The notes under the pieces were generated by a model. It was not told where the DNA came from and did not search any database. It worked only from the letters and a program-made list of their open reading frames with translations. Positions 1 through 64,000 of a stretch of DNA of 64,000 nt are shown in pieces. Each line of letters starts with the position of its first letter. Position 1 is the stretch's first letter. Where the stretch lies: contig OZ316897.1 of NCBI GenBank assembly GCA_973895155.1, positions 1,824,515 to 1,888,514 on the forward strand. The letters run 5' to 3'. This DNA is from Marsupella aquatica (taxonomy: Eukaryota > Plantae > Marchantiophyta). The position numbers were made by a program, and so were the translations under genes.

Positions 1-3000
1 GGTCCTTAGAAGGCTTGATCGAATCTATTACACATCTCGGGCGAAATTCGAGGTATCCTCTACTATTCTGCCAGGCATCACACTGTCCGATCATGCGCCG
101 GTAATCGCCTTGCTCACACCCACAATACCCATCAAGAGGCACTCTCTCCATCGCATGAATGCTAGTCACCAATCACAGAGTGACTTCCAGGAACGTATTG
201 CACTAATGTGGGAACATGAGGAGGAACTTTGCCGTGGCAAAGGTATGAAGCCTGACTTGATCCTGATCCGCTGCCTTAAAAAGGCCCGGAAAATTGATCG
301 ATGTTGGGGTAAACGTAAGGCAGCGGAGAGGCGGCACAAGGAAGACCTACTTCGTCGCAATTTGGCTTTTGCCCAGTTCCAACTTGAACTGGAACCGCAG
401 AACTCTATCAACCAGGAATCCCTGAAGGAGGCGGAGGCCATGCTGCTGGATTTTGAAGCTGAGAGGGTCCGCTGGATGGATTACATTTTGCAGTCACAAT
501 GGATTGGGGAGGGAGACAAATGCTCCAAACTTTTCTTTAGCAGCTTTGGGGGACTGGCTATGAATAAGGAAATTACCCACCTTTTCACCCCCGAGGCACA
601 AATCGTTAGTGAATGGGATGATCTTGCCAGCACTGCCACCTAATTCTTCCAGAAAATCCTAGGCAACTCTGCAGGCTTCAACTGGGAGCAGGTGGCACGG
701 GTGCTTCACCTCCAATCCAAGCGCATCACTAGGGAGGATCTCCAGTTGCTGAATGAACCACTCACTTTGGATGAGCTTGGGAGAGCAGCTGCTGCTCTGT
801 CCAACAACAAATGCCCTGGGCCGGATGGAGTTCCAGTGTCCAACAACAAATGCCCTGGGCCGGATGGAGTTCCAGTGGAATTTTTTGTTGCACATTGGCA
901 CACAGTGGGCTCCTCTCTCCACGCAGCTCTATTACAAGGAATGCAGGACGGGGCTTTCTCTCCGGAAATCACACGGGGCCTTATTGTTCTCCTTCCCAAG
1001 AAGGATGATCAGAGGTCTTTGGCAAATAAGCGCCCCATCACCTTGCTCAATGTTGCCCATAAGATTGGAGCAAAGGCTTTTCAAATGCGTCTCCTTCCGG
1101 TCCTGCAGAGGATCATTTCCCCTCAACAATTTGCTTTCTTACCGGGGCGCAATATTCATCATTCTCTCATGCTTCTCAACGAGACGCTACACCATGCTGA
1201 GCAGTCCGGGATGGATTACATCCTTCTGAAATTAGACATCATCAAGGCCTTTGACAAGCTTGAGTGGCACTTCCTGCTACTGCTTATGGAGAAAATGGGG
1301 TTCACGGGAATGATCCTGAATTTTTTGGCAGCCACCCACGCCTCAGCAACCTCAGCTGTACTGATCAATGGGAGAATGACATCACCATTCAATTTGGCAC
1401 GTTCAGTTAGGCAGGGCTACCCCCTTTCCCCTGACTCTGCTGTTCCTAATAGCAATTGACTCTCTTAGCGTAATGTTAGACGGGGAGGTCAGACAGGGAT
1501 TAATTCAAGGGGTGGATATCCAGCACCTGGCGGTCCACAATGTACACAACCTGTTTGCTGATGATGTAACGTTGCTCATTCGTGCGGTGATGCATTTTGT
1601 TGAAAGATGCAAGATTGTTCTCGATGTTTTCGGCCTGGCCTCTGGCCTCTTTTGTGCCTGGGAGAAAACCAGGGCTGCTTTTGTATCGCCGAATAGGATT
1701 CCAATTGAGTTCAAACGACTACCATGGAAATGGGAGGATGAACACAGTGCCACTAAACTTCTTGGGATCCCTCTCGCGCAAAACATCTCCAAACAGCAAA
1801 TGGTTCTGTCCCTCACCGAGAAGTTGGAATCTCGCTTGGATAGGGTAAACCACATCTCCTAGACAGACCTTTCGGGTGAACAATGGTTGTCTTCACCACC
1901 AAGAAAACTTTGCCCCACCCACAGAGGCGCTCTTACATCGGGTGGTTGTCAAGATGCACGACACTGATGCTGCACATCGACTTCGTATTGGAAGACCGAT
2001 TGGTCCCCTGGCACCTTTGCTCCAGTATGAGTGGCGGGACGGCCTCCCACTGCAGGACACGAATACTGCCCACTTACGCACACTACAAGGCAGGGCCCCT
2101 GGTTTCCTTCACAAGGCTATCCTTAAGTGGGCACTTCGGCTGAATTGGACCCCCGACCCCCATTTACTTTGGTCTGGCAACTGGCTTCCCTTCCGTGCAG
2201 CTCGCGAGAATTGCTACTTGTGGCAATTAATCTATCGCATCCCTGCTACCCAACACTGGCGCTTCCCCTGTCTACCACCTACCTACCCGATCACCTGGTG
2301 TACTAGATATGGGCAAAGCATACAGGAAGATCTCATTCATTGCATTTGGGAATGCAACATCTCGCAGCTGGTCTGGAAATGGGTCCAACCCATCCTTCAA
2401 CAATGTGCTTTCTCTCAGGGACCCTGGATACAACTGTTACCCGTACATATTTTTGTTGGGGAACCTTTGCCAGAGCAATGGGACATTCCTGAGCGTTTGT
2501 GGCACATTCTTCGGGCCATCATCTGCTGGACCATCTGGAAGGATAGATGCCTACACTTTATTGAGCACACCCAGCCCAATCCACAAGGAGTTATTCGGAA
2601 AACCTGGCAGCGTTTAGGAGTTTACCTTCGAAGGGATTGGACCAGGCTTAAAACCAGGATTCAAAATGGGAAGATCACATACGGTGAAGCTCACCAAGAG
2701 ATGTCAATGGCCTTCGGGACTTGGGATGGACTCTGGAAAATTCAAGAAGATATGCTCCAAGTTCAGCCAGTCCCACCCCGCCCACCATGAGACTTTCTCT
2801 TCCTCAGGTTTTGAGGTTGTGCTACTTCTAGACTGATAGGTTCTTTCTTATCACGGACCCACTGTATGGGACCCAGCCGGTCCCAGACCACTGGCCGGTC
2901 TTTGGGAGTGTGCTACTCCTGCCGTAGTCTCCAAATTGCTTGTTTGGTTTGTCTCTTTGGAGACCCAGTCTCTCACCTGGTTCCGGCCTCACCGGTCCCG

Positions 3001-3111
3001 GCACGTCGACCTCCGGTCCCCTTGGATTGGTGTCTCTTTTGAGGCCCCCCTTTTTGTATGCTGACTAAATGAATGGAATTCTTTGGTTTTTTCGAGGCAA
3101 AAAAAGAAAAA
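1..3111 (+). mobile_element. Decayed L1-clade LINE retrotransposon (ORF2 remnant, 3' UTR, A-rich tail); 5' part lies outside the window
   Basis: Endonuclease C-terminal motif (RLDRIYY...LSDHAPV) at 1-110. RT motifs KCPGPDG, RPITLLN, LKLDIIKAFD, VRQGYPLSP, NLFADDV. zf-RVT-like C-terminus (EDLIHCIWEC, WTIWKDR) ending at 2790. A-rich tail 3099-3111. Stops at 641 and 1860, frameshift near 1432. Confidence 0.92.
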
Positions 3112-3156
3112 TGTCTAGTGCAACGGTACTGCACGGGACAACAAGCAGACGTCTAA

Positions 3157-3333
3157 ATACACCCAAATACGGCCCCAAATAATGAGGTATAAGGTGGCAT
3201 ACACCCAAAATACGGTCCCCAAATAATGAGGTGTAAAGTGACATACACCCAAAATACTATCCTAAATAAGGAGGTATAGAGTGACATACACCCAAAATAC
3301 TGTCCCAAATAATGAGGTATAAAGTGATATACA
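3157..3333. repeat. Tandem repeat, ~4 copies of a ~41-45-bp unit (ACACCCAAAATAC...AAATAATGAGGTATAAAGTGACAT)
   Basis: Repeated units visible directly in the sequence. Confidence 0.85.
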
Positions 3334-3488
3334 TGGCAAACTCAGGTAAGCTGAGAGTCATTAACAAAACCCCACTACCTAAAAAGAGCGAAGTAAAAAG
3401 ACCGGGCATCGGATATCAACTTTTAGAGTATCTCCTCCATTAATGGGGTTCAGGGGTTCACTCAATGTATATGTTTATGGTCCTGACA

Positions 3489-3577
3489 TGCTCCTTAATG
3501 GGGCATATGGGGCGACCCTATGCCGACCCGCGGGAGCGGGGAGGCGTACGGGAGCCCCATTGCCCCATTAAGGAGCA
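3489..3577. repeat. Subterminal hairpin with a ~24-bp stem just inside the left end of the element
   Basis: TGCTCCTTAATGGGGCA(T)ATGGGGC at 3489-3513 pairs with GCCCCATTGCCCCATTAAGGAGCA at 3554-3577. Confidence 0.85.
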
Positions 3578-4476
3578 ATGAAGGACCCTAAATATTTGTT
3601 AAACGATCGTACCCTAGATAAACGGTTGCCATTTGTCGATCTGGTGCAATCGCGCGCTACTTCTGTCACCCGCTGCTGGAGAGGCACCATGTCTCAAGCA
3701 ATCCCTGCCTTTCATTCAAACGTCAACGTCCCGGATGATCTCATAACCAATTCAGGTTGATCCAATGGTGCAGATTGGTAGGGTTACTGGCTGGACGTGA
3801 CACTATTGTAGGTTACTTAGTCTGCGCGAGTGACGCACTGAAGCAATTTTGCACTCCCCATTTCTGTGACGCCGTGAGGCTGCACTGTTTGAGATCGGGT
3901 GCTGAGAGATTTTTCTATGAACCAGCTTTGTAGATTTGTCGAGCTTTGTCTACGATATACTATTAGGGTAGTAAAGTATATCGTACTATCTAGGGTATAG
4001 AGGTTTTGTATGTGTGCTATATGAGCACTTTGTGTTTAGTTTGAGTTGGTGTGAGGGATAGTTATCCCCTTGTGTTGGCTCAAAGGCCTCATCTTTCAAT
4101 GTTGAGCCTTTGAGCATGAGCTTGGTGGCTATGGTGTGGCTGACCAGGTTGTGTGCAAGTAACGTGGATTCCTTGAAGCACAAGGTGCGTTGGGCTTGAC
4201 ATATATGTGTGATCGTGTCGGACGGGATCGTTGTTGGATTAGCACTGATCGTTGTTCGATTTCATCCAGAAAAGATTACATTGAAAGATCACTGCAGGTT
4301 GATTCGAAGCTGTTTCGAAGCTTGCTGTATTGCAGAGTTGATCCATGATCCATGGTCACGATGGAGTCCGCGTTGCGACGAGGTGCGGCGGCGACCTAGG
4401 GCACAAGGAAAACGACAATATTGTTGAACAGTGTTTTGGTCCGAGAATTGCGGCGTGTTTTGTGGCGCGCCTTGTT

Positions 4477-4919
4477 TTGGACTGGGATCATCCGAGTCCA
4501 ATTGTGGGTTGTCTCTTGAGATTTCATTTTGACTCAAAGTTGGATTTGGATTGGGATCATCTGAGTCCAATTGTGGGTTGTCTCTTGAGACCGCATTTTG
4601 ACTCGAAGTTGGATTTGGACTAGGATCATCCCAATCCAACTATACATTGGTAACTTCGGACCCCATTTGGACTTGAAGTTGAAGTTGGACTGGGATCATC
4701 CCAATCCAACTGTACATTGACAACGTTGGAGACTTGATTTTGGGCGAAGGTGAAATTGGATTAGGATCATCTCAATCCAACTGTATGTTGGCGTGTCCAG
4801 AGACCTCATCTGGACCTTGAAGTGGATTTGGATTAGGATCAACCCAATCCAACTGTATCTTGGCGACTTCACCTGTGTAGAGGATGTGAAGGACTTGGAC
4901 TGGGATCATCCCACTCCAA
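4477..4919. repeat. Array of 7 copies of a 25-bp palindrome (consensus TTGGAYTRGGATCATCCCAATCCAA) at 67-72-bp period
   Basis: Copies start at 4477, 4546, 4615, 4685, 4756, 4828 and 4895. Spacers are diverged but related to each other. Confidence 0.9.
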
Positions 4920-5443
4920 CTTGTGGACCGGGCGTCCGGATGACTATTGAATGGATTTGAATTGGAGGTTCACCCCGACGTAGCGAAGTGTGGCGGGTGT
5001 GAAGGGCTCCCTTAGGCTCATCTCGGCGTTTCAAGGCGACTCGTGACGAGGGGCGTGAGGACGGAACAGGAGCCAGACCGGAGCGGGCCGCAAGGTAGCT
5101 TGTTGGTACGTGAGGAGTAGTTGACAATTGGTTGGTTTGGAGTGCCTAAGTTGGTGCATAACTCCAAGGGGGGAGGTCACCCATCCCAAAGCTATTCCTC
5201 TTGCGCGTGCTTAACCATGGAGTTCTTATGGCATGTAGTGTACACACAAGTTTTCACAACTTGTTGTCTAAGTTAAAGGGCTAGGGGGCTTTATACACTT
5301 ATTAGTTTGTCTAGAGACCTGTTTTGGGCCAAATTAGATGCTACTTGGAGGTTTTTGATGCTTCTGAATCCATCTAGATGCATAGATTGGATTAATTTTG
5401 CATGGATTCTTAGCTACAACCTTGGGGCATTGTGAAGCCTATT

Positions 5444-8400
5444 ATGAAGGTGATGGTGATGATTTAGGGCAGATTTGTCATCACGGATTCTTCGGGTGCT
5501 ACGGAACTGTCCGAGGGACAAAGGACCGGTTTCACTCGAAGTGGGGTGCCGTTTCGGCCAACGACATTGATAGCAGTTCCAAGTGCAGCTTCAAATAGTG
5601 ATTCTGTTGAGGACTCTGTGACCATTTCTCCTTGTCATCGGGTGATTGCACCTTTGTTGTGGGATATGGAAGAGATGTACGGGGCTACAAAGGGTCCACG
5701 ACGATACTCTGGTGCAGTTGGCACGATTGATCTGGATGACTTCATCCAAGAGTTTGATACGTGATGCGACATGCAGTCATTGCGTAATGCCACGTTGTTT
5801 ACCCCTTTCATGGCATGGAAGGGATTATTTCAGCATTTGGAGGGGCCACCCATGGATGATTACCATGAGTTTCGGAAGGCTCATTTGGTTGAGATTGAGG
5901 CATGGAGGCAACATTGGTCACCTAATTATGTGTCCATCACCTATGGCACTAGAGCGACTGCCCAACCCATTGCTACAGTTGTTGCTTCTTCTAGTAGCAC
6001 TAGCCAGAGTGGCACACCATCTACCAGTACCACTCCAACAACATCCACCGCTACTCCTACCAGTATGATTGTGACAGGGGTTGGAGTCACGCCAACATTT
6101 AACCCTGTGGTGGAGTTCTTTGAAGTATTAAAGCAAAACTATCAGGGTGTGAGGACTGATAAGTTGAAGGGTCTCCAGGAGTTTCAGCGCAAGACTGGAG
6201 AGAGTCTACGTGAGGCATACACTCGTATGTGCAGATTGATCACTATCACCAAGGGAGTGACAGAGGCTCAAGCAGTCCAATTTTGGTATGCAATTCTGGA
6301 TAGAGAATTGCGACGTAGAGTGAGAGATGTCACTCTGCTTAGGGATGCAGATCCCACATTGGCAGTTGTTTTTACACTTTCTGAGCGAATTGAGCTCAAT
6401 ATGGTGAATGAGAAGGTGGTGACTTCCGGATTTGCCAAGGAAGCACCCAAGGCTGCATCTACATCGACACCACAGCCTGTTGCACGGAAGAGCCAGAGGG
6501 AGAAGCCTACTGCACGAGAGTCTACCAGTCAGAGACCTGTGCCTTCCTATGCTGGACAACAATCAGGATGTTGGACCTGTGGTGGGGATCATGCGCAGCG
6601 GTATTGCCCTGATCCTAGAGGGTCAGGAGGGGCCTCAGCACCTGATCAACGGCAGTGTGATCATTGTGGAGCTCCTGGACACACCAAGGATAGGTGTTTC
6701 TCACTCCATCCCGAGTTACGGAGAGGGGGACAACGCACACATGATCAGGGAAGAGGAGGTAGAGTTGGTGGTCGTGGCCGAGGTATGCCACATGTAGCAA
6801 GGCAGGGAGGTGAGGTTGCTCCTGCTGTGACCACAGATCCTAAGGATGCTAAGATTGCTCAATTGGAGCAACAACTAGCTGCTATGGCTAGTTCTCAGGT
6901 GAGACCTGCTTCTGGTGATGGGGCTTCTACATCCTATGGAGCTTCCACATCTTATGGGGTTGATGGAGATCTTGCCACCATGGGATTCATGTGTGGCACT
7001 GCACACATTGATGCATCAACAGCTTTGACGCGTGGGGCAGCAAAAGTTCTTGAGCCCCGAGGAGCAGTAGTGGACCTAGATCCACAGAGGGGGGATGCAC
7101 GTCGTCAGACAAAGCTTCCTCAGTCTTTTACATTGTCAGAGACAGTTCCGACTGCCTCTATGAACTCGATTCGGACAAACCCTAGCGTAGGTAAGTTGGC
7201 AGAATCAGGTAGTGATGCAGCAGGGATGACAGGTACCCTGCTGGGGGCGGCTACTACCATAGTGCGCACCCCATTATTTTCAGCTACAGACATGCTGAAC
7301 TTGGGAGTTGGTCCTGCAGAAGTGTTCAGATTGGCAGCTACACTCTGTGAGGACACTCCAGTTGTTGCTTCCCATGCAAAAGCAGCTTGCAGTGTTGAAG
7401 TTGAGAAGACCATGCCACCTACGGCTACTAGCGAGACCTGGCATGCAGCAGCAGCGAGGTTGGTGGATTTACCAGCACGCCCTGCATTTGAGAGGACTAG
7501 GTTTAAACCTAGTGTTGTGTCATTGGATAATCGGAGTGGTATCTTCCGATTAGTTGGGCCTACTGGAGCCATATACCAGCTAGAGAGAGTGTTACTGGAT
7601 ACTGGTGCTCAGCCCTTGATGTTGGGTAAGTCTGCGGTACGAGGATTGGCATTGCGTCCAGATGATCTGGAGGAGTGTCCCTTTCCTATTCAAACATCAT
7701 TGGGGGGACCTACACCCACACAACACATCACCAGACGACCACTTGAATTGAGGATTCAGGAGGGTCATGCCAAGGATAGCTCCCACATACAGGCGCGAGC
7801 TATTTTGACTAAGGCCGAGTCCTATGATGTGTTGGTGGGATGTACAGTGTTATACCCCATGGGATTTATTCTTGATTTTTGGGATGAATCAGTATCATAC
7901 AGACTTGATTGGCAGTCAGGAGATGCTCGATTGAGCAGGTTGCCAGTGCGATTTAGTGGACCTGTGGGAGGCCCTAAATCCACACTATTGTCTTTGGCAG
8001 CCTTCAGTGGTGTGATCACTGGTCCTGATGATTTGATGGAGGGTAATGCACATGCAACAGATGTTCCATCAGTGGAGGAGTCACATGAGGAGCAGATGGT
8101 GTGAAGGAGCAACCTGGATTGGGATGATCCCAATCCAACTAGTGTTGTGCCACCAGTATGGGGTACTGCACAAGCCTTGCCGCAAAGGGCAGCACAATTG
8201 GTACATGATGCATGGCGTCATGCTTTTACACCATAGTCAGGAGCAGAGCAATCTCCTACAAGTGGGCCAGTGACTCTTTCACCATTGGATACCACTCCTA
8301 TTGCATGGCAGTATCCACCAGAGGGTATTTGTTTGCTTGATCTATTTGGTGGAATTAGCACTGGATTGGCTGCTATTCTTCAGGCAGGAATTCCTGTGCG

Positions 8401-9103
8401 TCGATACTTGTATGTGGAGACAGATGAGACAACACGGAGAGTCTCATTGCGCCATTTGGCTATGTTGGTAGACCGTTATCCACAGTTGTTGCCAGTGGAT
8501 GCTGTTCGTGGCTATCAGCATGCATTGCCGGCTGATATTTCATTGCTGGGGGCGGATCATTTGGATCGCGTTGGCCCCATTGATTTGGTGATTGCTGGTT
8601 GGCCATGTCAAGGCCAATCAAGAGCTGGAGTTGGACATGGACTTCATGATCCACGCTCTGCATTGTTTTGGGAGATGTTACGGGTATTGCGTCATCTCCA
8701 ATTACACCAAACACATTTGCCTGCCTACATTTTGGAGAATGTGCCACTATTGGGTGATGAGCGTCATCGACTTGTTGCTAGTGTACATCAGGTCAGATCT
8801 TGGATTGGACCTGCTGTATTATTGGATGCTGCACGTGTGGGTTCTCGTGCACATCGTCCACGCTTGTGGTGGACTAATTTGTTACCTTGTGAAGTGTTGA
8901 AGCGAGCATTTGATAGCATTCCTCGCTCAGCATCCTTGGTGGTGGATGATATTTTGGATCCAGGGCGTTGTGCACAACATGTGACCCAGTCTGACAGATC
9001 TCCATTGGCAGTGGTCAATGTAGTTGGTCGTCCGCGTTGTGCATTACCCACTTTTGTGAGCCATTCTGCTTCATATACCATTCAAGATCGCTTTTACGGA
9101 TAA
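5444..9103 (+). pseudogene. Ty3/Gypsy-type Gag-protease-C5 DNA methyltransferase (DNMT3-like) polyprotein, interrupted by in-frame stops and 3' truncated
   Basis: ORFs 5546, 5771 and 8270 share one frame, with stops at ~5465, 5762, 8102 and ~8234. Gag core (LQEFQRKTGESLREAYTR), CCHC knuckles CWTCGGDHAQRYC and CDHCGAPGHTKDRC, protease LLDTGAQ. DNMT motifs LDLFGGI (I), IAGWPCQG (IV), ILENV (VI), RPRLWWTN (VIII); motifs IX-X absent. Confidence 0.88.
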
Positions 9104-9240
9104 GGCGATGCGTGATCAGCCTTAAGCAGCGGTGGAGTTTAGGGTCGAGTGGATTAGGTCACCCACGCTGTCCGGGTGACCGTGTTTTCTGGCAAGAGCA
9201 TGTTGGCTCTTTTGCAGTTAACCTTGCATGCTTATAAGTT

Positions 9241-9667
9241 CTACACTAAAATCAAAATGATAATTCTAGTAACAAGGGTAGTGGGTATTAAGAAAGGTTC
9301 AGGTGAAACTAAAATACTGTTAAACCCTATTTCACCATACTTGCGGACCAACACATCACGAAAATTAGTTTTCTTACGACATATGATCCTAATATCTCCA
9401 AGAGAAAATGAAACAGGAATATCATTCGGACTCCTATTCAGATCCATGACTTCAATAAAGGACAAAGATGATGCACTCCCACTCCTCTCGGTACGACACC
9501 ACTGGGTATATTATTGGCTCGTTAGAAACCATAACAGCAGTTGCAAACTGAGCTCCAAAATGATAGGTTAGATGTTGCCTCATAGATGGTTTGTCTAAAA
9601 GATGGACTCTAATCAAAAACGGATTACGAAGGGGAAGATCAGGGATAACTCTCTCTCCTGGATTCAT
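9241..9667 (-). CDS. Two tandem paralogous small ORFs of unknown function (9667-9452, 71 aa; 9447-9241, 68 aa)
   Basis: Mutual similarity IRV..DKPSMRQHLTYHFG.....VMVSNEPIIYP vs IRI..KKTNFRDVLVRKYG.....ILVSPEPFLIP; both end in a hydrophobic run. 4 nt separate the TGA from the next ATG. TATAAATA on the minus strand at ~9887-9894. Confidence 0.5.
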
Positions 9668-9987
9668 GATGGCTCTTCTATTCCTTTGCTATCCGGGCCA
9701 AAGGACGCCCCACCCCTATATTCCCAAAGAAACCTTATTCCCTAAGGTCCCATCTATAAATCTACCACTCATTCCTTTGCTATCCGGGCCAAAGGACGCC
9801 CCACTACTATGTTCAAGGCACAAAAGAGCTTCACAACCTTGAATGATAAACACTGCGGAATGAGGGGAGAGTGTCCCTCACCACTTTATTTATAGTGCAC
9901 ACCAAGAGGGCATGGATCAAGCCCAAGCACTTGAATGAAGGCCAAGTGTCAAACATCTAATACCTAAGAGTGTGCTAGTACTATTCA

Positions 9988-10175
9988 TAGTTGGTGAAAC
10001 TACTTTTAGTAAGTGGAACTACCATGCGTTGGTGGAACTACTATGCGTTGGTGGACCTACTGTGCGTTGGTAGAACTACTATGCGCTGGTGGACCTACTG
10101 TGCGTTGGTAGAACCACTATGCGTTGGTGAATATTATCGTAGTTGGTGGAACTACTCACATGCATTGGTGGAACT
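9988..10175. repeat. Tandem repeat of a ~20-bp unit (ACTATGCGTTGGTGGAACT-like)
   Basis: About 9 degenerate copies visible. Confidence 0.85.
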
Positions 10176-10842
10176 TCTATAGTCCGTTAATATAGCTAAA
10201 GAAGTTTAATAAAGTTTAAATTTAATAATCTAACTACTAAATTACTTATATAATCTATAGCATATTAAAACAAACAATTTTTTATAACTTAAGAGAAAAT
10301 TACGACAACGCCACATAACCAAGTCGGGCGGCACAATTTACGCAGCCTTGCGTTTAGGGTTTGCAGCTCGGCCTCCCACGTGTTGAGTCGGCCTTGCCTC
10401 GCCTTGGTGTGGGGGGGGGGTAAAGGAGGCAAGAGGTCCCACTTGGGCCTCATTCTTCTTCCCTCCTCCTCTTTTTCGCTCCTCCGCTCCTGCGCCTCCG
10501 CTCCTTCGCTCCTGCGCCTCCGCTCCTCCGCTCCTCCGCCTCATTCGCTTCCAGTCTCCTTAGGCCCCACTCCACCTCCGCCTTCACACTAGAGTTTCTG
10601 CCCTAGCCGCCACGTTAATTGCCCTAGATCTAACGCTCTGTGATCCTCCACGTGTCCATACGATCACGTGTCACAAGATGGATCCATCTAGACCTATTCA
10701 TGTGTCTTTGGTCGTTGAGCCAACAGAGGAGATAGACCTCTCCTCCATTGAGGATGTGGTAGACACGGCCCTCGAGGATTCCAGAGCCTTCCAATTGCTC
10801 AATCCAAGTAAGTATCTCGGTAACAAGTTGAATATTTGTGCA

Positions 10843-11387
10843 GTGGACAGAGATCATCCCTGTCCAAGTAGAGTCCAAGTAGAAGATAGTGATCTTTATT
10901 AGGAATTGGATAGAGATGATCTTTGTCCAAACTGAGGACAGAGATCATCCCTGTCCAATTGGATAGGGATCATCTATTTCCAAAATGACGATAGAGGATG
11001 TCCAACCAGAGGATCAAAACTGTTCTATCAGAGGATGCTGAGGATCTTTATTTGGAATTGGATAGAGATGATCCCTATCCAAGTAGAGGATAGAGATGAT
11101 CCCTGTCCAATTCCTAATAAAGATCGTCAGTATCCTCTGATCGAACAAAGATGATCTTTATTAGGAATTGGACAGAGATCATCTCTATCCAAGTAGAGGA
11201 TAGAGATCATCCCTATCCAAGTAGAGGATAGAGATGATCCCTGTCCAATTCCTAATAAAGATTGTCAAAATCCTTTGATCGAACAAAGATTATCTTTGTT
11301 ACAAATTGGACAGAGATCATCCCTATCCAAGTAGAGGATAGAGATCATCCCTGTCCGGCCAATTGGATAGGGATCATCTCTGTCCAA
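10843..11387. repeat. Intronic cluster of ~12 copies of the 25-bp palindrome (TTGGAYAGAGATSATCCCTRTCCAA)
   Basis: Copies at 10843, 10906, 10934, 10959, 11058, 11086, 11168, 11196, 11224, 11306, 11334 and 11363, all inside intron 10808-11464. Confidence 0.9.
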
Positions 11388-13069
11388 ACTGTGAGAGAAC
11401 CTCATCTTTGTCAATTACAAATTATGATTTTCCAAACTAATATGCATGGATGGGACTATTGCAGGGAGCGATCTAAATGGATTGAAACCAGCAATTTCAG
11501 AATCAGATTGCTCCGAGGGAGTCTTGTTGGAGCAGAGAAAACCAGATTTTCGTTGGGGCCTTGAGTTCTCTAGAGTTGATTTTGATTTCCTTAGCACGTC
11601 AGAGAGACGGGATCCCATTTTGTGCATAAAGGTCAGAACAGAAGATCAAGAGACTCTTGTACTCGGACCTGTAGTCTTCATTGGAATTGAAGGAAGAGGG
11701 TTTGTTTCCATCATTCTTGAGCTCCATGAAAGGATACGATGGGTTAAGCTACATCTACCATCAAAGGCGTATTCTTCAGAGTTCAATGTTGAGTGGTCTG
11801 CTGCTGGAGAACTTGGCGTGATGGCAATGGGCTTTTTCCCTAAGTCGTATTCAACTCAAAAGGTGATTGCTGGAGTGAAGGGGATTCTTCCACTTGACAT
11901 CATGTATGGGTTCCAATATGTGAAGCTGAATATCCATAAACACCAAGGGAATTATACATTTCCGGTGACATGGATTTTAAATAATTTGCTTGACAAGGCA
12001 GGATTCCTATCTTCGGAATCAGGTGTTTGCCTTGACAAGCAAATTGCATTTGCAGAGGAGTTTGCGATGGACAATGCAAAAAAGTGGGTAGAATCATTAC
12101 CCAAGCCTACAAATGTTGCACCAGTAGTGGTGAACGAGCTTCCAGTAGTTGTTAACAAAGAAGTTCCCAAACCTAGAAAAATATCTCAGGAGACAACAAC
12201 AGGGACTGCAGGAACAACGGCTGGGACAAGCACCAAACAAGTGGTAGGGAAGCGAAGACTAAGAGAGAGGAAGGGTCGCGAGAAAATTGAGACATTGCCG
12301 AAGGAACCCGAGAAGAAGCCAGTAGCGAAGAAACAGAAAACTGACAAGTCTCTTTTGCGGTCAACCCCTACGGACGTACAGATGCTCCCAGAAGATGAGG
12401 GAGACAAACTTGATGCCCCTGAGGAGAAGAAGGTCTTAGAAGGAAATGATGTTCTCCAGAGAATAGAGCAGTACTATACTTTTGGGATAAATGAACTGTT
12501 TTCTATTCCAGTGGAGAAAATTGTGCCTGCACCTGCAAGATTATGTTACAGGATGCTCAGTAGTACCCATGTGAAGCACATAGCCGAATCCATGGTCAAA
12601 AACCCCGGACATGAACCTCACGTCGCGGACCTGCTTCCTTATAGTATGAAGCTTAGAAAGTTGCTCCATTTTGACAGCACGGAGAACGACCGCAAAGACT
12701 TTCTTGTAGGAGTGAAGAAAGGCGAGATTGGTTTCTTTGCCATCAGTGGGCAACATTCGGCTAGGGCGGCCAAGTGGGTTCTCGAATGGGCCAAAACTGA
12801 TGCCAAGCTCACAGTGTTGGCAAAAAGTTAAAATACAGGAAGTCTAGATTATTGTCAGACCTTACACCATCGGCTATATTGGTTGAGCACTCAATGAGAT
12901 CAAATGCCATCAATTCGACGATGGTGTTTCAATCATGCTTCAAAGATACAATTGTTCATGCAAGGAAACAATTCCTTGAATGCGGAGGACCAAGAAAGCC
13001 AAAGCACGGGGACAACAAGTCAAACGCCCAAGAGAATCAAAAATTTCAGGTGAGAAACACTTTTCTTGT

Positions 13070-13484
13070 TTGGACAGAGATGGTCTCTGTCCAAGAGTGT
13101 GACCGTCCGTTACATTGATTTTAGTTCAATATATTTTTGGTTATGACTTGGATGGAGATGGTCTATGTCCAAGAGTGTGATCGTCCATTCTAGAGATTTC
13201 TCTTCCTTCTACTTTTGGTTATGACTTGGATGGAGATGGTCTCTGTCCAAGAGTGTGATCGTCCATTCTAGAGATTTCTCTTCCTTCTACTTTTGGTTAT
13301 GACTTGGATGGAGATGATCTCTGTCCAAGAGTGTCATCGTCCATTCCAGAGATTTCTCTTCCTTCTACTTTTGGTTATGACTTGGATGGAGATGATCTCT
13401 ATCCAAGAGTGTCATCGTCCATTCCAGAGATTTCTCTTCCTTTTACTTTTAGTTATGACTTGGATGGAGATGGTCTCTGTCCAA
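13070..13484. repeat. Intronic 78-bp tandem repeat, 6 units each carrying the 25-bp palindrome (TTGGATGGAGATGRTCTCTGTCCAA)
   Basis: Palindromes at 13070, 13148, 13226, 13304, 13382 and 13460, inside intron 13050-13556. Confidence 0.92.
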
Positions 13485-16179
13485 CAAGCAAGTGATAGTT
13501 TGTTGTCAAATCTCATTGATTGTAGATAACTTATTTTCCCCTAATTTTGACTGTAGGATTATTTGGCATTGGCAAGGATGACCATGGGGAGAAAAGACTT
13601 GAAAAATGTATATTGGTTGCTCTTTGCCGAGAATGATCTTTTCAAGCTCTGGCGATTAGTATGCCAGATGTGGATTGATGGACATCTTCCTGATGGAGCT
13701 GGTACACAGGGAAACAAAAGGTCCGAAAAGGGTATAACGGTCGCAATGTTTCGTTGTTTTGATGGTGAAATATCAAGTAGAGATTTGACCAGAATTTTGA
13801 ACAAGGTGAAGTCAGGTCAGGTTTTATTGAAGAAGGATCCGACAAATAAGTCAGATGTTCCAGCAATGGAGGACTTTGCAAAGGAGGTGAAGATATTGAT
13901 CAAACTGAAGTCTCTTATTGGAGATTACTACTTCAAGAAGGATCCAAAAAACTTCCCAGCAGATAGTGATTGGGTTAAAGTAATTGAGGTCCTCCCATTG
14001 TTAGGTGTCGAGTCGGAGTTGAACAGGTGCCGAAGAGCGGCTGGTGAAGTATGGTTGAAAAATTTATTGAAGTCTAATCATACAAAGGAGAGTGAGATAT
14101 TGCCAATGACATTGGTGATGCGTCTAGATGATATTACTGTCAAAAGTTTGGCGGGGGGACAAGTTCTTGGACCCAACCGTGGGTCACATTTTTTAGTAAC
14201 AACCTAATGAAGACAGTCGATCTAGAGTCGTTGGAAGAACAATCTCCAACATGCCCTCTTGCAATTGTTGATTTCAGCCGACTTCAACAGAAGGAGTGGA
14301 CCGAAGCAGAGATTTTGGTACTCTTCCAATACATAGTAGAGCTACCACGGAATCCCACCATTGTTGTGATGATAACTGTCCATCCGGGTTACCTTGTACT
14401 GAATGTCCTAAGCGCTCTTCGTAAATTAGGACATTCAAAAACTCTGACTATTCACATTGAGTATGGGAGTTATTACCGAGATGATCAACCTCACCCTCAC
14501 GACTCATGTTGGAAGGGAGGAATAGAAGAAGTTATCTTTGCGGGAATTTCTCGTGAAGAGAACGTCAGCTGGGATGAAGTGTTCAAGCCCAACCAGATGA
14601 AGCCAAAATGGGTGTACGGTGAAAAGGATACTGATTTCGTGGTTGAGAAGGTCAAGGGAAAGGGAAAGGCAAAGGGCGCGGACGAGGAGTCATTACATGA
14701 AGATCTAAGAAATATGATGACCCCAGAAGAGGCGGCAATACTTCTGCACATGGCACCTCGATTTGAGACGGTCGGCGCTCGGGGTGGGTGGGTGAATCCT
14801 CACGCCAAACCCACACGGATGATCCAAAAGATCATCCAAACACTGTCCGAGCCGGGGGATTTGATTCTTGACTTTTTCTCTGGCGGTCAAGTGATGAAGG
14901 CATCCCTTTTTTCTCAATGTGAATGTTTTGTTTATTGTGACTCTCAACATGAGAGACATTTTGTGGAAGCATATGCTTCGTTCCTTTGTGAGAAGGTTCC
15001 CACCATCAAAGATCGTTATGATCCCTATGTCGGTGGAAGTTCTAGACATTGGGAACCCTCTTCTGCCGTTGTTGCTATTGACGATGAATCAGATGGTGAT
15101 CAAGAAGATGGAGTTGACCAATCAGTCAAAGACGATGGGCCATCGGAGGAGGCATACGTGAAGAATTTGGATGACCGAGTTGGCGAGGGTGAAAATATTG
15201 ACCTTGTGGAAGACGATATGATTGTTGGATCTGCACCTTGCAGTTCACCAATTACAGATGTTGCCCCCATGGGACCCAACGAGGGCCAGTATGATGATAA
15301 CTTGGATAGAGATGGTCTCCATCCACAATTGCCTGGACAAGAGATGGAAGCTGATACATTTGAAAAACTGTCTTCAAACAACCTTCTCAATCAAGGTGCG
15401 GAGAGGCATGGTGAGTCCAATGAACTCGACACATTGGGATTGAGACCGCAGCCCATCCAAATAGTTGACATTCCTGTGAATGAAGCAAGTGCATCCACGA
15501 CTGCTGACAACCAGGCAGGTGCTTCAATTTGTCCCGATACACTCTTTTCCGCTTCTGATGACAAATTGGTGTTTGTTCGATCACAATCAAGAAGTCCCGT
15601 TATCCTTCCACTCTCAAAAAAGAAAGGGAAGAGAGTAGGATCAACTGGATATAAGTCACTTGAATATGATTGTCGATGTTACGTGTGGAAAAGTGGACCC
15701 GATGTAGGAACTGAAGTTGCGTTGGATGCTGCTCAATCAATTTTGAACAATGACTCGTACAAAAAGCACAAGAAAGATCCAACTTATAGAAGTGGAGAAT
15801 TGGGATTGATAACTCCGGTTTGGTCTGCACCTTATTGGATAGAGGAGAGTACCTCCGATGTCAATTATGAGATCCAACAAGAGCTCGGTGATGATATCTT
15901 GATTGATGAATATGGATCGCATTGTTAGCCAAGGTCTAGATGAGCGATGTGACCTTATCAATTTGATATAATATAGTCTGTATAATTATACTTCAAGTTT
16001 AACAATTAGAGCATCAGTATCAATATCCATCTCCTCTTTACGGTTTCTCAATGAATACGATCAGTATGCAGATATATTTTCTTTGTGGTTGGCCACTTGT
16101 GTTCGGTTGACAGAGATGATCTCTATCCAAACTTCAAATGTGGTTTTTTCTCTAAGATTGGTATTTGTTGCACTTGCAG

Positions 16180-17216
16180 AACCAAGACTTTGTTCCATCA
16201 AGCGCAAATTGCTGATTTTGGATCTTAACAAAATACTTTGGGATTCAGTTGAATTCCAAAGCAAGGGCAAATCCAGAAATGTTGTGACCCCAACTGGAGT
16301 GCATTGGGATAGAAAAAATGGAATTAGTCGCATGTACACAGAAAGGCCAGGGCTCCATGAGTTTCTAAAGTTGGTTTTTGACCGATTTGACGTTGCAATT
16401 TGGACATGTGCTGGGGTACATCGAACAGTGAAAATGCTGAACATGATGTTCACTGCTGAGGAGCGGTTGAAACTTAAGTTTGTATTCACACAGGTGGAAG
16501 CCTTTGACACAGGCATTCAAAGGCGTGACATTACAAACGGAAAGGCAAATGTGCTACTGAAGGATTTTCGGGTGGTATGGAGTGGATTTGGAAATCTATA
16601 TGATGAAACCAACACCCTCCTTGTGGATGACTCCCCCCTTAAGGCATTTGCCAACCCAAGCATGACCGGACTATTTCCAGTGCCCTACACGCATGCCAAT
16701 GGTGGAGATAATTTTCTTCTAACAATTCTTTGGCCTTGTCTTGAGAAACTATCCCATGCAAGTGACAATAGATGTTATCTTCTTCTTAACTCTCCACTGT
16801 GGTCTCTATTGCACATAAAGAGAGACAAGGTAAAAAATGAAATTACTTATGATCAACTTAGTAAGAGATGTGCAACAAAAATTTGGAAGTCACAGTTTAC
16901 GCATACTGTGTTGGACCTCAATAGCAATGAGATTCCTTGGAACATGAAGCATCGTATATGTAGTTTACGTCCTGAGGCAGAACTTGATGATGCACTTGTC
17001 ACGTCACTTGCTAAAGCATTTGTAGGAAGGGACTATTCAGGTCCACATAGAGAAAATCCCAGACACTTTTTGCGGGAGATTATAGCCATTAGGAACAACA
17101 CCACCAAGTTTCAGCTCCCTAAAGATAAAGGGACTTGCAACCGTGACACTAGGGTAGATAGTAAAGGAGACAGGGGCACGTGCTCAAATACACATTGTAA
17201 GGAGCACTTTGTTTAG
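16180..17216 (+). CDS. FCP1/NIF-family HAD phosphatase-like domain, probably a terminal exon
   Basis: KLLILDLNKIL (motif I-like), RPGLHEFL..VFDRFDVAIWT, LLKDF..VW, NTLLVDDSPLKAFANP. Acceptor CTTGCAG at 16173-16179; no convincing independent start codon. Confidence 0.8.
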
Positions 17217-17363
17217 AGATCTAACTCATGTTAAGCCCCTTAGATAGAAGAAAGACATTGTAAATTTGGAGATAATTGTATATTATTTTATAATCTATTT
17301 GGAGTTATGTCATTTTGTTCACACATATTCAAGGGTTTCTTTGTGCTGAAATGTTTTTATAAG

Positions 17364-17571
17364 TATGATCTCTATCCTACTATTCTTTGTGAATTAATAA
17401 ATAATGATCTCTATCCTATTATTCTTTGTGAATCAATAAATGATATAATATGTATTATTTATTAATATAATACTAATATGATTTGGCCTATAAAGTGTAC
17501 ATTTAGGGACCAAAAAGTGTACATTTGGGTTTCTTAAAGTGTACATTTGGGGACATGAAAGTGTACATTTC
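17364..17571. repeat. AT-rich short repeats: ATGATCTCTATCCTA..ATTCTTTGTGAAT x2 (palindrome half-sites) and AAAGTGTACATTT x4
   Basis: Visible directly in the sequence. Confidence 0.7.
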
Positions 17572-18587
17572 AAGACTGATTTGTGAACAAAAGAAAATAC
17601 ACTTTTAATGAATAGGCTGATAAGGGACTCTATTTCTCAAGGAGACGCGCTCCTAATTTTCTTTTGAACGCTTCGACTAAAACTGTGTTAGGTGTTGTAA
17701 ACTATGTAAGAGTCGGTGCGGCCTCCAAAGACTACAGTAGTTTCCGAGAATGACCTAGTCTAGCTAGAGCAGATGCATAGAGGCACTTTCTCCTGATCAG
17801 TTTCTAATAGCTAGATCATGCAATTGGCTGTTTGTGCATGTCATCACTCTCTGTCTGGGCGCTCATGTTTCATCCATTTTCTGCCAGTGTATCTCGGTGA
17901 GTAATTAAATGGACCTTGGCCTATCGAGATTTTTTGCCGTGTCTTGATGTGAATTGTTTGAAGTTGAATCTGAGCATGCATTTGTCGTCTGCTCTTGGGT
18001 TATGTTCACTGCCAACTGAAGGGCCCTGATTGTTGCTATGAATCAGGGGCATATGATAGCAAAGAAGTTGTGACTCGTGCATAGCTTGTACTAAGAATGT
18101 AATGCTGGAGGAAGAGGCTCTCCCTGCTGCATTATCTGATAATTTTATGCCTACTAACTTCCGCAAACCATTGCCTCGCATTTTATTTTCAGATTGCTGT
18201 ATAATGTTTGTGTGATAATGCACTTGGGCTACAGTGTACTAACTTCCGTTGCTATGCACTCTGCTCAAATTGACTTATGCATTGCTCTGATGTACATTTT
18301 GCCACTGTGGTTGTCGGTCAATCCTCTTTTTTCAGTCAAATCTAGACGATGAGGACGCTTCATCATGCCTCCGAAAATATCCCAAGGTTTTTTTGACTGG
18401 TTTCTTGCATTCGTTTTCACTGTATACTTTCTCAATGAAGTTGGGAGGCGTTCATGGTCCTTCAGCTCGATCTACATTGTTTAGGCTCACTCGACTTCAT
18501 TCAATGCTTCCCTTGAGCAACTGGATTTTATTGACTATAGAGCCAGATCGAGGCATTGTCGTAGCCAACTGATCGCCTGCTTATGAC

Positions 18588-20621
18588 ATGAATGATGAAG
18601 CAGACGTTGCTCGACAGATCGCGCCATCTTTCAGCTTGGGAATGTCTGCAATGACTTTGACAGACACAACCTCATCTGGAACAGTGCTTGAGCCATTGAC
18701 TGAGTGTTCATCTGGCGCTGAATCGTATACTAGTTTAGAATCAGATATACAGAACCTGAATGGAGACCCTGAATGGAGACCCAGATATTATTGCCCTTGA
18801 ATCGATGTCCTCAAAACTGCTAACAGTCAATCTTCCGAACGGTTCTTCATGTGAGTTTCTTCCTGAAGATCAACAGTTTCAGCGCACCCTTGCCGAGGGT
18901 GGCAGTAATCCAAGTGCTGCGGTTGATCAACGGGCAGCGAATCGCCTTAACAAGTTTTGTGAGTTCAAGGGGTTCGACATTGCCATTCTGTTCAAGGAAA
19001 TACCTGGTCAAGATTGTGTAATGCTGCTCACCAAGTTTTTTGAGCAAGTTTGCAAGAAAGATGGTGACCTCTATCCCTCTTAGACCCTGATGGGACTGTA
19101 CCGCGCCTTCCATCGCATTCTCAGGAAGAAACAAGAGAGATGCGCAATCGAAACAGGTAAGGAAGAGCCAGTGTTTGACATGAGATCTTCCCCTCTTCAA
19201 ACCAGTGGCTATTGCATGTGTTTTGGCTATGGAGCGGTCGAAGAAGGCAGGTGCAAACCTGCCAAGAAAGAAGGCCTCGGTAATCACCTTTGCTGATGAA
19301 GCTACTATTCTGGCTCATTCGAGCACTTTTGTCACGCATTCCAGAGGCCTACAGCGGAGGGCAATCTTCTTTTTACTAAACCGATTCTGTATCCGTGGCG
19401 GGAAAGAACTCAACAATCTCAAGAAGTGTGATTTCATGTTTGGAGATGATGTGCATGGTAGTTTTGTTAAATATGACAAGAGGCTTAGCAAGAACTATCG
19501 AATAAGCATGTATCGTTACCAAGAAGAGCACTTTAGGCCTGCTGTGATCAACTATGACTTCGATGTGCTTGAAACACTTAGGATGTTGATTCATCATCTT
19601 CCAGTAAGTGCCGTATTTCTCTTTTACCAATGCATCGATCATCCAAGAACTCATGCTTGGTATTCAACTTCTAGACTTGGTGAGAAAACGTTGGGCTCTT
19701 GTCTTAGGATTTTACACCAAGAGGCAAGACTAGGCACAGTTGGTGTATCCAACTAGACAGGGCGCACAACTTGCATCTCGCGGATGGGTGCTGAGAGTGT
19801 CCCTCCGAAAGTCGGGTTGAAGATTTCTGGTCACAAGAGCGAGGGTGCATATGAACGATATGATTGTAGTTCTGAGGATCAAGTGCGAGCCGCATTGAGA
19901 TGTGCCACTGATGGCACTCCTTACTCTTCGACAGTGAGTATGGAGACAGCAAAGGGGACGCGGGTGCTCATTGATGGAGGTTCAGGTGAGGATGAGACTG
20001 TCCCGGTTGTTTCTGTTGATGGTGTTACAGGCCAGGTCGGGACTGTCCCTGCTATTCTTGTGGATGAAGGTCCACAACTGAAGAAAGCGGAGGATGGAGC
20101 ATCAGTAGAAGGTAATGAATTTCCTATTTTTGTGGAAGTTCTTGGGTTAGATTGTGGATCATGAGGATGATAAGTTTACTTTTGTGTTTTGTACGGTGTC
20201 CGAATGTGCAGATTCAAGTTTGCAGACTGGGCTGAACTCAGAAGTCCTAGTTGAGGCTGCTCACTGTGAAGCAGCTGTTACAGTTGTGATCTTTGAGCTC
20301 GAGCCGGAGGCTGTGGTGCCTTCCCTGATAGCACCAAGCTGTGATGAGCCAATCCACTTCAATCAACAGCCATAGTTTAATGCTTTTGACTGTTTTCTTG
20401 AGTCCATGGACTGGGACGTGTTGAGTGCTGAGCCAAGGTGGAGAGGGATTGCTCCCCATGGGGTGACTGTTGTTAACAGGGTTGTGCTGCATACTGTTTT
20501 TGATAAAATTAAAGCGCTAACCAATTGCACCATGAATGGTTGCACATTCAGCCTTAATTTTGGCCCACATGGAGGAGGACCTGGAGGAGGTGGAGATGGA
20601 GGAGGAGCGGCATTAATCTAG
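18588..20621 (+). pseudogene. Crypton-type (DUF3504/ZMYM-like) tyrosine recombinase, disrupted
   Basis: LTKFFEQVCKKDGDLYPS*TL binding-domain motif; catalytic R in FCIRGGKEL; SN*TGRTT (HxxR position); ISGHKS; catalytic Y in YERY; C-terminal NCTMNGCTFSLNF. Lesions: 13-bp duplication CCTGAATGGAGAC (~18755-18780), stops at 19081, 19754 and 20373, frameshifts at ~19190 and ~20155. Confidence 0.88.
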
Positions 20622-21102
20622 GCTTAGTTATTTAGTAGACTATAGAGAGTAGACTATGCTCAGATTATAGACACTAGACTGCTCAGTAGACTAAGCTCAG
20701 ATTATAGCAGCTAGTGAAAAGTAACTCGTATGGGTGTCCAGAAGGAGGTGTTACTATTCTTTAGCTTTATGAGCCATTGAACTGTAATTTTTGTTTACAC
20801 ATCAATAAAGTTCTTTCCCCCACCGTGGGATTTCATTATCAAAGTTCTTGCGTTTTTTAATCTTCCAGCTGTATCCACAAATTACCTGGTGTACAAATAC
20901 ACCTGAATTCCCTAACGGTATCCACATTTTACTTGGTGTACAAATACATCTCAAAATATGGTTTAAATTAATGAGATGTAAAGCTGACAACGTGGCAAGC
21001 TCTGATAAGGGAAGAGCAATAAAATCACCGAACGACCCTTAACGTATACATTAAATACCCTGTATTCTGACACTCTAACTTTAATATATTGGTCAACTTT
21101 TA

Positions 21103-21552
21103 GAGCATCTCCTACATTAATGGGGTTCACGGGTTCACTCAATGTATACATTAAATACCCTGTATTCTGACACTCTAACTTTAATATATTGGTTAATATA
21201 TTGAGTGTATGGGCTGAGTGATGCTAAAGTCCAACCCCAATGGATATGGGATATTTTAAATAAGGGGTTTCTTGAAGACACATATTAGAACATTAGACTG
21301 CCTCGTTCCAGCAAAGAAGAAGACTTTCCTCCACCTTACCATCCATATCTGCTGTATCCAGTCAAGAACCCTGTGGATGGAGCACAGCGGGATTTGACCT
21401 CCACAATCCCGTTCCCGCAAGAGAAAACCCCATGAAAGAAAAATACGGTCCCGTTCCCGTTCTACCATAGGGTCTTTTTTTTATATATTGCTTCACGGGG
21501 TTGGTGAAAATCCCCGTCCCCGTTAGCCAACCACTCTGCATAGGAGATGCTC
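21103..21552. mobile_element. PIF/Harbinger (Tourist-like) MITE
   Basis: TIR GAGCATCTCCTA (21103-21114) / TAGGAGATGCTC (21541-21552); TTA target duplication at 21100-21102 and 21553-21555. Confidence 0.88.
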
Positions 21553-21661
21553 TTAAGCAATATCCTTGTACGAGTATTTATTTGTATCATGGTTTGAGCA
21601 GCTCCATAGCTGAACAAACAACGTGAGCTAGAATGCATGGCCCGCCCCCTCAGAAACCAAG

Positions 21662-21858
21662 AGGTATTTGTGTACTAGGGTAACCCATCCCCAAGAGGGG
21701 GTATTGGGGTGTAATCCTACTTGGGAGTAATGGATGGGGGGTAATGGGTTGTAATCCCAGAGGGAGCTCAGCCAGCCAGAGGGGGGTTAGAGGGGTGAGG
21801 GGGGTTAAGGGGTTACAGCCATTATCCCCAAGTGGGGATGAGTTACGCACAAAGCCTG
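21662..21858. mobile_element. Possible degenerate G-rich MITE
   Basis: Imperfect inverted ends (AGG..TTTGTG..GTAACYCATCCCCA); a related fragment lies at ~22375-22420. Confidence 0.35.
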
Positions 21859-23606
21859 AGTGAATGTTTACACAATATTCAGTTGAGTTTTACATAGAAA
21901 AGTTTGATTCACCAGTCTGTCACTTGCACTTTACTCTATTTCTCATGATAGTCAGGCCAGGCTGGCCCAGTGGTTATGTGACTTCACCCAAGGGCAATGC
22001 CTCATAACCTTGTACACATATACAAAGGGAAAATTCAGGAAGGTTTACTATTGATGGGACCCCAGAATGAAAGGTGTTACTTGGTACGACCCTTGAAGTT
22101 TTGGGTATGTTGATTCAAGGTCAATCTAGGGTCTGGATCACTCAAGGGTCTCCTGAATAGCTTTATTCAACAGGGCGTCTCAGTCAGTACTCTCAGTTTT
22201 GCCTCCGATCACGGTCACAGTATAAAAAGTGAAAAAAGTAGTGGACTCGAAAATCCTTGTCTGCAGAATCGTGACAGCAGACCCAAACTTCTAATTTGGG
22301 ACAGGTTTTTTTTTCCATAACCCTATGAATAAGCTATGACCATTTATTTCTGGCAAAAAACTATGAAGCATAGAGCCCATTATTCTCAAGTGGGGATGAG
22401 TTGTCGGGCATAAAGCCCCCAAGTGTAGTGTATTTTTTAAACATTAAGTTCACTTTACACTGTAAAACTATCTGCCTAGCTCTTTGCCACTTGTGTATTC
22501 TCATACAAATTTTGAGAATCCCCAGGCCAAGTTGGCACAAGGGTTTTGCCGCTTGTGTGTTCTCATAGAAATTTTGAGAATCCCAGGCCAAGTTGGCACA
22601 TATGTGGGGTAATTTCTCATAGCCTTACACAGACTAATGTTTCAAACAAATATTCACCATGGGGGTTTAGAGGACACTTTTTTGTTAGTATTTCTATGGA
22701 TGATTGTGACCCTTGGTTTTTATTTGTATGGATGGGTATAAGCTGTAACGCCCCTAACACCCTGGTCTGGGGGGTATGAGATTTGGGGTGGAACTGGAAA
22801 TGGGCACAGTGGTACTCACTATCTATTTAGAAGCAAAGCTCCATAGTTCAGGCTAATAGTCTATATTTCAATTTGCTGTCAAAGTCCATGGTTCATGACT
22901 CCTGTAGATTGGATCTGGTTATTGGGGACCCTTCTTGTGCTTAGTTGTGAGTAGGGAGGAATTGGGGAGTCTGGGTATGGGAGCCCTTTCTATGCATACG
23001 CACCAGTATGTAGGTTCTGTAGTTATTAGAATTTTGGACAGGACTGGCAAAATATTTCACAGTGTTTGTGAAGCCTCAAAAGAATTTTGTGATGTAATTG
23101 TTTCTTGATTTAAACACTGTATTATTATTTTTAAATCTGAAAACTAAGGCAGGAAAAATAATATCTGTTGGTGCATGATTTCCAAGAATGGCAAATAAGT
23201 AATATCTCCACGAGTTGCACCAAATGGGACGGCACTATGGTATAAAAGGGGCATTGCCCCTAACAAGCCACTATTGATCTGCCTATTTGAACAGTAGACC
23301 TACCTTGAGGCTCTCCCACTCACTTCCCATAGTAGGACCCTAGTACCCAGAAAATGTTTTTGGTGATTAGCGGTCTAGTTAGAGACTATTGTAATTCTGA
23401 AACTTCTGTGAAAAAATCACATCACCTCAGAAATTCCAAGTCATTGGATCTGTGTGTAATTGGACCGTTCAGATTCTTTTCATGTGTGAGCACTTGTGTG
23501 ACAAAAGTGAAATTTGATTCTCAGCCATTGATGTTTCCAATTGGAGCATTTAGATTCCTTGCATGTGGGAACATTTATATGCATAATCATGTGGAACAAA
23601 AATGAG

Positions 23607-25453
23607 ATTCAAGGAGACGAGTCCCTGGAACAGCATTAAGTGTACCTCGGGACTTCCCCACAACCTACCGGAAGGAGCGCCCTGAGTTTTCCCCTTTTTG
23701 CACCCATCTCTTTTCAGGCCATGACCTTACACTCGCTTCCCCGGCCGGGCTCCCTCTCAATTAGAGACTTAATTTAATTCAACATTCTTATCCCCTCTTG
23801 TGTAGTGTCTTTTTCCCTTGCATGTGTTTGTGGGAGTGTTTGTTTAAATTTATTGGACTCCATAGAGGCAATCTTTTGACAATAGCTGACATTCTATTTA
23901 AATTTTTTGGACTCCATGGAGAGTTCCCGGGTATTGTCCTGGTTTAGAAATAAAATAAAATTCTTGGACTCCATGGAGGCAATTGTTTGACAGCAGCTGA
24001 CACATTTTGACCTTTTTTGCAAAGTCCAGCCCCAGTCTTTTAGTCTTTGATTTATGAGGGGTTGATTATTCAGTGCAAGATCACCTGAGCTCAAACTCTT
24101 GCTACTAAATTCTTCCTCAGTTCATCGTTGTATTCCACACCTTCCAGATGGGTAACAAATGCATTCATGTCTAACTTGTAATTGTGCCTAACTTTGTAAC
24201 TTTAGTATTTCAAGGTCCAGGGAGCACAAACACTAAACTCAAAAGAACATACACCATTGCTAGTCCCAAAACCTGAAAAAATGAGAAAATTAAAAAATTA
24301 TCACCTACTCATACGGCTAAACTATTGTAGAACCAACTTCCTAGGAAAACCAATTTTCAATTCAATCATCAAATTGGATTTTGAAACAATTTCTCTTTTG
24401 AAAGTCAGTGTAATGATGAATATAATAGCAATTTTGATTTTCTGATATATCCATTTCTTTAATACTTCCTGAATTTCTCCACAGTAGTACAGTAGAGTTT
24501 TACAAACGTCCACAAGGCTAAGAATTTACTGATGGGTATAACTTTGATTCTTCCTTGAGCACTTTATCAGCCAAATGTTTTTTAAATTGGATATATTAGT
24601 ATATCATCTCCATTCATTAGAGCTAAATTTAAAAAGAAAAAAAAATGGGTCGCCATTTTTCTTTATTCTAAGGCTTGAGCAGTAAGTATGACTACTGTAG
24701 TTTACATCTGAAATGATTATCTCCATTTTTTTTGAATTTGATAGATCATTTTGGTTTCAACCCCTTTGTATCTTACATCTGAAATATAAGTATGGTCTAA
24801 GAAATGCATGATTACAGACTCAAAGTGCTCAGGCTCCCATAGAGGTTACAAAGTTAGGCACAATTACAAGCTAGGCATGAATGCATTTGTTACCCATCTG
24901 GAAGGCGTGGAATACAAGGATGAACTGAGGAAGAATTTAGTGGCAAGAGGTTGAGCTCAGGTGATCTTCCACTAAATAATCAACCCCTCATAAATCAATG
25001 ACTACAACTAGACTGGGGCCGGACCTTGCAAAGCGGGTCAAAATGTGTCAGCTACTGTCAAACGATTGTCTCCATGGAGTCCAAGAATTATTTAATTTAT
25101 TTTTCCAAAACCGGGATAATACCCGGTAACTCTCCATGGAGTCCAAGACATTTAAATAGAATGTCAGCTACTTTCAAACGATTGCCTCCATGGAACCCAA
25201 GAAATTTAAACAAACACTTCCACCAACAGATGCAAAGGAAAAAGGCACTACACAAGAGGGGATAAGAATGTTGAATTAAGTTAAGTCTCTAATTGAGAGG
25301 GAGCCAGGGGCAGCGAGTGTAAGGTCATGGCCTGAAAAGAGATGAGTGCAAAAAGGGGAAAACTCAGGGTGCACTCAGGGTGCTCCTTCCGGTAGGCTAT
25401 GGGGGAGTCCCAAGGTACAGTTAATGCTGGTCCAGGGACTCGTCTCCTTGAAT
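23607..25453. mobile_element. Non-autonomous foldback/MULE-like element with ~590-bp TIRs
   Basis: 23607-~24200 is the reverse complement of ~24845-25453 (ATTCAAGGAGACGAGTCCCTGG... / ...CCAGGGACTCGTCTCCTTGAAT). TSD AAAATGAG(A) at 23599-23606 and 25454-25461. Confidence 0.9.
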
Positions 25454-25519
25454 AAAATGAGAAGTGGTGTCAGATTGCATTAATTATCAGTTATATGCAT
25501 AATCATGTGGGACAAAAAT

Positions 25520-25765
25520 AAGACGTGGTCGATTCCCCACAAAAGACAAGATCGTGGCTCATAATGAGCCTCCCGTACCCTTTTAGCCGCCCGCTGCCCG
25601 ACTTTTTTCAGTGTCACACTTTCTCTAAGTGTGACTAGAGCCTGAATGATCCCCACTTTTGGGTAGGGTGAATGACAAAACCTTCTTTTGTTGCTAACCA
25701 GATTCAAACCTGGGAACTGTCACCCCCCTAAGGAGCCGCTCTACCAACTAGCCTTGGGCAGTTGG
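25520..25765 (-). mobile_element. Degenerate tRNA-derived SINE; 3' boundary uncertain
   Basis: Minus strand reads GGCTAGTTGGTAGAGC (A box) ... CCCAGGTTTGAATCTGG (B box) at ~25755-25698. Confidence 0.5.
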
Positions 25766-27749
25766 TGTCCACATTGATTCACTCCAGGTATTTAACCAGA
25801 TACTAATGTTAGAAATACTGGGCAGCAGGCAGTCACGTACGGGGTTAATAACAGCTAATCGCATTGATTAGCCTCGATCTTGCCTTTCATTCTTAATAGT
25901 GGTGTCAGATTGCATTAGATAATTAATGTCCATGCTTTAATGTCATACCAAAATAGATGCATCCACATTTTTTGTTTAAAATTTATTTTTAAAAAATTTT
26001 AAAATTATTTTTTGCATCCACATTTATTTTGCATGAACTCGTAAAACAGTGTGATACATTATCCACCCAAAAAGTACTTTAGTCCAAAATGATGAAAAAG
26101 TGAGAGTCAATCCTAGCTCTCCATCAAGAATTGATTTTTTGGGGTGCCATCAGATCCACCTAGACACTCCTCTCACCTCAAATATCCAATGCCTGCCGCA
26201 TCTGCCCAAAATGAAAATATAATAAGTTTTGGAAATTTGGAGAAATTTGGAATTAAACTATTATTTAAATATGTATTCAAAGTGACTTAAAAATAAAACA
26301 ATCCCCCATATTGTGCAACCATGCCTGGACACCTACGCCAAATTCAAAACTTAGACCATGGTAGTGCATTTTTACTTTCATTCCTATTTGATTTAAACGT
26401 TGAATTTTTTTGAGAGCATAGAATAGACATTGTGACCGTATACTTTGGCAAAATTAATTTAGTACCAATGGAGTACGGGGTCAAGAATTAAGAATAGGCA
26501 AAGGTAGCCAACATTGTTTGATTAGTTTTCCACAATTGAAAGACATAATCAAATGCCTTCTAAGCAGATTTCACAGGCAGATCTACCTGAGCCAACCCTA
26601 ACTCAAGCTGATTTGACCTAGGAATGCTTAAAGAAAAACAATTTTCATTATGGGAGTGCTTGCACTCTTGTATGTTTGGTTTTCAGTGGTCATCTCCCTC
26701 TTTCCCGCTTCTTCTTGAACAAAAGGATTTCCCGGGGAAAAAAAGAAAACAACTCAATCAATCTACAAATCAATGTGGCATGGAACATTTAGAAGAAAAA
26801 AAACTTATAACATTTTCTAGGACATGTGAAGTTTTCTAGGACATGTGTTTTCTAGGGTTGTGAAGTGCATGTCTTTTGCATATGGATGGACATCCTTATT
26901 GCTAGTTGTGTTGAGATACATGTGTTGAGAAACCAATATACAAAATACAATGTATCTTGACACCAGTTTAGGGTGTGTCCATGACCAAAAGAAAAAAATC
27001 ACTATATATCAACACTCTACATTGGCCATAGCTTTGGCAAGTCACAAGTTGAGCTCCATGATACAATACTTTTCACTCTCCACTCTCCAACTCTTGACCA
27101 TTGATATCTAGTGTGAGCACAATGAAGTGTTCCTCCAAGGAGGTTCCTATAGGCTCTTTCCACTAGTCTGACCTCAGACTCACTTCACCATGGTTAAGTT
27201 GTGCTCAGACAATTAACCTATTCAACCAAGTCTTGCTACAGTTAAGTATCAACAAGTTATTAATTAACCCTTGCTACTCTCAACGATGTTGTAATGGATG
27301 GGGCATTTGTAAAAGAACCCTACACCCTAATTCTCCCCTTCCCCCGCTCCCCCCCCGCTCCCCCCTAACCCCATTAACCAACTTTCCTAATTTTTTAGCA
27401 ACAAACATATTTTACCTTTCAAATGGTAGAGTCCATTTCATAGAAAACTGGTCAAAACATGAAAACTCAATGTCACTAACAAATCCAAACTAGACCCACA
27501 TACTGGTTTCTTAAAATATGTGTTTTTGGATGAGGTTCTTGGGGAGCATGATAGCTATATTTTGAGACTATCACCAGGCAATGAGGGATGGTGAATCTGT
27601 GAGGGATAGCATAACTGTCACTTTCATTCCAAATTTGGCACATTCTCTCTTTGTCAGTATTTTATGCAAAATCAATCTTTAAAAGGCACCAGAGGCACCA
27701 AATTTGTAAATTTTGGTGCTCCAAACGTACATCCCAGGAGGTTCACTTA

Positions 27750-29695
27750 CCTTGCCTGTACACAAGTTAGTGACAACAGCAGAACTTGTTTATAAACCAT
27801 TGAAGGGCCGTACAAATGTGGGCATGGCTCATTGGGGATCCTGGATGGACCAATTTAGGATCAATGCGTTTGTTGTGAACCATGGTGTTGGTGAAGATTG
27901 TCCTCCTCTGCGAGGCAGTGAGTGTCTTTGAAGCTGGCAGGGCCATAGTGCATGATGAAGATACATGATAGCCAGAATAATATGTTGTTAAGATCTTGCA
28001 AGACCATAAGTACTATAGAAGAGACAACTTGTGAACATGGCACTTGAAACAATTCAAAACTTTGCTGGCAAGGATATTCAGATACATTATTTGTTTGATT
28101 TATACTAGACAACACTGGGAACTATGGGGAACTTACTATGTAGTGTATTGAGGAGGAGTTGGACCTATATCCTGGTGGCCAGTGCTCCTTAAATTGTGGT
28201 TAAGTTGGTGGCATCATTGGGGTCATGGGTGCCATTAAGGCATGTCAACACAGGGCCGTGAGTGAGTTGCAGCCAATGACATAATTTAATTTTATGGGAT
28301 ACCGTCCATTCCATAAGGATCGGATGTCCAACAAGTGGATGTCTGTAGGACAAGTTATCATTTATGGCTAATTCATTACTGACAGCCATAAGACCTTGAT
28401 TGTGAGAGTGCTTTGACACACCCTTTTTGTGCCATCATTCATTGAATTTGGTGCGAAGTCATTGGGGTCATGGGTGTTGAAGGAGGTGGTCGCGCTGGAA
28501 GGAGATGCCGCCCAGATTGGCTACTAAACTCTGTGATGAAATATTGCTGACCGTGATAACATGACAGGCACCAAGGACCGCGGAGGCAAATGGCAATGCA
28601 CTTAATCATCATGAAATTGGAAACATCCACCATTGATGTGTAGTACTGGAAACAAGTATACACACACACACATTCCATACAAAGAAGCTCAGACATTTGG
28701 TCAGCTCTATTTCTTAGTTGTGTACACAATATAATTGGTAGTACAACAAATATATCGTTCCAGATTATAATGTCTGACTTGAGCTAGAGTCTATATGTCA
28801 ATCAAATGAATGTATATTACAAGGAATTCCATCAATCAAAAAATGAAGATAATTTGTGAGTTCCTCTCAAAATATTATTGAAGTTTCATTTATGGTTTGA
28901 AGATGATTTGAGTCCAATTCATTATTTGGATGCAACCCTCAGTTGCATAGTTGGACTATTTCATTCACTCTATGGACCTTCTAGTTCAACATGAATCCAT
29001 CCTTATCGACACTGTTACTGTTGCAAGATTTACTCCAAGAATTCCTTATCTAGCTTGTTTCTAATTCCTAACATTCCATTTCAGCAAGGTTTTTCATCTT
29101 AAAATGCTAATGCTAACTTGTCAAATTATTGGAGTTCATTGAACAACAAAGGAATTCCAACAAATAGGTTGGTTCTCACCGCAGAGTCAGAGAGTATCCA
29201 GGGAACTGAGCTTGCTGAACTCTTAAATCTCTGCAACTGCAAATTAGCTGTTGGCACCTGAACATCTGCCAAAAACCAAAAGGACAAATAAACCTCTGGT
29301 CAAAATGAATTGCAAGCACATTTTATATTGAATGCAATTGAAGCTCAGGTGTGCAAACTGCAGAATTTCACAGAAGTTAGAGTCAATATGTTATTGGTGA
29401 GCATATATAATTGAATGTAGGTATCAACAAGTCGTAAGTACATTCTAAATAAACTTTCCCTGGAATTGACTGCCTTTTTTGGATATGATAAATTGTTTGC
29501 AACATGCAGAAACAAATCTTAGTAATAGGAGCACCATTAATTAGTTCTAGCAAACAATGGTGTTGAGATTGTTTCTGGAAAAGTTCAGATGCTGGATCAG
29601 AGCCATTTTCACCTGAGATGGATAAGATGCAGACCAGCTGCAACCCAGCCGCAACTCCATGAGAAGGGACTAGGCCCCATGATTCTCCTTTTCAT
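27750..29695 (-). pseudogene. Inverted, decayed partial paralog (exons 1-4) of the cell-wall protein gene at 33100
   Basis: Minus-strand homologs of exon 1 (ACCATGAAAAGGAGAAT), exon 2 (GGCAGATGTTCAGGTGCC) and exon 3 (QYYTSMVDVSNF...GQQYFIT...GRHLL). Introns and upstream sequence are also alignable. Confidence 0.8.
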
Positions 29696-32009
29696 GGTGA
29701 AAGCCATGAGCTTGTTCGATCATGAGCTCAGGATCGAATTATTTACAATTTCTCCCTTTCACTTGTTCAGTTGGCCATGCTTGCCTGCAAATTAATTAGA
29801 TTGGTGAGTAGCTGTTAATCAACTGAGCAGTCTCACTTTACTAACCCAGAAGAACGCAAGGTGATGTTAGTCTCACATATATCAGTCAACAATCTAAGCA
29901 ACTGAGTACCTTGGTTTGTGTCTGGGTACTAGAAAACAATTCCATAGACTGAGCATGGATACTAGTTTAGTCCAACTTTTAAGGAGCTTGTCCACAATAC
30001 CCTCCATTAATAATTTTGGATCACACTCAGCTCAATCCTCCATCCACAAAAGCATAGTACACCGTATCTTAAATGACTCGGAAAAACTTGACATGTTGGT
30101 TTGCTGTGCCCTACATACCATAAATTGTGAACATGGGAAGGCGATCCTGATTTTTCACCGCTTAATCACTGCCACAATCAAATTGACAGAGCTCCCAAGA
30201 TAGAATTGCTGGGAGATAGTTAAATCCCAATTGAGACAATTCAAAATATTTGCAGTGAGAAAGGAATACTAATGTAACAAGAGATGCACTCCTCATTGCC
30301 CCTTCCCTCCTTTTCCAAAATGATTGGATGAAGATCTTGGGACACAAATGATGCCTTTCTTGGAAGGATTTCTTTCTTGCGTCTCACATGCAGCCTGTTT
30401 AATCACAAATCCTCTCCACAGTCAGAAGGAGTTCAATGCAGGTAATTGAGCATACCCGCCTTCATGCACATCAACTCCACATTCCAAAATGAGTTGCACA
30501 CACCTAGTAATTTGAATTCTGAATCACCTGCATAATTGCATAGAAGTCTACTAAACAATAGCCTTTAAAAAATGTGCAGGGATTGTAGGATAGTTTACAA
30601 ATATACTCTACAATGTTGCAATGCAGTAAAGCCAAACCTACTAATTGTATTTTCAAAAATGGCAGGGATTGCACTATCGTGTACAAGTATCATCTCCATT
30701 AATGTTGCAATGCAGAAAAGAGAAGGCACCTGAATTACTGGCTGTTTGACCAGCAGTCCCACTTCAAGTGTTGATTTGGTCTGCTGTTATCCTCCTAAGC
30801 CATGGAATTGGGTCTTCCAGCTCCTCAATCCTTGACTCCCTAGTGTTTATTTTGTCTGTTGTCATGCTCTCTAAGCTGTTGAATTGGGTCTTGGCAGCTT
30901 ACTGTCGTGTTACACAGTTTGACATCATGTTAGAGAGGTCTGGTCCCAAACTTGCATTACCAAACCGCATGATGCTAAGGGAGGAGTTACACCTGTCCTG
31001 TAGCAATGGGGGCAGTTATTGCACAGGCTTAGAAACTGTTGTTGCAGTTTAGGTTTCTTATTTCTACTCTGGTAAACTTTCTGGATTTAGTTTGGATTTG
31101 ATATAAGTTAGTTATTGGTCACTCCCATAATTATGGGAACTAGCTCAAATAGCGACCTATGCACAGGAAGGGCTCCTTGTACCCAGACTCCCCCATGCCC
31201 CTACTCACAAGCATACCATATTGCCATCCCTGTTTGCCCAGGGTTTTCACAAAATATCACCTATTTCCATTTCAGGAATTTTTTAACACAAGGCCAGAAT
31301 ATTGTTCTCCTGTTTCCATTGTGCAAAAAGCCATGTACACTACTAAGTCAAAACTTACACTAGGATGCTTAGAATAGTCTTAAAACTTACATGGGAAATT
31401 GTTTTTCTAGGTTTCACAAGGACCCCAAAGTATCTATATAGTAATTAATAAATGGTAATTTAGTAGTAATTTAGTAAACGGTTGTGGCACAGTAATTTAG
31501 TAAACAGTTGTGGCACGGCGGTTCATCCAAGTCACGATCGTTCATCCAGGTTCTTTGTTAAACAATGTGGTCCATCCAAGTGCTACTTGTACCTCTCAAA
31601 GTAGCACAATGGTTCAAATAATTTCTCTAGATTTCAGTCAATGTCTACATGGTCAATAAATCAGTATTTTACGTCAAAATGCTTGAAATATTCCTTCCAT
31701 TTGCAGCAAATTGTTTTCTTTAAGCTTCAGGAAACCCACTTGTTTTTAATTGTCCAAAGGACTCAAATTGGAATCTCAAAGTTTCAGGAAGACTACCTTA
31801 ATTTCTTATTGTCCCAAGGACTTTTTTTTTTAATAACTACAATATTCATTTACTAAGCAAACCGTGATAGTCACTACAGTAACTCAACACATCACCACAA
31901 ATTTACCGGGGTGAAAACCAGAACCTAAACCGAACGGCAGTTTTTATGTCTGTGCAGTAACCGCCGCCCAACCCCTCCCTCCTACCAGTTATCCCTCCTC
32001 CCCCTTACG

Positions 32010-32225
32010 TCCTTTGGTCCGGTAATGTGAGTCCGGGACCATACCTCTTTCTCAAACGGTCCATGCTTTGGTCCGGCAAGGTGAGTCTGAGGCCAGACCT
32101 CTTTTACAAACGGTGCGTGCTTCGGTCTGGTAATGTTAGTTGGGAACCAGACCTCTTCTACAAACGTTGCATCCTTTGGTCTGGTAATGTGAGTTCGGGA
32201 CCAGACCTCTTAATTTACAAACTGT
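32010..32225. repeat. Tandem repeat, ~4 x 54 bp (CTTTGGTCYGGTAATGTGAGTYCGGGACCAGACCTCTT...)
   Basis: Visible directly; lies in the spacer between the inverted duplication arms. Confidence 0.8.
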
Positions 32226-33099
32226 ACTTCAGGATCGGTGGGCCGGAACGACCCAGCAGCATAACAGAAGACATCAGCAGTAGGAGTGAAGCATTAGGGA
32301 CTGTTGGTCAGAAGGCCAGACAATTCAGGGGCACCTTCTCTTGGTCTGCATTGCACATAATACCTATACAGAGTCCTACAATCCTGCCCATTTTTGAAAA
32401 GACAATTAGCAGTTTTGGTAGCAACTTGTTCAAATTTGGGAGCTAGTGTGCTCTTACTGAACAGGCTACTCATAGACACGAGAGAGAATTGAAATGGTGG
32501 AGGGAAGGGGCGATAAGGGGTGAAATCCTCTTTGATCAGCTCCTTACTATTCTTTTCTTTGTGCATAATCTTTCCTCAGCTGGGATTTTGAACTCCTCAA
32601 TTCCATCTTGGGAGCTCCATGAATTGGGGCTTGGCAGCTCCAAGGACACGGTGAAAGAAGGCCCCTTGATTGCCTTCTCACAATTTCACAATTTATGGTA
32701 GGCCACCACAAGCCAGAATTCCATATATTGCTGAGTTGCTTAATTAAGACATAGTCATTCTATTCAAGTAGTCTTTTCTGGAGGGGTGGCACAGCTCACA
32801 GAGGTATTTTCAGAGCTAATAGAGGGTAGTGGGGACAACTATTCAAATTACTCTTGGGAGGAATCTGCCTGTTTTCTAGTACAGAAAGGAAAGAAGGATA
32901 CAACTGCTTGGCTCTCTGATATAATAATCTGAGATTGTGTCTCACATGAAGTTGTGTTGTTTTGGGTCATAACAGTGAGATTGCTTGGCTGATTGCAAAC
33001 TACTCACCAGTCTAATTGCGGACAAGCATTGACAGCCGAATGGAGGAAGGGTAGAAATTACATTTGTGAGTGCATGATCAAAAGCTCATCAATTTAACC

Positions 33100-36000
33100 A
33101 TGAGGAGGAGAATGGGGCCTTGTCGCGGGCTAGCATGGCCCCTCCTTGTGGCATTGCAGCTGGTCCAAATATTATCCGTCTCAGGTTTGGACAGCTCGTG
33201 CTCGGACAACATCTGAATGCTTTGGATCAATTTCAATGTCATCCATTGGCTAGCACTAATAATTTTGCACGGTCTTGTAATTACTAAGACTTGTTTCCAC
33301 AAGTTGCAAACAAATTTATCATATCTAACAATGGTACACAATTTCAGGGAAAGTTTACTGAGCTTAAAGACTTAATGATACCTGCTATATGAATTCTATG
33401 CTCACCAACTACATATTGACTCTAGCTTCAGTTAAATTTTGCAGTTTGCAGGCTTGAGCTTCAATTAATTTGAATATTAAATGTGCATGCAGTTCATTCT
33501 GACCAAATGTTTATTTGTCCTTCTGGTTTTTGGCAGATGTTCAGGCGACACCAGTTGCAGTTACAGGGCTTGGGGATTCCAGCAAGCTCAATTCTCTGGA
33601 TAATCTTCGTGAGGTGAGAACTACCTGTTTTGCTGAATGTCTGCCTTGCCAGTCAACTTATAATTGAAAATTTTAGCACGTACAAGCCATTACCACAAAT
33701 GAACTCTTTGGTGAAATTTTAGAATAGCAAACAACCTAGATCAAGAATGTTCTCGCATCAATAGATTGAAGTGTCAATGAGGATGGATTGGTGTCAAGCC
33801 ACAATAAAGTGAATTAATGGGATGTCCAACTGTGTTGCATCGTAGTAAAGAAATGAATTTAGTAGGCCAATAATCATTCTTCAAATCATAATTGACGTCA
33901 AATCTAGTTTGAAAGTGTTAAAACTCCTTTCAGTATGTGTTACATTCATTTGATTAACATCAAAATTGCAACTCTAGATCAAATCAGTGTACCAATCCTG
34001 TGCACAACTAAGCAACAGAGCTGATCAATTGAGCTTCTCCGGGTGGATTGGGTGTGTGCCTACTCTGTTTACAGTACTACGCATCACTGGTGGATGTTTC
34101 CAATTTCACACAAAGTTTACCGGCATTACCATTGCCGCCTGGATCCTCGGGGAGCTGTCATGTTACTGTGGGTCAGCAATATTTCATCACTACGGGGTAT
34201 AGTGCCCGACCTGGGCGACATCTCCTTCAAGCACCACCGCCGCCGCCAATGACACCCATGACCCCAATGACTCCCACACCAGCTCCAATGATGGCACCAA
34301 TGGCACCCATGACCCCCATGACACCAACTCCAATGATGGCACCCATGGCACCCCCTATGATGGCACCTCCAATGATGGCACCGATGGCTCCTCCGATGAT
34401 GCCGCCAATGATGTCTCCTCCGATGATGCCGCCAATGATGCCTCCTCCGATGATGCCGCCAATGATGCCTCCTCCAATGATGCCGCCAATGATGTCTCCT
34501 CCTATGATGCCACCAATGATGCCTCCTCCAATGATGCCGCCAATGATGCCTCCTCCGATGATGGCACCATCTCCAATGCCTGGTAATTGACCAATTGTTG
34601 GATCCTTGAGCTGAAACCTGTTGGGGGGATGACTTGTGTTCAATGACTAGAATCTCCAGTTTGTAACTAAGTTCCTAGCTTATATAACCACTAAATCAGA
34701 ATGAGTACTGGCCAGGATTTACTCCCATCCCTTACTGACTCAATATAGACCAGTCCCCAGTCCACATTCCAATTGAGAAATCAAATAGCTTGAACAGTGA
34801 CAATTGATACTTATCAATACGTTATATGCTCATTCAGCGCGCTCTGAATATCCAGGACGGACCAAAATTGCTTTTACCATGTTCATGAATCAGATTTTGT
34901 CTCTTCTTGCTTTGGTTCTTAACAATATCAATGTTGTTGTGGGATGCTAATTAATATCATGACTATATGTTCATCTTGCAGTATGGCCACCGCCTTCAGG
35001 AGGACCTGGCATGATGTGGCCCCCAATGACTACCGTGGAAGTCTGGACTGCAAATCAACTTGTGCAGGCTCTACTGGCTGGCAATCCGACCATCATTGTT
35101 GCAAATAATATCAACCTTGCTGGTTTGTAAACTTAAATTAAAAAAACCGTGTTGGTTTGTTTTCAGATACTGTTAGTATGCAATATTAGTTTTGGATCAA
35201 ATTAATGTCTTACTTAGCAGCCAAAGAATAGAGTCCTATGATTCCAACATCCTTAAGCCCCATTGAGTAAGAAGGGGGCCAAGTGGTGAGTCATGAATGT
35301 ATCTATCAAATTCATAGATTGAGTCATATATATTTGGTCAGTTTGGGAAGGTTGTGGTGTGACCTTAAAGGCACAAATACCATGCAAAGATCTATAATTA
35401 TATTGTGAAATTATTATACTCTTGTTATTCATCAATTATAGTGATACCTTGCCTAGACACAAAAAGAAATTGTGTAAATTTTATGACATTCTCTCTGCTT
35501 TGTAATGTTGCAGACTCAGTACCATTACCAGGCATTATGCAAAAAGTCACAATAATGGGGAATTGCATGGACATGCTATGCCGGCTTGATGCTGGGGGGC
35601 AAGGAAATATCTTTCAAATTGGGTTGACTGGGTACTTGACTCTAAAAGACATTGATCTGAGAAATGGGCTTTGCACTCAAGGAGGTGCTGTTCTGGTATC
35701 TGGATCGGGAGCACTAATGGCTGGTCAGGGCGGAAAGTTTGTGGCTTTGAATGTCCACTTCTTCAATAATACTGCAACGGTAAGCAGTGACTGCTTTACA
35801 AGGGTCATAGGCCTATATAGACCCAGTTTCAGAATTCTTCCAGAGCAAATATGAAGTGACACGGCCATGGATATATCAAATCAATACTTTGTTGAGATGG
35901 TCTAACCGGATATAAGCAAATTGTGTGGTTCTTTTTTGATTTGATATTGCAGTCATCCTTTGTCTATGTGCACTGTCCAATTTAATTATTAGTTCAAATG

Positions 36001-39000
36001 ATCTCCAAGGTGTCTTAGTTGTAGCCTAGCTGGTCTTCAAATAATTCAATTCTGGTTGAAAAGTCACAACACACAACATTTGGTTTAATTTGCTATTAAA
36101 CTGAAGTTTATAAAGGATAGGATTAAACTACCAGTGTCCAATGTATGTGTCCTATAACAACGTTGCCAATGCAACTATTCTTGAATCAATTAACAGGAAG
36201 TTGGAGGAGCTTTAGCAGTCCTGGGTGGGGCACTCGCTTACTACCATGGTTGTGTCTTCATTGCAAACTCGGTAAGGCTTTTGTCCTTAGTCCATCAGTC
36301 TCTATGTTCCCTATCATTTCAGCATTCAGGAAGTTATTGTACAGCAATGAATTACCTTTATAAAGTTTGATGTTGCATCAAGAGACACTTCTCCATGTGA
36401 GAACCAGCTAACTTAGATCATAAAATACGAGCAAGAGAGTTCCAAATATAAGTAAAGCACTACTGACTTACAAAACAATATTCTAAATATGAATGTTTAT
36501 AGATAAAGGAAGGGCTCACATGTATAGTCACTAATTGGACAATTCTAGCTTTAAATAAAATGTTGACCAAATAAAACTTCCTAACCATGTGAACCAATTT
36601 GTGCAAGTGCAGGCTCCACGTGGTGGTGCAATATATATTGGTTCCTCCGACCAGTTTCCCTTAGTGGACAGTACGATAATGGACACATCGGCAAGGATTA
36701 ACGAAATAAAAGACACCACAATGGCCATGTCACCTCCTCCTATGAACATGATGTCACCTCCTCCCATGGACATGATGTCACCTCCTCCCATGGACATGAT
36801 GTCACCTCCTCCTATGGACATGATGTCACCTCCTGATGCAATGGTGCCGGGATGTAGCCTCAGCAGTTGCTCCTCATCTGTAGATACTCTCTTCCTCATG
36901 AATACAGCAGACCAGGGTGGTGCTGTGTATGTTGATGATACTTCCACAACCTGTTCAGATGGAATGTCTCCCGGTGGCACAATAGACGTCACAAATTCAC
37001 GCTTTGAGAACAACTCAGCCATGGTACTGATTTTCATATTCTCTAGTTACATTCTAGTTAATTAGAGATGCATACACAGCTCAAAGGTCGAAGGACTATG
37101 TCCTTCCCTTGTTTTGTCGTAATTACTTGTATATTGATACACTGGAGATTATTTACGTGTCAGGATGCTGGAGGAGCCATATTTCTTGGCTGGCGTGCAG
37201 CAGGAGCTGCTGCCCAGATTAAGAATTCTGACTTTGTGGACAATGCTGCCATGGTTTGCACTTCCTAATCTTTTCTCTCCATTGAAAGATTTCAATCACA
37301 CACTCAGGAGCTACTTAAGAGCACAAACAAACATCTATGTAATATTCAGTACAACTTTTTCATTTAACAAAGCAAGCATATATAGAGTTGAAGTCTTATA
37401 TAGCTCAAGTCTCTGTGACCGCCCCCCCTCCCCATCTCTAAAGTTTGACCTTATAGTTGTTCATTACAGTAATACCCTCTTGGCTAAAGGGAATTTACTG
37501 TCTACTTGTGACACATACAACCACACACATATATTTATATTGTACAACATATAGTAGACATTCCTCACATACATCATGTAGCTGTTTGTCTATGCATTCA
37601 TAGTTAGCTAATTAACAGTTGATGATTCATAGTCAGGCTGGCTGGCAGTGAAAAGTTTCTTGATCCTCCTCACTGTTGTGACCTGCCCTGATTAAACAGA
37701 ATTCTGGTGGAGATATAACCTTGGACAAAGCTCTTACAGCCTCACATGGGGTGTGGCTATTTGCTTACGATACCCAATTCTCTGGCACTATTGGGGGCGC
37801 ATCAATGCAGGTATAAGCTCAAACTCTACACCTCTTGATCCCGCATGTGGAATTTTCAAGTGGAAATGATGAGTTATGTTCATTAATTTGGCTTTTTATA
37901 AGTTGTCCTTGAATAAAAAATTTAAGAGTAGGCATGCTCTACTTCACTTAGATGAAAGTGATGTTCTCCAGATTCATTCCAAATAACAACATATCTGAGT
38001 GTTGACTTTTGTTGCTAGCAAGGATAATTTATAATTCTTTTGGTTGTGAGGACTTAGTTGGCATGATTAGCTAGTCTGTGGGTCAAATTGAAGGTGCCCA
38101 TATATTGTGGGTTGTGGTCTTTGCATGGTTGGATCACCAGCATACGCAAGTTGTGGATGTGGGAGCACTTGGCAACGCGAGCTTCTCTAAATGCAAATTC
38201 CCTGTAAGGTCCCAAGGACATTTGAATTGAATTTTTGAGCTAGCTAGTGCTAGATTCTGAAATTAGTGAATCAGATCAAATCTCCATTTAGGCTATTCTG
38301 ATTGTTGAAACTTGAATTGACCACTGAGTTGCCAATAAGCAACTTACATCTATCATTGTTGGTCTAAACTTGTTCAGATGTCGGACTCGGTGAATTGCAT
38401 GGGTAGCGCATGCGATTTCTGCCCAGCCAAATCACTTCAACCATCTGTAACTGGGCCATCTAATCCTGATGTAAGATTTGGAATTGTGTTTGGCTTTGAT
38501 TCTGGGTCAAATAAATAACTTATCAAAGGTGCATAATTACTTAAAGAGAAATCAGAGTTCAGGGTAGGATCAGGACTGCACCAATTTTGTTATTTAGCTC
38601 GTCAAGAGACTTGATCATTTCATAGTAGTTGTTATAATTCCATTGATTGCAATGATTTTAGTTCCCATCATGTAGCTTATATATCTTAGCAATCCTCAGA
38701 GTGTTCAATGTCTAGTAACATGGATTTTCTCTAATTTTCAAATATTACATGACAGCTGTCAGCACTGTCAGATCTACCATGGCCAGCATCTCTTGCGCCA
38801 ACCTGTCCCATGCCCAGGGGCAATCTTTGCGGTTGGATACCTAGCGAATGTCTTGCCTCGCCCCCTCCCCCACCTAGCCCATCTCCTCCTCCACCAAGTC
38901 CACCAAGTCCACCCATGTGGTCTCCTCCACCACCCTCCCCTCCTCCCCCAAGTCCCCCACCCCCCTCCCCTTCTCCACCTCCACCATCTCCACCTCCGCC

Positions 39001-41891
39001 ACCAGCATCACCTCCACCGCCTTCTCCACCGCCTAGTCCTCCCCCACCCCCTAGTCCCCCTCCTCCATTGTGGTCACCCCCACCTCCAACTTGGTCTCCT
39101 CCACCTCCTCCAGCTCCAGCTAGTCCTCCTCCCCCACCAGATTCACCTCCACCACCAGCACCTCCACCACCCCCTTCTCCACCACCTCCTGCATCACCAC
39201 CACCCCCATCATCTCCTCCTCCACCACCACCAAGCTCTCCTCCACCACCAGTTTGGTCCCCTCCTCCCCCAACTTGGTCTCCACCTCCACCAACACCATG
39301 GACCCCTCCCCCCCCAACATGGTCACCTCCACCCCCAGCTTGGTCCCCTCCACCCCCAACAGACATATGGAGCCCACCCCCACCAGTGTGGTCCCCTCCC
39401 CCTCCTGTTTGGTCTCCACCGCCACCCACATGGCCTTCTCCACCACCACCTTGGACACCACCCCCTCCACCAGCGCCCTTGTCTCCACCACCTCCACCCA
39501 TGCTATCCCCACCTCCACCCATGCTATCATCCCCACCTCCACCCATGCTATCACCCCCACCACCAATGCCTGATTGCTCAATGTGCCCTCCACACACCAA
39601 GAAGGGAAGTATCAAGGGTGACCCTCACTTCCTCGGGAAGCATGGAGAGCGATTTGACTTCCAAGGACAAAAGAATACTGACTACTGCGTTGTCTCCGAC
39701 AAGAACGTGCATGTCAATATGCATGTCTTTCCAGGCATTCACAAGGGAACTACGGTGAGCCTAAGCAACCGAATCTAAAATCCAAATGATTTCTCATGTG
39801 TTTTGAGTTAAATACTACTGTGGCCCAGGCCGAAATGAGTATTGCTGTATTTCTAAGAATGATTGTACTTTAATAATGTCTAGTTACAACTTGTAGAATC
39901 TGCAGCTTTGGATTCATTCTTTTGTTGAGGTAGTTGACGAAAGAGAACAAATTGAATGCATTTTCACTTGTAAGTGATTGGGGTAATCTAGATCTACTTG
40001 TGAAGCCAGATTGGATCACGACATATCGGAAACTAATCATTTTTTAAGTCACAGTGTTCAGTCTTACCATGACCTCGAGAAACTAACTGTCCCTTGCTTT
40101 TCCAATTATGCAGTTTATTTCCCAAATTGGTGTGCTGTACAAGGAGTCTTTCGTCCTCGTCGATGCTCATGCTAACTCTAATGCTTCTGCTTTCAAACAA
40201 CAGTGGAAACTCTTGGTGAACAATGTAAGTTGAATAAATTCTCTGCAATGAATTAGTGCAGTCAATTATCTTGCCATATTCTGTTTCCCCCAGCTTCACT
40301 ATGATGGACACACTCATGAGTCCACAACCGTGAGTGTAAATGTATGAACATGTTTCATTTTTAGTCTTGATGGAAGTTAGAGAGCATTTTGAGCTCGCAT
40401 CCTAACTTGGTTTGATGGTTCGGTTATCGCAATATGTAAGGAAGCTTGAAGTAACGTATTGATCTGTATGACTCGTGTTTCAAATTCATGGAACTTAAGT
40501 TTTGGAGAATTAATGGGCTGGCTGTTCGTGTTCTTTCCAGGTTGAAGTGAAACCTCATCACGATTTTACTACCACAGACGGATTAATTGTTCACCGTGGT
40601 TCCAATGGAGCTCATATCCAAGTCTTGGGAGAGCTCGACATGAACATAACTGTTCGCCCACCAACATTCACACCACGTGGATCGGGCCAAAACTACGTAA
40701 CAAATCGTTTCCCATCTTGAGTTCTATGCGGCGGCAAGGCTTGGTTTTCCTGAGCTTTTGTTTTTGTTCTACTTGCGAATTTCTGCTATGCTGTAATCAA
40801 GAAAGGCAATTCTGCTATCGACAACTACCATGATCTACATTTCTGTGTGTTATCTTGCAATTATGGCACGCACAATTAACATAGATATGACTTGGACTAG
40901 AGTGAACATCTTACTATGTCTTACTATGGTAATATCTTACTATGCTCAGCTAATCTGGTCTTTTATAAATGATGGCGAACAACAGGTCAACTTCAAGATT
41001 GATCAACTGAAAACAACTCCACAAGTTCATGGAGTACTTGGTATGTGGGCATTTATTTGTGGCACTTAAGTTGACCTATCCAAGCTAAGTCTGCGAGATA
41101 ACTCAGCGACATCAACGACTAGGACATGATTGATGATTGTTTGAAATTGTTAAGTTGTAGAGTTGTACAGTAAATATTGATTTGCAGGCTGTAGAAACTC
41201 AAGTACGTGAACTAATTGTCAGCTGGTGGACAAGGAAGCTGCAATTTGATGCAACTGGATGGATAACTAATTATGTCGATAAAATACTGTGAATACAGGT
41301 CAGACCTATAAAGAAACTAAACAGACATACAAGAAGCTCCACGAAGCCAGGCACAAGAAAGGGCATCAAAGGGCATCCACCATCTTCGTTGATGGCAGAG
41401 CCGAGGACTATGCAACAACCGATATCCTGGCCCCAGATTGCAAGTTCACTCAGTTCCAGGTTTGTAATTTTTCACAATCTCGAGTTCTATGGTTCCCCAA
41501 TTACGCTATTTTGAGCTGAACATCCATAAATATGATCATGTTATTGTAGATTGTTCGTGAAAGAGCAGTTGTCATCCAATTCGACACAAATTCTTAGGCT
41601 TGTTTGCTACGCAATCCTTGTAATCAATCCTAAACCTGTGAAATCATAATGTAGATCTTCAAGAGTGTTGTCTGTGGTTTTTAGATACAATCAATCGCAA
41701 CAGCATCCGTGAACTTATGAGACTTCTATATAATCATGTTGCAGGGTCAAAAGAACGTGGTAAAGAGGATTCACAGGGCTCTGATGAGTACTGCTGGAGC
41801 CCTTTTCACAAACGACGGTGTAGAAGAGATTGTTGACATCTGTACTGGATTCGGGGTGGATACATTGGATTGCATGTTCAGGCTTAACTGA
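33100..41891 (+). CDS. Secreted cell-wall glycoprotein: signal peptide, Pro/Met repeats, GGA(I/V)/FxNN beta-helix-like repeats, extensin-like SPPPP tract, C-terminal Root_cap/VWD-like domain; ~18 exons
   Basis: Exons join in frame at GT-AG sites (approx. 33100-33184, 33537-33613, 34075-34582, 34982-35122, 35514-35779, 36196-36270, 36613-37023, 37164-37253, 37700-37810, 38141-38203, 38378-38470, 38756-39754, 40114-40224, 40294-40329, 40541-40696, 40986-41040, 41298-41459, 41745-41891). N-terminus MRRRMGPCRGLAWPLLVALQLVQILSVS; motifs GDPHFLGKHGERFDFQG..DYCVVSD and VHGVLGQTY. Confidence 0.88.
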
Positions 41892-42049
41892 TTACTCTAG
41901 ATCTCCAAAGCAGTCCACTAGCTTCTTCGAAGTAGTTGATAACCATGTATCTCTCATCGATTCAAGATCCTCAATTTTGAGCCATGAACCTATCTTTATG
42001 GCTGCGAGTTCCCCCACCCTCTCTTTGTATTCGATGAGCGTCTAGTATA

Positions 42050-42301
42050 TATGCCATTGCAAGCATTTTCAGATTTGTGCCGCCCTCAAAAGATGTAGCC
42101 CAAGCAGGAGTACAGAATGGGCCGGTATCAATGAGGATCCAGCAAGTTGGCTAATTAACTTAAGTTAGCCAACTGTTGCTTTGGTGACTCTTCTAGACCG
42201 CTAAATAACTTGTTGTCAGTGATATACAAGCTGATCAATCCTAGTTTGTTCTGAATACCCCGAGAGGGAGACACAAATCTGAAAATGCTTGCAATGGCAT
42301 A
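42050..42301. mobile_element. Small MITE or hairpin element with perfect 30-bp inverted ends
   Basis: TATGCCATTGCAAGCATTTTCAGATTTGTG (42050-42079) / CACAAATCTGAAAATGCTTGCAATGGCATA (42272-42301), plus a central palindrome at ~42147-42172. Confidence 0.8.
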
Positions 42302-43499
42302 CTAGAAGTATACTTCATGCTATGTTCAATAGTAGAACTGTTAGAAATAGTATTGATTTGAACTCTTAACAATTTTGTTTCTAAATCAATATCATAATTA
42401 AATTTCTATTCCTAATATGCGTTGCTATGCTGTACAAATCTGGCCTACTTCAATCGAATGTACTCTCTTCGCTGGCCTATGGATAATTTCTCCTTTAATT
42501 TTTCGAAAAACAATACCCATCATCTTTATTATCGTTACGAAAACTAGCGGAAAGGTTAATGCAATACAGGAAAACTGGTGACAGGTAATGGTCACCACAA
42601 CGCGACCTCCTTTGAAGAGGTTTCGTTTCTCCTGCCTCGGTTTCCGGCCATCAGGCTTGGATCTATCAGCTCGCCTATCAACCATGATTAAGCCATTGTT
42701 AGGGCTGAAATTTCCATTCTTCCTGTTGACTCTAGATTATGAGAAAACATTCCATGAGTAAGAGCATCAGCCATTTGAGTTTAAATTAAAGGGCCTGCAA
42801 CGAGGCTGGTAACTCTGCCTGAAGTGAATGAGAACTTTCCACGAAGTGTCACTCAGCAATTCGATGTCGATTTCAACCTGTAGGATAGGAAACCGAGACA
42901 TGACATCTCGTCAGTTAACTTTGCAGTCTTGTCATGTACATTGACTCAGTATTCCGGTTTGACCTGTAAAGAGCCACTAGCCATGACAAAAACCTGATTA
43001 CACCATATTTCACCATTTTTAGTATTTTTTCCTGAATTGTGGAGTTAGAGGAGAAGAATGTGAAAAAGTGAGAAGTGTTGGACTCTTCTCCTTTTATATG
43101 GCCAGTGGTGGTATACGAGAGAATTGAAATTGTAGTTTACATAAGTAGCTGGCATCAGTAATTGCAACAAAGGCATTTATAACTACACTACCTATTGCAG
43201 TGGTTTCTTCTATACCATTGGCAGTAGTACTTGATATTTTACCTTCGGTAAAGCGTTGAGTTGCTTCAAGACCGGCGAATCCCGCTGGTGGACATAATCA
43301 AACAAATGCTGCTCCACAGACCGCTTCAATTCTTCGCACCCCAGCAGCAATTAATACCCTGCTCTGAGATAATCTTGATTCCCCGAATGTCTGCGGTATT
43401 CCTAACATGTGTACCTCCACATAACGCCGTTCTAATTCCTTCTACATTGACAACCGTAACCTGAATCAAGAGATGACATACGTCAATGGACTACGTTTT

Positions 43500-45660
43500 A
43501 CAACCACATGCATTAACAGTCTTCGCCATAGGCGTCATCCTCCAAATACAGGCATCGCAGCTCCGGGTGGATCTCTTTATCGTGGTTGATCAGCAAGGTG
43601 CGAGTGCTCACAGCATTTGCTTTAACAACGAGACGGACCCATAAGGTTCCGCTACATTCATTACGGTGGCCCAGTCCTCGTACTATGATGGATCCTGTAA
43701 GCCAGCACCGAGCCCACTCTCCTCTCGCGCACTTTGAGAAGGGCCTCGCCGATTGCAATCTGAGCCTTGAGGTCGGCGGCCTCTCGCTCTCCCTCTTTCT
43801 GACTAGCCTCCAAAGTGGCCACCTGAGCTTCGGCTTCACCCAAATTTTCTCGGCAGGTGCCCAAAGTCGTCTTCAACGAGAGGAGATCGGCCTCGAGCTT
43901 TCCCACCTTCTCAGTGAGTGCCACTGAGCTCTTCGCCCAATGCTCGTGTAACCGTAGCCCTGCATTGGCAGCCTCCCGTAGACGCCAATGATAGTAGCAT
44001 AAATGGGTGGACTTTGCATAGGCACTTCGACCTCCACCAGCCCCTTCACCCTTGCCTGGTCATACTTGGTGTGTCCCTGGAGAGCCACTAAGCTCTTCAC
44101 CCAGTGCTTGTGTAACTGAAGCCCTGCATTGGCAGCCTCCAGCAGATCACCGATGATGGTAGCATAAATGGGTGAAATCTGCACAGGCACTTGGACCTCC
44201 ACCAGCCCCTTCACCCATGCCTGGTCATACTCAGGACTGGTGGCTGAACTCTCAGGGTCTCCCAGGTTGCAGCACCTGCCAGCTCCCGATTGAATCCAGA
44301 GATTGATACTCCCTCCCTCACCCGGTACGTTGTTGTTATCCGTACCTCCATCCCTCATTTCTGCTGGTGCTTCGTCTTTCAATTCGACCGTATTGTGCCC
44401 CGGGATTGTGCACGAGTGTCTCACCTTGCTCCTGCTACGGGTGGCATCATTAGACCTGGCCTTCCTCTTCTTGGCCGGTGTGCTCTCCCCAGCCCCTTCC
44501 TCTGAAGCACACGTCCTGGTGTCCCACAAGAATGCGCGCAGACGGATAACCAAGCTCCCCTTCCTCTGAAGCACACATCTTGGTGTACCACAAGAATGCA
44601 CACGTATAACCGAGCTTGGCCTTCACAGAGACTACTCCCTTGCTGTCCTGGTGGCGCTTGCTCATTCCAAATCGCCACCATCCCAATACATGGTCCGGGT
44701 GGACCTTATGTCCAAATTGATTGCCAACTCCGGTCTCGAGAATGCATTTGGGCTCCGCTCCACTATTTTGATGCAGAATTGCTACATGGGCTCTCCCTTA
44801 AATGCCGAGAAGACCATCCTGCCTCTCCGTGCCTTGCGTCCGCCCGCCACCCACTCGGCTGATTTCTCAGATGAAAGAGGGTCGGGTGGTGCGGTTCGGG
44901 CAAACCCCCAAATCCCGGTGGGGAAGTCTAAGTGCTTCGCAGCACTCCGCGTACGAGATGGTGACTCCAAATGCCATCAACTGGACCCCCCCCTGACCAA
45001 TGTGGATTCCCTTTTCTACGTCCATGCAAATCTTCTCATGTGGTATTTTGATGGCCAACTTTAAGAACTCCATAAGGCCACTGCTCTCGAATTCCACCTC
45101 CATAGCCTCAGCTGTCGTGGGAGCCGCAATGGGAAAAAACATTTCCCTTTTTTTTTTTTTGGCCTTGAAAACAGAAAGCAGACCCATCCAACACCCATCC
45201 AACAGAGGATAAACGTCCTGCTTTGGAGCATGCAGTTCAAGTAGGGCAGCCACAAGGGGACAATACCCAAGGATCCGACACTGACCCAGACTAGGAGGGA
45301 GAGAAGATTAAACCAGAACCCAAAGTGGACAACCAGAGCTGAGGAGATAATCAATACTCCCACCACTACACCCCACCTACACACACACACATACCCTCCA
45401 CACCCCTTATGTGTGGAGGGAGGATTGAACCTGGGACCTCTCGGTTCTAGGCTCATCCTCTGGCCAACTGACCAAAGCCGTTGGTTAAAAAAACATTTCC
45501 CTTCTTCTTGGATTTTCTTGTCTCCATCCTGAATCGCCGCCTTATTCGCATTTCAAGTAACCCGAACCTCTGGCTCTCCTCCTACGCCCTGAGCTAGTGA
45601 GCTGTGTATGGGCCATGAGACCAACTCCTGGTCTTCTTTCAGTAACCGAGCTGAATACAT
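43500..45660 (-). pseudogene. Decayed intronless ORF with a coiled-coil C-terminus, probably transposon-derived; family not recognised
   Basis: Chain of broken minus-strand ORFs (AMEVEFESSGLMEFLKL..., ALTEKVGKLEADLLSLK...), an internal 164-bp duplication (43920/44084), and a SINE interruption. Confidence 0.45.
45150..45487 (-). mobile_element. tRNA-derived SINE with poly(A) tail and 16-bp TSD
   Basis: Minus-strand A box TGGTCAGTTGG and B box GGTTCAATCC; T-run at 45148-45160; TSD AAAAAACATTTCCCTT at 45134-45149 and 45488-45503. Confidence 0.9.
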
Positions 45661-45963
45661 GGAGGGACGAGGAAGAAAAGACGTCCAGCTACTCTTAAAT
45701 AAATTGTAAGGTTTTAAAGGAGGATTACAATCTCTGTGGACAGCAACGGGCCTGGGAAGTCGTCTTTCACTGAATATTTATTTCGTCTACGGAAGGTTTG
45801 TGCGACGATTATGCGCAATTGTCCTTTGTGCGTACTTTGAAATTCTGCACTCTGAACAGATTGCCGAGGACAGTGGATATGGCATAAGCCTGCTTGAGAG
45901 ACTTGGGACTGTATTAGGTGTGTAGAAATTTATGAATAAGCTTGATTAACCCACAAAGGGGGA

Positions 45964-46988
45964 GATATATGCTTGATGGCCCCGGTGAAACTTTTTTTAC
46001 CTGATGGCCCCTAGGTAACTTTTTTTACCAAGTAGGACTCCTCTTAATGACCAGTACACATGTTCTTGTGTGGTGCCTACATTTGTCCTTGTGTGGTGCT
46101 TACTATGTATGGTGACTCCAAGCAAATTGCACAATTGAACCATGTGGTCAACCTTGCATGGTCGACCTAGAAACCACGGAGATGATTCGGGAGAAACCGC
46201 GAAAAGAAATTGCCGCTGTCAAAACTGCGATTTGAAAACAATATGCATTATGTCTTCGGATTCACTGGGTTAATGCTTGAAGACACAATGGATTATGTCT
46301 TCGGGTTCAAATTTTTACCGTATCGTGGGGTAGTTATTAGGTATGTTTTTCACGTTGTGCACAAGGGTTTTTCACGATGTTTTCATGCACGACTGTCAGC
46401 GTCAGTGTGGGATACCTCCAAATGTCCACAAATAATATTCAAGTTCAATGTTCAGAATTTGCCTACTGCCGCCACAACAAAAATTGGCAAATGATTGATA
46501 ATTGCGCTCAAAAAATGGTAATACTCCCCCGTGCAATGCATAAAAACAATTTCAAAAGAAGACAGACCCAAAGGTGTCGGGGTACACCCTAAACCCTATA
46601 CCTTGAAACACGGGAAGACATAATCCATTGAGTCTTCAGGCATTAATCCATTGAATCCGAAGACATAATGCATATTGTTTTCAAATCATAGTTTTGACAG
46701 CGGCAGTCGCTTTTCGTGGTTTCTCCCGAATCATCTCTATGATTTCTTGGTCGCGCGACCATGCAAGGTTGACCACACAGTTCAACTGTGCAGTTTGCTT
46801 GGAATCACCATACATAGTAGACACCACACAAAGACAGGTGTAGGCACCACACAAGGACAGGTGTACTGATCATTAAGAGGGGTCCTACTTGGTAAAAAAA
46901 GTTACCTAGGGGCCCATAAGGTAAGAAAGGTTCACCAAGGGGCCCATAAGGTAAGAAATGTTCACCAAGGGGCCCATAAGCATATATC
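45964..46988. mobile_element. Foldback/MULE-like non-autonomous element with ~330-390-bp inverted arms
   Basis: 45964-~46300 is the reverse complement of ~46600-46988 (GATATATGCTT... / ...AAGCATATATC), with subterminal ~30-bp repeats. TSD unclear. Confidence 0.8.
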
Positions 46989-47179
46989 GACACAAAAGAG
47001 AAGCGTAATATACGCACTGAGCACAGATCTGTTGAGCACTAGAGAGGATTAGTCACTGGAGAGGATTAGTCAGAGAGGCAACTTCGATCCTGGGAGTGCG
47101 AGGCATAAGCAACAAGCCAACAAGTGCTACCGGACGGTGAGCGTCCTAAACAGATTCTGTCCTAAGCAACTAATGAGCA

Positions 47180-47400
47180 ACGTCTATGTACCAATACTAA
47201 ATGACTCATTGAAGTGTAAATTAATTACATCTGAGTGACGAGTGACGGCTACTAATTGATTCTGGCTGTCTCTGTACCAATATACTAAATGACTAATTGA
47301 AGATAAATTAATTACATCTGAGTGACTGCTGCTTGTCTCTGTACCAATATACTAAATGACTAATTGAAGAGTAAATTAATTACATCTGAGTGACGGCTGC
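47180..47400. repeat. Tandem repeat x3 (GTACCAATATACTAAATGACTAATTGAAGA.TAAATTAATTACATCTGAGTGAC)
   Basis: Visible directly in the sequence. Confidence 0.85.
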
Positions 47401-47429
47401 TGATTGAGTCAGCATGATGACGGGAGAAC

Positions 47430-48525
47430 CCGAGGACTTTCAAGAAGGTGATCCGCGCGATATGTTAAATGTACACTACCGAATGCATCTTTGCAATTAG
47501 TAATGGGTCCGACATTCTCTCGGAAAGATATAGGAAGTCCTACCAAGATTGGTTCGGGCCCTATGCTTTTATGGATGTCACAGATGGGATCGAGGAAAGA
47601 GAGGAGAAAGACACCAGCTGGAGAAATCCAGTGGAAGCTGAAGTTGTGGAGCACCTGATTACTAAGATTCGAGGAGGTGATTGCCCCCTTAACTGCGCTC
47701 TGGCTCAAATTGTTTTTTAATACATAAAAGACTTCTCGCACTTCCATTTTCATGTTTCAGAGCGGTACGATTCCCTTCACGAAACCAAGACAGAGTTCCT
47801 ATCTAGGGATGTTCTACTTGCTGATTCTGAAGGGTATAGTAACAATACGATTTTGCCCTGTCGTGCCTCTATTCAAGTCGATGTGAAACCAGTGGACCGC
47901 TTCCAGGGAGGAGAAAAGGATGTGATTCTGTTTTCATGATTCTGTTTGCAGCTGTGCGGTCTAATGCCGGGGGGCATTGACGAGTGGAAGCTGTTTTTCT
48001 CTTACCTCGCTCACATTTAGATTTAATATCCTTATTGTCAAACAATCCCCAATTAAGATTCACTTCCGCTGACTTTGCTCGACTCGCTTAGAACTTTCTC
48101 ATAACTTCCTGGCCAATCTCCATGCTCTGCATCGAACCACAATTCTATGGTATCCCAGACTGTATAGTAATTAGAGGTCGAAGTACGCAACCCATTTATT
48201 TCACTGAGACACAGTAAGCATAGTTAAGGCATTGGAGTGGTTGGGATACATGTACACCATATATGCTAGCGTACGTATGTTGGGTAATGGGTGAATTACT
48301 CGCTTGACAGGTATTGTGTGTGGATCATTGGTAATAAAAAAAGCTTAGCTGCTCACGATGAAATGGAGAGCAATTGTGGTGGATGCAAAGAACAGGAACT
48401 GCTACCGGAGTGCTGGGGATGACCAGGGCCTGAAGAAGACAATTATTCGAGTGAAGACGGAACTTGAGCTGTTTGCGAGTCTGCTGCACCATGACAACTC
48501 TTGTCCAAGATACCACTTGAAGGTT
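47430..48525 (+). pseudogene. SEN1/UPF1-like superfamily-1 helicase C-terminal (AAA_12) fragment
   Basis: FGPYAFMDVTDGIEE...SWRNPVEAEVV; VDRFQGGEKDVILFS (~47892-47937); VRSN; CVWIIGN...KWRAIVVDAKNRNCY. Frameshifted, with no N-terminal helicase half visible. Confidence 0.75.
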
Positions 48526-50994
48526 TGGCGCCATCCTATCCTGATTAATTTTTCCGTGGACGAGAAGATATGTCAACCATGTTTATTGAATCAGAGTACA
48601 AATTCTCCCGTGTCTCGATTCTTTTTACCGCTCTTCCTTCTTCAGGACTTCCTTGTACTGGAGCAATACAACTCTATTTCGTCCTTTGAGCGTCCAAGGA
48701 TGATTAGTTTGTCCTATTAGAGGGCTATGTACACGAAGGCAGCAGTGCCTTACGTGAACAAAAATTTGGAAGAGGTATGGATGAAACTCCTTGACTATCT
48801 GATCGTCGATCCGGTGGCCCGTTCTAGACTTCACACTAGAGAGCTTCAAATACCTTCTTCATTCTCGTAGTGAATGACTGTTCAAGTTTCACAAATTCTG
48901 CTCATCATCCAACAAACTGCACGTAGACCTGACGGCAACTACTACTACGACCGAAAAGGACTAATGGAGCAACTGAAGACGATGACACTGACAGGTGGTC
49001 AAGAGAAGACCTTTCAATAAGACGGATTGACAGAATGCACCTGATTATTGCACCTCTGGCGCCATACTCTTCATGGATCATTCCTCTGGAGGTTCTTTGA
49101 AGTTATTGGCCGGAAAAAGGTTTACCTTTGCGTTGTTGCAAGATCGGGACACGCCTTCTCTAGGCTCTCCCAAACCCGTTGCAGAGACTCTTTCAAGGAA
49201 GAATCTCCTTGTCTTTGTCGTCCAGCAATTGCTTGAGACTGGACCCTTCGCCAATTTCTGTAGTCATACGCAGTTTGCAGTTCGGAGATCTGCTATTGAT
49301 ATTCGAGAACTTCAAGAAGTTTTTCTTCAATGTGGCTTTTTGCTGAAGAGACGAAAGGTGACACCACCATTGCTGAGATTTCTCTCTCCGGAAAAGAGAG
49401 TTCCGAGTAAGCCAATAATGTGAGTCCACGAAATCCAACTCCTTTACAAAACTACCCGCAGTACATAAAAAACTTTGGTAATTAATAGACGAACCTGCTG
49501 AGTAGTTGCCCAGCTATGAGTGAACGTGTCGAGAAATTGAGTGAGTATTAAAGGCCTGAAGCAAACGGACCATTTGTAATGGAGTTTCGAGCACGGTAAT
49601 CTGTGGACAGCAATCTCATATATGACCGCACATTGTATTCTCAGAAATGAGTGCACAAGACATTGCTGAGCTCAGCTGAGACTCGCTGCAGTCTTTGAGG
49701 TTTTGAAAGGACTACCGTCATAGGGAAATAGTTGCTCTACAACTTAGAATGTCAGCACTAAGCTATTGGAATGATCAAACAACTACTAGACTGATATTTA
49801 AGTGTGCCGCTACCGTAGTCACTGCAGTGGATTTTGATCCACAGTCGATCCAGATACAACAATTCCTAATGGAGGGCTGAAATAACTTCTGTCGAGAATT
49901 CTTTTAGGTTCACTCAAAGGGATTGGAACGTCACCATTGACGATTGTGTACAAGCGACATATTAATCTGTGTCTGCCGCAGGATTATATGTGAAATGTTA
50001 GAGGACGAACACACTATTTGATGCATGTTAGAACATGCCCACCATCAAGTCTAGAAAGCACAATGCAAACGTCGTCTCCTCACAATTTCGAAGTGGCCAA
50101 AGAGTTAATTACATTCACATAGCAATGCCGTCTGGATTTCTCAGCGGAGAGTTCACCAACCAAAATAGAGACGCACCAACCATTTCAAGTGGTGTGGACT
50201 AGAGCCAGAACCATGATGGTCTTTGGAGAGGGATCGAGCCTTCTTCGTCCCTGAATTCATCTCAGGTCTCAACCTCAAAGGTTCACCAATGAAATTTGGA
50301 GTAACATGGACTGACGTAACAACCAGAAAATAATGTCCTGTGTGGGATCAGTGTCAATCACTCGTTCGACCACCGTCCACTAGATTTGACTCCAGCGTGA
50401 GCTCGGCTGCGGCAACAGTCATTTTAGATCATGTGAAATGACGGGATTTGTTCGAAACTAAACTGCATCAAAGCAGAGTGACCTTCGTCACAACGGATCA
50501 GTCTTCAATACTAAATCAATTGGTTTAGGAGCTCAAAACATCACAGGAGGCAAAACACAATGAAAATGAGACAATCATTAGTTAGCACTACTATGTACAC
50601 AATGACCTTCTTCAGAACGGATCAGTCTCAGTCTTCAATGTCCAATGTTCAATCAATTGAGACTTCTTTCTGGGTTTTCAAAAACAATCCCGAAATGCAG
50701 GAACATGCGGGAAAACAATGCTGTATTATGGTCCCGTCAATAAATTACAACACTCTATGAGATGGCTGCGGTCGTGGAATTTACACCCACGAGCAACCGA
50801 CCCCTCAAAAGTATCAATGGCATTGACCATGAGTTTTGACACAACTACCACTCCTAAAGTGCAACGCACTACTACAGTAGCTTAATGCCCCTAAATAATT
50901 GATGGGAACCCCATCCATGATACGTTTTAGCCCCCTTGCTAGAGTCACCCTCTAGATGCTTCACTCTAGAAGATAGCCCTTATTCTAGTTTCTC

Positions 50995-51195
50995 TTAGTG
51001 TGCATTGTTTGGTTTACATGTACTAGCCTGATTACCCTATTCCTTGAACAAAAATAGGGGTGACGGCAAAAAATGACATTCCAAAAGTTTCTCTTTGCAT
51101 TGTTTGATTACATATATGTACTAGCCGCCTGATTACCCAATTCCTTGAACAAAAATAAATAGGGGTGACGGCAAAACATGACAGTCCAAAAAAAA
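50995..51195. repeat. Direct tandem duplication of ~95-110 bp
   Basis: TGCATTGTTTG.TTACAT...CCTGATTACCC.ATTCCTTGAACAAAAAT...AGGGGTGACGGCAAAA occurs twice. Confidence 0.75.
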
Positions 51196-54004
51196 GATTC
51201 CTTACTAGTTTCCATTCATCTTTGCCCCCGTCAAGTTTTCTCTTGTCGCCCTCACTTTCAGTTATGTCCTTAGTCACACTCTACCCCTATCCCTGTTTTT
51301 TGTGTGCAATCTCACTCTCAATTAAGTCCTGAGAGTCAGAGTCTAGAGTGAAGCAGTAAGCCAGGCAGTAGCTTTTGATTGCAATTATGTAAGTGTAGAT
51401 GTTAGTACTAGCAAGAGATGTACTAGCCAGATTTTGCCCAAGCTTTGCTCAAGGTTGTTTCTGCACCTGTTATCTCACCCTAGAACTTGCCTGCATGCAA
51501 GAGTCAGGGTGTAGATTGTGATTTGTTAGTTAGATGCATGACTACCGTTTACACCATTGCTTAAAGTGACCTTACAAGAAGTAGGGGCACTTGAATGTGA
51601 CCTTTATCACCAAACCAAAACCAGACCAAAAATCTTTTGCAACTAACTTCAATAAATGCAAATCCCTTGAATGAAAGAGAAGGTTTGGATCCAACTTTAT
51701 TCTTAAGGTATTCTTTTTTTCCTGGTGTGGCAAATGTCACCTAGTTTGAAGGAGAAGATGCTAAGGATATTCTTCATCTAGTTTTCCTAGATTTACATCT
51801 GACCATCAGAACTCCTCTGTGTAAGGATTATTGTTAGATTGGCTACTGGGTCTGTGGCTAGGTGGGAAACTGGCTAATGGAAGGCAGAGAACCCCCCAGT
51901 CAGAGAACCTTAGGACTTTTTGCCAGAGTGGCAAAGACATTTTAGAGAGATGGAATCTAACAAAGTTTTGCAACTGGAAAAAGCCTTTGTTTGAATCGAT
52001 CACTTCTAGAGGTGTTTTAAAATCCTAGAGAATATAAGCACTCTACATCAACATTTCCACTCCTTGCCATGTACTTAGTATCATTAGACATCATACCTGA
52101 ATTGGCCCCCAACTTCTTGGAAAGCCAAGTGCAAATGCTAGGGTCCAGATTTAATTTCAAAGAGAAAAAACAGAAGCACGCCCCCCCCCCCCCCCCCCCC
52201 CATGTCTCATAAAGCCACCCTTGGTGCGACAATGGAAATGACCTGCCTGCCCTTGTGGTACCTGAGCTTCACCAGGAATTAATTTACTGCAGGGTAATTA
52301 GGCCATGTAAGTAAGCTAGGTGAAAAGTACTCTATTGTAATTTTAAGATTATGATCACATTTATTTATGTTATACTAGTTCATGACCCGTGCCTTCATGA
52401 TCTCATATACTGCTCAAATGAACCGAACATGGATTATTGGCAAATATTAGCTGAGTACAAATCAGATGCTAAAATTATTCAAGCATTGCCCTGTGCTAAA
52501 ACTACCGTAGCATGAACCCCCTACTAAAACTACCTGACAGTTGGTAGTCAAGCATACAGTATGAGTTCTAATTCCAAATTCCAAATGGAACTGTAAACGT
52601 ACACTAAACTCCAATCCTTTCCATTTTGCATTTCATTATTTATGTCCTACTTGATCATCTCCAAAATCATGGCCTAACTTTGAACCCAGCCCAATTGTCC
52701 CTATATATATAGGAGTGCCATTGCAAGTTCCTTTCTCTCCATCCCTTAATTTCAGCATCTTACAATGGTAATTAACGTGGAAGCTTAAGTCTGGATGACC
52801 CTCAATCCACTTCCAATGGCTCCCTCGTCTATAATTGGTGATCTCTCTGGTGTGTAAAATATGGTTCAAAATTTTTTCAAGAGCTTTCTAATGAACCTAA
52901 CATTATCACATACCATCAAATATCAAAGAGATGACAAATTTCTGAATATACCTTTCAATGAAAATCAAGCTATGGCATATATTGGTCAAAAAATATTTAA
53001 TATCAAAAAATGACTTCAAATTTCTTGGGCTATGTTTCAGAATTATCTGCTCCCAGGTTTGGGAGACCAGTTGGCCAGAAAGTGAAGGATGCTATACATA
53101 CTAATTTTACTTACTCCTAATTACTTCTAATTACTCGCGATTACTTCTATATACTTACTCCACTATTACTTCTATATACTTTAATTCAGATTCACCCTGG
53201 CAAAATTCATCTTGGCTTATGACACAATTGAGTTGTACATAAATGGAGAGGATGATAGACAAGGCACCAATCATAGGCTAGAAATGAGGAAACTTAAATA
53301 TGCAGAGAAATTGCATAACCCAGAAAATGCCAAGTGAGTTATAATTTCCTTTTTGTTGCTGGATGAGCTGGTCTCTACTCCTCCCAAGCTAGGTTTGTCT
53401 CGTTCAAACTCTGGGTGAATTCACTAGGGGAAATCATCTATTGGGAGACCTAAATGCAGTTTTACCAACACCCAATAGTTGATGACAATGTCACCCTCAA
53501 TAACCAGGAACTATATAGTCCAGGTCGCTCCGAATTAAAAAAAAATTAATTCAAATCAGAGGAATCCCCTAACTTAGGCCATCTAACGTTGTAGGCCTCA
53601 GCCTATTCCATATACCAGGGGGGGAACACCCAATGACATATATTTATGCTTTATCTCACTTTCCACACTTCAATCACCCAACTCAGGCAAAAACACATGC
53701 TTATCTTAATCCTACCTATCCCATCCCCATCCCCATGCACCTGCCTACCCCTACCCCTACCCCTCTCTTCATCTTTCTCTTTGGTGGGTGATAAGGTGCA
53801 AAACGCAGACATTGGCGTGGTCTAAACTTAGGTGGCTCCCTATGACATGAGGGCACCCACCCCACTTCCTCAAGGCACCAAAAAAAACCAAAAAAAAAAC
53901 CTGTCTACACACCAGAAATAAACCCAAACAGACATTTATTTATGGATGCCAAACCAAACTAAGTTTTCTCCCCAACCAACCCCATGAAATTTTGGGTATG
54001 TTCA

Positions 54005-54385
54005 TTTAGGGTCTTATCAACCATCTGGATCAATCATGGGTCCACCAAGTAGCAACCCATTTAAGGTCTATTCAACACTCTGGATCAATCATGGGGTCCA
54101 CCAAGTAGCAACCCCACGAGATTTGGTTACGTTAATTTAAGGTCTATCAACAGTCTAGATCAATCATGGGGTATGTAGATTTAAGGGCTATCAAGAGTCT
54201 AGATCAATCATGGGTTCACCAAGTAAGAACCCCAAGACATTTTGGAGGAGCCCCTTTAAGGTCTATCGACAGTGTGGAGTGTGGACCACTCATGGGGTCC
54301 ACCAAGTAGCAACCCATGAGATTTTGGATACGCTAATTGAAGAAGGTCTATCAACGGTCCCGATCACTCATGGATTACACCAAGT
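54005..54385. repeat. Degenerate tandem repeat (TTTAAGGTCTATCAACAGTCTRGATCAATCATGGGGTCCACCAAGTAGCAACCC), ~6 copies
   Basis: Visible directly in the sequence. Confidence 0.8.
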
Positions 54386-56141
54386 AACACTTTTCATTCT
54401 CGGTCCATCAAGTAAAAAGTATCTAAAACAAAGACTCTCAAACCTTTGGGTCTAGTCTAAAATAAAGACTCTCAAACCTTCGAAAATAAAGTCTCTCAAT
54501 TTTCAAACCTTTGGGTCAACCTTCGTGCAACGGGTCAACAATAGCAATGTCGTCTTTGATTTTACAATAAACCTCTCGTCATGAGTGTGGGTTGGTCTGA
54601 ATCCCTCCCGATTTGTCGGGAAACACCGCTCTAATAATTAGCAGCAGCTGCTCATGCATGACAATTGCATGATTGCTCGTGATCTGGCTCCAAACCGATC
54701 GGTGCCTCTGATGCACAAAGGTACTGTAGTGTACTACAGATGAATCCGATGAATCCAATCTATGTGTCAGCCCAAATGCGAGTGGGTACTCCACCGCCTG
54801 TCAGAGTTGAGTTGAATCGAATTGAATTTTCAGTTCAATTTCAGTTCTCAATTCAGTTCAGCAGTGCAGCTGTGCAGGTGTACTGACCACTGAATTGAAG
54901 ATCCCACCAGAACATTAGTACCAGAACTCCACGACAGTGACAGAGGTGCGTGATTGATTCAGTGTCCTCCACCGCCAGCACCAGGCAGCATCATTGTCCT
55001 CCGACTCACCTCGGTCCACATTCTGCTTTCCTGCTCTCACTGTTGCAGCTCTGTTTCTCTCGATTTGCGTCTATGGAGGAGTTTCCCATGAGAGCAGTCA
55101 GCTTGGAGGGAGATGTCAAGGAGCAGAATTGAGTCCTCTGCTCTCAAGGCTCTCAATTCGGGACTCTCTCTCTCTCTTCGCCCTTCTTCGCTCAATTTCG
55201 CACCGCTTGATGAGTGAGTTGTCGTGCTTCACTTGGTGCTGTTGTTGCTTCGCCTGCTGTTGGAGCAGCTGTTCGGGGAGGCCAAGGGAGGACGTGAGTG
55301 GCGGAAGTGGGACGGAGTGAGTGCTTGAAGTGGTGTGTCAGCCAAGCGAAGCCAAGCTAGTTGCTGTGCATTCTTTTCTAGCTTCTTCCTCGTTTCCCAG
55401 CTCGAGTGAGTGATCAACCACCACTCTCTCGACAGGTACGTTTTCACCCAAATTTAGTTATTCTAAGTGAGTCGGTCGGTCGTTTCCTCCTTGGTCCGCT
55501 TAACAAAGTTTGGACTTGCTCTCACTGAGACCCATACTGCCGACACGCTCACTCTCAGGAGTGGTTCTCTCGCTCTGTGCCTGTATGTGCTTTGCATTGA
55601 AACTAGTCAGGTGTATTGTTAGAAACTCGAGTTGGCTATTTTAGTGAACCTGGCTATTTCAGTGAACCGTTTTCTGAGAGCTTGTCACGTTTGGTACTTC
55701 AAATTCCCGGAGATGGCCATCGTTCACTGGACAAGATGTTTCGAATTGTGTTTCTCTTTTACTTGACAGTCAATCGAGAGGAAGCATGGGTTTCCCCGTT
55801 GTCCATCTCTCTGCTGTAGTTCTTCCTCCATTGATTATAAACACCTGTATAGTCAAGTAACTAGCGTCCTGTGCATTCATTCCGATCTACGGTTGTTGCT
55901 CGGAAAGCGATTCAAAGTTTCCTATCGTACGCCACTAATTTGAACCGGATCTGTTCTTCACCCTTGAGTGTATCTGTTCTGCCACAGAGTGATGGCTCGA
56001 ATCGTGCCAAAGCGTTTACGCTTGCCATTGTGCGTTAGTGTGCTCATTTTGTTCATATTCATGAGTGTGCTGATGATTTTGCTCATCGCTATTGAGCAGC
56101 GTTTTGGCTTGTCACCGAAAGACATTAGCGCCTAAGCCAGC

Positions 56142-59100
56142 ATGGCTCCTAGCGTGGACGCACGGAAGGAATCCAAGAGTGTTGGAAGAGTACTTGCGTC
56201 CACAGAAGCGAATTGGGCAAGGGCCACGGCCACCGGGACAGGAGTGCAGGTTATAGGCCTGGCTTTGAAGAAAAATGTGGAGTTGGAACTGATTTCCCAG
56301 GCTGCTCGAGAGCTGGTGGGTAATTACGCTGTCCTCAGGTCTCAGATTGTCGAGACCTCCAAAGGCAAGCTTGTGCTCACTCCTCCACAGAGACTCAGCT
56401 CCCCTTGTGTTGAAGAAATCCCATGGCCTCCGCTGGAAAGGAAAAGTATCATCGGTGGTATGTTAGTGCTTCCAGGAGACGAAAGCGAGGATCATAGGCT
56501 CAGCTTGGCGCTGGACAGTGTTGTGAAGCAAGAACTCAACACCCCATTCCGCAATGCATCCCAGAAGATCAGTGGTCCAGTGGATGTCTTCAGAATTCTT
56601 GTCTACACTGGACATCAATCGCCAAGTTTAGGAACTCTCATAGTTCTCAAGTTCAACAGCGGTGCCTTGGACAGGCCTTCTGCTACCAACATTACGCAGA
56701 GCTTCTTGACAGCCTTGAATGCCGTCGTTGATGGGAAGGTTCCGCAGCTGCCAGCTGCCCCCGGTAAGAACGAGCTCCTTCCAGCCTTGGAGGACTTGAT
56801 TCCAAAGGGGAAAGCTATAAAGGGTCTGATTCAGAAGGGGATCGATACAATTACGTATGCAATGTCAGCCAACAAATTTTCGCTCTTGCCATTCAGCTCC
56901 TCATATGTTGAATCAAAACACCAAGTCTTTCGCACTGACATCTTGAGCTACACCCTCGGAAAAGAAGGTTTGTGGCACAACTTGATCTCAATTCTTCGAA
57001 CTCGCTTCAATCTCAGTCCTTTGCAGTTCCGTTTGATTGAACACTACTGCATATTTTGAACGCAAGCGGTGGTGCCCCAGAGCGGACAGACGTTTCCTCT
57101 CTTCGTGGAAGTTGAGAGAAAGAGAGAACAAATCTCCTTTATCATTCTACACTTTCCCCAGTCTCAACAGATGGGCACTAAGGGTGTAGCTGCTGATAAA
57201 GAATGTGAATTTTGTGCTGAAAAAGGATGTTCACAAAGCTACTATACTACTTGGAAGCTGGCCTTGGAACTGAAGAGGAAGATCCTCAAAGCTACAGCAC
57301 AGTTTAGAAGTTGACTTCGCAGCTGAAGAACAATATTCACAAATGTTCGGAACTAGTTAGAAGTGTATCATAGAGCAATATTCATCAAATCTATATTAGA
57401 AGTGGATTGTCGCTCAAGCGAATTTGGACTTCAGCAAGGCCACAGCATCAATCCGTTGGCTTTCCTTGAGGGTCACTAGGAAGAGGAAGTGTAATGGACT
57501 TAAGACCGGCCATCCTCTATCTCGTCCATCCAATTATATCGATTGCATTACAAAGACAGAATACAATGATACTTTCCATATAAGCCAACGGGGCTTGAAA
57601 AGTCAGAAAGATCTGCCCACCTTTTCCTCCGCACACAGAAAAAATAGTAATTGCGAAGCATTTGTGTTTAGGGTCCGTTACCGAGTTCATTCTAATTCAA
57701 GGTTGAATCTGTGACAGAGTCTAGTCTGTTACGATGATTGTGCATATAGTCTCTGATGGGTGGTTTGGCCATGAGATGGCTGGAATACGATTTGGTAACA
57801 ACCCATAATTGGAAAACATTGGACTGTTCTCTGTAGCTAGGTTGCTGGCCTATGAACTCAAAAACTGCTGTGTCTTCTCTTTATATATCAGGAACTTCTG
57901 CGTTGATGGCGCGCAGCAAGCAGGAGAAAACAACATATGGAGCAGCTCTAACTGCTGCTTTTCTCAAGGGAGTTGCCAACTTGAAAGAGCTCAAGGACAA
58001 AAAGCTTGATAAGTTTAGCTTCACAAGGTACATTCCTTCCCCTCGCTTATATTCTTTGGGTTATCCATTGGCTAGGTGACGGTTTCTGGCATCATTGGAA
58101 TAACTTGTAATTAATGGTACTGGCTAAGAATTTCCGGATCTTAGAGGCACCCACTCTCAAACTCAGACTCTTGGCTGGACGTCTAACTAATTCTCTCGCT
58201 TAGAATTTGTGATGGACTCGGTTCTTGCAGTTTTAGAATCTAGTCGGGGCTCATGCCTCATGTCCAAGGGATGCTCAGTGGATTATCTCTTCCCCGAGGG
58301 ACCTTCAGAAGTAGAAGGCAGATTTAACAAGTCAGTCTTTGAGTTCAAAAGCATTTATTGGTGTGTATTTCTGATTTGTTCTCCGTTTAAATACTAACTC
58401 CTCAAGTTGGGGTCCTGCATGAGCAGCTTGATAGACTGCCGGCCTCACTTTCGGCCGACAATTTCACCTCAGGGCCTTGGAGCCTACACGGCTGGAATAT
58501 CTCAAGACGAACATGTAAAAAGTGACATAGGTTTCTGGGACCTTGCACGCAGTGTTTCGGCTTCAACTGAAAGGGAGATGGAAAAAATGATACATTTCTC
58601 TGAGCTTCCTGTACTCAATATGATCTTCTCACAGGTGATTCTTTGTTAGTCTCAAAATTTTGTTGATTTTCGCATAGTCACAACCGAACACTCTTTAAAT
58701 GGTTTTACCTCTGCATTTCATGCAAAAAATCCAGGTTCAACTTTATTTTAAAGCCATAGGAAACCTGTAAAACTTATAAAGTAAATGTAAATGTAATGTG
58801 ATTCTGTGAAACAAATTGTAACGCTGTAAATGACATGTATATACGAAACGTTCTAGAAACATATGTAACATCTCAAGTCCTCAATTTCTTTCATTACCTC
58901 TCACTATCTTGCCGGGTTCAATCTGCATACAGTACAGTACTCCAATGAAACATATGTTGAAACGTGCTTCCTGAGAAAATCAGTCCATGCAACTCTAAAA
59001 ATGTTCGTTGTTTCTGTGTGCATGTGGAGTAGATCCTGAAGAGACCAAGCTTAACACAGAAGTCTTCCCTCCGAACAGCTTTATTCTCCTTGTTTGTGGA

Positions 59101-59338
59101 CCGACCCATGAATGCCCAATGGCAGGATGTGGATAAATTAGAGCTAGCAGGCACGTTTGGGCCCTATGCTTCCCTGCATGGCATTGCACCGTGCTTTTGT
59201 TTGGCAGAAGCTCTGATCCCCGGACCGGAGTTGAATCTGTCACTCGTGTATCCGGTCCCTGTTTATGACGAGGAGCAAATGGAAGCTCTCGCCAAAACTA
59301 GTTTGGGGGTGTTGACTATAGCTATCAAGGAGCTCTAG
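56142..59338 (+). CDS. Condensation-domain/CoA-dependent acyltransferase-fold protein (plant AT3G52610-like family); 4 coding exons
   Basis: RVLASTEANWARATATGTG, LKFNSGALDR, LIDCRPHF, FWDLAR. Exons ~56142-56967, 57891-58028, 58426-58634 and 59033-59338 with GT-AG ends. Probable 5' UTR intron ~55436-56099. Confidence 0.8.
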
Positions 59339-61649
59339 TGTCCAGGAGTTCAAATTCTGTACAAGGCGGTTGTCACCTAGAATCTCCCCCTTGAAAGATG
59401 AAATCGAAGGAGAAAACATCTTCAACCCTGAGTTGGCTGTGGCAGTAAACTTCTTCTCTGAAGAGCAAAGACGGGGATCGAAAGTGTTTCTTTAGCTAGC
59501 TTCTCCTAAAAAACTGTTGCCACCGTTTCAAAGGCGAGGTAGGGTGAATACAGTGGTGTAGACTCTACTCTTAGATATACAATTTCCTTTAAACAAGCAA
59601 CTTAAATGATCTTGTAATTATATCGAATTCAATCCAAATTATAATACATTTGATTCAGTTAACATTGAGTCAGACCAGCTCAATTTCCAGCCAGGCAATG
59701 AGAATGGTCTTACAGGAAGCCCGCACCCGGATAATCTGAAACTAGAGCATACAAGCATTTGAAGAGTACCAGCCATTCGAGCTTTTGTCTGCGCTGGATA
59801 CAATCTTTTCTACCACGCTTGCCAAACAATTTTAGCAGATTCGTCGCCTTTTGAGTGACTTGGAAGGAGGTGACGCGTAGTACGATTGCCAGAACAAGTT
59901 AGCCTTTACGTGGTTATTTTGAGCTTGACCATAGAGAGATTGATGACTAGAACGAGTGCCCAAAAAAATGCTGGCTCCTGGGTTGGGAGCTTACGAATTG
60001 AAACGGACAATCACGATGTGCTGCCTGATAGTTTTCCCACTCTTATAGCTCTCCTCAACTGGGATTGAGCAAAATGCCTCATCGACGAGATGTTTCCCAT
60101 AAGCCTTGGCGACCTTGCCATGCTAGAAGTATTGGAAGTACGAGTCAGAAGACAGTCGTGGAAATCTTATGAAAATTTCTTTATTGCAAAACTTTAATGG
60201 AAGCTCGAAGGTATTCACCATACTTTACAAGAGTGGTGCATGTGCAACTGACGCAGTTGCTCGAGACAAAGCGACTTGCAAGAAAGCTGTCACAGTTGCT
60301 GCCGCGATCATGTGCCAACTGCTTTAGTACGAAAGTTCGGATCAACTCGTTCCTCACTTTGCCTAACACATCTCTGTACCCTTGAAGTTATCATCAGTTT
60401 TAGCAGTACAGAGATGAATAAAGAATCTTCCAGCGCTAGTTCTTCGCAAATCCATCCTGCCATCGTGAGGCTCGTGCCCTATGTCTAAACGAGAATCCAA
60501 GAATAGTGATGACGTAGTCGCGATTCTTTCCCATGTTGCTTAGCAAAGAGGGAAAGAAAAAAGGACCACATGATATAACCAGCATGTATCATGAGAAAAC
60601 GAAAGAACGCAGGACTGTCAAAGACAATATTGGTGATGCAGCAGAATCTGTCATCATTGCCTTCGGTAGGCCATGAAGCAAAAGAGCTAACTGCTTCAGA
60701 ACGCCAGACTTGAGACCTGCCTAGAGCCAAAGCGAATATAAACTTTTAGAACAAAACTGTAGAAGAAAGTAGACCTGGAGAGAGGAACAATTGCACTTGC
60801 TCTAAGTGATCAGACATAACACCAGCATCTGCAGTTTGCCAAGAACTCATAAATGGATTGACGTACCAAGCAGTGCGACAAACGTACAAATGAACACTCT
60901 AGATTCAGCAATTCTTCCGTGATATATTTTCAAGCGTATGGAGGACTGGAATGTTTACACCAAGAGCAATTGGGACTGCCGGGAGAATAAAATTGACTTC
61001 GAACGTGAGGATTCAGCGAATACCAAACTGGTATGTCCAATCCAAAGAGCAAGTCAAAAAAGTGACTTGAGAACTGAATACAAGTTCTGCACGTGTGCAA
61101 TCACCCTGGCATGTATAATCACCAGTGCTGCAATCTTCAATGACTCTCAGAAACTACCCGACCTTATCCTGGGTCATCGATAGTCTCTTGTGCTACCTCT
61201 AAAATCAGCAAACAACGCGTGTTCTACAAAAAGTCCGATGCTCCTTTCTTTCGGGTCTCTTTAGTCTTAGTATGGACATATCCACCAATTTTCATTGGAA
61301 AATTGAGGACAGGGTTGTGTGATATCAATGCCAGATGTCTAAATCCTATATTGTTCCACAACAAAATTTACATGTATCATTCTTCTATAATGCTTTGAAT
61401 AGAGCATCTATCATCTCTCGCTCACCCTGTGAGGTAACTCATGCGATGGGTTTGAAAGTTCAAACCTTCTAGGCCTCTGCTCTCCTATCCTGAGAAGCTA
61501 CTTTTGAAAGAACGGAAATGGGAAGGGGAGGCTATTCTTTCACGAGATATAACAGCAACCTGTTTCTCAATCACTCCCTGTGCAAGTGACAAAAAAAATA
61601 GTGTATTTTAATACACAATATGATGACGGAACTTTCGTCATTGTCCATG

Positions 61650-64000
61650 TCATGTCCTCCCTTTTGATATAAGGCCCCGGATGGTCGTCACCATAAGCTT
61701 GCAATTGATCGGCTTTGTCAAATAGGCGTCCATTCCAACAGAGAGGCACCTCTCTTCATCGCTCGCCAACGCATGTGCTGTTAGAGCCACGATTGGAATG
61801 TGCCTATCTGTATTTTCCTCTGCTTCTCTGATGGCTATGGTTGCGTTGTAACCATCCATTACTGGCATCTGTGGACAGCACAAGTTGAATCCCTTAGCAA
61901 TGCCACTCACAACAATGTCCAGTTACCTCCCAACCGCCTACAGTCAGATGGACAGACTTGAAATGTGAATCTACAGCCAACCCAAGGGTCTTAAGCCTTT
62001 CGTAATGATTGAAGATAAGGGACTACGGTTAGCTAATTATGGAATCCTCTTGCTGAACAGAGATCTAACCAGCAACATCAGGACACCAAATAAATGATTG
62101 TAGAATCCTCTTGCTGGGCAGAGATTTAACCAACAATAAACAGAGATTATGGCTGACTAATTTTATGATATCACATTACCGATTTTACATTCCTTTTCCT
62201 TGGCTAAGCTTTCATGAAGACAACAACATGATAAAATGGACTATAAATAACTACTTATCGAATCTAAAACTAAATCCTCTCGCGGAGTAGAGTTTTGACA
62301 AGAACGACATCAAAATGGGACTGCAGATAGCCCATCATGGACTCGTCTCTCTGAAGAGAATTCGAGAACAATGACATGAGGGTAAGACCATTTCCTATTT
62401 CAGGTTCATAAGATGATACGTACAAAATCATTACAGAATCGAAAAGAAAAGGTATTGAATGACAAGCAGGTGTACATACCGCACAATCCATGAGAATGAG
62501 ATCAAAATGGGGAATGTTGCTCAATCTGTTGGTAGAAGCATCTTGAGTAGCTTCCACTGTCTCTGCCACGGCTCCGACTGCCTGCAAGCCATCTCCTACC
62601 ACAGTAACATTTGCCCCCAGTTTTTGCAGCGTCATACTGACAAGTCTCTGCAGTACTGCTGTGTCCTCCACCAATAGAATATGCATACCGGACAATGCTT
62701 TGTGTACGAAGGCCGATGCTGGACTAGATGCAGCACTGCCTCTATCTGGCCTTGCAGCCCGCTTTTCATTACTACTGGGACCTCCATTATCATCCTTTGG
62801 ACTCGGCTTCCGCTTTCTCCCGAGCCATTCCTCCTCAAGATCTCTAACCTCTACTCCATTCTTCCGCATTCCTTGGCCAACATCAGGAGCAGCGCCATGT
62901 CCTTTAGATTTATTCAACCCACTGGTGATGGGTCCCTCAGGAGTACTTTGTCCACTAACTGCAGGTGTACTCGGCCCACTTAGGGGAGACTCTGGAGTAC
63001 TTGCACTTAGCAGCCTTCGGCCGTCATCGGTACCATACGGAATGTCCACCGGAAGACCTTTTTGAAACCTTTGCAACCCACTGGATGGTGAGTTTGTGTT
63101 GGTAGTCATGTCAAAGACCGTGGACTGCATGTAGAGACTACCCTTCCCATCAGACTGACTCTTCCTCGGAATCTCCGGAGAAGTGGAGGGGGAATCAGAG
63201 TTGCCTTTTGGTACAGTTTCGGCTGTTCGATTCCCGTGTATTAAACTAGATTCTTCACCTGAATGGATTTTAGTTATATTTTGCTGTACATCTACCGAGG
63301 ATCCAGCCAACCGAGTATCTTTCAATAGTCTTTCTGGCAACTGGTACATCAACTCGTCATCGCTTGATTTCCGAGCATTGGAGGTTCTGTGACTGGGCAT
63401 ATCTGAACCTTGTTCAGAAAGACCTCTAGGATCTGTCGAAATGCTACTTTCTAAATTTTTCATTTCCGAGAAAGGTGTACCTGCTGCAGTTGAAGGCCTT
63501 AAAGACAAAGGACTACCAAATAAAGAAGTATGGACCTCCCAATGATGCTGTTCTAACTTCCCAGCTCTAGCCAGAAATGATAACAATCTTCTCAGCCGAC
63601 TCCCATGCAGGGGCTTGTTCAATACCAAGAAGCAACCGTCAGCCTGCAATGCTTGCTTCCACTTCGCCCCACAATCAGGGCCCACCACCCAACTAACTGC
63701 AACTGACCGCTGAAAATGGACTCTTAACATGCTGTCCAGCATATCTTGCATGGGATTTGGAAGCTTCCCAACCTCTGATCTGCTTAAGTTCCCGTCGTTG
63801 GGGCCCAGGACACCGGGATCTACAAAGTTTCTGACGAAGTCTGTCTTCATATCAGGAAGAACCGTTACATCAACCAGTGCCAGAACTGCAGGGAAATTAC
63901 CAGATTCTAATAAGGTCTCTGAGCTTTGGCTCATCCATCCAGGGCTACGATCACCGGTTGGAAAAGAAAGAGAGCCTATCCGACCTCCACCAGGATCATC
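61650..64000 (-). CDS. AHK1: 3' part of an AHK1-like hybrid histidine kinase (degenerate receiver-like region, linker, C-terminal receiver domain); continues beyond the window
   Basis: ILLVEDTAVLQRLVSMTLQKLGANVTVVGDGLQAV...FDLILMDCA spliced (intron 62479-61869) to MPVMDGY...IPIVALTAHALASDEERCLSVGMDAYLTKPI. The frame is open up to the window edge. Confidence 0.85.

What the first reader, a model, noticed from the sequence alone, without database searches (positions are those of the whole stretch)
3472..21043. Giant cargo-carrying tyrosine-recombinase element (~17.6 kb) with exact ends in a plant genome
Seen: the interval is flanked by GTATA (3467-3471, 21044-21048). Removing it plus one GTATA rebuilds a 100-bp unit whose intact twin lies at 21093-21193, giving an internal empty-site control. 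Inside are a Crypton-type YR near the right end, a ParB-MTase(-HAD) gene, a Gag-PR-DNMT3 ORF, two mini-ORFs and ~28 copies of one palindrome. Known: Cryptons are YR DNA transposons with short terminal direct repeats and normally little cargo; fungal Starships are large YR elements with cargo. Inference: this is a decayed member of a possibly undescribed plant family of large integrative YR elements that move through a circular intermediate.
Basis: partly seen in the sequence, partly recalled or inferred. Interest (0 to 1): 0.95.

Follow-up and report, generated by a model that had tools for sequence, protein, structure and literature searches.

The report
Liverwort Crypton stuffed with nested transposons
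A small cut-and-rejoin (Crypton-type) jumping gene of a liverwort landed precisely inside a 100-bp repeat, but most of its 17.6 kb is best read as pieces of other jumping genes lying inside it, not as the cargo of a new family of giant elements.

Summary
A 17,572-bp insert (3472-21043) is flanked by GTATA, and removing it rebuilds a 100-bp unit that matches its intact neighbour at 97 of 100 positions.

The giant-cargo reading is not supported.
- **Ends:** both ends match those of a 3.4-kb stand-alone Crypton in Calypogeia fissa. These are a 125-150-bp palindromic left module and a short right-end motif.
- **Spacing:** in two relatives the left module lies 0.3-0.6 kb before the recombinase gene. 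Here it lies 15.2 kb before it.
- **Retroelement piece:** 4050-9076 is a truncated piece of a very high-copy retroelement (Gag, protease, C5 methyltransferase).
- **Second repeat:** 9077-9700 belongs to another high-copy repeat.
- **Gene block:** 10844-17600 holds a ParB-like gene, a methylase-like gene, a CTD-phosphatase-like gene and palindrome arrays. The same block occurs in eight other contigs without any recombinase. Earlier notes of this scan place it in 12-13.5-kb Sola1-type transposons of this genome. Papers from 2025 report a ParB-methylase accessory gene in an algal Sola-1 transposon.
- **Decay:** the recombinase gene has two stops and one frameshift.

Best reading (about 0.65): an ordinary small Crypton later filled by nested insertions and deletions. 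The scan found this Crypton family and the cassette before, on other DNA of this genome. I could not exclude that the composite once moved as a unit (about 0.15-0.2).

The parts
3467..3471 (.). Left copy of the 5-bp direct repeat GTATA (crossover core). It lies within the hybrid site AATGTATATGTT at 3464-3475.
3472..3595 (+). Left-end module of the Crypton: one long imperfect palindrome that starts at the terminus. It contains two inverted copies of the half-site (G/C)GACC(A/C)T(A/T)AA(C/T).
   Evidence: Inverted repeat I6. DNA fold -49.5 kcal/mol, z -11.3. Homologous to L010 9532-9683 (local alignment z 10.9; alignment A3) and built like L012 6753-6876.
3596..4049 (.). Low-copy stretch between the end module and the retroelement fragment. 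It is probably the Crypton's own spacer, but its origin is not settled.
   Evidence: summed depth about 6-19 times the unique level at 3500-3699; a roughly 90% identical paralogue contig covers 3696-3943. No similarity to the L010 spacer.
4050..9076 (+). Truncated piece of a very high-copy retroelement. It holds an upstream region with 7 palindromes (4478-4918), a Gag-protease ORF (5771-8104), one palindrome at 8115 and a C5 cytosine methyltransferase ORF (8270-9103). There is no RT or integrase.
   Evidence: summed depth 300-1500 times the unique level. Loose ends before 4050 show other flanks in other copies. Behind 9076, 12 + 18 contigs continue with a different sequence. Pfam PF00145 E 2.6e-11. 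Zinc knuckles and a DTG motif were read in the translation.
9077..9700 (-). Fragment of another high-copy repeat ('Z'), with a conserved minus-strand coding piece at 9241-9667.
   Evidence: bin 9100-9299 is about 290 times the unique depth; 50-57% amino-acid identity to an insert that splits ORF-B in L003. No Pfam match.
9971..10160 (.). 19-bp tandem repeat (7 copies) of unknown affiliation.
   Evidence: family D3
10844..11393 (.). Array of 12 palindromes (consensus TGGAYAGAGATSATCTCTRTCCA) upstream of ORF-A.
   Evidence: Relatives carry their own, different palindrome arrays at the same place.
11446..13061 (+). ORF-A, with a ParB/sulfiredoxin-like C-terminal domain (conserved SGQHSA motif). 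It has one frameshift near 12813-12825.
   Evidence: collinear with the L002 572-aa gene, in two frames. Alignment A2. Model pLDDT 76, with the top Foldseek matches Noc/ParB/Srx/KorB at probability 0.9-0.99.
12992..13484 (.). 78-bp tandem repeats, each with one palindrome (6 copies), between ORF-A and ORF-B.
   Evidence: (family D1)
13557..15937 (+). ORF-B: a conserved N-terminal domain, an amino-methyltransferase-like domain (FSGGQ kept; DF[STG]R in place of DPPY), an acidic linker and a conserved C-terminal domain. It has one frameshift near 14135-14156.
   Evidence: Pfam PF01555 scores 25.2 bits, below the 26.7 cut-off. PDB matches RsrI and CcrM at E 0.014-0.064.
16083..17216 (+). NIF / CTD-phosphatase-like gene. 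The reading frame is open. It has LDLNK in place of the DxDx(T/V) motif.
   Evidence: Pfam PF03031 E 7.7e-15. Ten relatives. Motif check.
17491..17592 (+). Four 22-bp tandem repeats with the core AAAGTGTACATTT, downstream of the NIF-like gene. The core is conserved in sequence in relatives.
   Evidence: family D9; L003, L005; a related core in L006 and L011.
18760..19999 (+). Crypton-type tyrosine recombinase pseudogene. It has in-frame stops at 19081-19083 and 19754-19756 and a frameshift near 19190-19210.
   Evidence: Relatives give weak DUF3504 and Phage_integrase matches.
21032..21043 (+). Right terminal motif ACGACCCTTAAC, the third copy of the half-site, inverted relative to the left terminus.
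   Evidence: The same motif, ACGACCGTAAC, lies 1.6 kb after the recombinase gene in L010.
21044..21048 (.). Right copy of GTATA, within the hybrid site AACGTATACATT at 21041-21052.
21093..21192 (.). Intact twin of the interrupted 100-bp host unit (the empty-site control). It contains the palindromic target AATGTATACATT at 21141-21152.

Best explanation
The outer element is an ordinary, small (3-4 kb class) Crypton-type DNA transposon of a family that lives in liverworts.

**How the Crypton got here.** Its recombinase, when intact, would bind inverted half-sites of the form (G/C)GACC(A/C)T(A/T)AA(C/T). These lie at the two termini and inside a 125-bp palindromic left-end module. The recombinase would join the ends into a circle with a lox-like site (10-bp arms around GTATAT). 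It would then recombine that site with a similar palindromic target (AAT-GTATAC-ATT), leaving GTATA on both sides. This copy integrated into one unit of a 100-bp tandem pair.

**What fills it.** About 14 kb now lies between the left module and the recombinase gene. It was not acquired as designed cargo. It is secondary filling of three kinds:
- A doubly or 3'-truncated piece of a very abundant retroelement (Gag-PR-C5 methyltransferase).
- A piece of a second abundant repeat.
- About 7 kb of an accessory-gene cassette: ParB-like ORF-A, methylase-like ORF-B, a CTD-phosphatase-like gene, palindrome arrays and 22-bp repeats. Elsewhere this cassette travels with cut-and-paste (Sola1-type) transposons. 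Here it has lost, or never had, its transposase.

**What is shown and what is inferred.**
- Shown: the exact insertion, the homology of both termini to a small Crypton, the truncated high-copy fragments, and the independent recurrence of the cassette.
- Inferred: the order of events (Crypton first, filling later, with at least one deletion), the circular intermediate, and binding of the palindromes by the ParB-like protein.
For: 1. Exact insertion with an empty-site twin, 97 of 100 identical.
2. The left module is homologous to that of the Calypogeia fissa Crypton (L010): the same GTATA|TG start and local alignment z 10.9. The right terminal motif ACGACC-T-AAC is unique in L010 at the expected place. 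That element is 3.37 kb and has no cassette within 10 kb on either side.
3. The same kind of palindromic module lies 0.3 kb (L010) and 0.6 kb (L012) before the recombinase gene. All three fold with z -10 to -13. In the window the distance is 15.2 kb.
4. Contigs of four runs show that 4050-9076 and 9100-9299 are hundreds-fold repeated. Other copies leave our sequence at 4050 and at 9076.
5. The ORF-A / ORF-B / NIF block with palindromes and 22-bp repeats is collinear in L001-L003, L005-L007 and L011, and L004 holds part of ORF-B. These come from at least five samples, and no recombinase protein matches any of L001-L007. In L005 the block is followed within 0.6 kb by an Hsp70-like pseudogene, not by a recombinase.
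6. The recombinase carries 3 disabling lesions in 1.25 kb, against 2 in 5.1 kb for the cassette. This fits an older outer element (binomial p about 0.06, my calculation).
7. Unchecked leads that point the same way: earlier notes of this scan describe other Crypton copies of this genome as 3.2-4 kb, and the cassette as part of 12-13.5-kb Sola1-type transposons.
Against: - No second copy from this genome could be read, so I cannot show that the inner junctions (4049/4050, 9076/9077, and the cassette's ends) are unique to this locus.
- No Sola-type transposase, TIR or 4-bp duplication was found inside the interval. The cassette therefore shows no proof of having arrived by its own transposition.
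- All genes, including the recombinase, lie on the same strand.
- Published work says such accessory cassettes move between transposon superfamilies, so capture by a Crypton is conceivable.
- Published giant transposons keep moving with fixed nested insertions.
- The contexts of the cassette's relatives are short (1.8-8 kb).
Confidence: 0.65

Rival explanations
1. The composite is a real cargo-carrying Crypton. A Crypton acquired the ParB-like / methylase-like / phosphatase-like cassette, and possibly the retroelement fragment, between its left module and its recombinase gene. It then integrated here as one 17.6-kb circle.
For: - The two ends and the 5-bp repeat are intact around the whole 17.6 kb.
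- No transposase or TIR of a second DNA transposon was found inside.
- All genes lie on one strand.
- Accessory cassettes of this kind are reported to hop between transposon superfamilies, and giant transposons carry fixed nested insertions.
Against: - Relatives with the same ends or the same recombinase are small and cargo-free.
- Eight cassette loci show no recombinase.
- The filling includes truncated fragments of two unrelated high-copy repeats.
- The recombinase is more decayed than the cassette.
- Earlier scan notes list only 3.2-4-kb Cryptons in this genome, or one split by a copia element (unchecked).
Confidence: 0.18
2. The outer element is the cut-and-paste (Sola1-type) transposon that owns the cassette, and the recombinase gene is a Crypton nested near its right end.
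For: Earlier scan notes describe 12-13.5-kb Sola1-type elements with this cassette in the same genome. The cassette fills the centre of the interval.
Against: - Both termini of the interval match the termini of a stand-alone Crypton.
- The left module recurs next to recombinase genes in L010 and L012.
- The duplication is 5 bp around a palindromic core that resembles the element's own junction, not the 4-bp duplication usually given for Sola elements (from my own knowledge).
- No transposase was found.
Confidence: 0.04
3. The interval is a DIRS-like or other retroelement that combines Gag-PR-DNMT with a tyrosine recombinase.
For: A Gag-PR-DNMT frame and a recombinase lie on the same strand. 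The algal DNMT3-bearing Gypsy elements are described as having DIRS-like repeat structure.
Against: - There is no RT or RNase H anywhere in the interval.
- Other copies of the retroelement continue differently at 9076.
- There are no long terminal or split repeats.
- Recombinase relatives stand alone, without RT.
Confidence: 0.03

Closest known systems
Crypton DNA transposons (Goodwin et al. 2003; Kojima and Jurka 2011; DUF3504-type CryptonA 'Glomhopper', PMC13465315)
   Same: - A tyrosine recombinase is the only enzyme of its own.
- There is no RT, no LTR and no long TIR.
- Short direct repeats reflect identity with the target, as the class is described.
- Relatives give DUF3504 / Phage_integrase-like matches.
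   Different: - The host is a land plant (liverwort).
- A 125-150-bp palindromic module sits at one end, and a third inverted half-site at the other.
- I found no paper describing this end design for Cryptons, though that search was limited.
- The first His of the HxxR box is Lys in this lineage.
- This copy is five times the family's usual size.
Sola1-1_Ec32 of Ectocarpus (21.5 kb), with a ParB-like + DNA methyltransferase accessory gene (PMC12477816)
   Same: A ParB-like domain and an N4/N6-methyltransferase-like domain are carried as accessory genes in a giant DNA transposon. The authors propose that the protein binds and marks its own element.
   Different: - No Sola transposase lies in this interval.
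- ParB-like and methylase-like parts are separate reading frames in the relatives I read.
- A CTD-phosphatase-like gene and palindrome arrays are added.
- The DPPY motif is replaced.
Plavaka accessory genes PAG1-3 of red algae (bioRxiv 10.1101/2025.02.11.637652)
   Same: A conserved accessory cassette includes a ParB-like protein with associated tandem repeats and a PF01555 methylase-like protein. The cassette is found in several transposon superfamilies.
   Different: - The partner domains differ: SET and 2OG oxygenase there, a NIF-like phosphatase here.
- The carriers reported there (DDE transposons and Fanzor-encoding elements) do not include a tyrosine-recombinase element.
- Homology to this cassette was not tested.
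KnitGypsy-Dnmt3 of Klebsormidium nitens (PMC5890265)
   Same: A retroelement polyprotein with its own C5 (DNMT3-type) methyltransferase. The family here is very abundant.
   Different: Only a truncated Gag-PR-methyltransferase piece is present here. I did not test the DNMT3 subtype or the Gypsy assignment; those rest on earlier notes of this scan.
Starship elements of fungi (PMC9156397, PMC10104507)
   Same: Tyrosine-recombinase mobilisation, short direct repeats at the ends, and large size with other genes inside.
   Different: - Starships have a DUF3435 'captain' at the 5' end and true multi-copy cargo haplotypes, and are restricted to Pezizomycotina.
- Here the recombinase is DUF3504-like, sits near the 3' end, and the content looks like nested repeats.

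Membership tests
Crypton | Encodes a tyrosine recombinase with the catalytic R...K...R...H/W...Y set | tested here: met
   Alignment A6: IRGG, LSKN, SGRTT, GHKS and AYxRY are conserved in relatives and readable in the window copy. The window copy is broken by 2 stops and 1 frameshift. The first His of HxxR is Lys in the whole lineage.
Crypton | Match to curated recombinase models (DUF3504 PF12012 / Phage_integrase PF00589) | tested here: inconclusive
   For P0014, DUF3504 scores 24 bits (cut-off 29.7) and Phage_integrase 18.4 bits (cut-off 27.1). The window ORFs give no hit. Marchantia relative P0040 is named a DUF3504 protein by UniRef.
Crypton | No reverse transcriptase, no LTRs, no long TIRs | tested here: met
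   No RT domain in any ORF of 100 aa or more. No long direct or terminal inverted repeats. Only 10-bp imperfect inverted termini.
Crypton | Short direct repeats at the ends that match the target (recombination core) | tested here: met
   GTATA lies on both sides. The empty twin holds AATGTATACATT and the element junction would read AACGTATATGTT.
Crypton | Other copies share the termini in different flanks | tested here: met
   Across species, L010 (Calypogeia fissa) shares both termini, and L012 and L008 share left-end motifs. Within this genome there is only indirect support: 6-19 times the unique depth over 3500-3699.
Cargo-carrying YR element (Starship-like sense) | The same internal genes are found between the same ends in more than one copy | tested here: not met
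   Recombinase relatives L010 and L012 have no cassette. Cassette loci L001-L007 match no recombinase protein, and L011 lists only cassette genes. Those contexts are short, and other copies of this genome could not be read.
Starship | DUF3435 'captain' recombinase at the 5' end | tested here: not met
   No DUF3435 match. Relatives lean towards DUF3504. The gene lies near the 3' end (18760-19999).
DIRS / Ngaro / PAT retroelements | RT-RNase H together with the recombinase, and split or inverted long repeats | tested here: not met
   No RT or RNase H. No such repeats.
Sola1-type transposon with ParB-methylase accessory genes | DDE transposase of the Sola type, plus TIRs | tested here: not met
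   No transposase-like Pfam match in ORFs of either strand. No inverted repeat pairs the candidate boundaries. An intact reference copy was not available to me.
Sola1-type transposon with ParB-methylase accessory genes | Accessory ParB-like and methylase-like proteins with element-specific repeats | tested here: met
   There are 28 palindromes in the window. Relatives carry different palindromes at the same place.
ParB/sulfiredoxin superfamily (ORF-A) | ParB/Srx fold with the GxxR/DGHHR-type box | tested here: inconclusive
   Model pLDDT 76. Nearly all of the roughly 30 best Foldseek matches are Noc, ParB, Srx, SbnI or KorB at probability mostly 0.9-0.99, but E is only 6e-3 or weaker. The box reads SGQHSA. 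No Pfam or PDB sequence match.
N6/N4 amino-methyltransferases, PF01555 (ORF-B) | Catalytic (D/N/S)PP(Y/F/W) motif and the FxGxG SAM-binding motif | tested here: not met
   FSGGQ is kept, but no (D/N/S)PP(Y/F/W) is present. The invariant sequence is CPLxIxDFxR. The Pfam score is just below the cut-off.
FCP/SCP (NIF) phosphatases | DxDx(T/V) catalytic motif | tested here: not met
   PF03031 E 7.7e-15, but the window copy and nine of the ten relatives read LD(L/C)N(G/K); in the tenth (P0004) the motif was not located. None has DxDx(T/V).
DNMT-bearing LTR retroelement (KnitGypsy-Dnmt3 type) | C5 methyltransferase inside a Gag-PR-...-RT-INT polyprotein | tested here: inconclusive
   PF00145 E 2.6e-11. 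The family is very high copy and continues beyond 9076 in other copies. RT and INT are absent from this fragment, and the DNMT3 subtype was not tested here.

The most novel reading that the evidence does not exclude
The 17.6-kb composite did move as one unit. On this reading, a Crypton took up the ParB-like / methylase-like / phosphatase-like cassette with its palindromes, a cassette otherwise known from cut-and-paste transposons. That would make it the first tyrosine-recombinase carrier of this cassette and the first cargo-carrying Crypton reported in a plant.
Probability: 0.15. Interest if true: 0.7.

Novelty: new member of a known kind. Interest (0 to 1): 0.35.

Why it matters
**As proposed.** A new plant family of giant recombinase-driven cargo elements would have been a major finding. 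The evidence points to a common situation in repeat-rich plant genomes instead: a small transposon that later became a landing pad for other repeats.

**What remains useful.**
- This is a clean case of site-specific Crypton integration in a land plant, with a built-in empty-site control.
- The end design is conserved across liverwort lineages: a long palindromic module plus three half-sites around a GTATA core. That gives a concrete recombination site to test.
- This copy of the accessory cassette adds comparative evidence. Its palindromes differ between lineages while its 22-bp repeats are conserved.
- All three cassette proteins keep their folds or family matches but lack the canonical catalytic motifs.

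The scan had already met both the Crypton family and the cassette on other DNA of this genome.

Tried and rejected
- **LTR retrotransposon as the outer element** (suggested by the 5-bp duplication and a TG start). Rejected: no LTRs, no CA end, no RT.
- **The L005 hairpin as a Crypton end next to ORF-A.** Rejected: it is part of that lineage's palindrome array, as in L006, L007, L002 and L011.
- **More copies within the window.** None found at the DNA level.
- **Cassette relatives in viral contigs.** None. JGI metagenomes gave one short contig.
- **Exact look-up of the window's ORFs in the protein collection.** None present.
- **Searches for a Sola-type transposase or TIRs inside the interval.** Nothing found. 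Searches by sequence in earlier findings and in the protein atlas for the 9241-9667 piece also gave nothing.
- **Continuation of the retroelement elsewhere in the window.** Absent.
- **A 3' LTR matching 4050-5770.** Absent. The LTR end and primer-binding site could not be located.
- **Conserved sequence after the 22-bp repeats among cassette loci.** None that would mark a terminus.
- **Similarity between the L010 spacer or 3' region and the window.** Not above shuffles. The exact breakpoints between Crypton DNA and filling therefore remain unplaced on the right side (17600-18700) and uncertain on the left (3596-4049).
- **Organism names for the cassette relatives.** None given.
- **Steps not taken.** A recombinase tree with Crypton, DIRS and Starship references was not built, because no reference sequences were available from the tools.

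Full report
**Observation**

GTATA lies at 3467-3471 and again at 21044-21048. Joining 3416-3471 to 21049-21092 gives a 100-bp unit that matches the intact neighbour at 21093-21192 at 97 of 100 positions (repeat families D11 and D12). The insert of 17,572 bp is therefore bounded exactly and has a built-in empty-site control.

The interval has no LTRs and no long terminal inverted repeats. All larger reading frames lie on the + strand. One 23-bp palindrome occurs 28 times, only between 4478 and 16129. Chance expects 0.05 copies in the 64-kb window. No other part of the window resembles the interval at the DNA level.

**The outer element is a Crypton of a small-element family**

The recombinase gene runs from 18760 to about 19999. 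It has no introns and is dead. It carries in-frame stops at 19081-19083 and 19754-19756 and a frameshift near 19190-19210.

A full HMMER search of 1.84 billion representatives found only 110 relatives. The closest are intact proteins of 556-593 aa. Named relatives come from Calypogeia fissa, Marchantia (called a DUF3504 protein), Ceratodon and Adiantum. Pfam gives weak DUF3504 and Phage_integrase matches below the cut-offs. The catalytic set R, K, R, H and Y is conserved in the alignment. Lys replaces the first His of the HxxR box in the whole lineage, and that codon is one of the window's two in-frame stops.

In the Calypogeia contig (L010) the gene stands alone within 10 kb on either side. 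Its surroundings show the same ends as the window's insert:
- On the left, GTATA is followed by TG and a long palindromic module. See alignment A3. The local alignment z-score is 10.9 against shuffles.
- On the right, 1.6 kb after the gene, lies the motif ACGACCGTAAC. The window's last bases read ACGACCCTTAAC.

That element measures 3.37 kb. A more distant relative on a JGI metagenome contig (L012) has the same kind of palindromic module 0.6 kb before its gene, again preceded by GTAT. The three modules fold as single hairpins with z-scores of -11.3, -9.9 and -12.7. L008 has about ten tandem copies of a motif that shares GTTTATGGTC with the window's terminus.

The window holds three copies of the half-site (G/C)GACC(A/C)T(A/T)AA(C/T): at the left terminus, at the inner arm of the module, and at the right terminus. 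Joined in a circle, the ends would read AAC-GTATAT-GTT between 10-bp inverted arms. The target in the intact twin reads AAT-GTATAC-ATT. This fits the published description of Cryptons as flanked by short repeats that reflect identity with the target.

I infer integration of a circular form by recombination in the GTATA core. No circle junction was observed.

**The interior is a mosaic**

Contigs of four public runs were laid on 3300-9299.
- **Own locus:** the junction at 3471/3472 is present without mismatch in two runs, at a unique depth of about 65-70.
- **3500-3899:** summed depth is a few to about 20 times the unique level.
- **4050 to 9076:** summed depth rises to hundreds or more than a thousand times unique.
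- **At 4050:** contigs of other copies come in from other sequence.
- **At 9076:** 12 + 18 contigs continue with a different sequence, which is absent from the window.

So 4050-9076 is a truncated piece of a very abundant retroelement. It holds an upstream region, a Gag-protease frame (5771-8104) and a C5 methyltransferase frame (8270-9103; PF00145, E 2.6e-11). It has no RT or integrase. Retroelements that carry a DNMT3 are known from Klebsormidium. Earlier notes of this scan report the family in this genome. I did not test the DNMT3 subtype.

The bin 9100-9299 is again about 290 times the unique depth. Its minus-strand piece at 9241-9667 is 50-57% identical in protein to an insert that splits ORF-B in L003. 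This is a second, unrelated repeat.

**The ParB-like / methylase-like / phosphatase-like block is a cassette with its own history**

Searches with ORF-B and the NIF-like gene found relatives on short contigs from ENA, Logan and JGI. In L002, L003, L005, L006, L007 and L011 the order is the same, on one strand and without introns. L001 holds only ORF-B and the NIF-like gene. The order is:
- ORF-A
- ORF-B
- the NIF-like gene
- an AT-rich stretch
- 22-bp repeats with the core AAAGTGTACA (found in L003, L005, L006 and L011)

.

Each lineage has its own palindrome array upstream of ORF-A, different in sequence from the window's. The palindromes therefore belong to the cassette and change with it, while the 22-bp repeats are conserved. 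None of the 116 recombinase-family proteins matches L001-L007. L011 was fetched later and lists only cassette genes. In L005 the repeats are followed within 0.6 kb by an Hsp70-like pseudogene.

- **ORF-A:** its C-terminal domain (conserved SGQHSA) was modelled at pLDDT 76. Nearly all of its roughly 30 best structural matches are Noc, ParB, sulfiredoxin, SbnI and KorB. Probabilities are mostly 0.9-0.99, although E-values are no better than 6e-3.
- **ORF-B:** it keeps FSGGQ but has the invariant CPLxIxDFxR where DPPY is expected.
- **NIF-like proteins:** the window copy and nine of the ten relatives read LD(L/C)N(G/K), and none has DxDx(T/V).
- **In the window:** ORF-A and ORF-B each have one frameshift.

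A ParB-like plus methyltransferase accessory gene is published for the 21.5-kb Sola1-1 element of Ectocarpus. That paper proposes that the protein binds and marks its own transposon. In red algae a related accessory cassette is reported to move between transposon superfamilies.

Earlier notes of this scan, which I could not check, describe at least eight Sola1-type elements of 12-13.5 kb with this same cassette in this genome. I found no transposase or TIR of that kind inside the interval.

**Weighing the readings**

The exact ends prove only that the outer Crypton integrated here. Four lines of evidence favour later filling:
- Small size and close module-to-gene spacing in two independent relatives.
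- Truncated pieces of two unrelated high-copy repeats inside the interval.
- Independent recurrence of the cassette without a recombinase.
- Heavier decay of the recombinase: 3 lesions in 1.25 kb against 2 in 5.1 kb (p about 0.06).

Earlier notes also list only 3.2-4-kb Cryptons in this genome, or one split by a copia element.

On the other side, I could not read any other copy from this genome. The cassette shows no sign of its own transposition here, and capture of such cassettes by new carriers is documented.

My estimates are:
- about 0.65 for an ordinary Crypton filled by nested insertions and at least one deletion
- about 0.18 for a composite that moved as a unit
- small remainders for a Sola-type outer element or a DIRS-like element

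**Novelty and score**

Cryptons, DNMT-bearing retroelements and ParB-methylase accessory genes are all described kinds. The scan has already reported this liverwort Crypton family, including its hairpin end module, and the cassette on other DNA of this genome.

This locus adds three things:
- a clean integration site with an empty-site control
- cross-species proof of both termini
- a defined candidate recombination site

I rate it a new member of a known kind, with interest 0.35.

Noticed in passing
window 4478-4918 and 8115-8137: The high-copy retroelement fragment carries 8 palindromes of a subtype (TGGAYTRGGATSATCCCAATCCA) that is 17 of 23 identical to the cassette's subtype (TGGAYAGAGATSATCTCTRTCCA). 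I cannot explain why a retroelement and a DNA-transposon cassette share a palindrome. Copy-number variation of the 69-72-bp units shows as joints in other copies.
   Followed up: partly
window 9077-9700 (minus strand 9241-9667); L003 2008-2434: A further high-copy repeat has a conserved coding piece of about 140 aa with no Pfam match. In L003 the homologous piece sits inside ORF-B of the cassette.
   Followed up: partly
window 17491-17592; L003 5790-5870; L005 6613-6790; L006 about 5960-5992; L011 about 5440-5482: 22-bp tandem repeats with the core AAA(G/A)TGTACA(A/T)TTGG follow the NIF-like gene in cassettes from different samples. They are conserved in sequence, unlike the lineage-specific palindromes. 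This suggests two different DNA-binding partners.
   Followed up: partly
window 3430-3450 versus 3492-3505: The host 100-bp unit contains CTCC(A)TTAATGGGG, nearly the same as the arm of the Crypton's palindromic module. Earlier scan notes report two other Cryptons of this genome inside short tandem repeats. The family may prefer, or create, such sites.
   Followed up: no
L008 300-470: About ten tandem copies of CGCTTATGGTCGTC lie upstream of an intact 593-aa recombinase gene. They share GTTTATGGTC with the window's left terminus and may be an array of recombinase-binding half-sites.
   Followed up: no
L005 7380-7760 (minus strand): An Hsp70-12-like pseudogene, or a gene with introns, follows the cassette within 0.6 kb of the 22-bp repeats.
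   Followed up: no
window 9971-10160 and 10289-10592: A 19-bp tandem repeat (7 copies) and a GC-rich low-complexity stretch of unknown origin lie between repeat 'Z' and the cassette.
   Followed up: no
window 13062-13556; L005 1948-2092; L002 2539-3044: ORF-A and ORF-B are separate frames in all relatives, with gaps of 87-505 bp. In the window the gap holds the 78-bp palindrome repeats. Whether splicing joins them into one ParB-methylase protein, as in the Ectocarpus gene, was not tested.
   Followed up: no

Follow-up and report, generated by a model that had tools for sequence, protein, structure and literature searches.

Copies of a 25-bp palindrome are repeated along a nuclear transposon of the liverwort Marsupella aquatica. 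Judging from sequence comparisons, we find it reasonably probable (around 0.6) that they are candidate docking sites through which the protein of a portable gene cassette would recognise its own family. The palindromes occur non-randomly, are confined to the cassette, occupy positions matched by the palindromes of related cassettes, and are independent of the recombinase. Since each of these relatives places a palindrome of its own at corresponding positions, the docked protein would most likely be the ParB-like/methylase-like protein of the cassette.

Distribution and symmetry of the palindrome

The window, i.e. the whole 64-kb stretch of DNA that was analysed, was scanned with the 25-bp consensus. 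This yielded 27 sites with at most 3 mismatches, all within 4477-16130, against an average of 0.06, and never more than 2, in 100 dinucleotide shuffles. A weaker 28th copy, with 4 mismatches, lies at 11334 (Table 1). The preliminary description had reported about 28 copies confined to the element and none in the host part of the window, and both statements hold: the consensus scan found no copy in the ~46 kb of host DNA. As for the half-site TTGGAYNNRGAT, 40 of its 41 occurrences in the 64-kb window fall inside 3472-21043. Nearly two thirds of the sites (18/28) are located in the two introns of the ParB/methylase-like gene and the others at most 6.5 kb from it, so that in this window repeated palindromic sites do cluster near a ParB-like gene. 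Occurrence outside such elements was judged from the 64-kb window and from 21-24-kb loci.

Table 1. Palindromic sites and cassette genes, in window coordinates.
Feature	Position	Strand	Description
Array 1	4477..4919	.	7 palindromes of type TTGGAYTGGGAT-C-ATCCCARTCCAA, period ~70 bp; upstream of Gag-protease/DNMT ORFs
Single palindrome, array-1 type	8114..8138	.	between ORF 5771-8104 and C5-methylase ORF 8270-9103
ParB/Srx-like + amino-methylase-like gene	10679..15928	+	exon 1 10679-10808, exon 2 11465-13050, exon 3 13557-15928
Array 2	10843..11387	.	intron 1; 12 palindromes of type TTGGAYAGRGAT-S-ATCYCTRTCCAA (11334 copy included; 11 with at most 3 mismatches), periods 28, 110 and 138 bp
Array 3	13070..13484	.	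intron 2; 6 palindromes, period 78 bp
Single palindrome	15302..15326	.	acidic linker of the methylase-like exon, inside ORF 14207-15928
Single palindrome	16106..16130	.	spacer between the methylase-like and NIF-like genes
NIF (CTD-phosphatase-like) gene	16212..17216	+	conserved neighbour of the ParB/methylase-like gene
39-bp tandem repeat	17365..17459	.	carries two further half-sites, each on its own (ATGATCTCTATCC); follows the NIF-like gene

Some placements were amended. The copy at 8114, formerly assigned to a coding linker, is present but falls in a 165-bp gap between two ORFs. The six copies of intron 2 stand, with the intron now bounded at 13051-13556, the ORF stop at 12831 being a frame break of the window copy and not an exon end. 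The copy at 15302 does lie in coding DNA, as first described.

The spacers of the three arrays, compared with each other, score 6-8, which is the level of shuffled sequences (null median 7), and units inside one array score 41-49 against one another. The repeat units surrounding the palindrome are therefore unrelated between arrays, as had been claimed, and the palindrome alone is common to them. Copies inside one array are not independent, so that the window counts about 7 independent sites. The arrays also hold additional nested inverted repeats.

Compensating changes between the two arms had been reported as well, and one pair of positions behaves in this way: pair 7/19 alone switches on both sides, from T:A in array 1 and at 8114 to A:T elsewhere. 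The arms vary independently at pairs 6/20 (CG 4, CA 5, TG 10, TA 7) and 9/17 (GC 6, GT 4, AC 8, AT 10), and arm covariation within the window is weak, about one event. Many copies are imperfect, with A:C or C:A mismatches in 13 of the 28, and the G:T and A:C mismatches have no strand bias (25 vs 18). These counts bear on the possibility that the palindromes act as hairpins in pre-mRNA or single-stranded DNA, either controlling splicing or supplying small RNAs. Two arrays being intronic and 12-bp stems being possible, the idea has some appeal, but sites are also found in intergenic spacers and upstream of genes, and neither the A:C mismatches, nor the lack of a G:T excess on either strand, nor the absence of covariation at 6/20 and 9/17 is expected of it; we regard it as very improbable. 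Given the independent variation at these two pairs and the lack of strand bias, two half-sites read separately in duplex DNA fit better than a hairpin.

The cassette genes and their products

Reading frames, GT/AG ends and homologues underlie the intron models, together with the NCBI model P0010, which joins both exons; no joint matching the proposed boundaries was found among the listed public runs (all contig sets, none recorded as RNA). The window copy has frame breaks near 12826 (exon 2) and near 14190 (exon 3), and the exons and frame-broken pieces were searched separately, unrepaired. In P0076, the ParB-like and methylase-like parts are carried by a single protein. The two parts belong to one gene, and hence are not alternative candidates for binding.

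The ParB-like part has an invariant box, A-I-S-G-Q-H-S, which is free of arginine. Sequence searches of Pfam and PDB gave no ParB match, even at E up to 10, and the exon gave nothing relevant against PDB, whether searched alone or as a profile; in Pfam a DndB match was obtained at E 0.031, for one member only. Among language-model neighbours, ParB_N appears at 0.91 and the nearest named ones are DUF3723 clusters, at 0.95. We treat DUF3723 as a lead only, because no member gave a Pfam match to DUF3723, even with E allowed up to 10; long distant relatives had no informative domains for this link. Two AlphaFold models (mean pLDDT 57.7 and 47.6) are too poor to judge a ParB fold. On these poor models, Foldseek and VIA-align returned a weak, non-specific PH/PTB or SANTA-like fold for the N-terminal part (Z ~5) and weak Myb-like helices for the ParB-like part (Z up to 4.6).

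The product of exon 3 aligns with M.RsrI across motifs X-I (E 2e-5), and its Pfam N6_N4_Mtase score, 25.2 bits, is below the 26.7-bit cut-off. The catalytic motif (D/N/S)PP(Y/F/W) is absent from the window protein, from P0001-P0004 and from P0076. The NIF family normally has the motif DxDx(T/V), and the neighbouring NIF-like gene reads LDLNK. Since the methylase-like and phosphatase-like domains thus have no catalytic motifs, catalysis by either seems unlikely from their sequences, and the conserved loss suggests that they may serve as binding modules. Apart from these weak methylase and NIF matches, no Pfam family was recognised in the cassette proteins.

The GATC at the centre of the window motif had raised the idea that the palindromes are methylation targets of the element's amino-methyltransferase, i.e. 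a self-marking epigenetic tag, to which the M.RsrI and Pfam similarities lend some support. This idea is weakened: GATC is not conserved, the core of relatives often being GAGACCGTCTC, and the methylase-like part has neither the catalytic motif nor a Pfam score reaching the cut-off. We give it very little probability.

Palindromes of related cassettes

The same cassette was found in Calypogeia fissa and in three other public lineages. The ParB-like exon, the methylase-like exon and the NIF-like gene are kept in L001 and L003-L006, the gene calls of L008 give the same gene order, and L002 ends before the NIF position. The exact window motif has no match in these related loci, and their palindromes were found only by a general palindrome scan. 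Lineage-specific palindromes were then detected in 21-39 copies (chance 0), in matching compartments (upstream DNA or intron 1, intron 2, a single site in the acidic linker of the methylase-like exon, and the spacer preceding the NIF-like gene), among cassettes whose proteins are 30-50% identical. The two C. fissa loci contain 25 (L005) and 21 (L006) copies of GCCTCRAGAY-N-RTCTYGAGGC (chance 0.00), limited to the upstream spacer, intron 2, the exon-3 linker (one copy), the spacer before the NIF-like gene and the DNA after it. This layout matches that of the window, and neither locus has palindromes outside the cassette. In L007, a 20-bp palindrome occurs 39 times, in part within introns of the cassette gene. 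The inverted repeat of L002 is a different one, arranged in tandem both in the matching intron and at the 3' end of L002; in L010, the matching intron begins with a 25-bp palindrome of this L002 type. No repeated palindrome was seen in the 6.8 kb of L008, despite the presence of the cassette. In C. fissa, the lineage's own palindrome lies at a similar place of the same acidic linker as the 15302 site (12532 in L005, 13436 in L006), and the inner core GAGAY-N-RTCTC, with its 1-bp centre, is common to the window and C. fissa.

An independent micro-MITE is disfavoured: copies are lacking in the ~46 kb of host DNA of the window and outside the cassette in L005 and L006, and two lineages have a site at a comparable point of the coding linker.

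At least two organisms have several copies of the cassette family in public runs, and these copies differ in the number of units per array. Such unit-number changes, the tandem arrangement, the many imperfect copies and the nested inverted repeats would all suit palindromic minisatellites, neutral or selfish, generated by slippage or hairpins and persisting in non-coding cassette DNA with no protein partner. We consider this unlikely, given arrays that have unrelated spacers and only the palindrome in common, palindromes in the same compartments at 30-50% protein identity, a coding-DNA site retained at a similar place of one linker, and an inner core common to the window and C. fissa.

The setting of the cassette differs between the two hosts. 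In the window it is accompanied by Gag-protease/DNMT ORFs and Crypton-like recombinase ORFs; in C. fissa L005 and L006 no match to the recombinase, Gag-protease or DNMT ORFs is present within 10 kb, and the cassettes lie near a DUF7869 ORF (E 1.4e-32). The same cassette is thus found on different backbones. Many DNA transposons have subterminal repeats bound by their transposase, such as the TnpA motifs of En/Spm, and inverted-repeat sites are substrates of tyrosine recombinases, so that the palindromes might have been sites for the mobility enzyme of each element, a tyrosine recombinase here and a transposase elsewhere. This is quite improbable: the 17460-21043 region, with the recombinase ORFs and the putative 3' end, and the 1 kb next to the putative 5' end at 3472 have no site, the 12-1-12 palindrome lacks a 6-8-bp crossover spacer, and the C. 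fissa cassettes have the same core without a match to the recombinase of the window within 10 kb. The comparison of lineages instead supports the view that the sites accompany the ParB-like/methylase-like gene rather than the recombinase.

Sites for a dimeric transcription factor of the host, within promoter or enhancer modules multiplied by the element, would suit arrays that precede genes or occupy first introns, which we take as common enhancer locations. For a host factor, however, one kept motif is expected, yet the outer arms are wholly different among related liverwort cassettes, and no copy occurs in the host part of the window (46 kb); we judge this decidedly unlikely.

The preliminary description had proposed selected sites for a dimeric protein encoded by the element, naming the recombinase among the possible binders. 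The recombinase part is not retained. The sites are non-random, element-confined, distinct from their flanks, and travel with the ParB-like/methylase-like gene. On the docking-site reading, the ParB/Srx-like + methylase-like protein would most likely bind as a dimer, possibly joined by its NIF-phosphatase-like neighbour. Each half-site would combine an inner part beside the dyad, GAGAY, kept between lineages, and an outer part, here TTGGAY, private to the lineage. Since tandem arrays multiply the sites within cassette introns and spacers, the protein could recognise copies of its own family, and the likeliest effect of binding would be to keep the element genes transcribed or otherwise to set their chromatin state, as in the VANC/VANDAL system described below. 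The identity of the binder, its dimeric mode and the effect of binding are inferred.

Resemblance to known systems

In bacterial ParABS systems, ParB combines an N-terminal CTP-binding box of the GxxRxxA type with a helix-turn-helix that reads parS. The likeness lies in repeated palindromes clustered around a gene with a ParB/Srx-type box. A strict parS reading is not supported: no ParA ATPase was found among the element ORFs scanned against Pfam, the conserved neighbour being the NIF-like gene, the box (SGQHS) has no arginine, and ParB matches are absent from Pfam and PDB. In contrast to ParB-parS, the scanned ORFs include no ParA, the protein has no arginine-rich CTP box and no confirmed helix-turn-helix, and the setting is a eukaryotic nuclear transposon whose 25-bp sites have lineage-specific outer arms. 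A role of the palindromes in segregation is implausible.

Closer parallels exist in algae. ParB-like accessory proteins of giant transposons have been described in the red alga Bostrychia (Plavaka PAG3, and PAG2), where tandem inverted-repeat arrays adjoin the accessory gene, and Sola1-1_Ec32 of Ectocarpus encodes a ParB + DNA-methylase protein (PF01555); such accessory genes move between transposon superfamilies (10.1101/2025.02.11.637652; PMC12477816). Similar proteins in algal transposons are attributed to PubMed id 21507349, as cited in PMC12477816. That a ParB-like accessory protein binds its own element was put forward there as a hypothesis (10.1101/2025.02.11.637652, section 8; PMC12477816). 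Shared features are the large element and, beside an accessory gene that would likewise pair ParB-like and DNA-modifying-type domains, tandem inverted-repeat arrays, which are found in the window, L002, L005, L006 and L007. Compared by description, the present case differs by its liverwort host, Crypton-like recombinase backbone and NIF-phosphatase-like partner, by arrays occupying introns and spacers with one site in coding DNA, and by methylase-like and NIF-like domains without catalytic motifs. The design was already suspected in algal transposons.

The VANC anti-silencing proteins of Arabidopsis VANDAL elements read short motifs that are arranged in tandem in non-coding parts and differ between related elements, and their hypomethylation effect was demonstrated experimentally (PMC5735166). 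Motifs concentrated in non-coding parts, tandem and differing between related elements are also what we observe. The VANC motifs are, however, short and not long palindromes, and VANC belongs to a different protein family, restricted to Mutator-like elements; a transposon-encoded reader of the motifs is established there and a candidate here.

To our knowledge, DUF3723 has not been reported with palindrome arrays. This conserved accessory gene of fungal Starships, which are cargo-carrying elements moved by a tyrosine recombinase, is said to resemble DNA-binding segregation proteins (10.1101/2021.12.13.472469). The likeness to Starships lies in the language-model neighbourhood mentioned above, against which stands the lack of a Pfam match.

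A broader proposal, which we find doubtful, is that liverworts, and probably other plants and algae, have a portable self-recognition module made of a ParB/Srx-like + pseudo-methylase DNA reader, a NIF-like pseudo-CTD-phosphatase (DxN for DxD) and arrays of a palindromic address that evolves fast around a conserved GAGAY core. Such a module would hop between unrelated superfamilies (tyrosine-recombinase, EnSpm/DUF7869-type, Mutator-like and Sola-like), and would bring either RNA polymerase II or an anti-silencing activity specifically to copies of its own family.

If the cassette protein does bind the palindromes, transposons would carry and exchange a sequence-specific self-address system, comparable to VANC, built from prokaryote-type domains, and possibly common among algae and early land plants. 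The protein-site pairs could then serve as orthogonal DNA-targeting tools. The lineages, in which homologous proteins are paired with different palindromes, offer a natural series from which to learn how the protein reads DNA, and the arrays provide a simple annotation marker of cassette-bearing elements.

Palindrome sites in the window

A consensus scan found 27 sites with at most three mismatches to the earlier consensus of the 25-bp palindrome (0.06 expected from dinucleotide shuffles), all between 4477 and 16130, and a 28th copy, at 11334, with four mismatches. The counts per place of the preliminary description (7, 1, ~12, 6, 1 and 1) were reproduced. The 12-bp half-site had 40 of its 41 occurrences within the element, taken as 3472-21043, and a 39-bp tandem repeat (17365-17459) carries two further solo half-sites. 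When the three arrays were compared, spacers of different arrays were no closer than shuffled sequence, as had been proposed for the repeat units around the palindromes, and units inside one array were clearly related, so that the palindrome is the sole sequence common to the arrays. Because units of an array are copies of each other, there are about seven independent occurrences, which for a 25-bp pattern is still far beyond chance. Separately, the array in intron 1 has long spacers (11111-11167 and 11249-11305) that are edged by the 14-bp inverted repeat TTCCTAATAAAGAT / ATCTTTATTAGGAA (degraded in the second), and that hold AAAGAT-G-ATCTTT, that is, the identical GAT-S-ATC centre with other arms.

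Selection on a strand-specific RNA or DNA hairpin is not what would give these data. At pairs 6/20 and 9/17 the arms vary independently, leaving A:C mismatches in 13 of the 28 window copies, and on the + strand G:T and A:C mismatches are balanced (25 vs 18). Such variation is as expected from two half-sites read separately on duplex DNA. The compensating arm changes described previously come down to a single two-sided switch at pair 7/19, T:A in array 1 and at 8114 versus A:T at the remaining sites, whereas 6/20 and 9/17 proved uncoupled in the covariation check. All seven independent sites (7/7) are homotypic at 7/19, but as this is only mildly improbable and could reflect descent, covariation within the window carries no weight. 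The two half-site types suggest that the Gag-protease/DNMT and ParB/NIF modules differ slightly in history.

Positions of palindromes and gene parts in the window and in related public loci (C. fissa, Calypogeia fissa)
Feature	Position	Motif or content	Copies
Window, array 1	4477-4919	palindrome	7
Window, single site	8114	palindrome	1
Window, array 2	10843-11387	palindrome	12
Window, array 3	13070-13484	palindrome	6
Window, single site	15302	palindrome	1
Window, single site	16106	palindrome	1
Exon 1	10679-10808
Intron 1	10809-11464	array 2
Exon 2	11465-13050
Intron 2	13051-13556	array 3
Exon 3	13557-15928
C. fissa L005		GCCTCRAGAY-N-RTCTYGAGGC, often 27 bp when extended	25 (chance 0.00)
C. fissa L006		as in L005	21 (chance 0.00)
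L002 (metagenome contig, 30% identity)	matching intron	long inverted repeat in tandem	several
L002	3' end	33-bp tandem repeat with GCCTCGA...TCGAGGC
L002	upstream	25-bp palindromes
L010	start of matching intron	25-bp palindrome, L002 type	1
L007 (distant relative; GCA_046195345.1, CM100796.1)	970-14368	20-bp palindrome, CTTCGGGAYGCRTCCCGAAG type	39
L004 (weaker case)	5' of NIF	AGCTACWGTGCACWGTAGCT within 29-bp repeats	few
NIF-like gene, window	16212-17216	LDLNK(I/V)L
NIF-like gene, L001	3267	LDLNK(I/V)L
NIF-like gene, L003	3149	LDLNK(I/V)L
NIF-like gene, L004	4431	LDLNK(I/V)L
NIF-like gene, L005	14477	LDLNK(I/V)L
NIF-like gene, L006	15665	LDLNK(I/V)L

Genes and proteins of the cassette

The central gene was modelled from reading frames, GT/AG ends and homologues. 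Its window copy is broken by frameshifts near 12826 and near 14190; at the first of these the L002 homologue is uninterrupted, and most other public-run copies have a one-base indel at 12821. The ParB-like and methylase-like halves are one gene: the NCBI model P0010 (C. fissa) fuses the two exons, and in the distant relative P0076 both parts lie within a single 820-residue protein. Contigs from four public runs of four organisms were placed on 10600-16200. The gene family is multi-copy (two runs yielded 1297 and 3065 contig pieces), with a number of intron-1 array units that varies among copies. No contig joint matched a proposed intron boundary in the four runs, none of which is recorded as RNA.

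All ORF pieces of the element were used as tblastn queries against related public loci. The two exons, ParB-like and methylase-like, co-occurred there with the NIF-like gene, which comes next in L001 and L003-L006; the order is equal in the gene calls of L008, and the L002 contig stops short of the NIF position. Gag-protease, DNMT and recombinase pieces had no tblastn match at these loci. The two C. fissa loci, taken with 10-kb flanks, showed a DUF7869 ORF (E 1.4e-32) along with a weak match of EnSpm type upstream. In the window, ORF 8270-9103 matched the Pfam C5 DNA-methylase, and the presumed Crypton-type tyrosine recombinase pieces (18588-20621) gave a faint DUF3504 match (E 0.11) and no integrase match in Pfam. 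A small ORF (9158-9568) in the interval that separates the ParB-like gene from the DNMT ORF has 41% identity to L004 2063-2338, on the opposite strand, and may be an additional cassette component. A reverse transcriptase ORF (RVT_1, 692-1459, E 5.6e-18) lies shortly 5' of the element and is part of a different retroelement.

Protein searches used exons and frame pieces as separate queries. The ParB-like label is a weak one. An invariant A-I-S-G-Q-H-S box is reminiscent of DGQHR, the box found in the DndB branch of the ParB/Srx fold, and there was a single DndB match (E 0.031). Language-model neighbours were DUF3723 (0.95), ParB_N (0.91) and DUF6551 (0.89). No match of the exon to PDB sequences settled the fold, which two AlphaFold models, at pLDDT 58 and 48, also leave unsettled. 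The family is rare, with 143 representatives at E ≤0.001 among 1.84 billion proteins. The first ~200 residues of exon 2 (11465-12100) form a domain kept in relatives and predicted with moderate confidence, which bears a weak likeness to PH/PTB-like and SANTA domains (Z ~5).

ORF 14207-15928 had a sub-threshold Pfam N6_N4_Mtase match, and the methylase-like part aligned to M.RsrI over motifs X-I (E 2e-5). Only these motifs (…KP…VLDFFSGGQ) resemble a genuine beta-class amino-methylase; the (D/N/S)PP(Y/F/W) catalytic motif was found neither in the window part (13557-15925) nor in the related proteins P0001-P0004 and P0076. ORF 16083-17216 matched the Pfam NIF phosphatase family, which normally carries a catalytic DxDx(T/V). 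Asn replaces the second Asp in the NIF-like proteins of all six close relatives, and the more distant L008 copy (IIDLNGVL) retains Asp-x-Asn, which suggests a conserved pseudo-phosphatase. Since one domain is devoid of its catalytic motif and the other has this Asp to Asn change, both look like binding modules, not catalysts.

Palindromes of related cassettes

Every lineage has a repeated palindrome of its own, with a weaker case in L004 and none repeated within the 6.8 kb of L008. The C. fissa motif was not found in the window, nor the window motif in the first four loci. Window arrays 2 and 3 have the inner core GAGAY-N-RTCTC, with its 1-bp centre, in common with the C. fissa sites, the outer arms being unrelated; we estimate that five inner positions would match by chance in about 1 in 500-1000 comparisons. 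L007 palindromes also lie within introns of the ParB-like gene, several runs of them at 27-28-bp spacing. A 28-bp spacing is common to L007 and the window intron-1 array, and C. fissa arrays have ~35 bp.

Site layout corresponds compartment by compartment between the window and both C. fissa loci. Intron 2 is filled with sites, as is the upstream spacer or intron 1; the ParB-like exon and NIF coding region have none, and the methylase-like exon has exactly one each. The spacer 5' of NIF has 10 sites in L005, 10 in L006 and one in the window, and a few sites lie 3' of NIF. The exonic site (window 15302, L005 12532, L006 13436) falls within the same acidic low-complexity linker, ~45-70 residues ahead of a conserved GAS...SSDKLV block.

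Two other repeats were seen. In L006, an inverted pair of 23-bp palindrome-like sites (6-28 and 7060-7082; CGGGTAGAGATGGTCTCGACCCG type, GAGAY core) flanks an apparently inverted-duplicated transposase region. Tandem 22-bp units with TGTACATTTGG occur 3' of the NIF-like gene in the window (17487-17570) and L004 (5782-5881), whose protein identity is only ~38%, and are absent from L005 and L006.

Candidate reader of the palindromes

The palindromes are real, and are the visible portion of a conserved cassette design. Their best explanation, to which we give a probability of about 60%, is that they are selected binding sites for a dimeric element-encoded protein. The ParB-like/methylase-like product would be the best candidate partner, because its gene and the NIF-like neighbour are the palindromes' constant companions. 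This was already the favoured partner in the preliminary description; the recombinase, one of its other options, is an unlikely reader, since sites avoid the recombinase region and the element ends, the 12-1-12 palindrome leaves no crossover spacer, and a same-core palindrome travels with the cassette even where no recombinase matches. The term parS-like holds as a loose analogy but as nothing beyond it. GATC methylation is improbable as the conserved purpose, given that GAGACCGTCTC often replaces GATC in relatives and that the methylase-like part has lost its catalytic motif. Reading by a host factor is also unlikely, because outer arms differ wholly between related cassettes.

Such a design has already been proposed for algal transposons, and the window is a new land-plant case. 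Among Bostrychia Plavaka accessory genes, which shift between transposon families, PAG3 combines ParB-like and 2OG oxygenase domains and PAG2 N6-adenine methylase and SET domains (10.1101/2025.02.11.637652, section 8), and Ectocarpus Sola1-1_Ec32 encodes a ParB-like + DNA-methylase protein of 1104 residues (PMC12477816). VANC/VANDAL offers an analogue, experimentally shown for VANC, whose targets are tandem repeats in non-coding regions that differ among related elements (PMC5735166). To the algal cases the present cassette adds a NIF-like partner, a loss of catalytic motifs that is itself conserved, half-sites in which the inner part is conserved and the outer arms are private, and a site retained in coding DNA.
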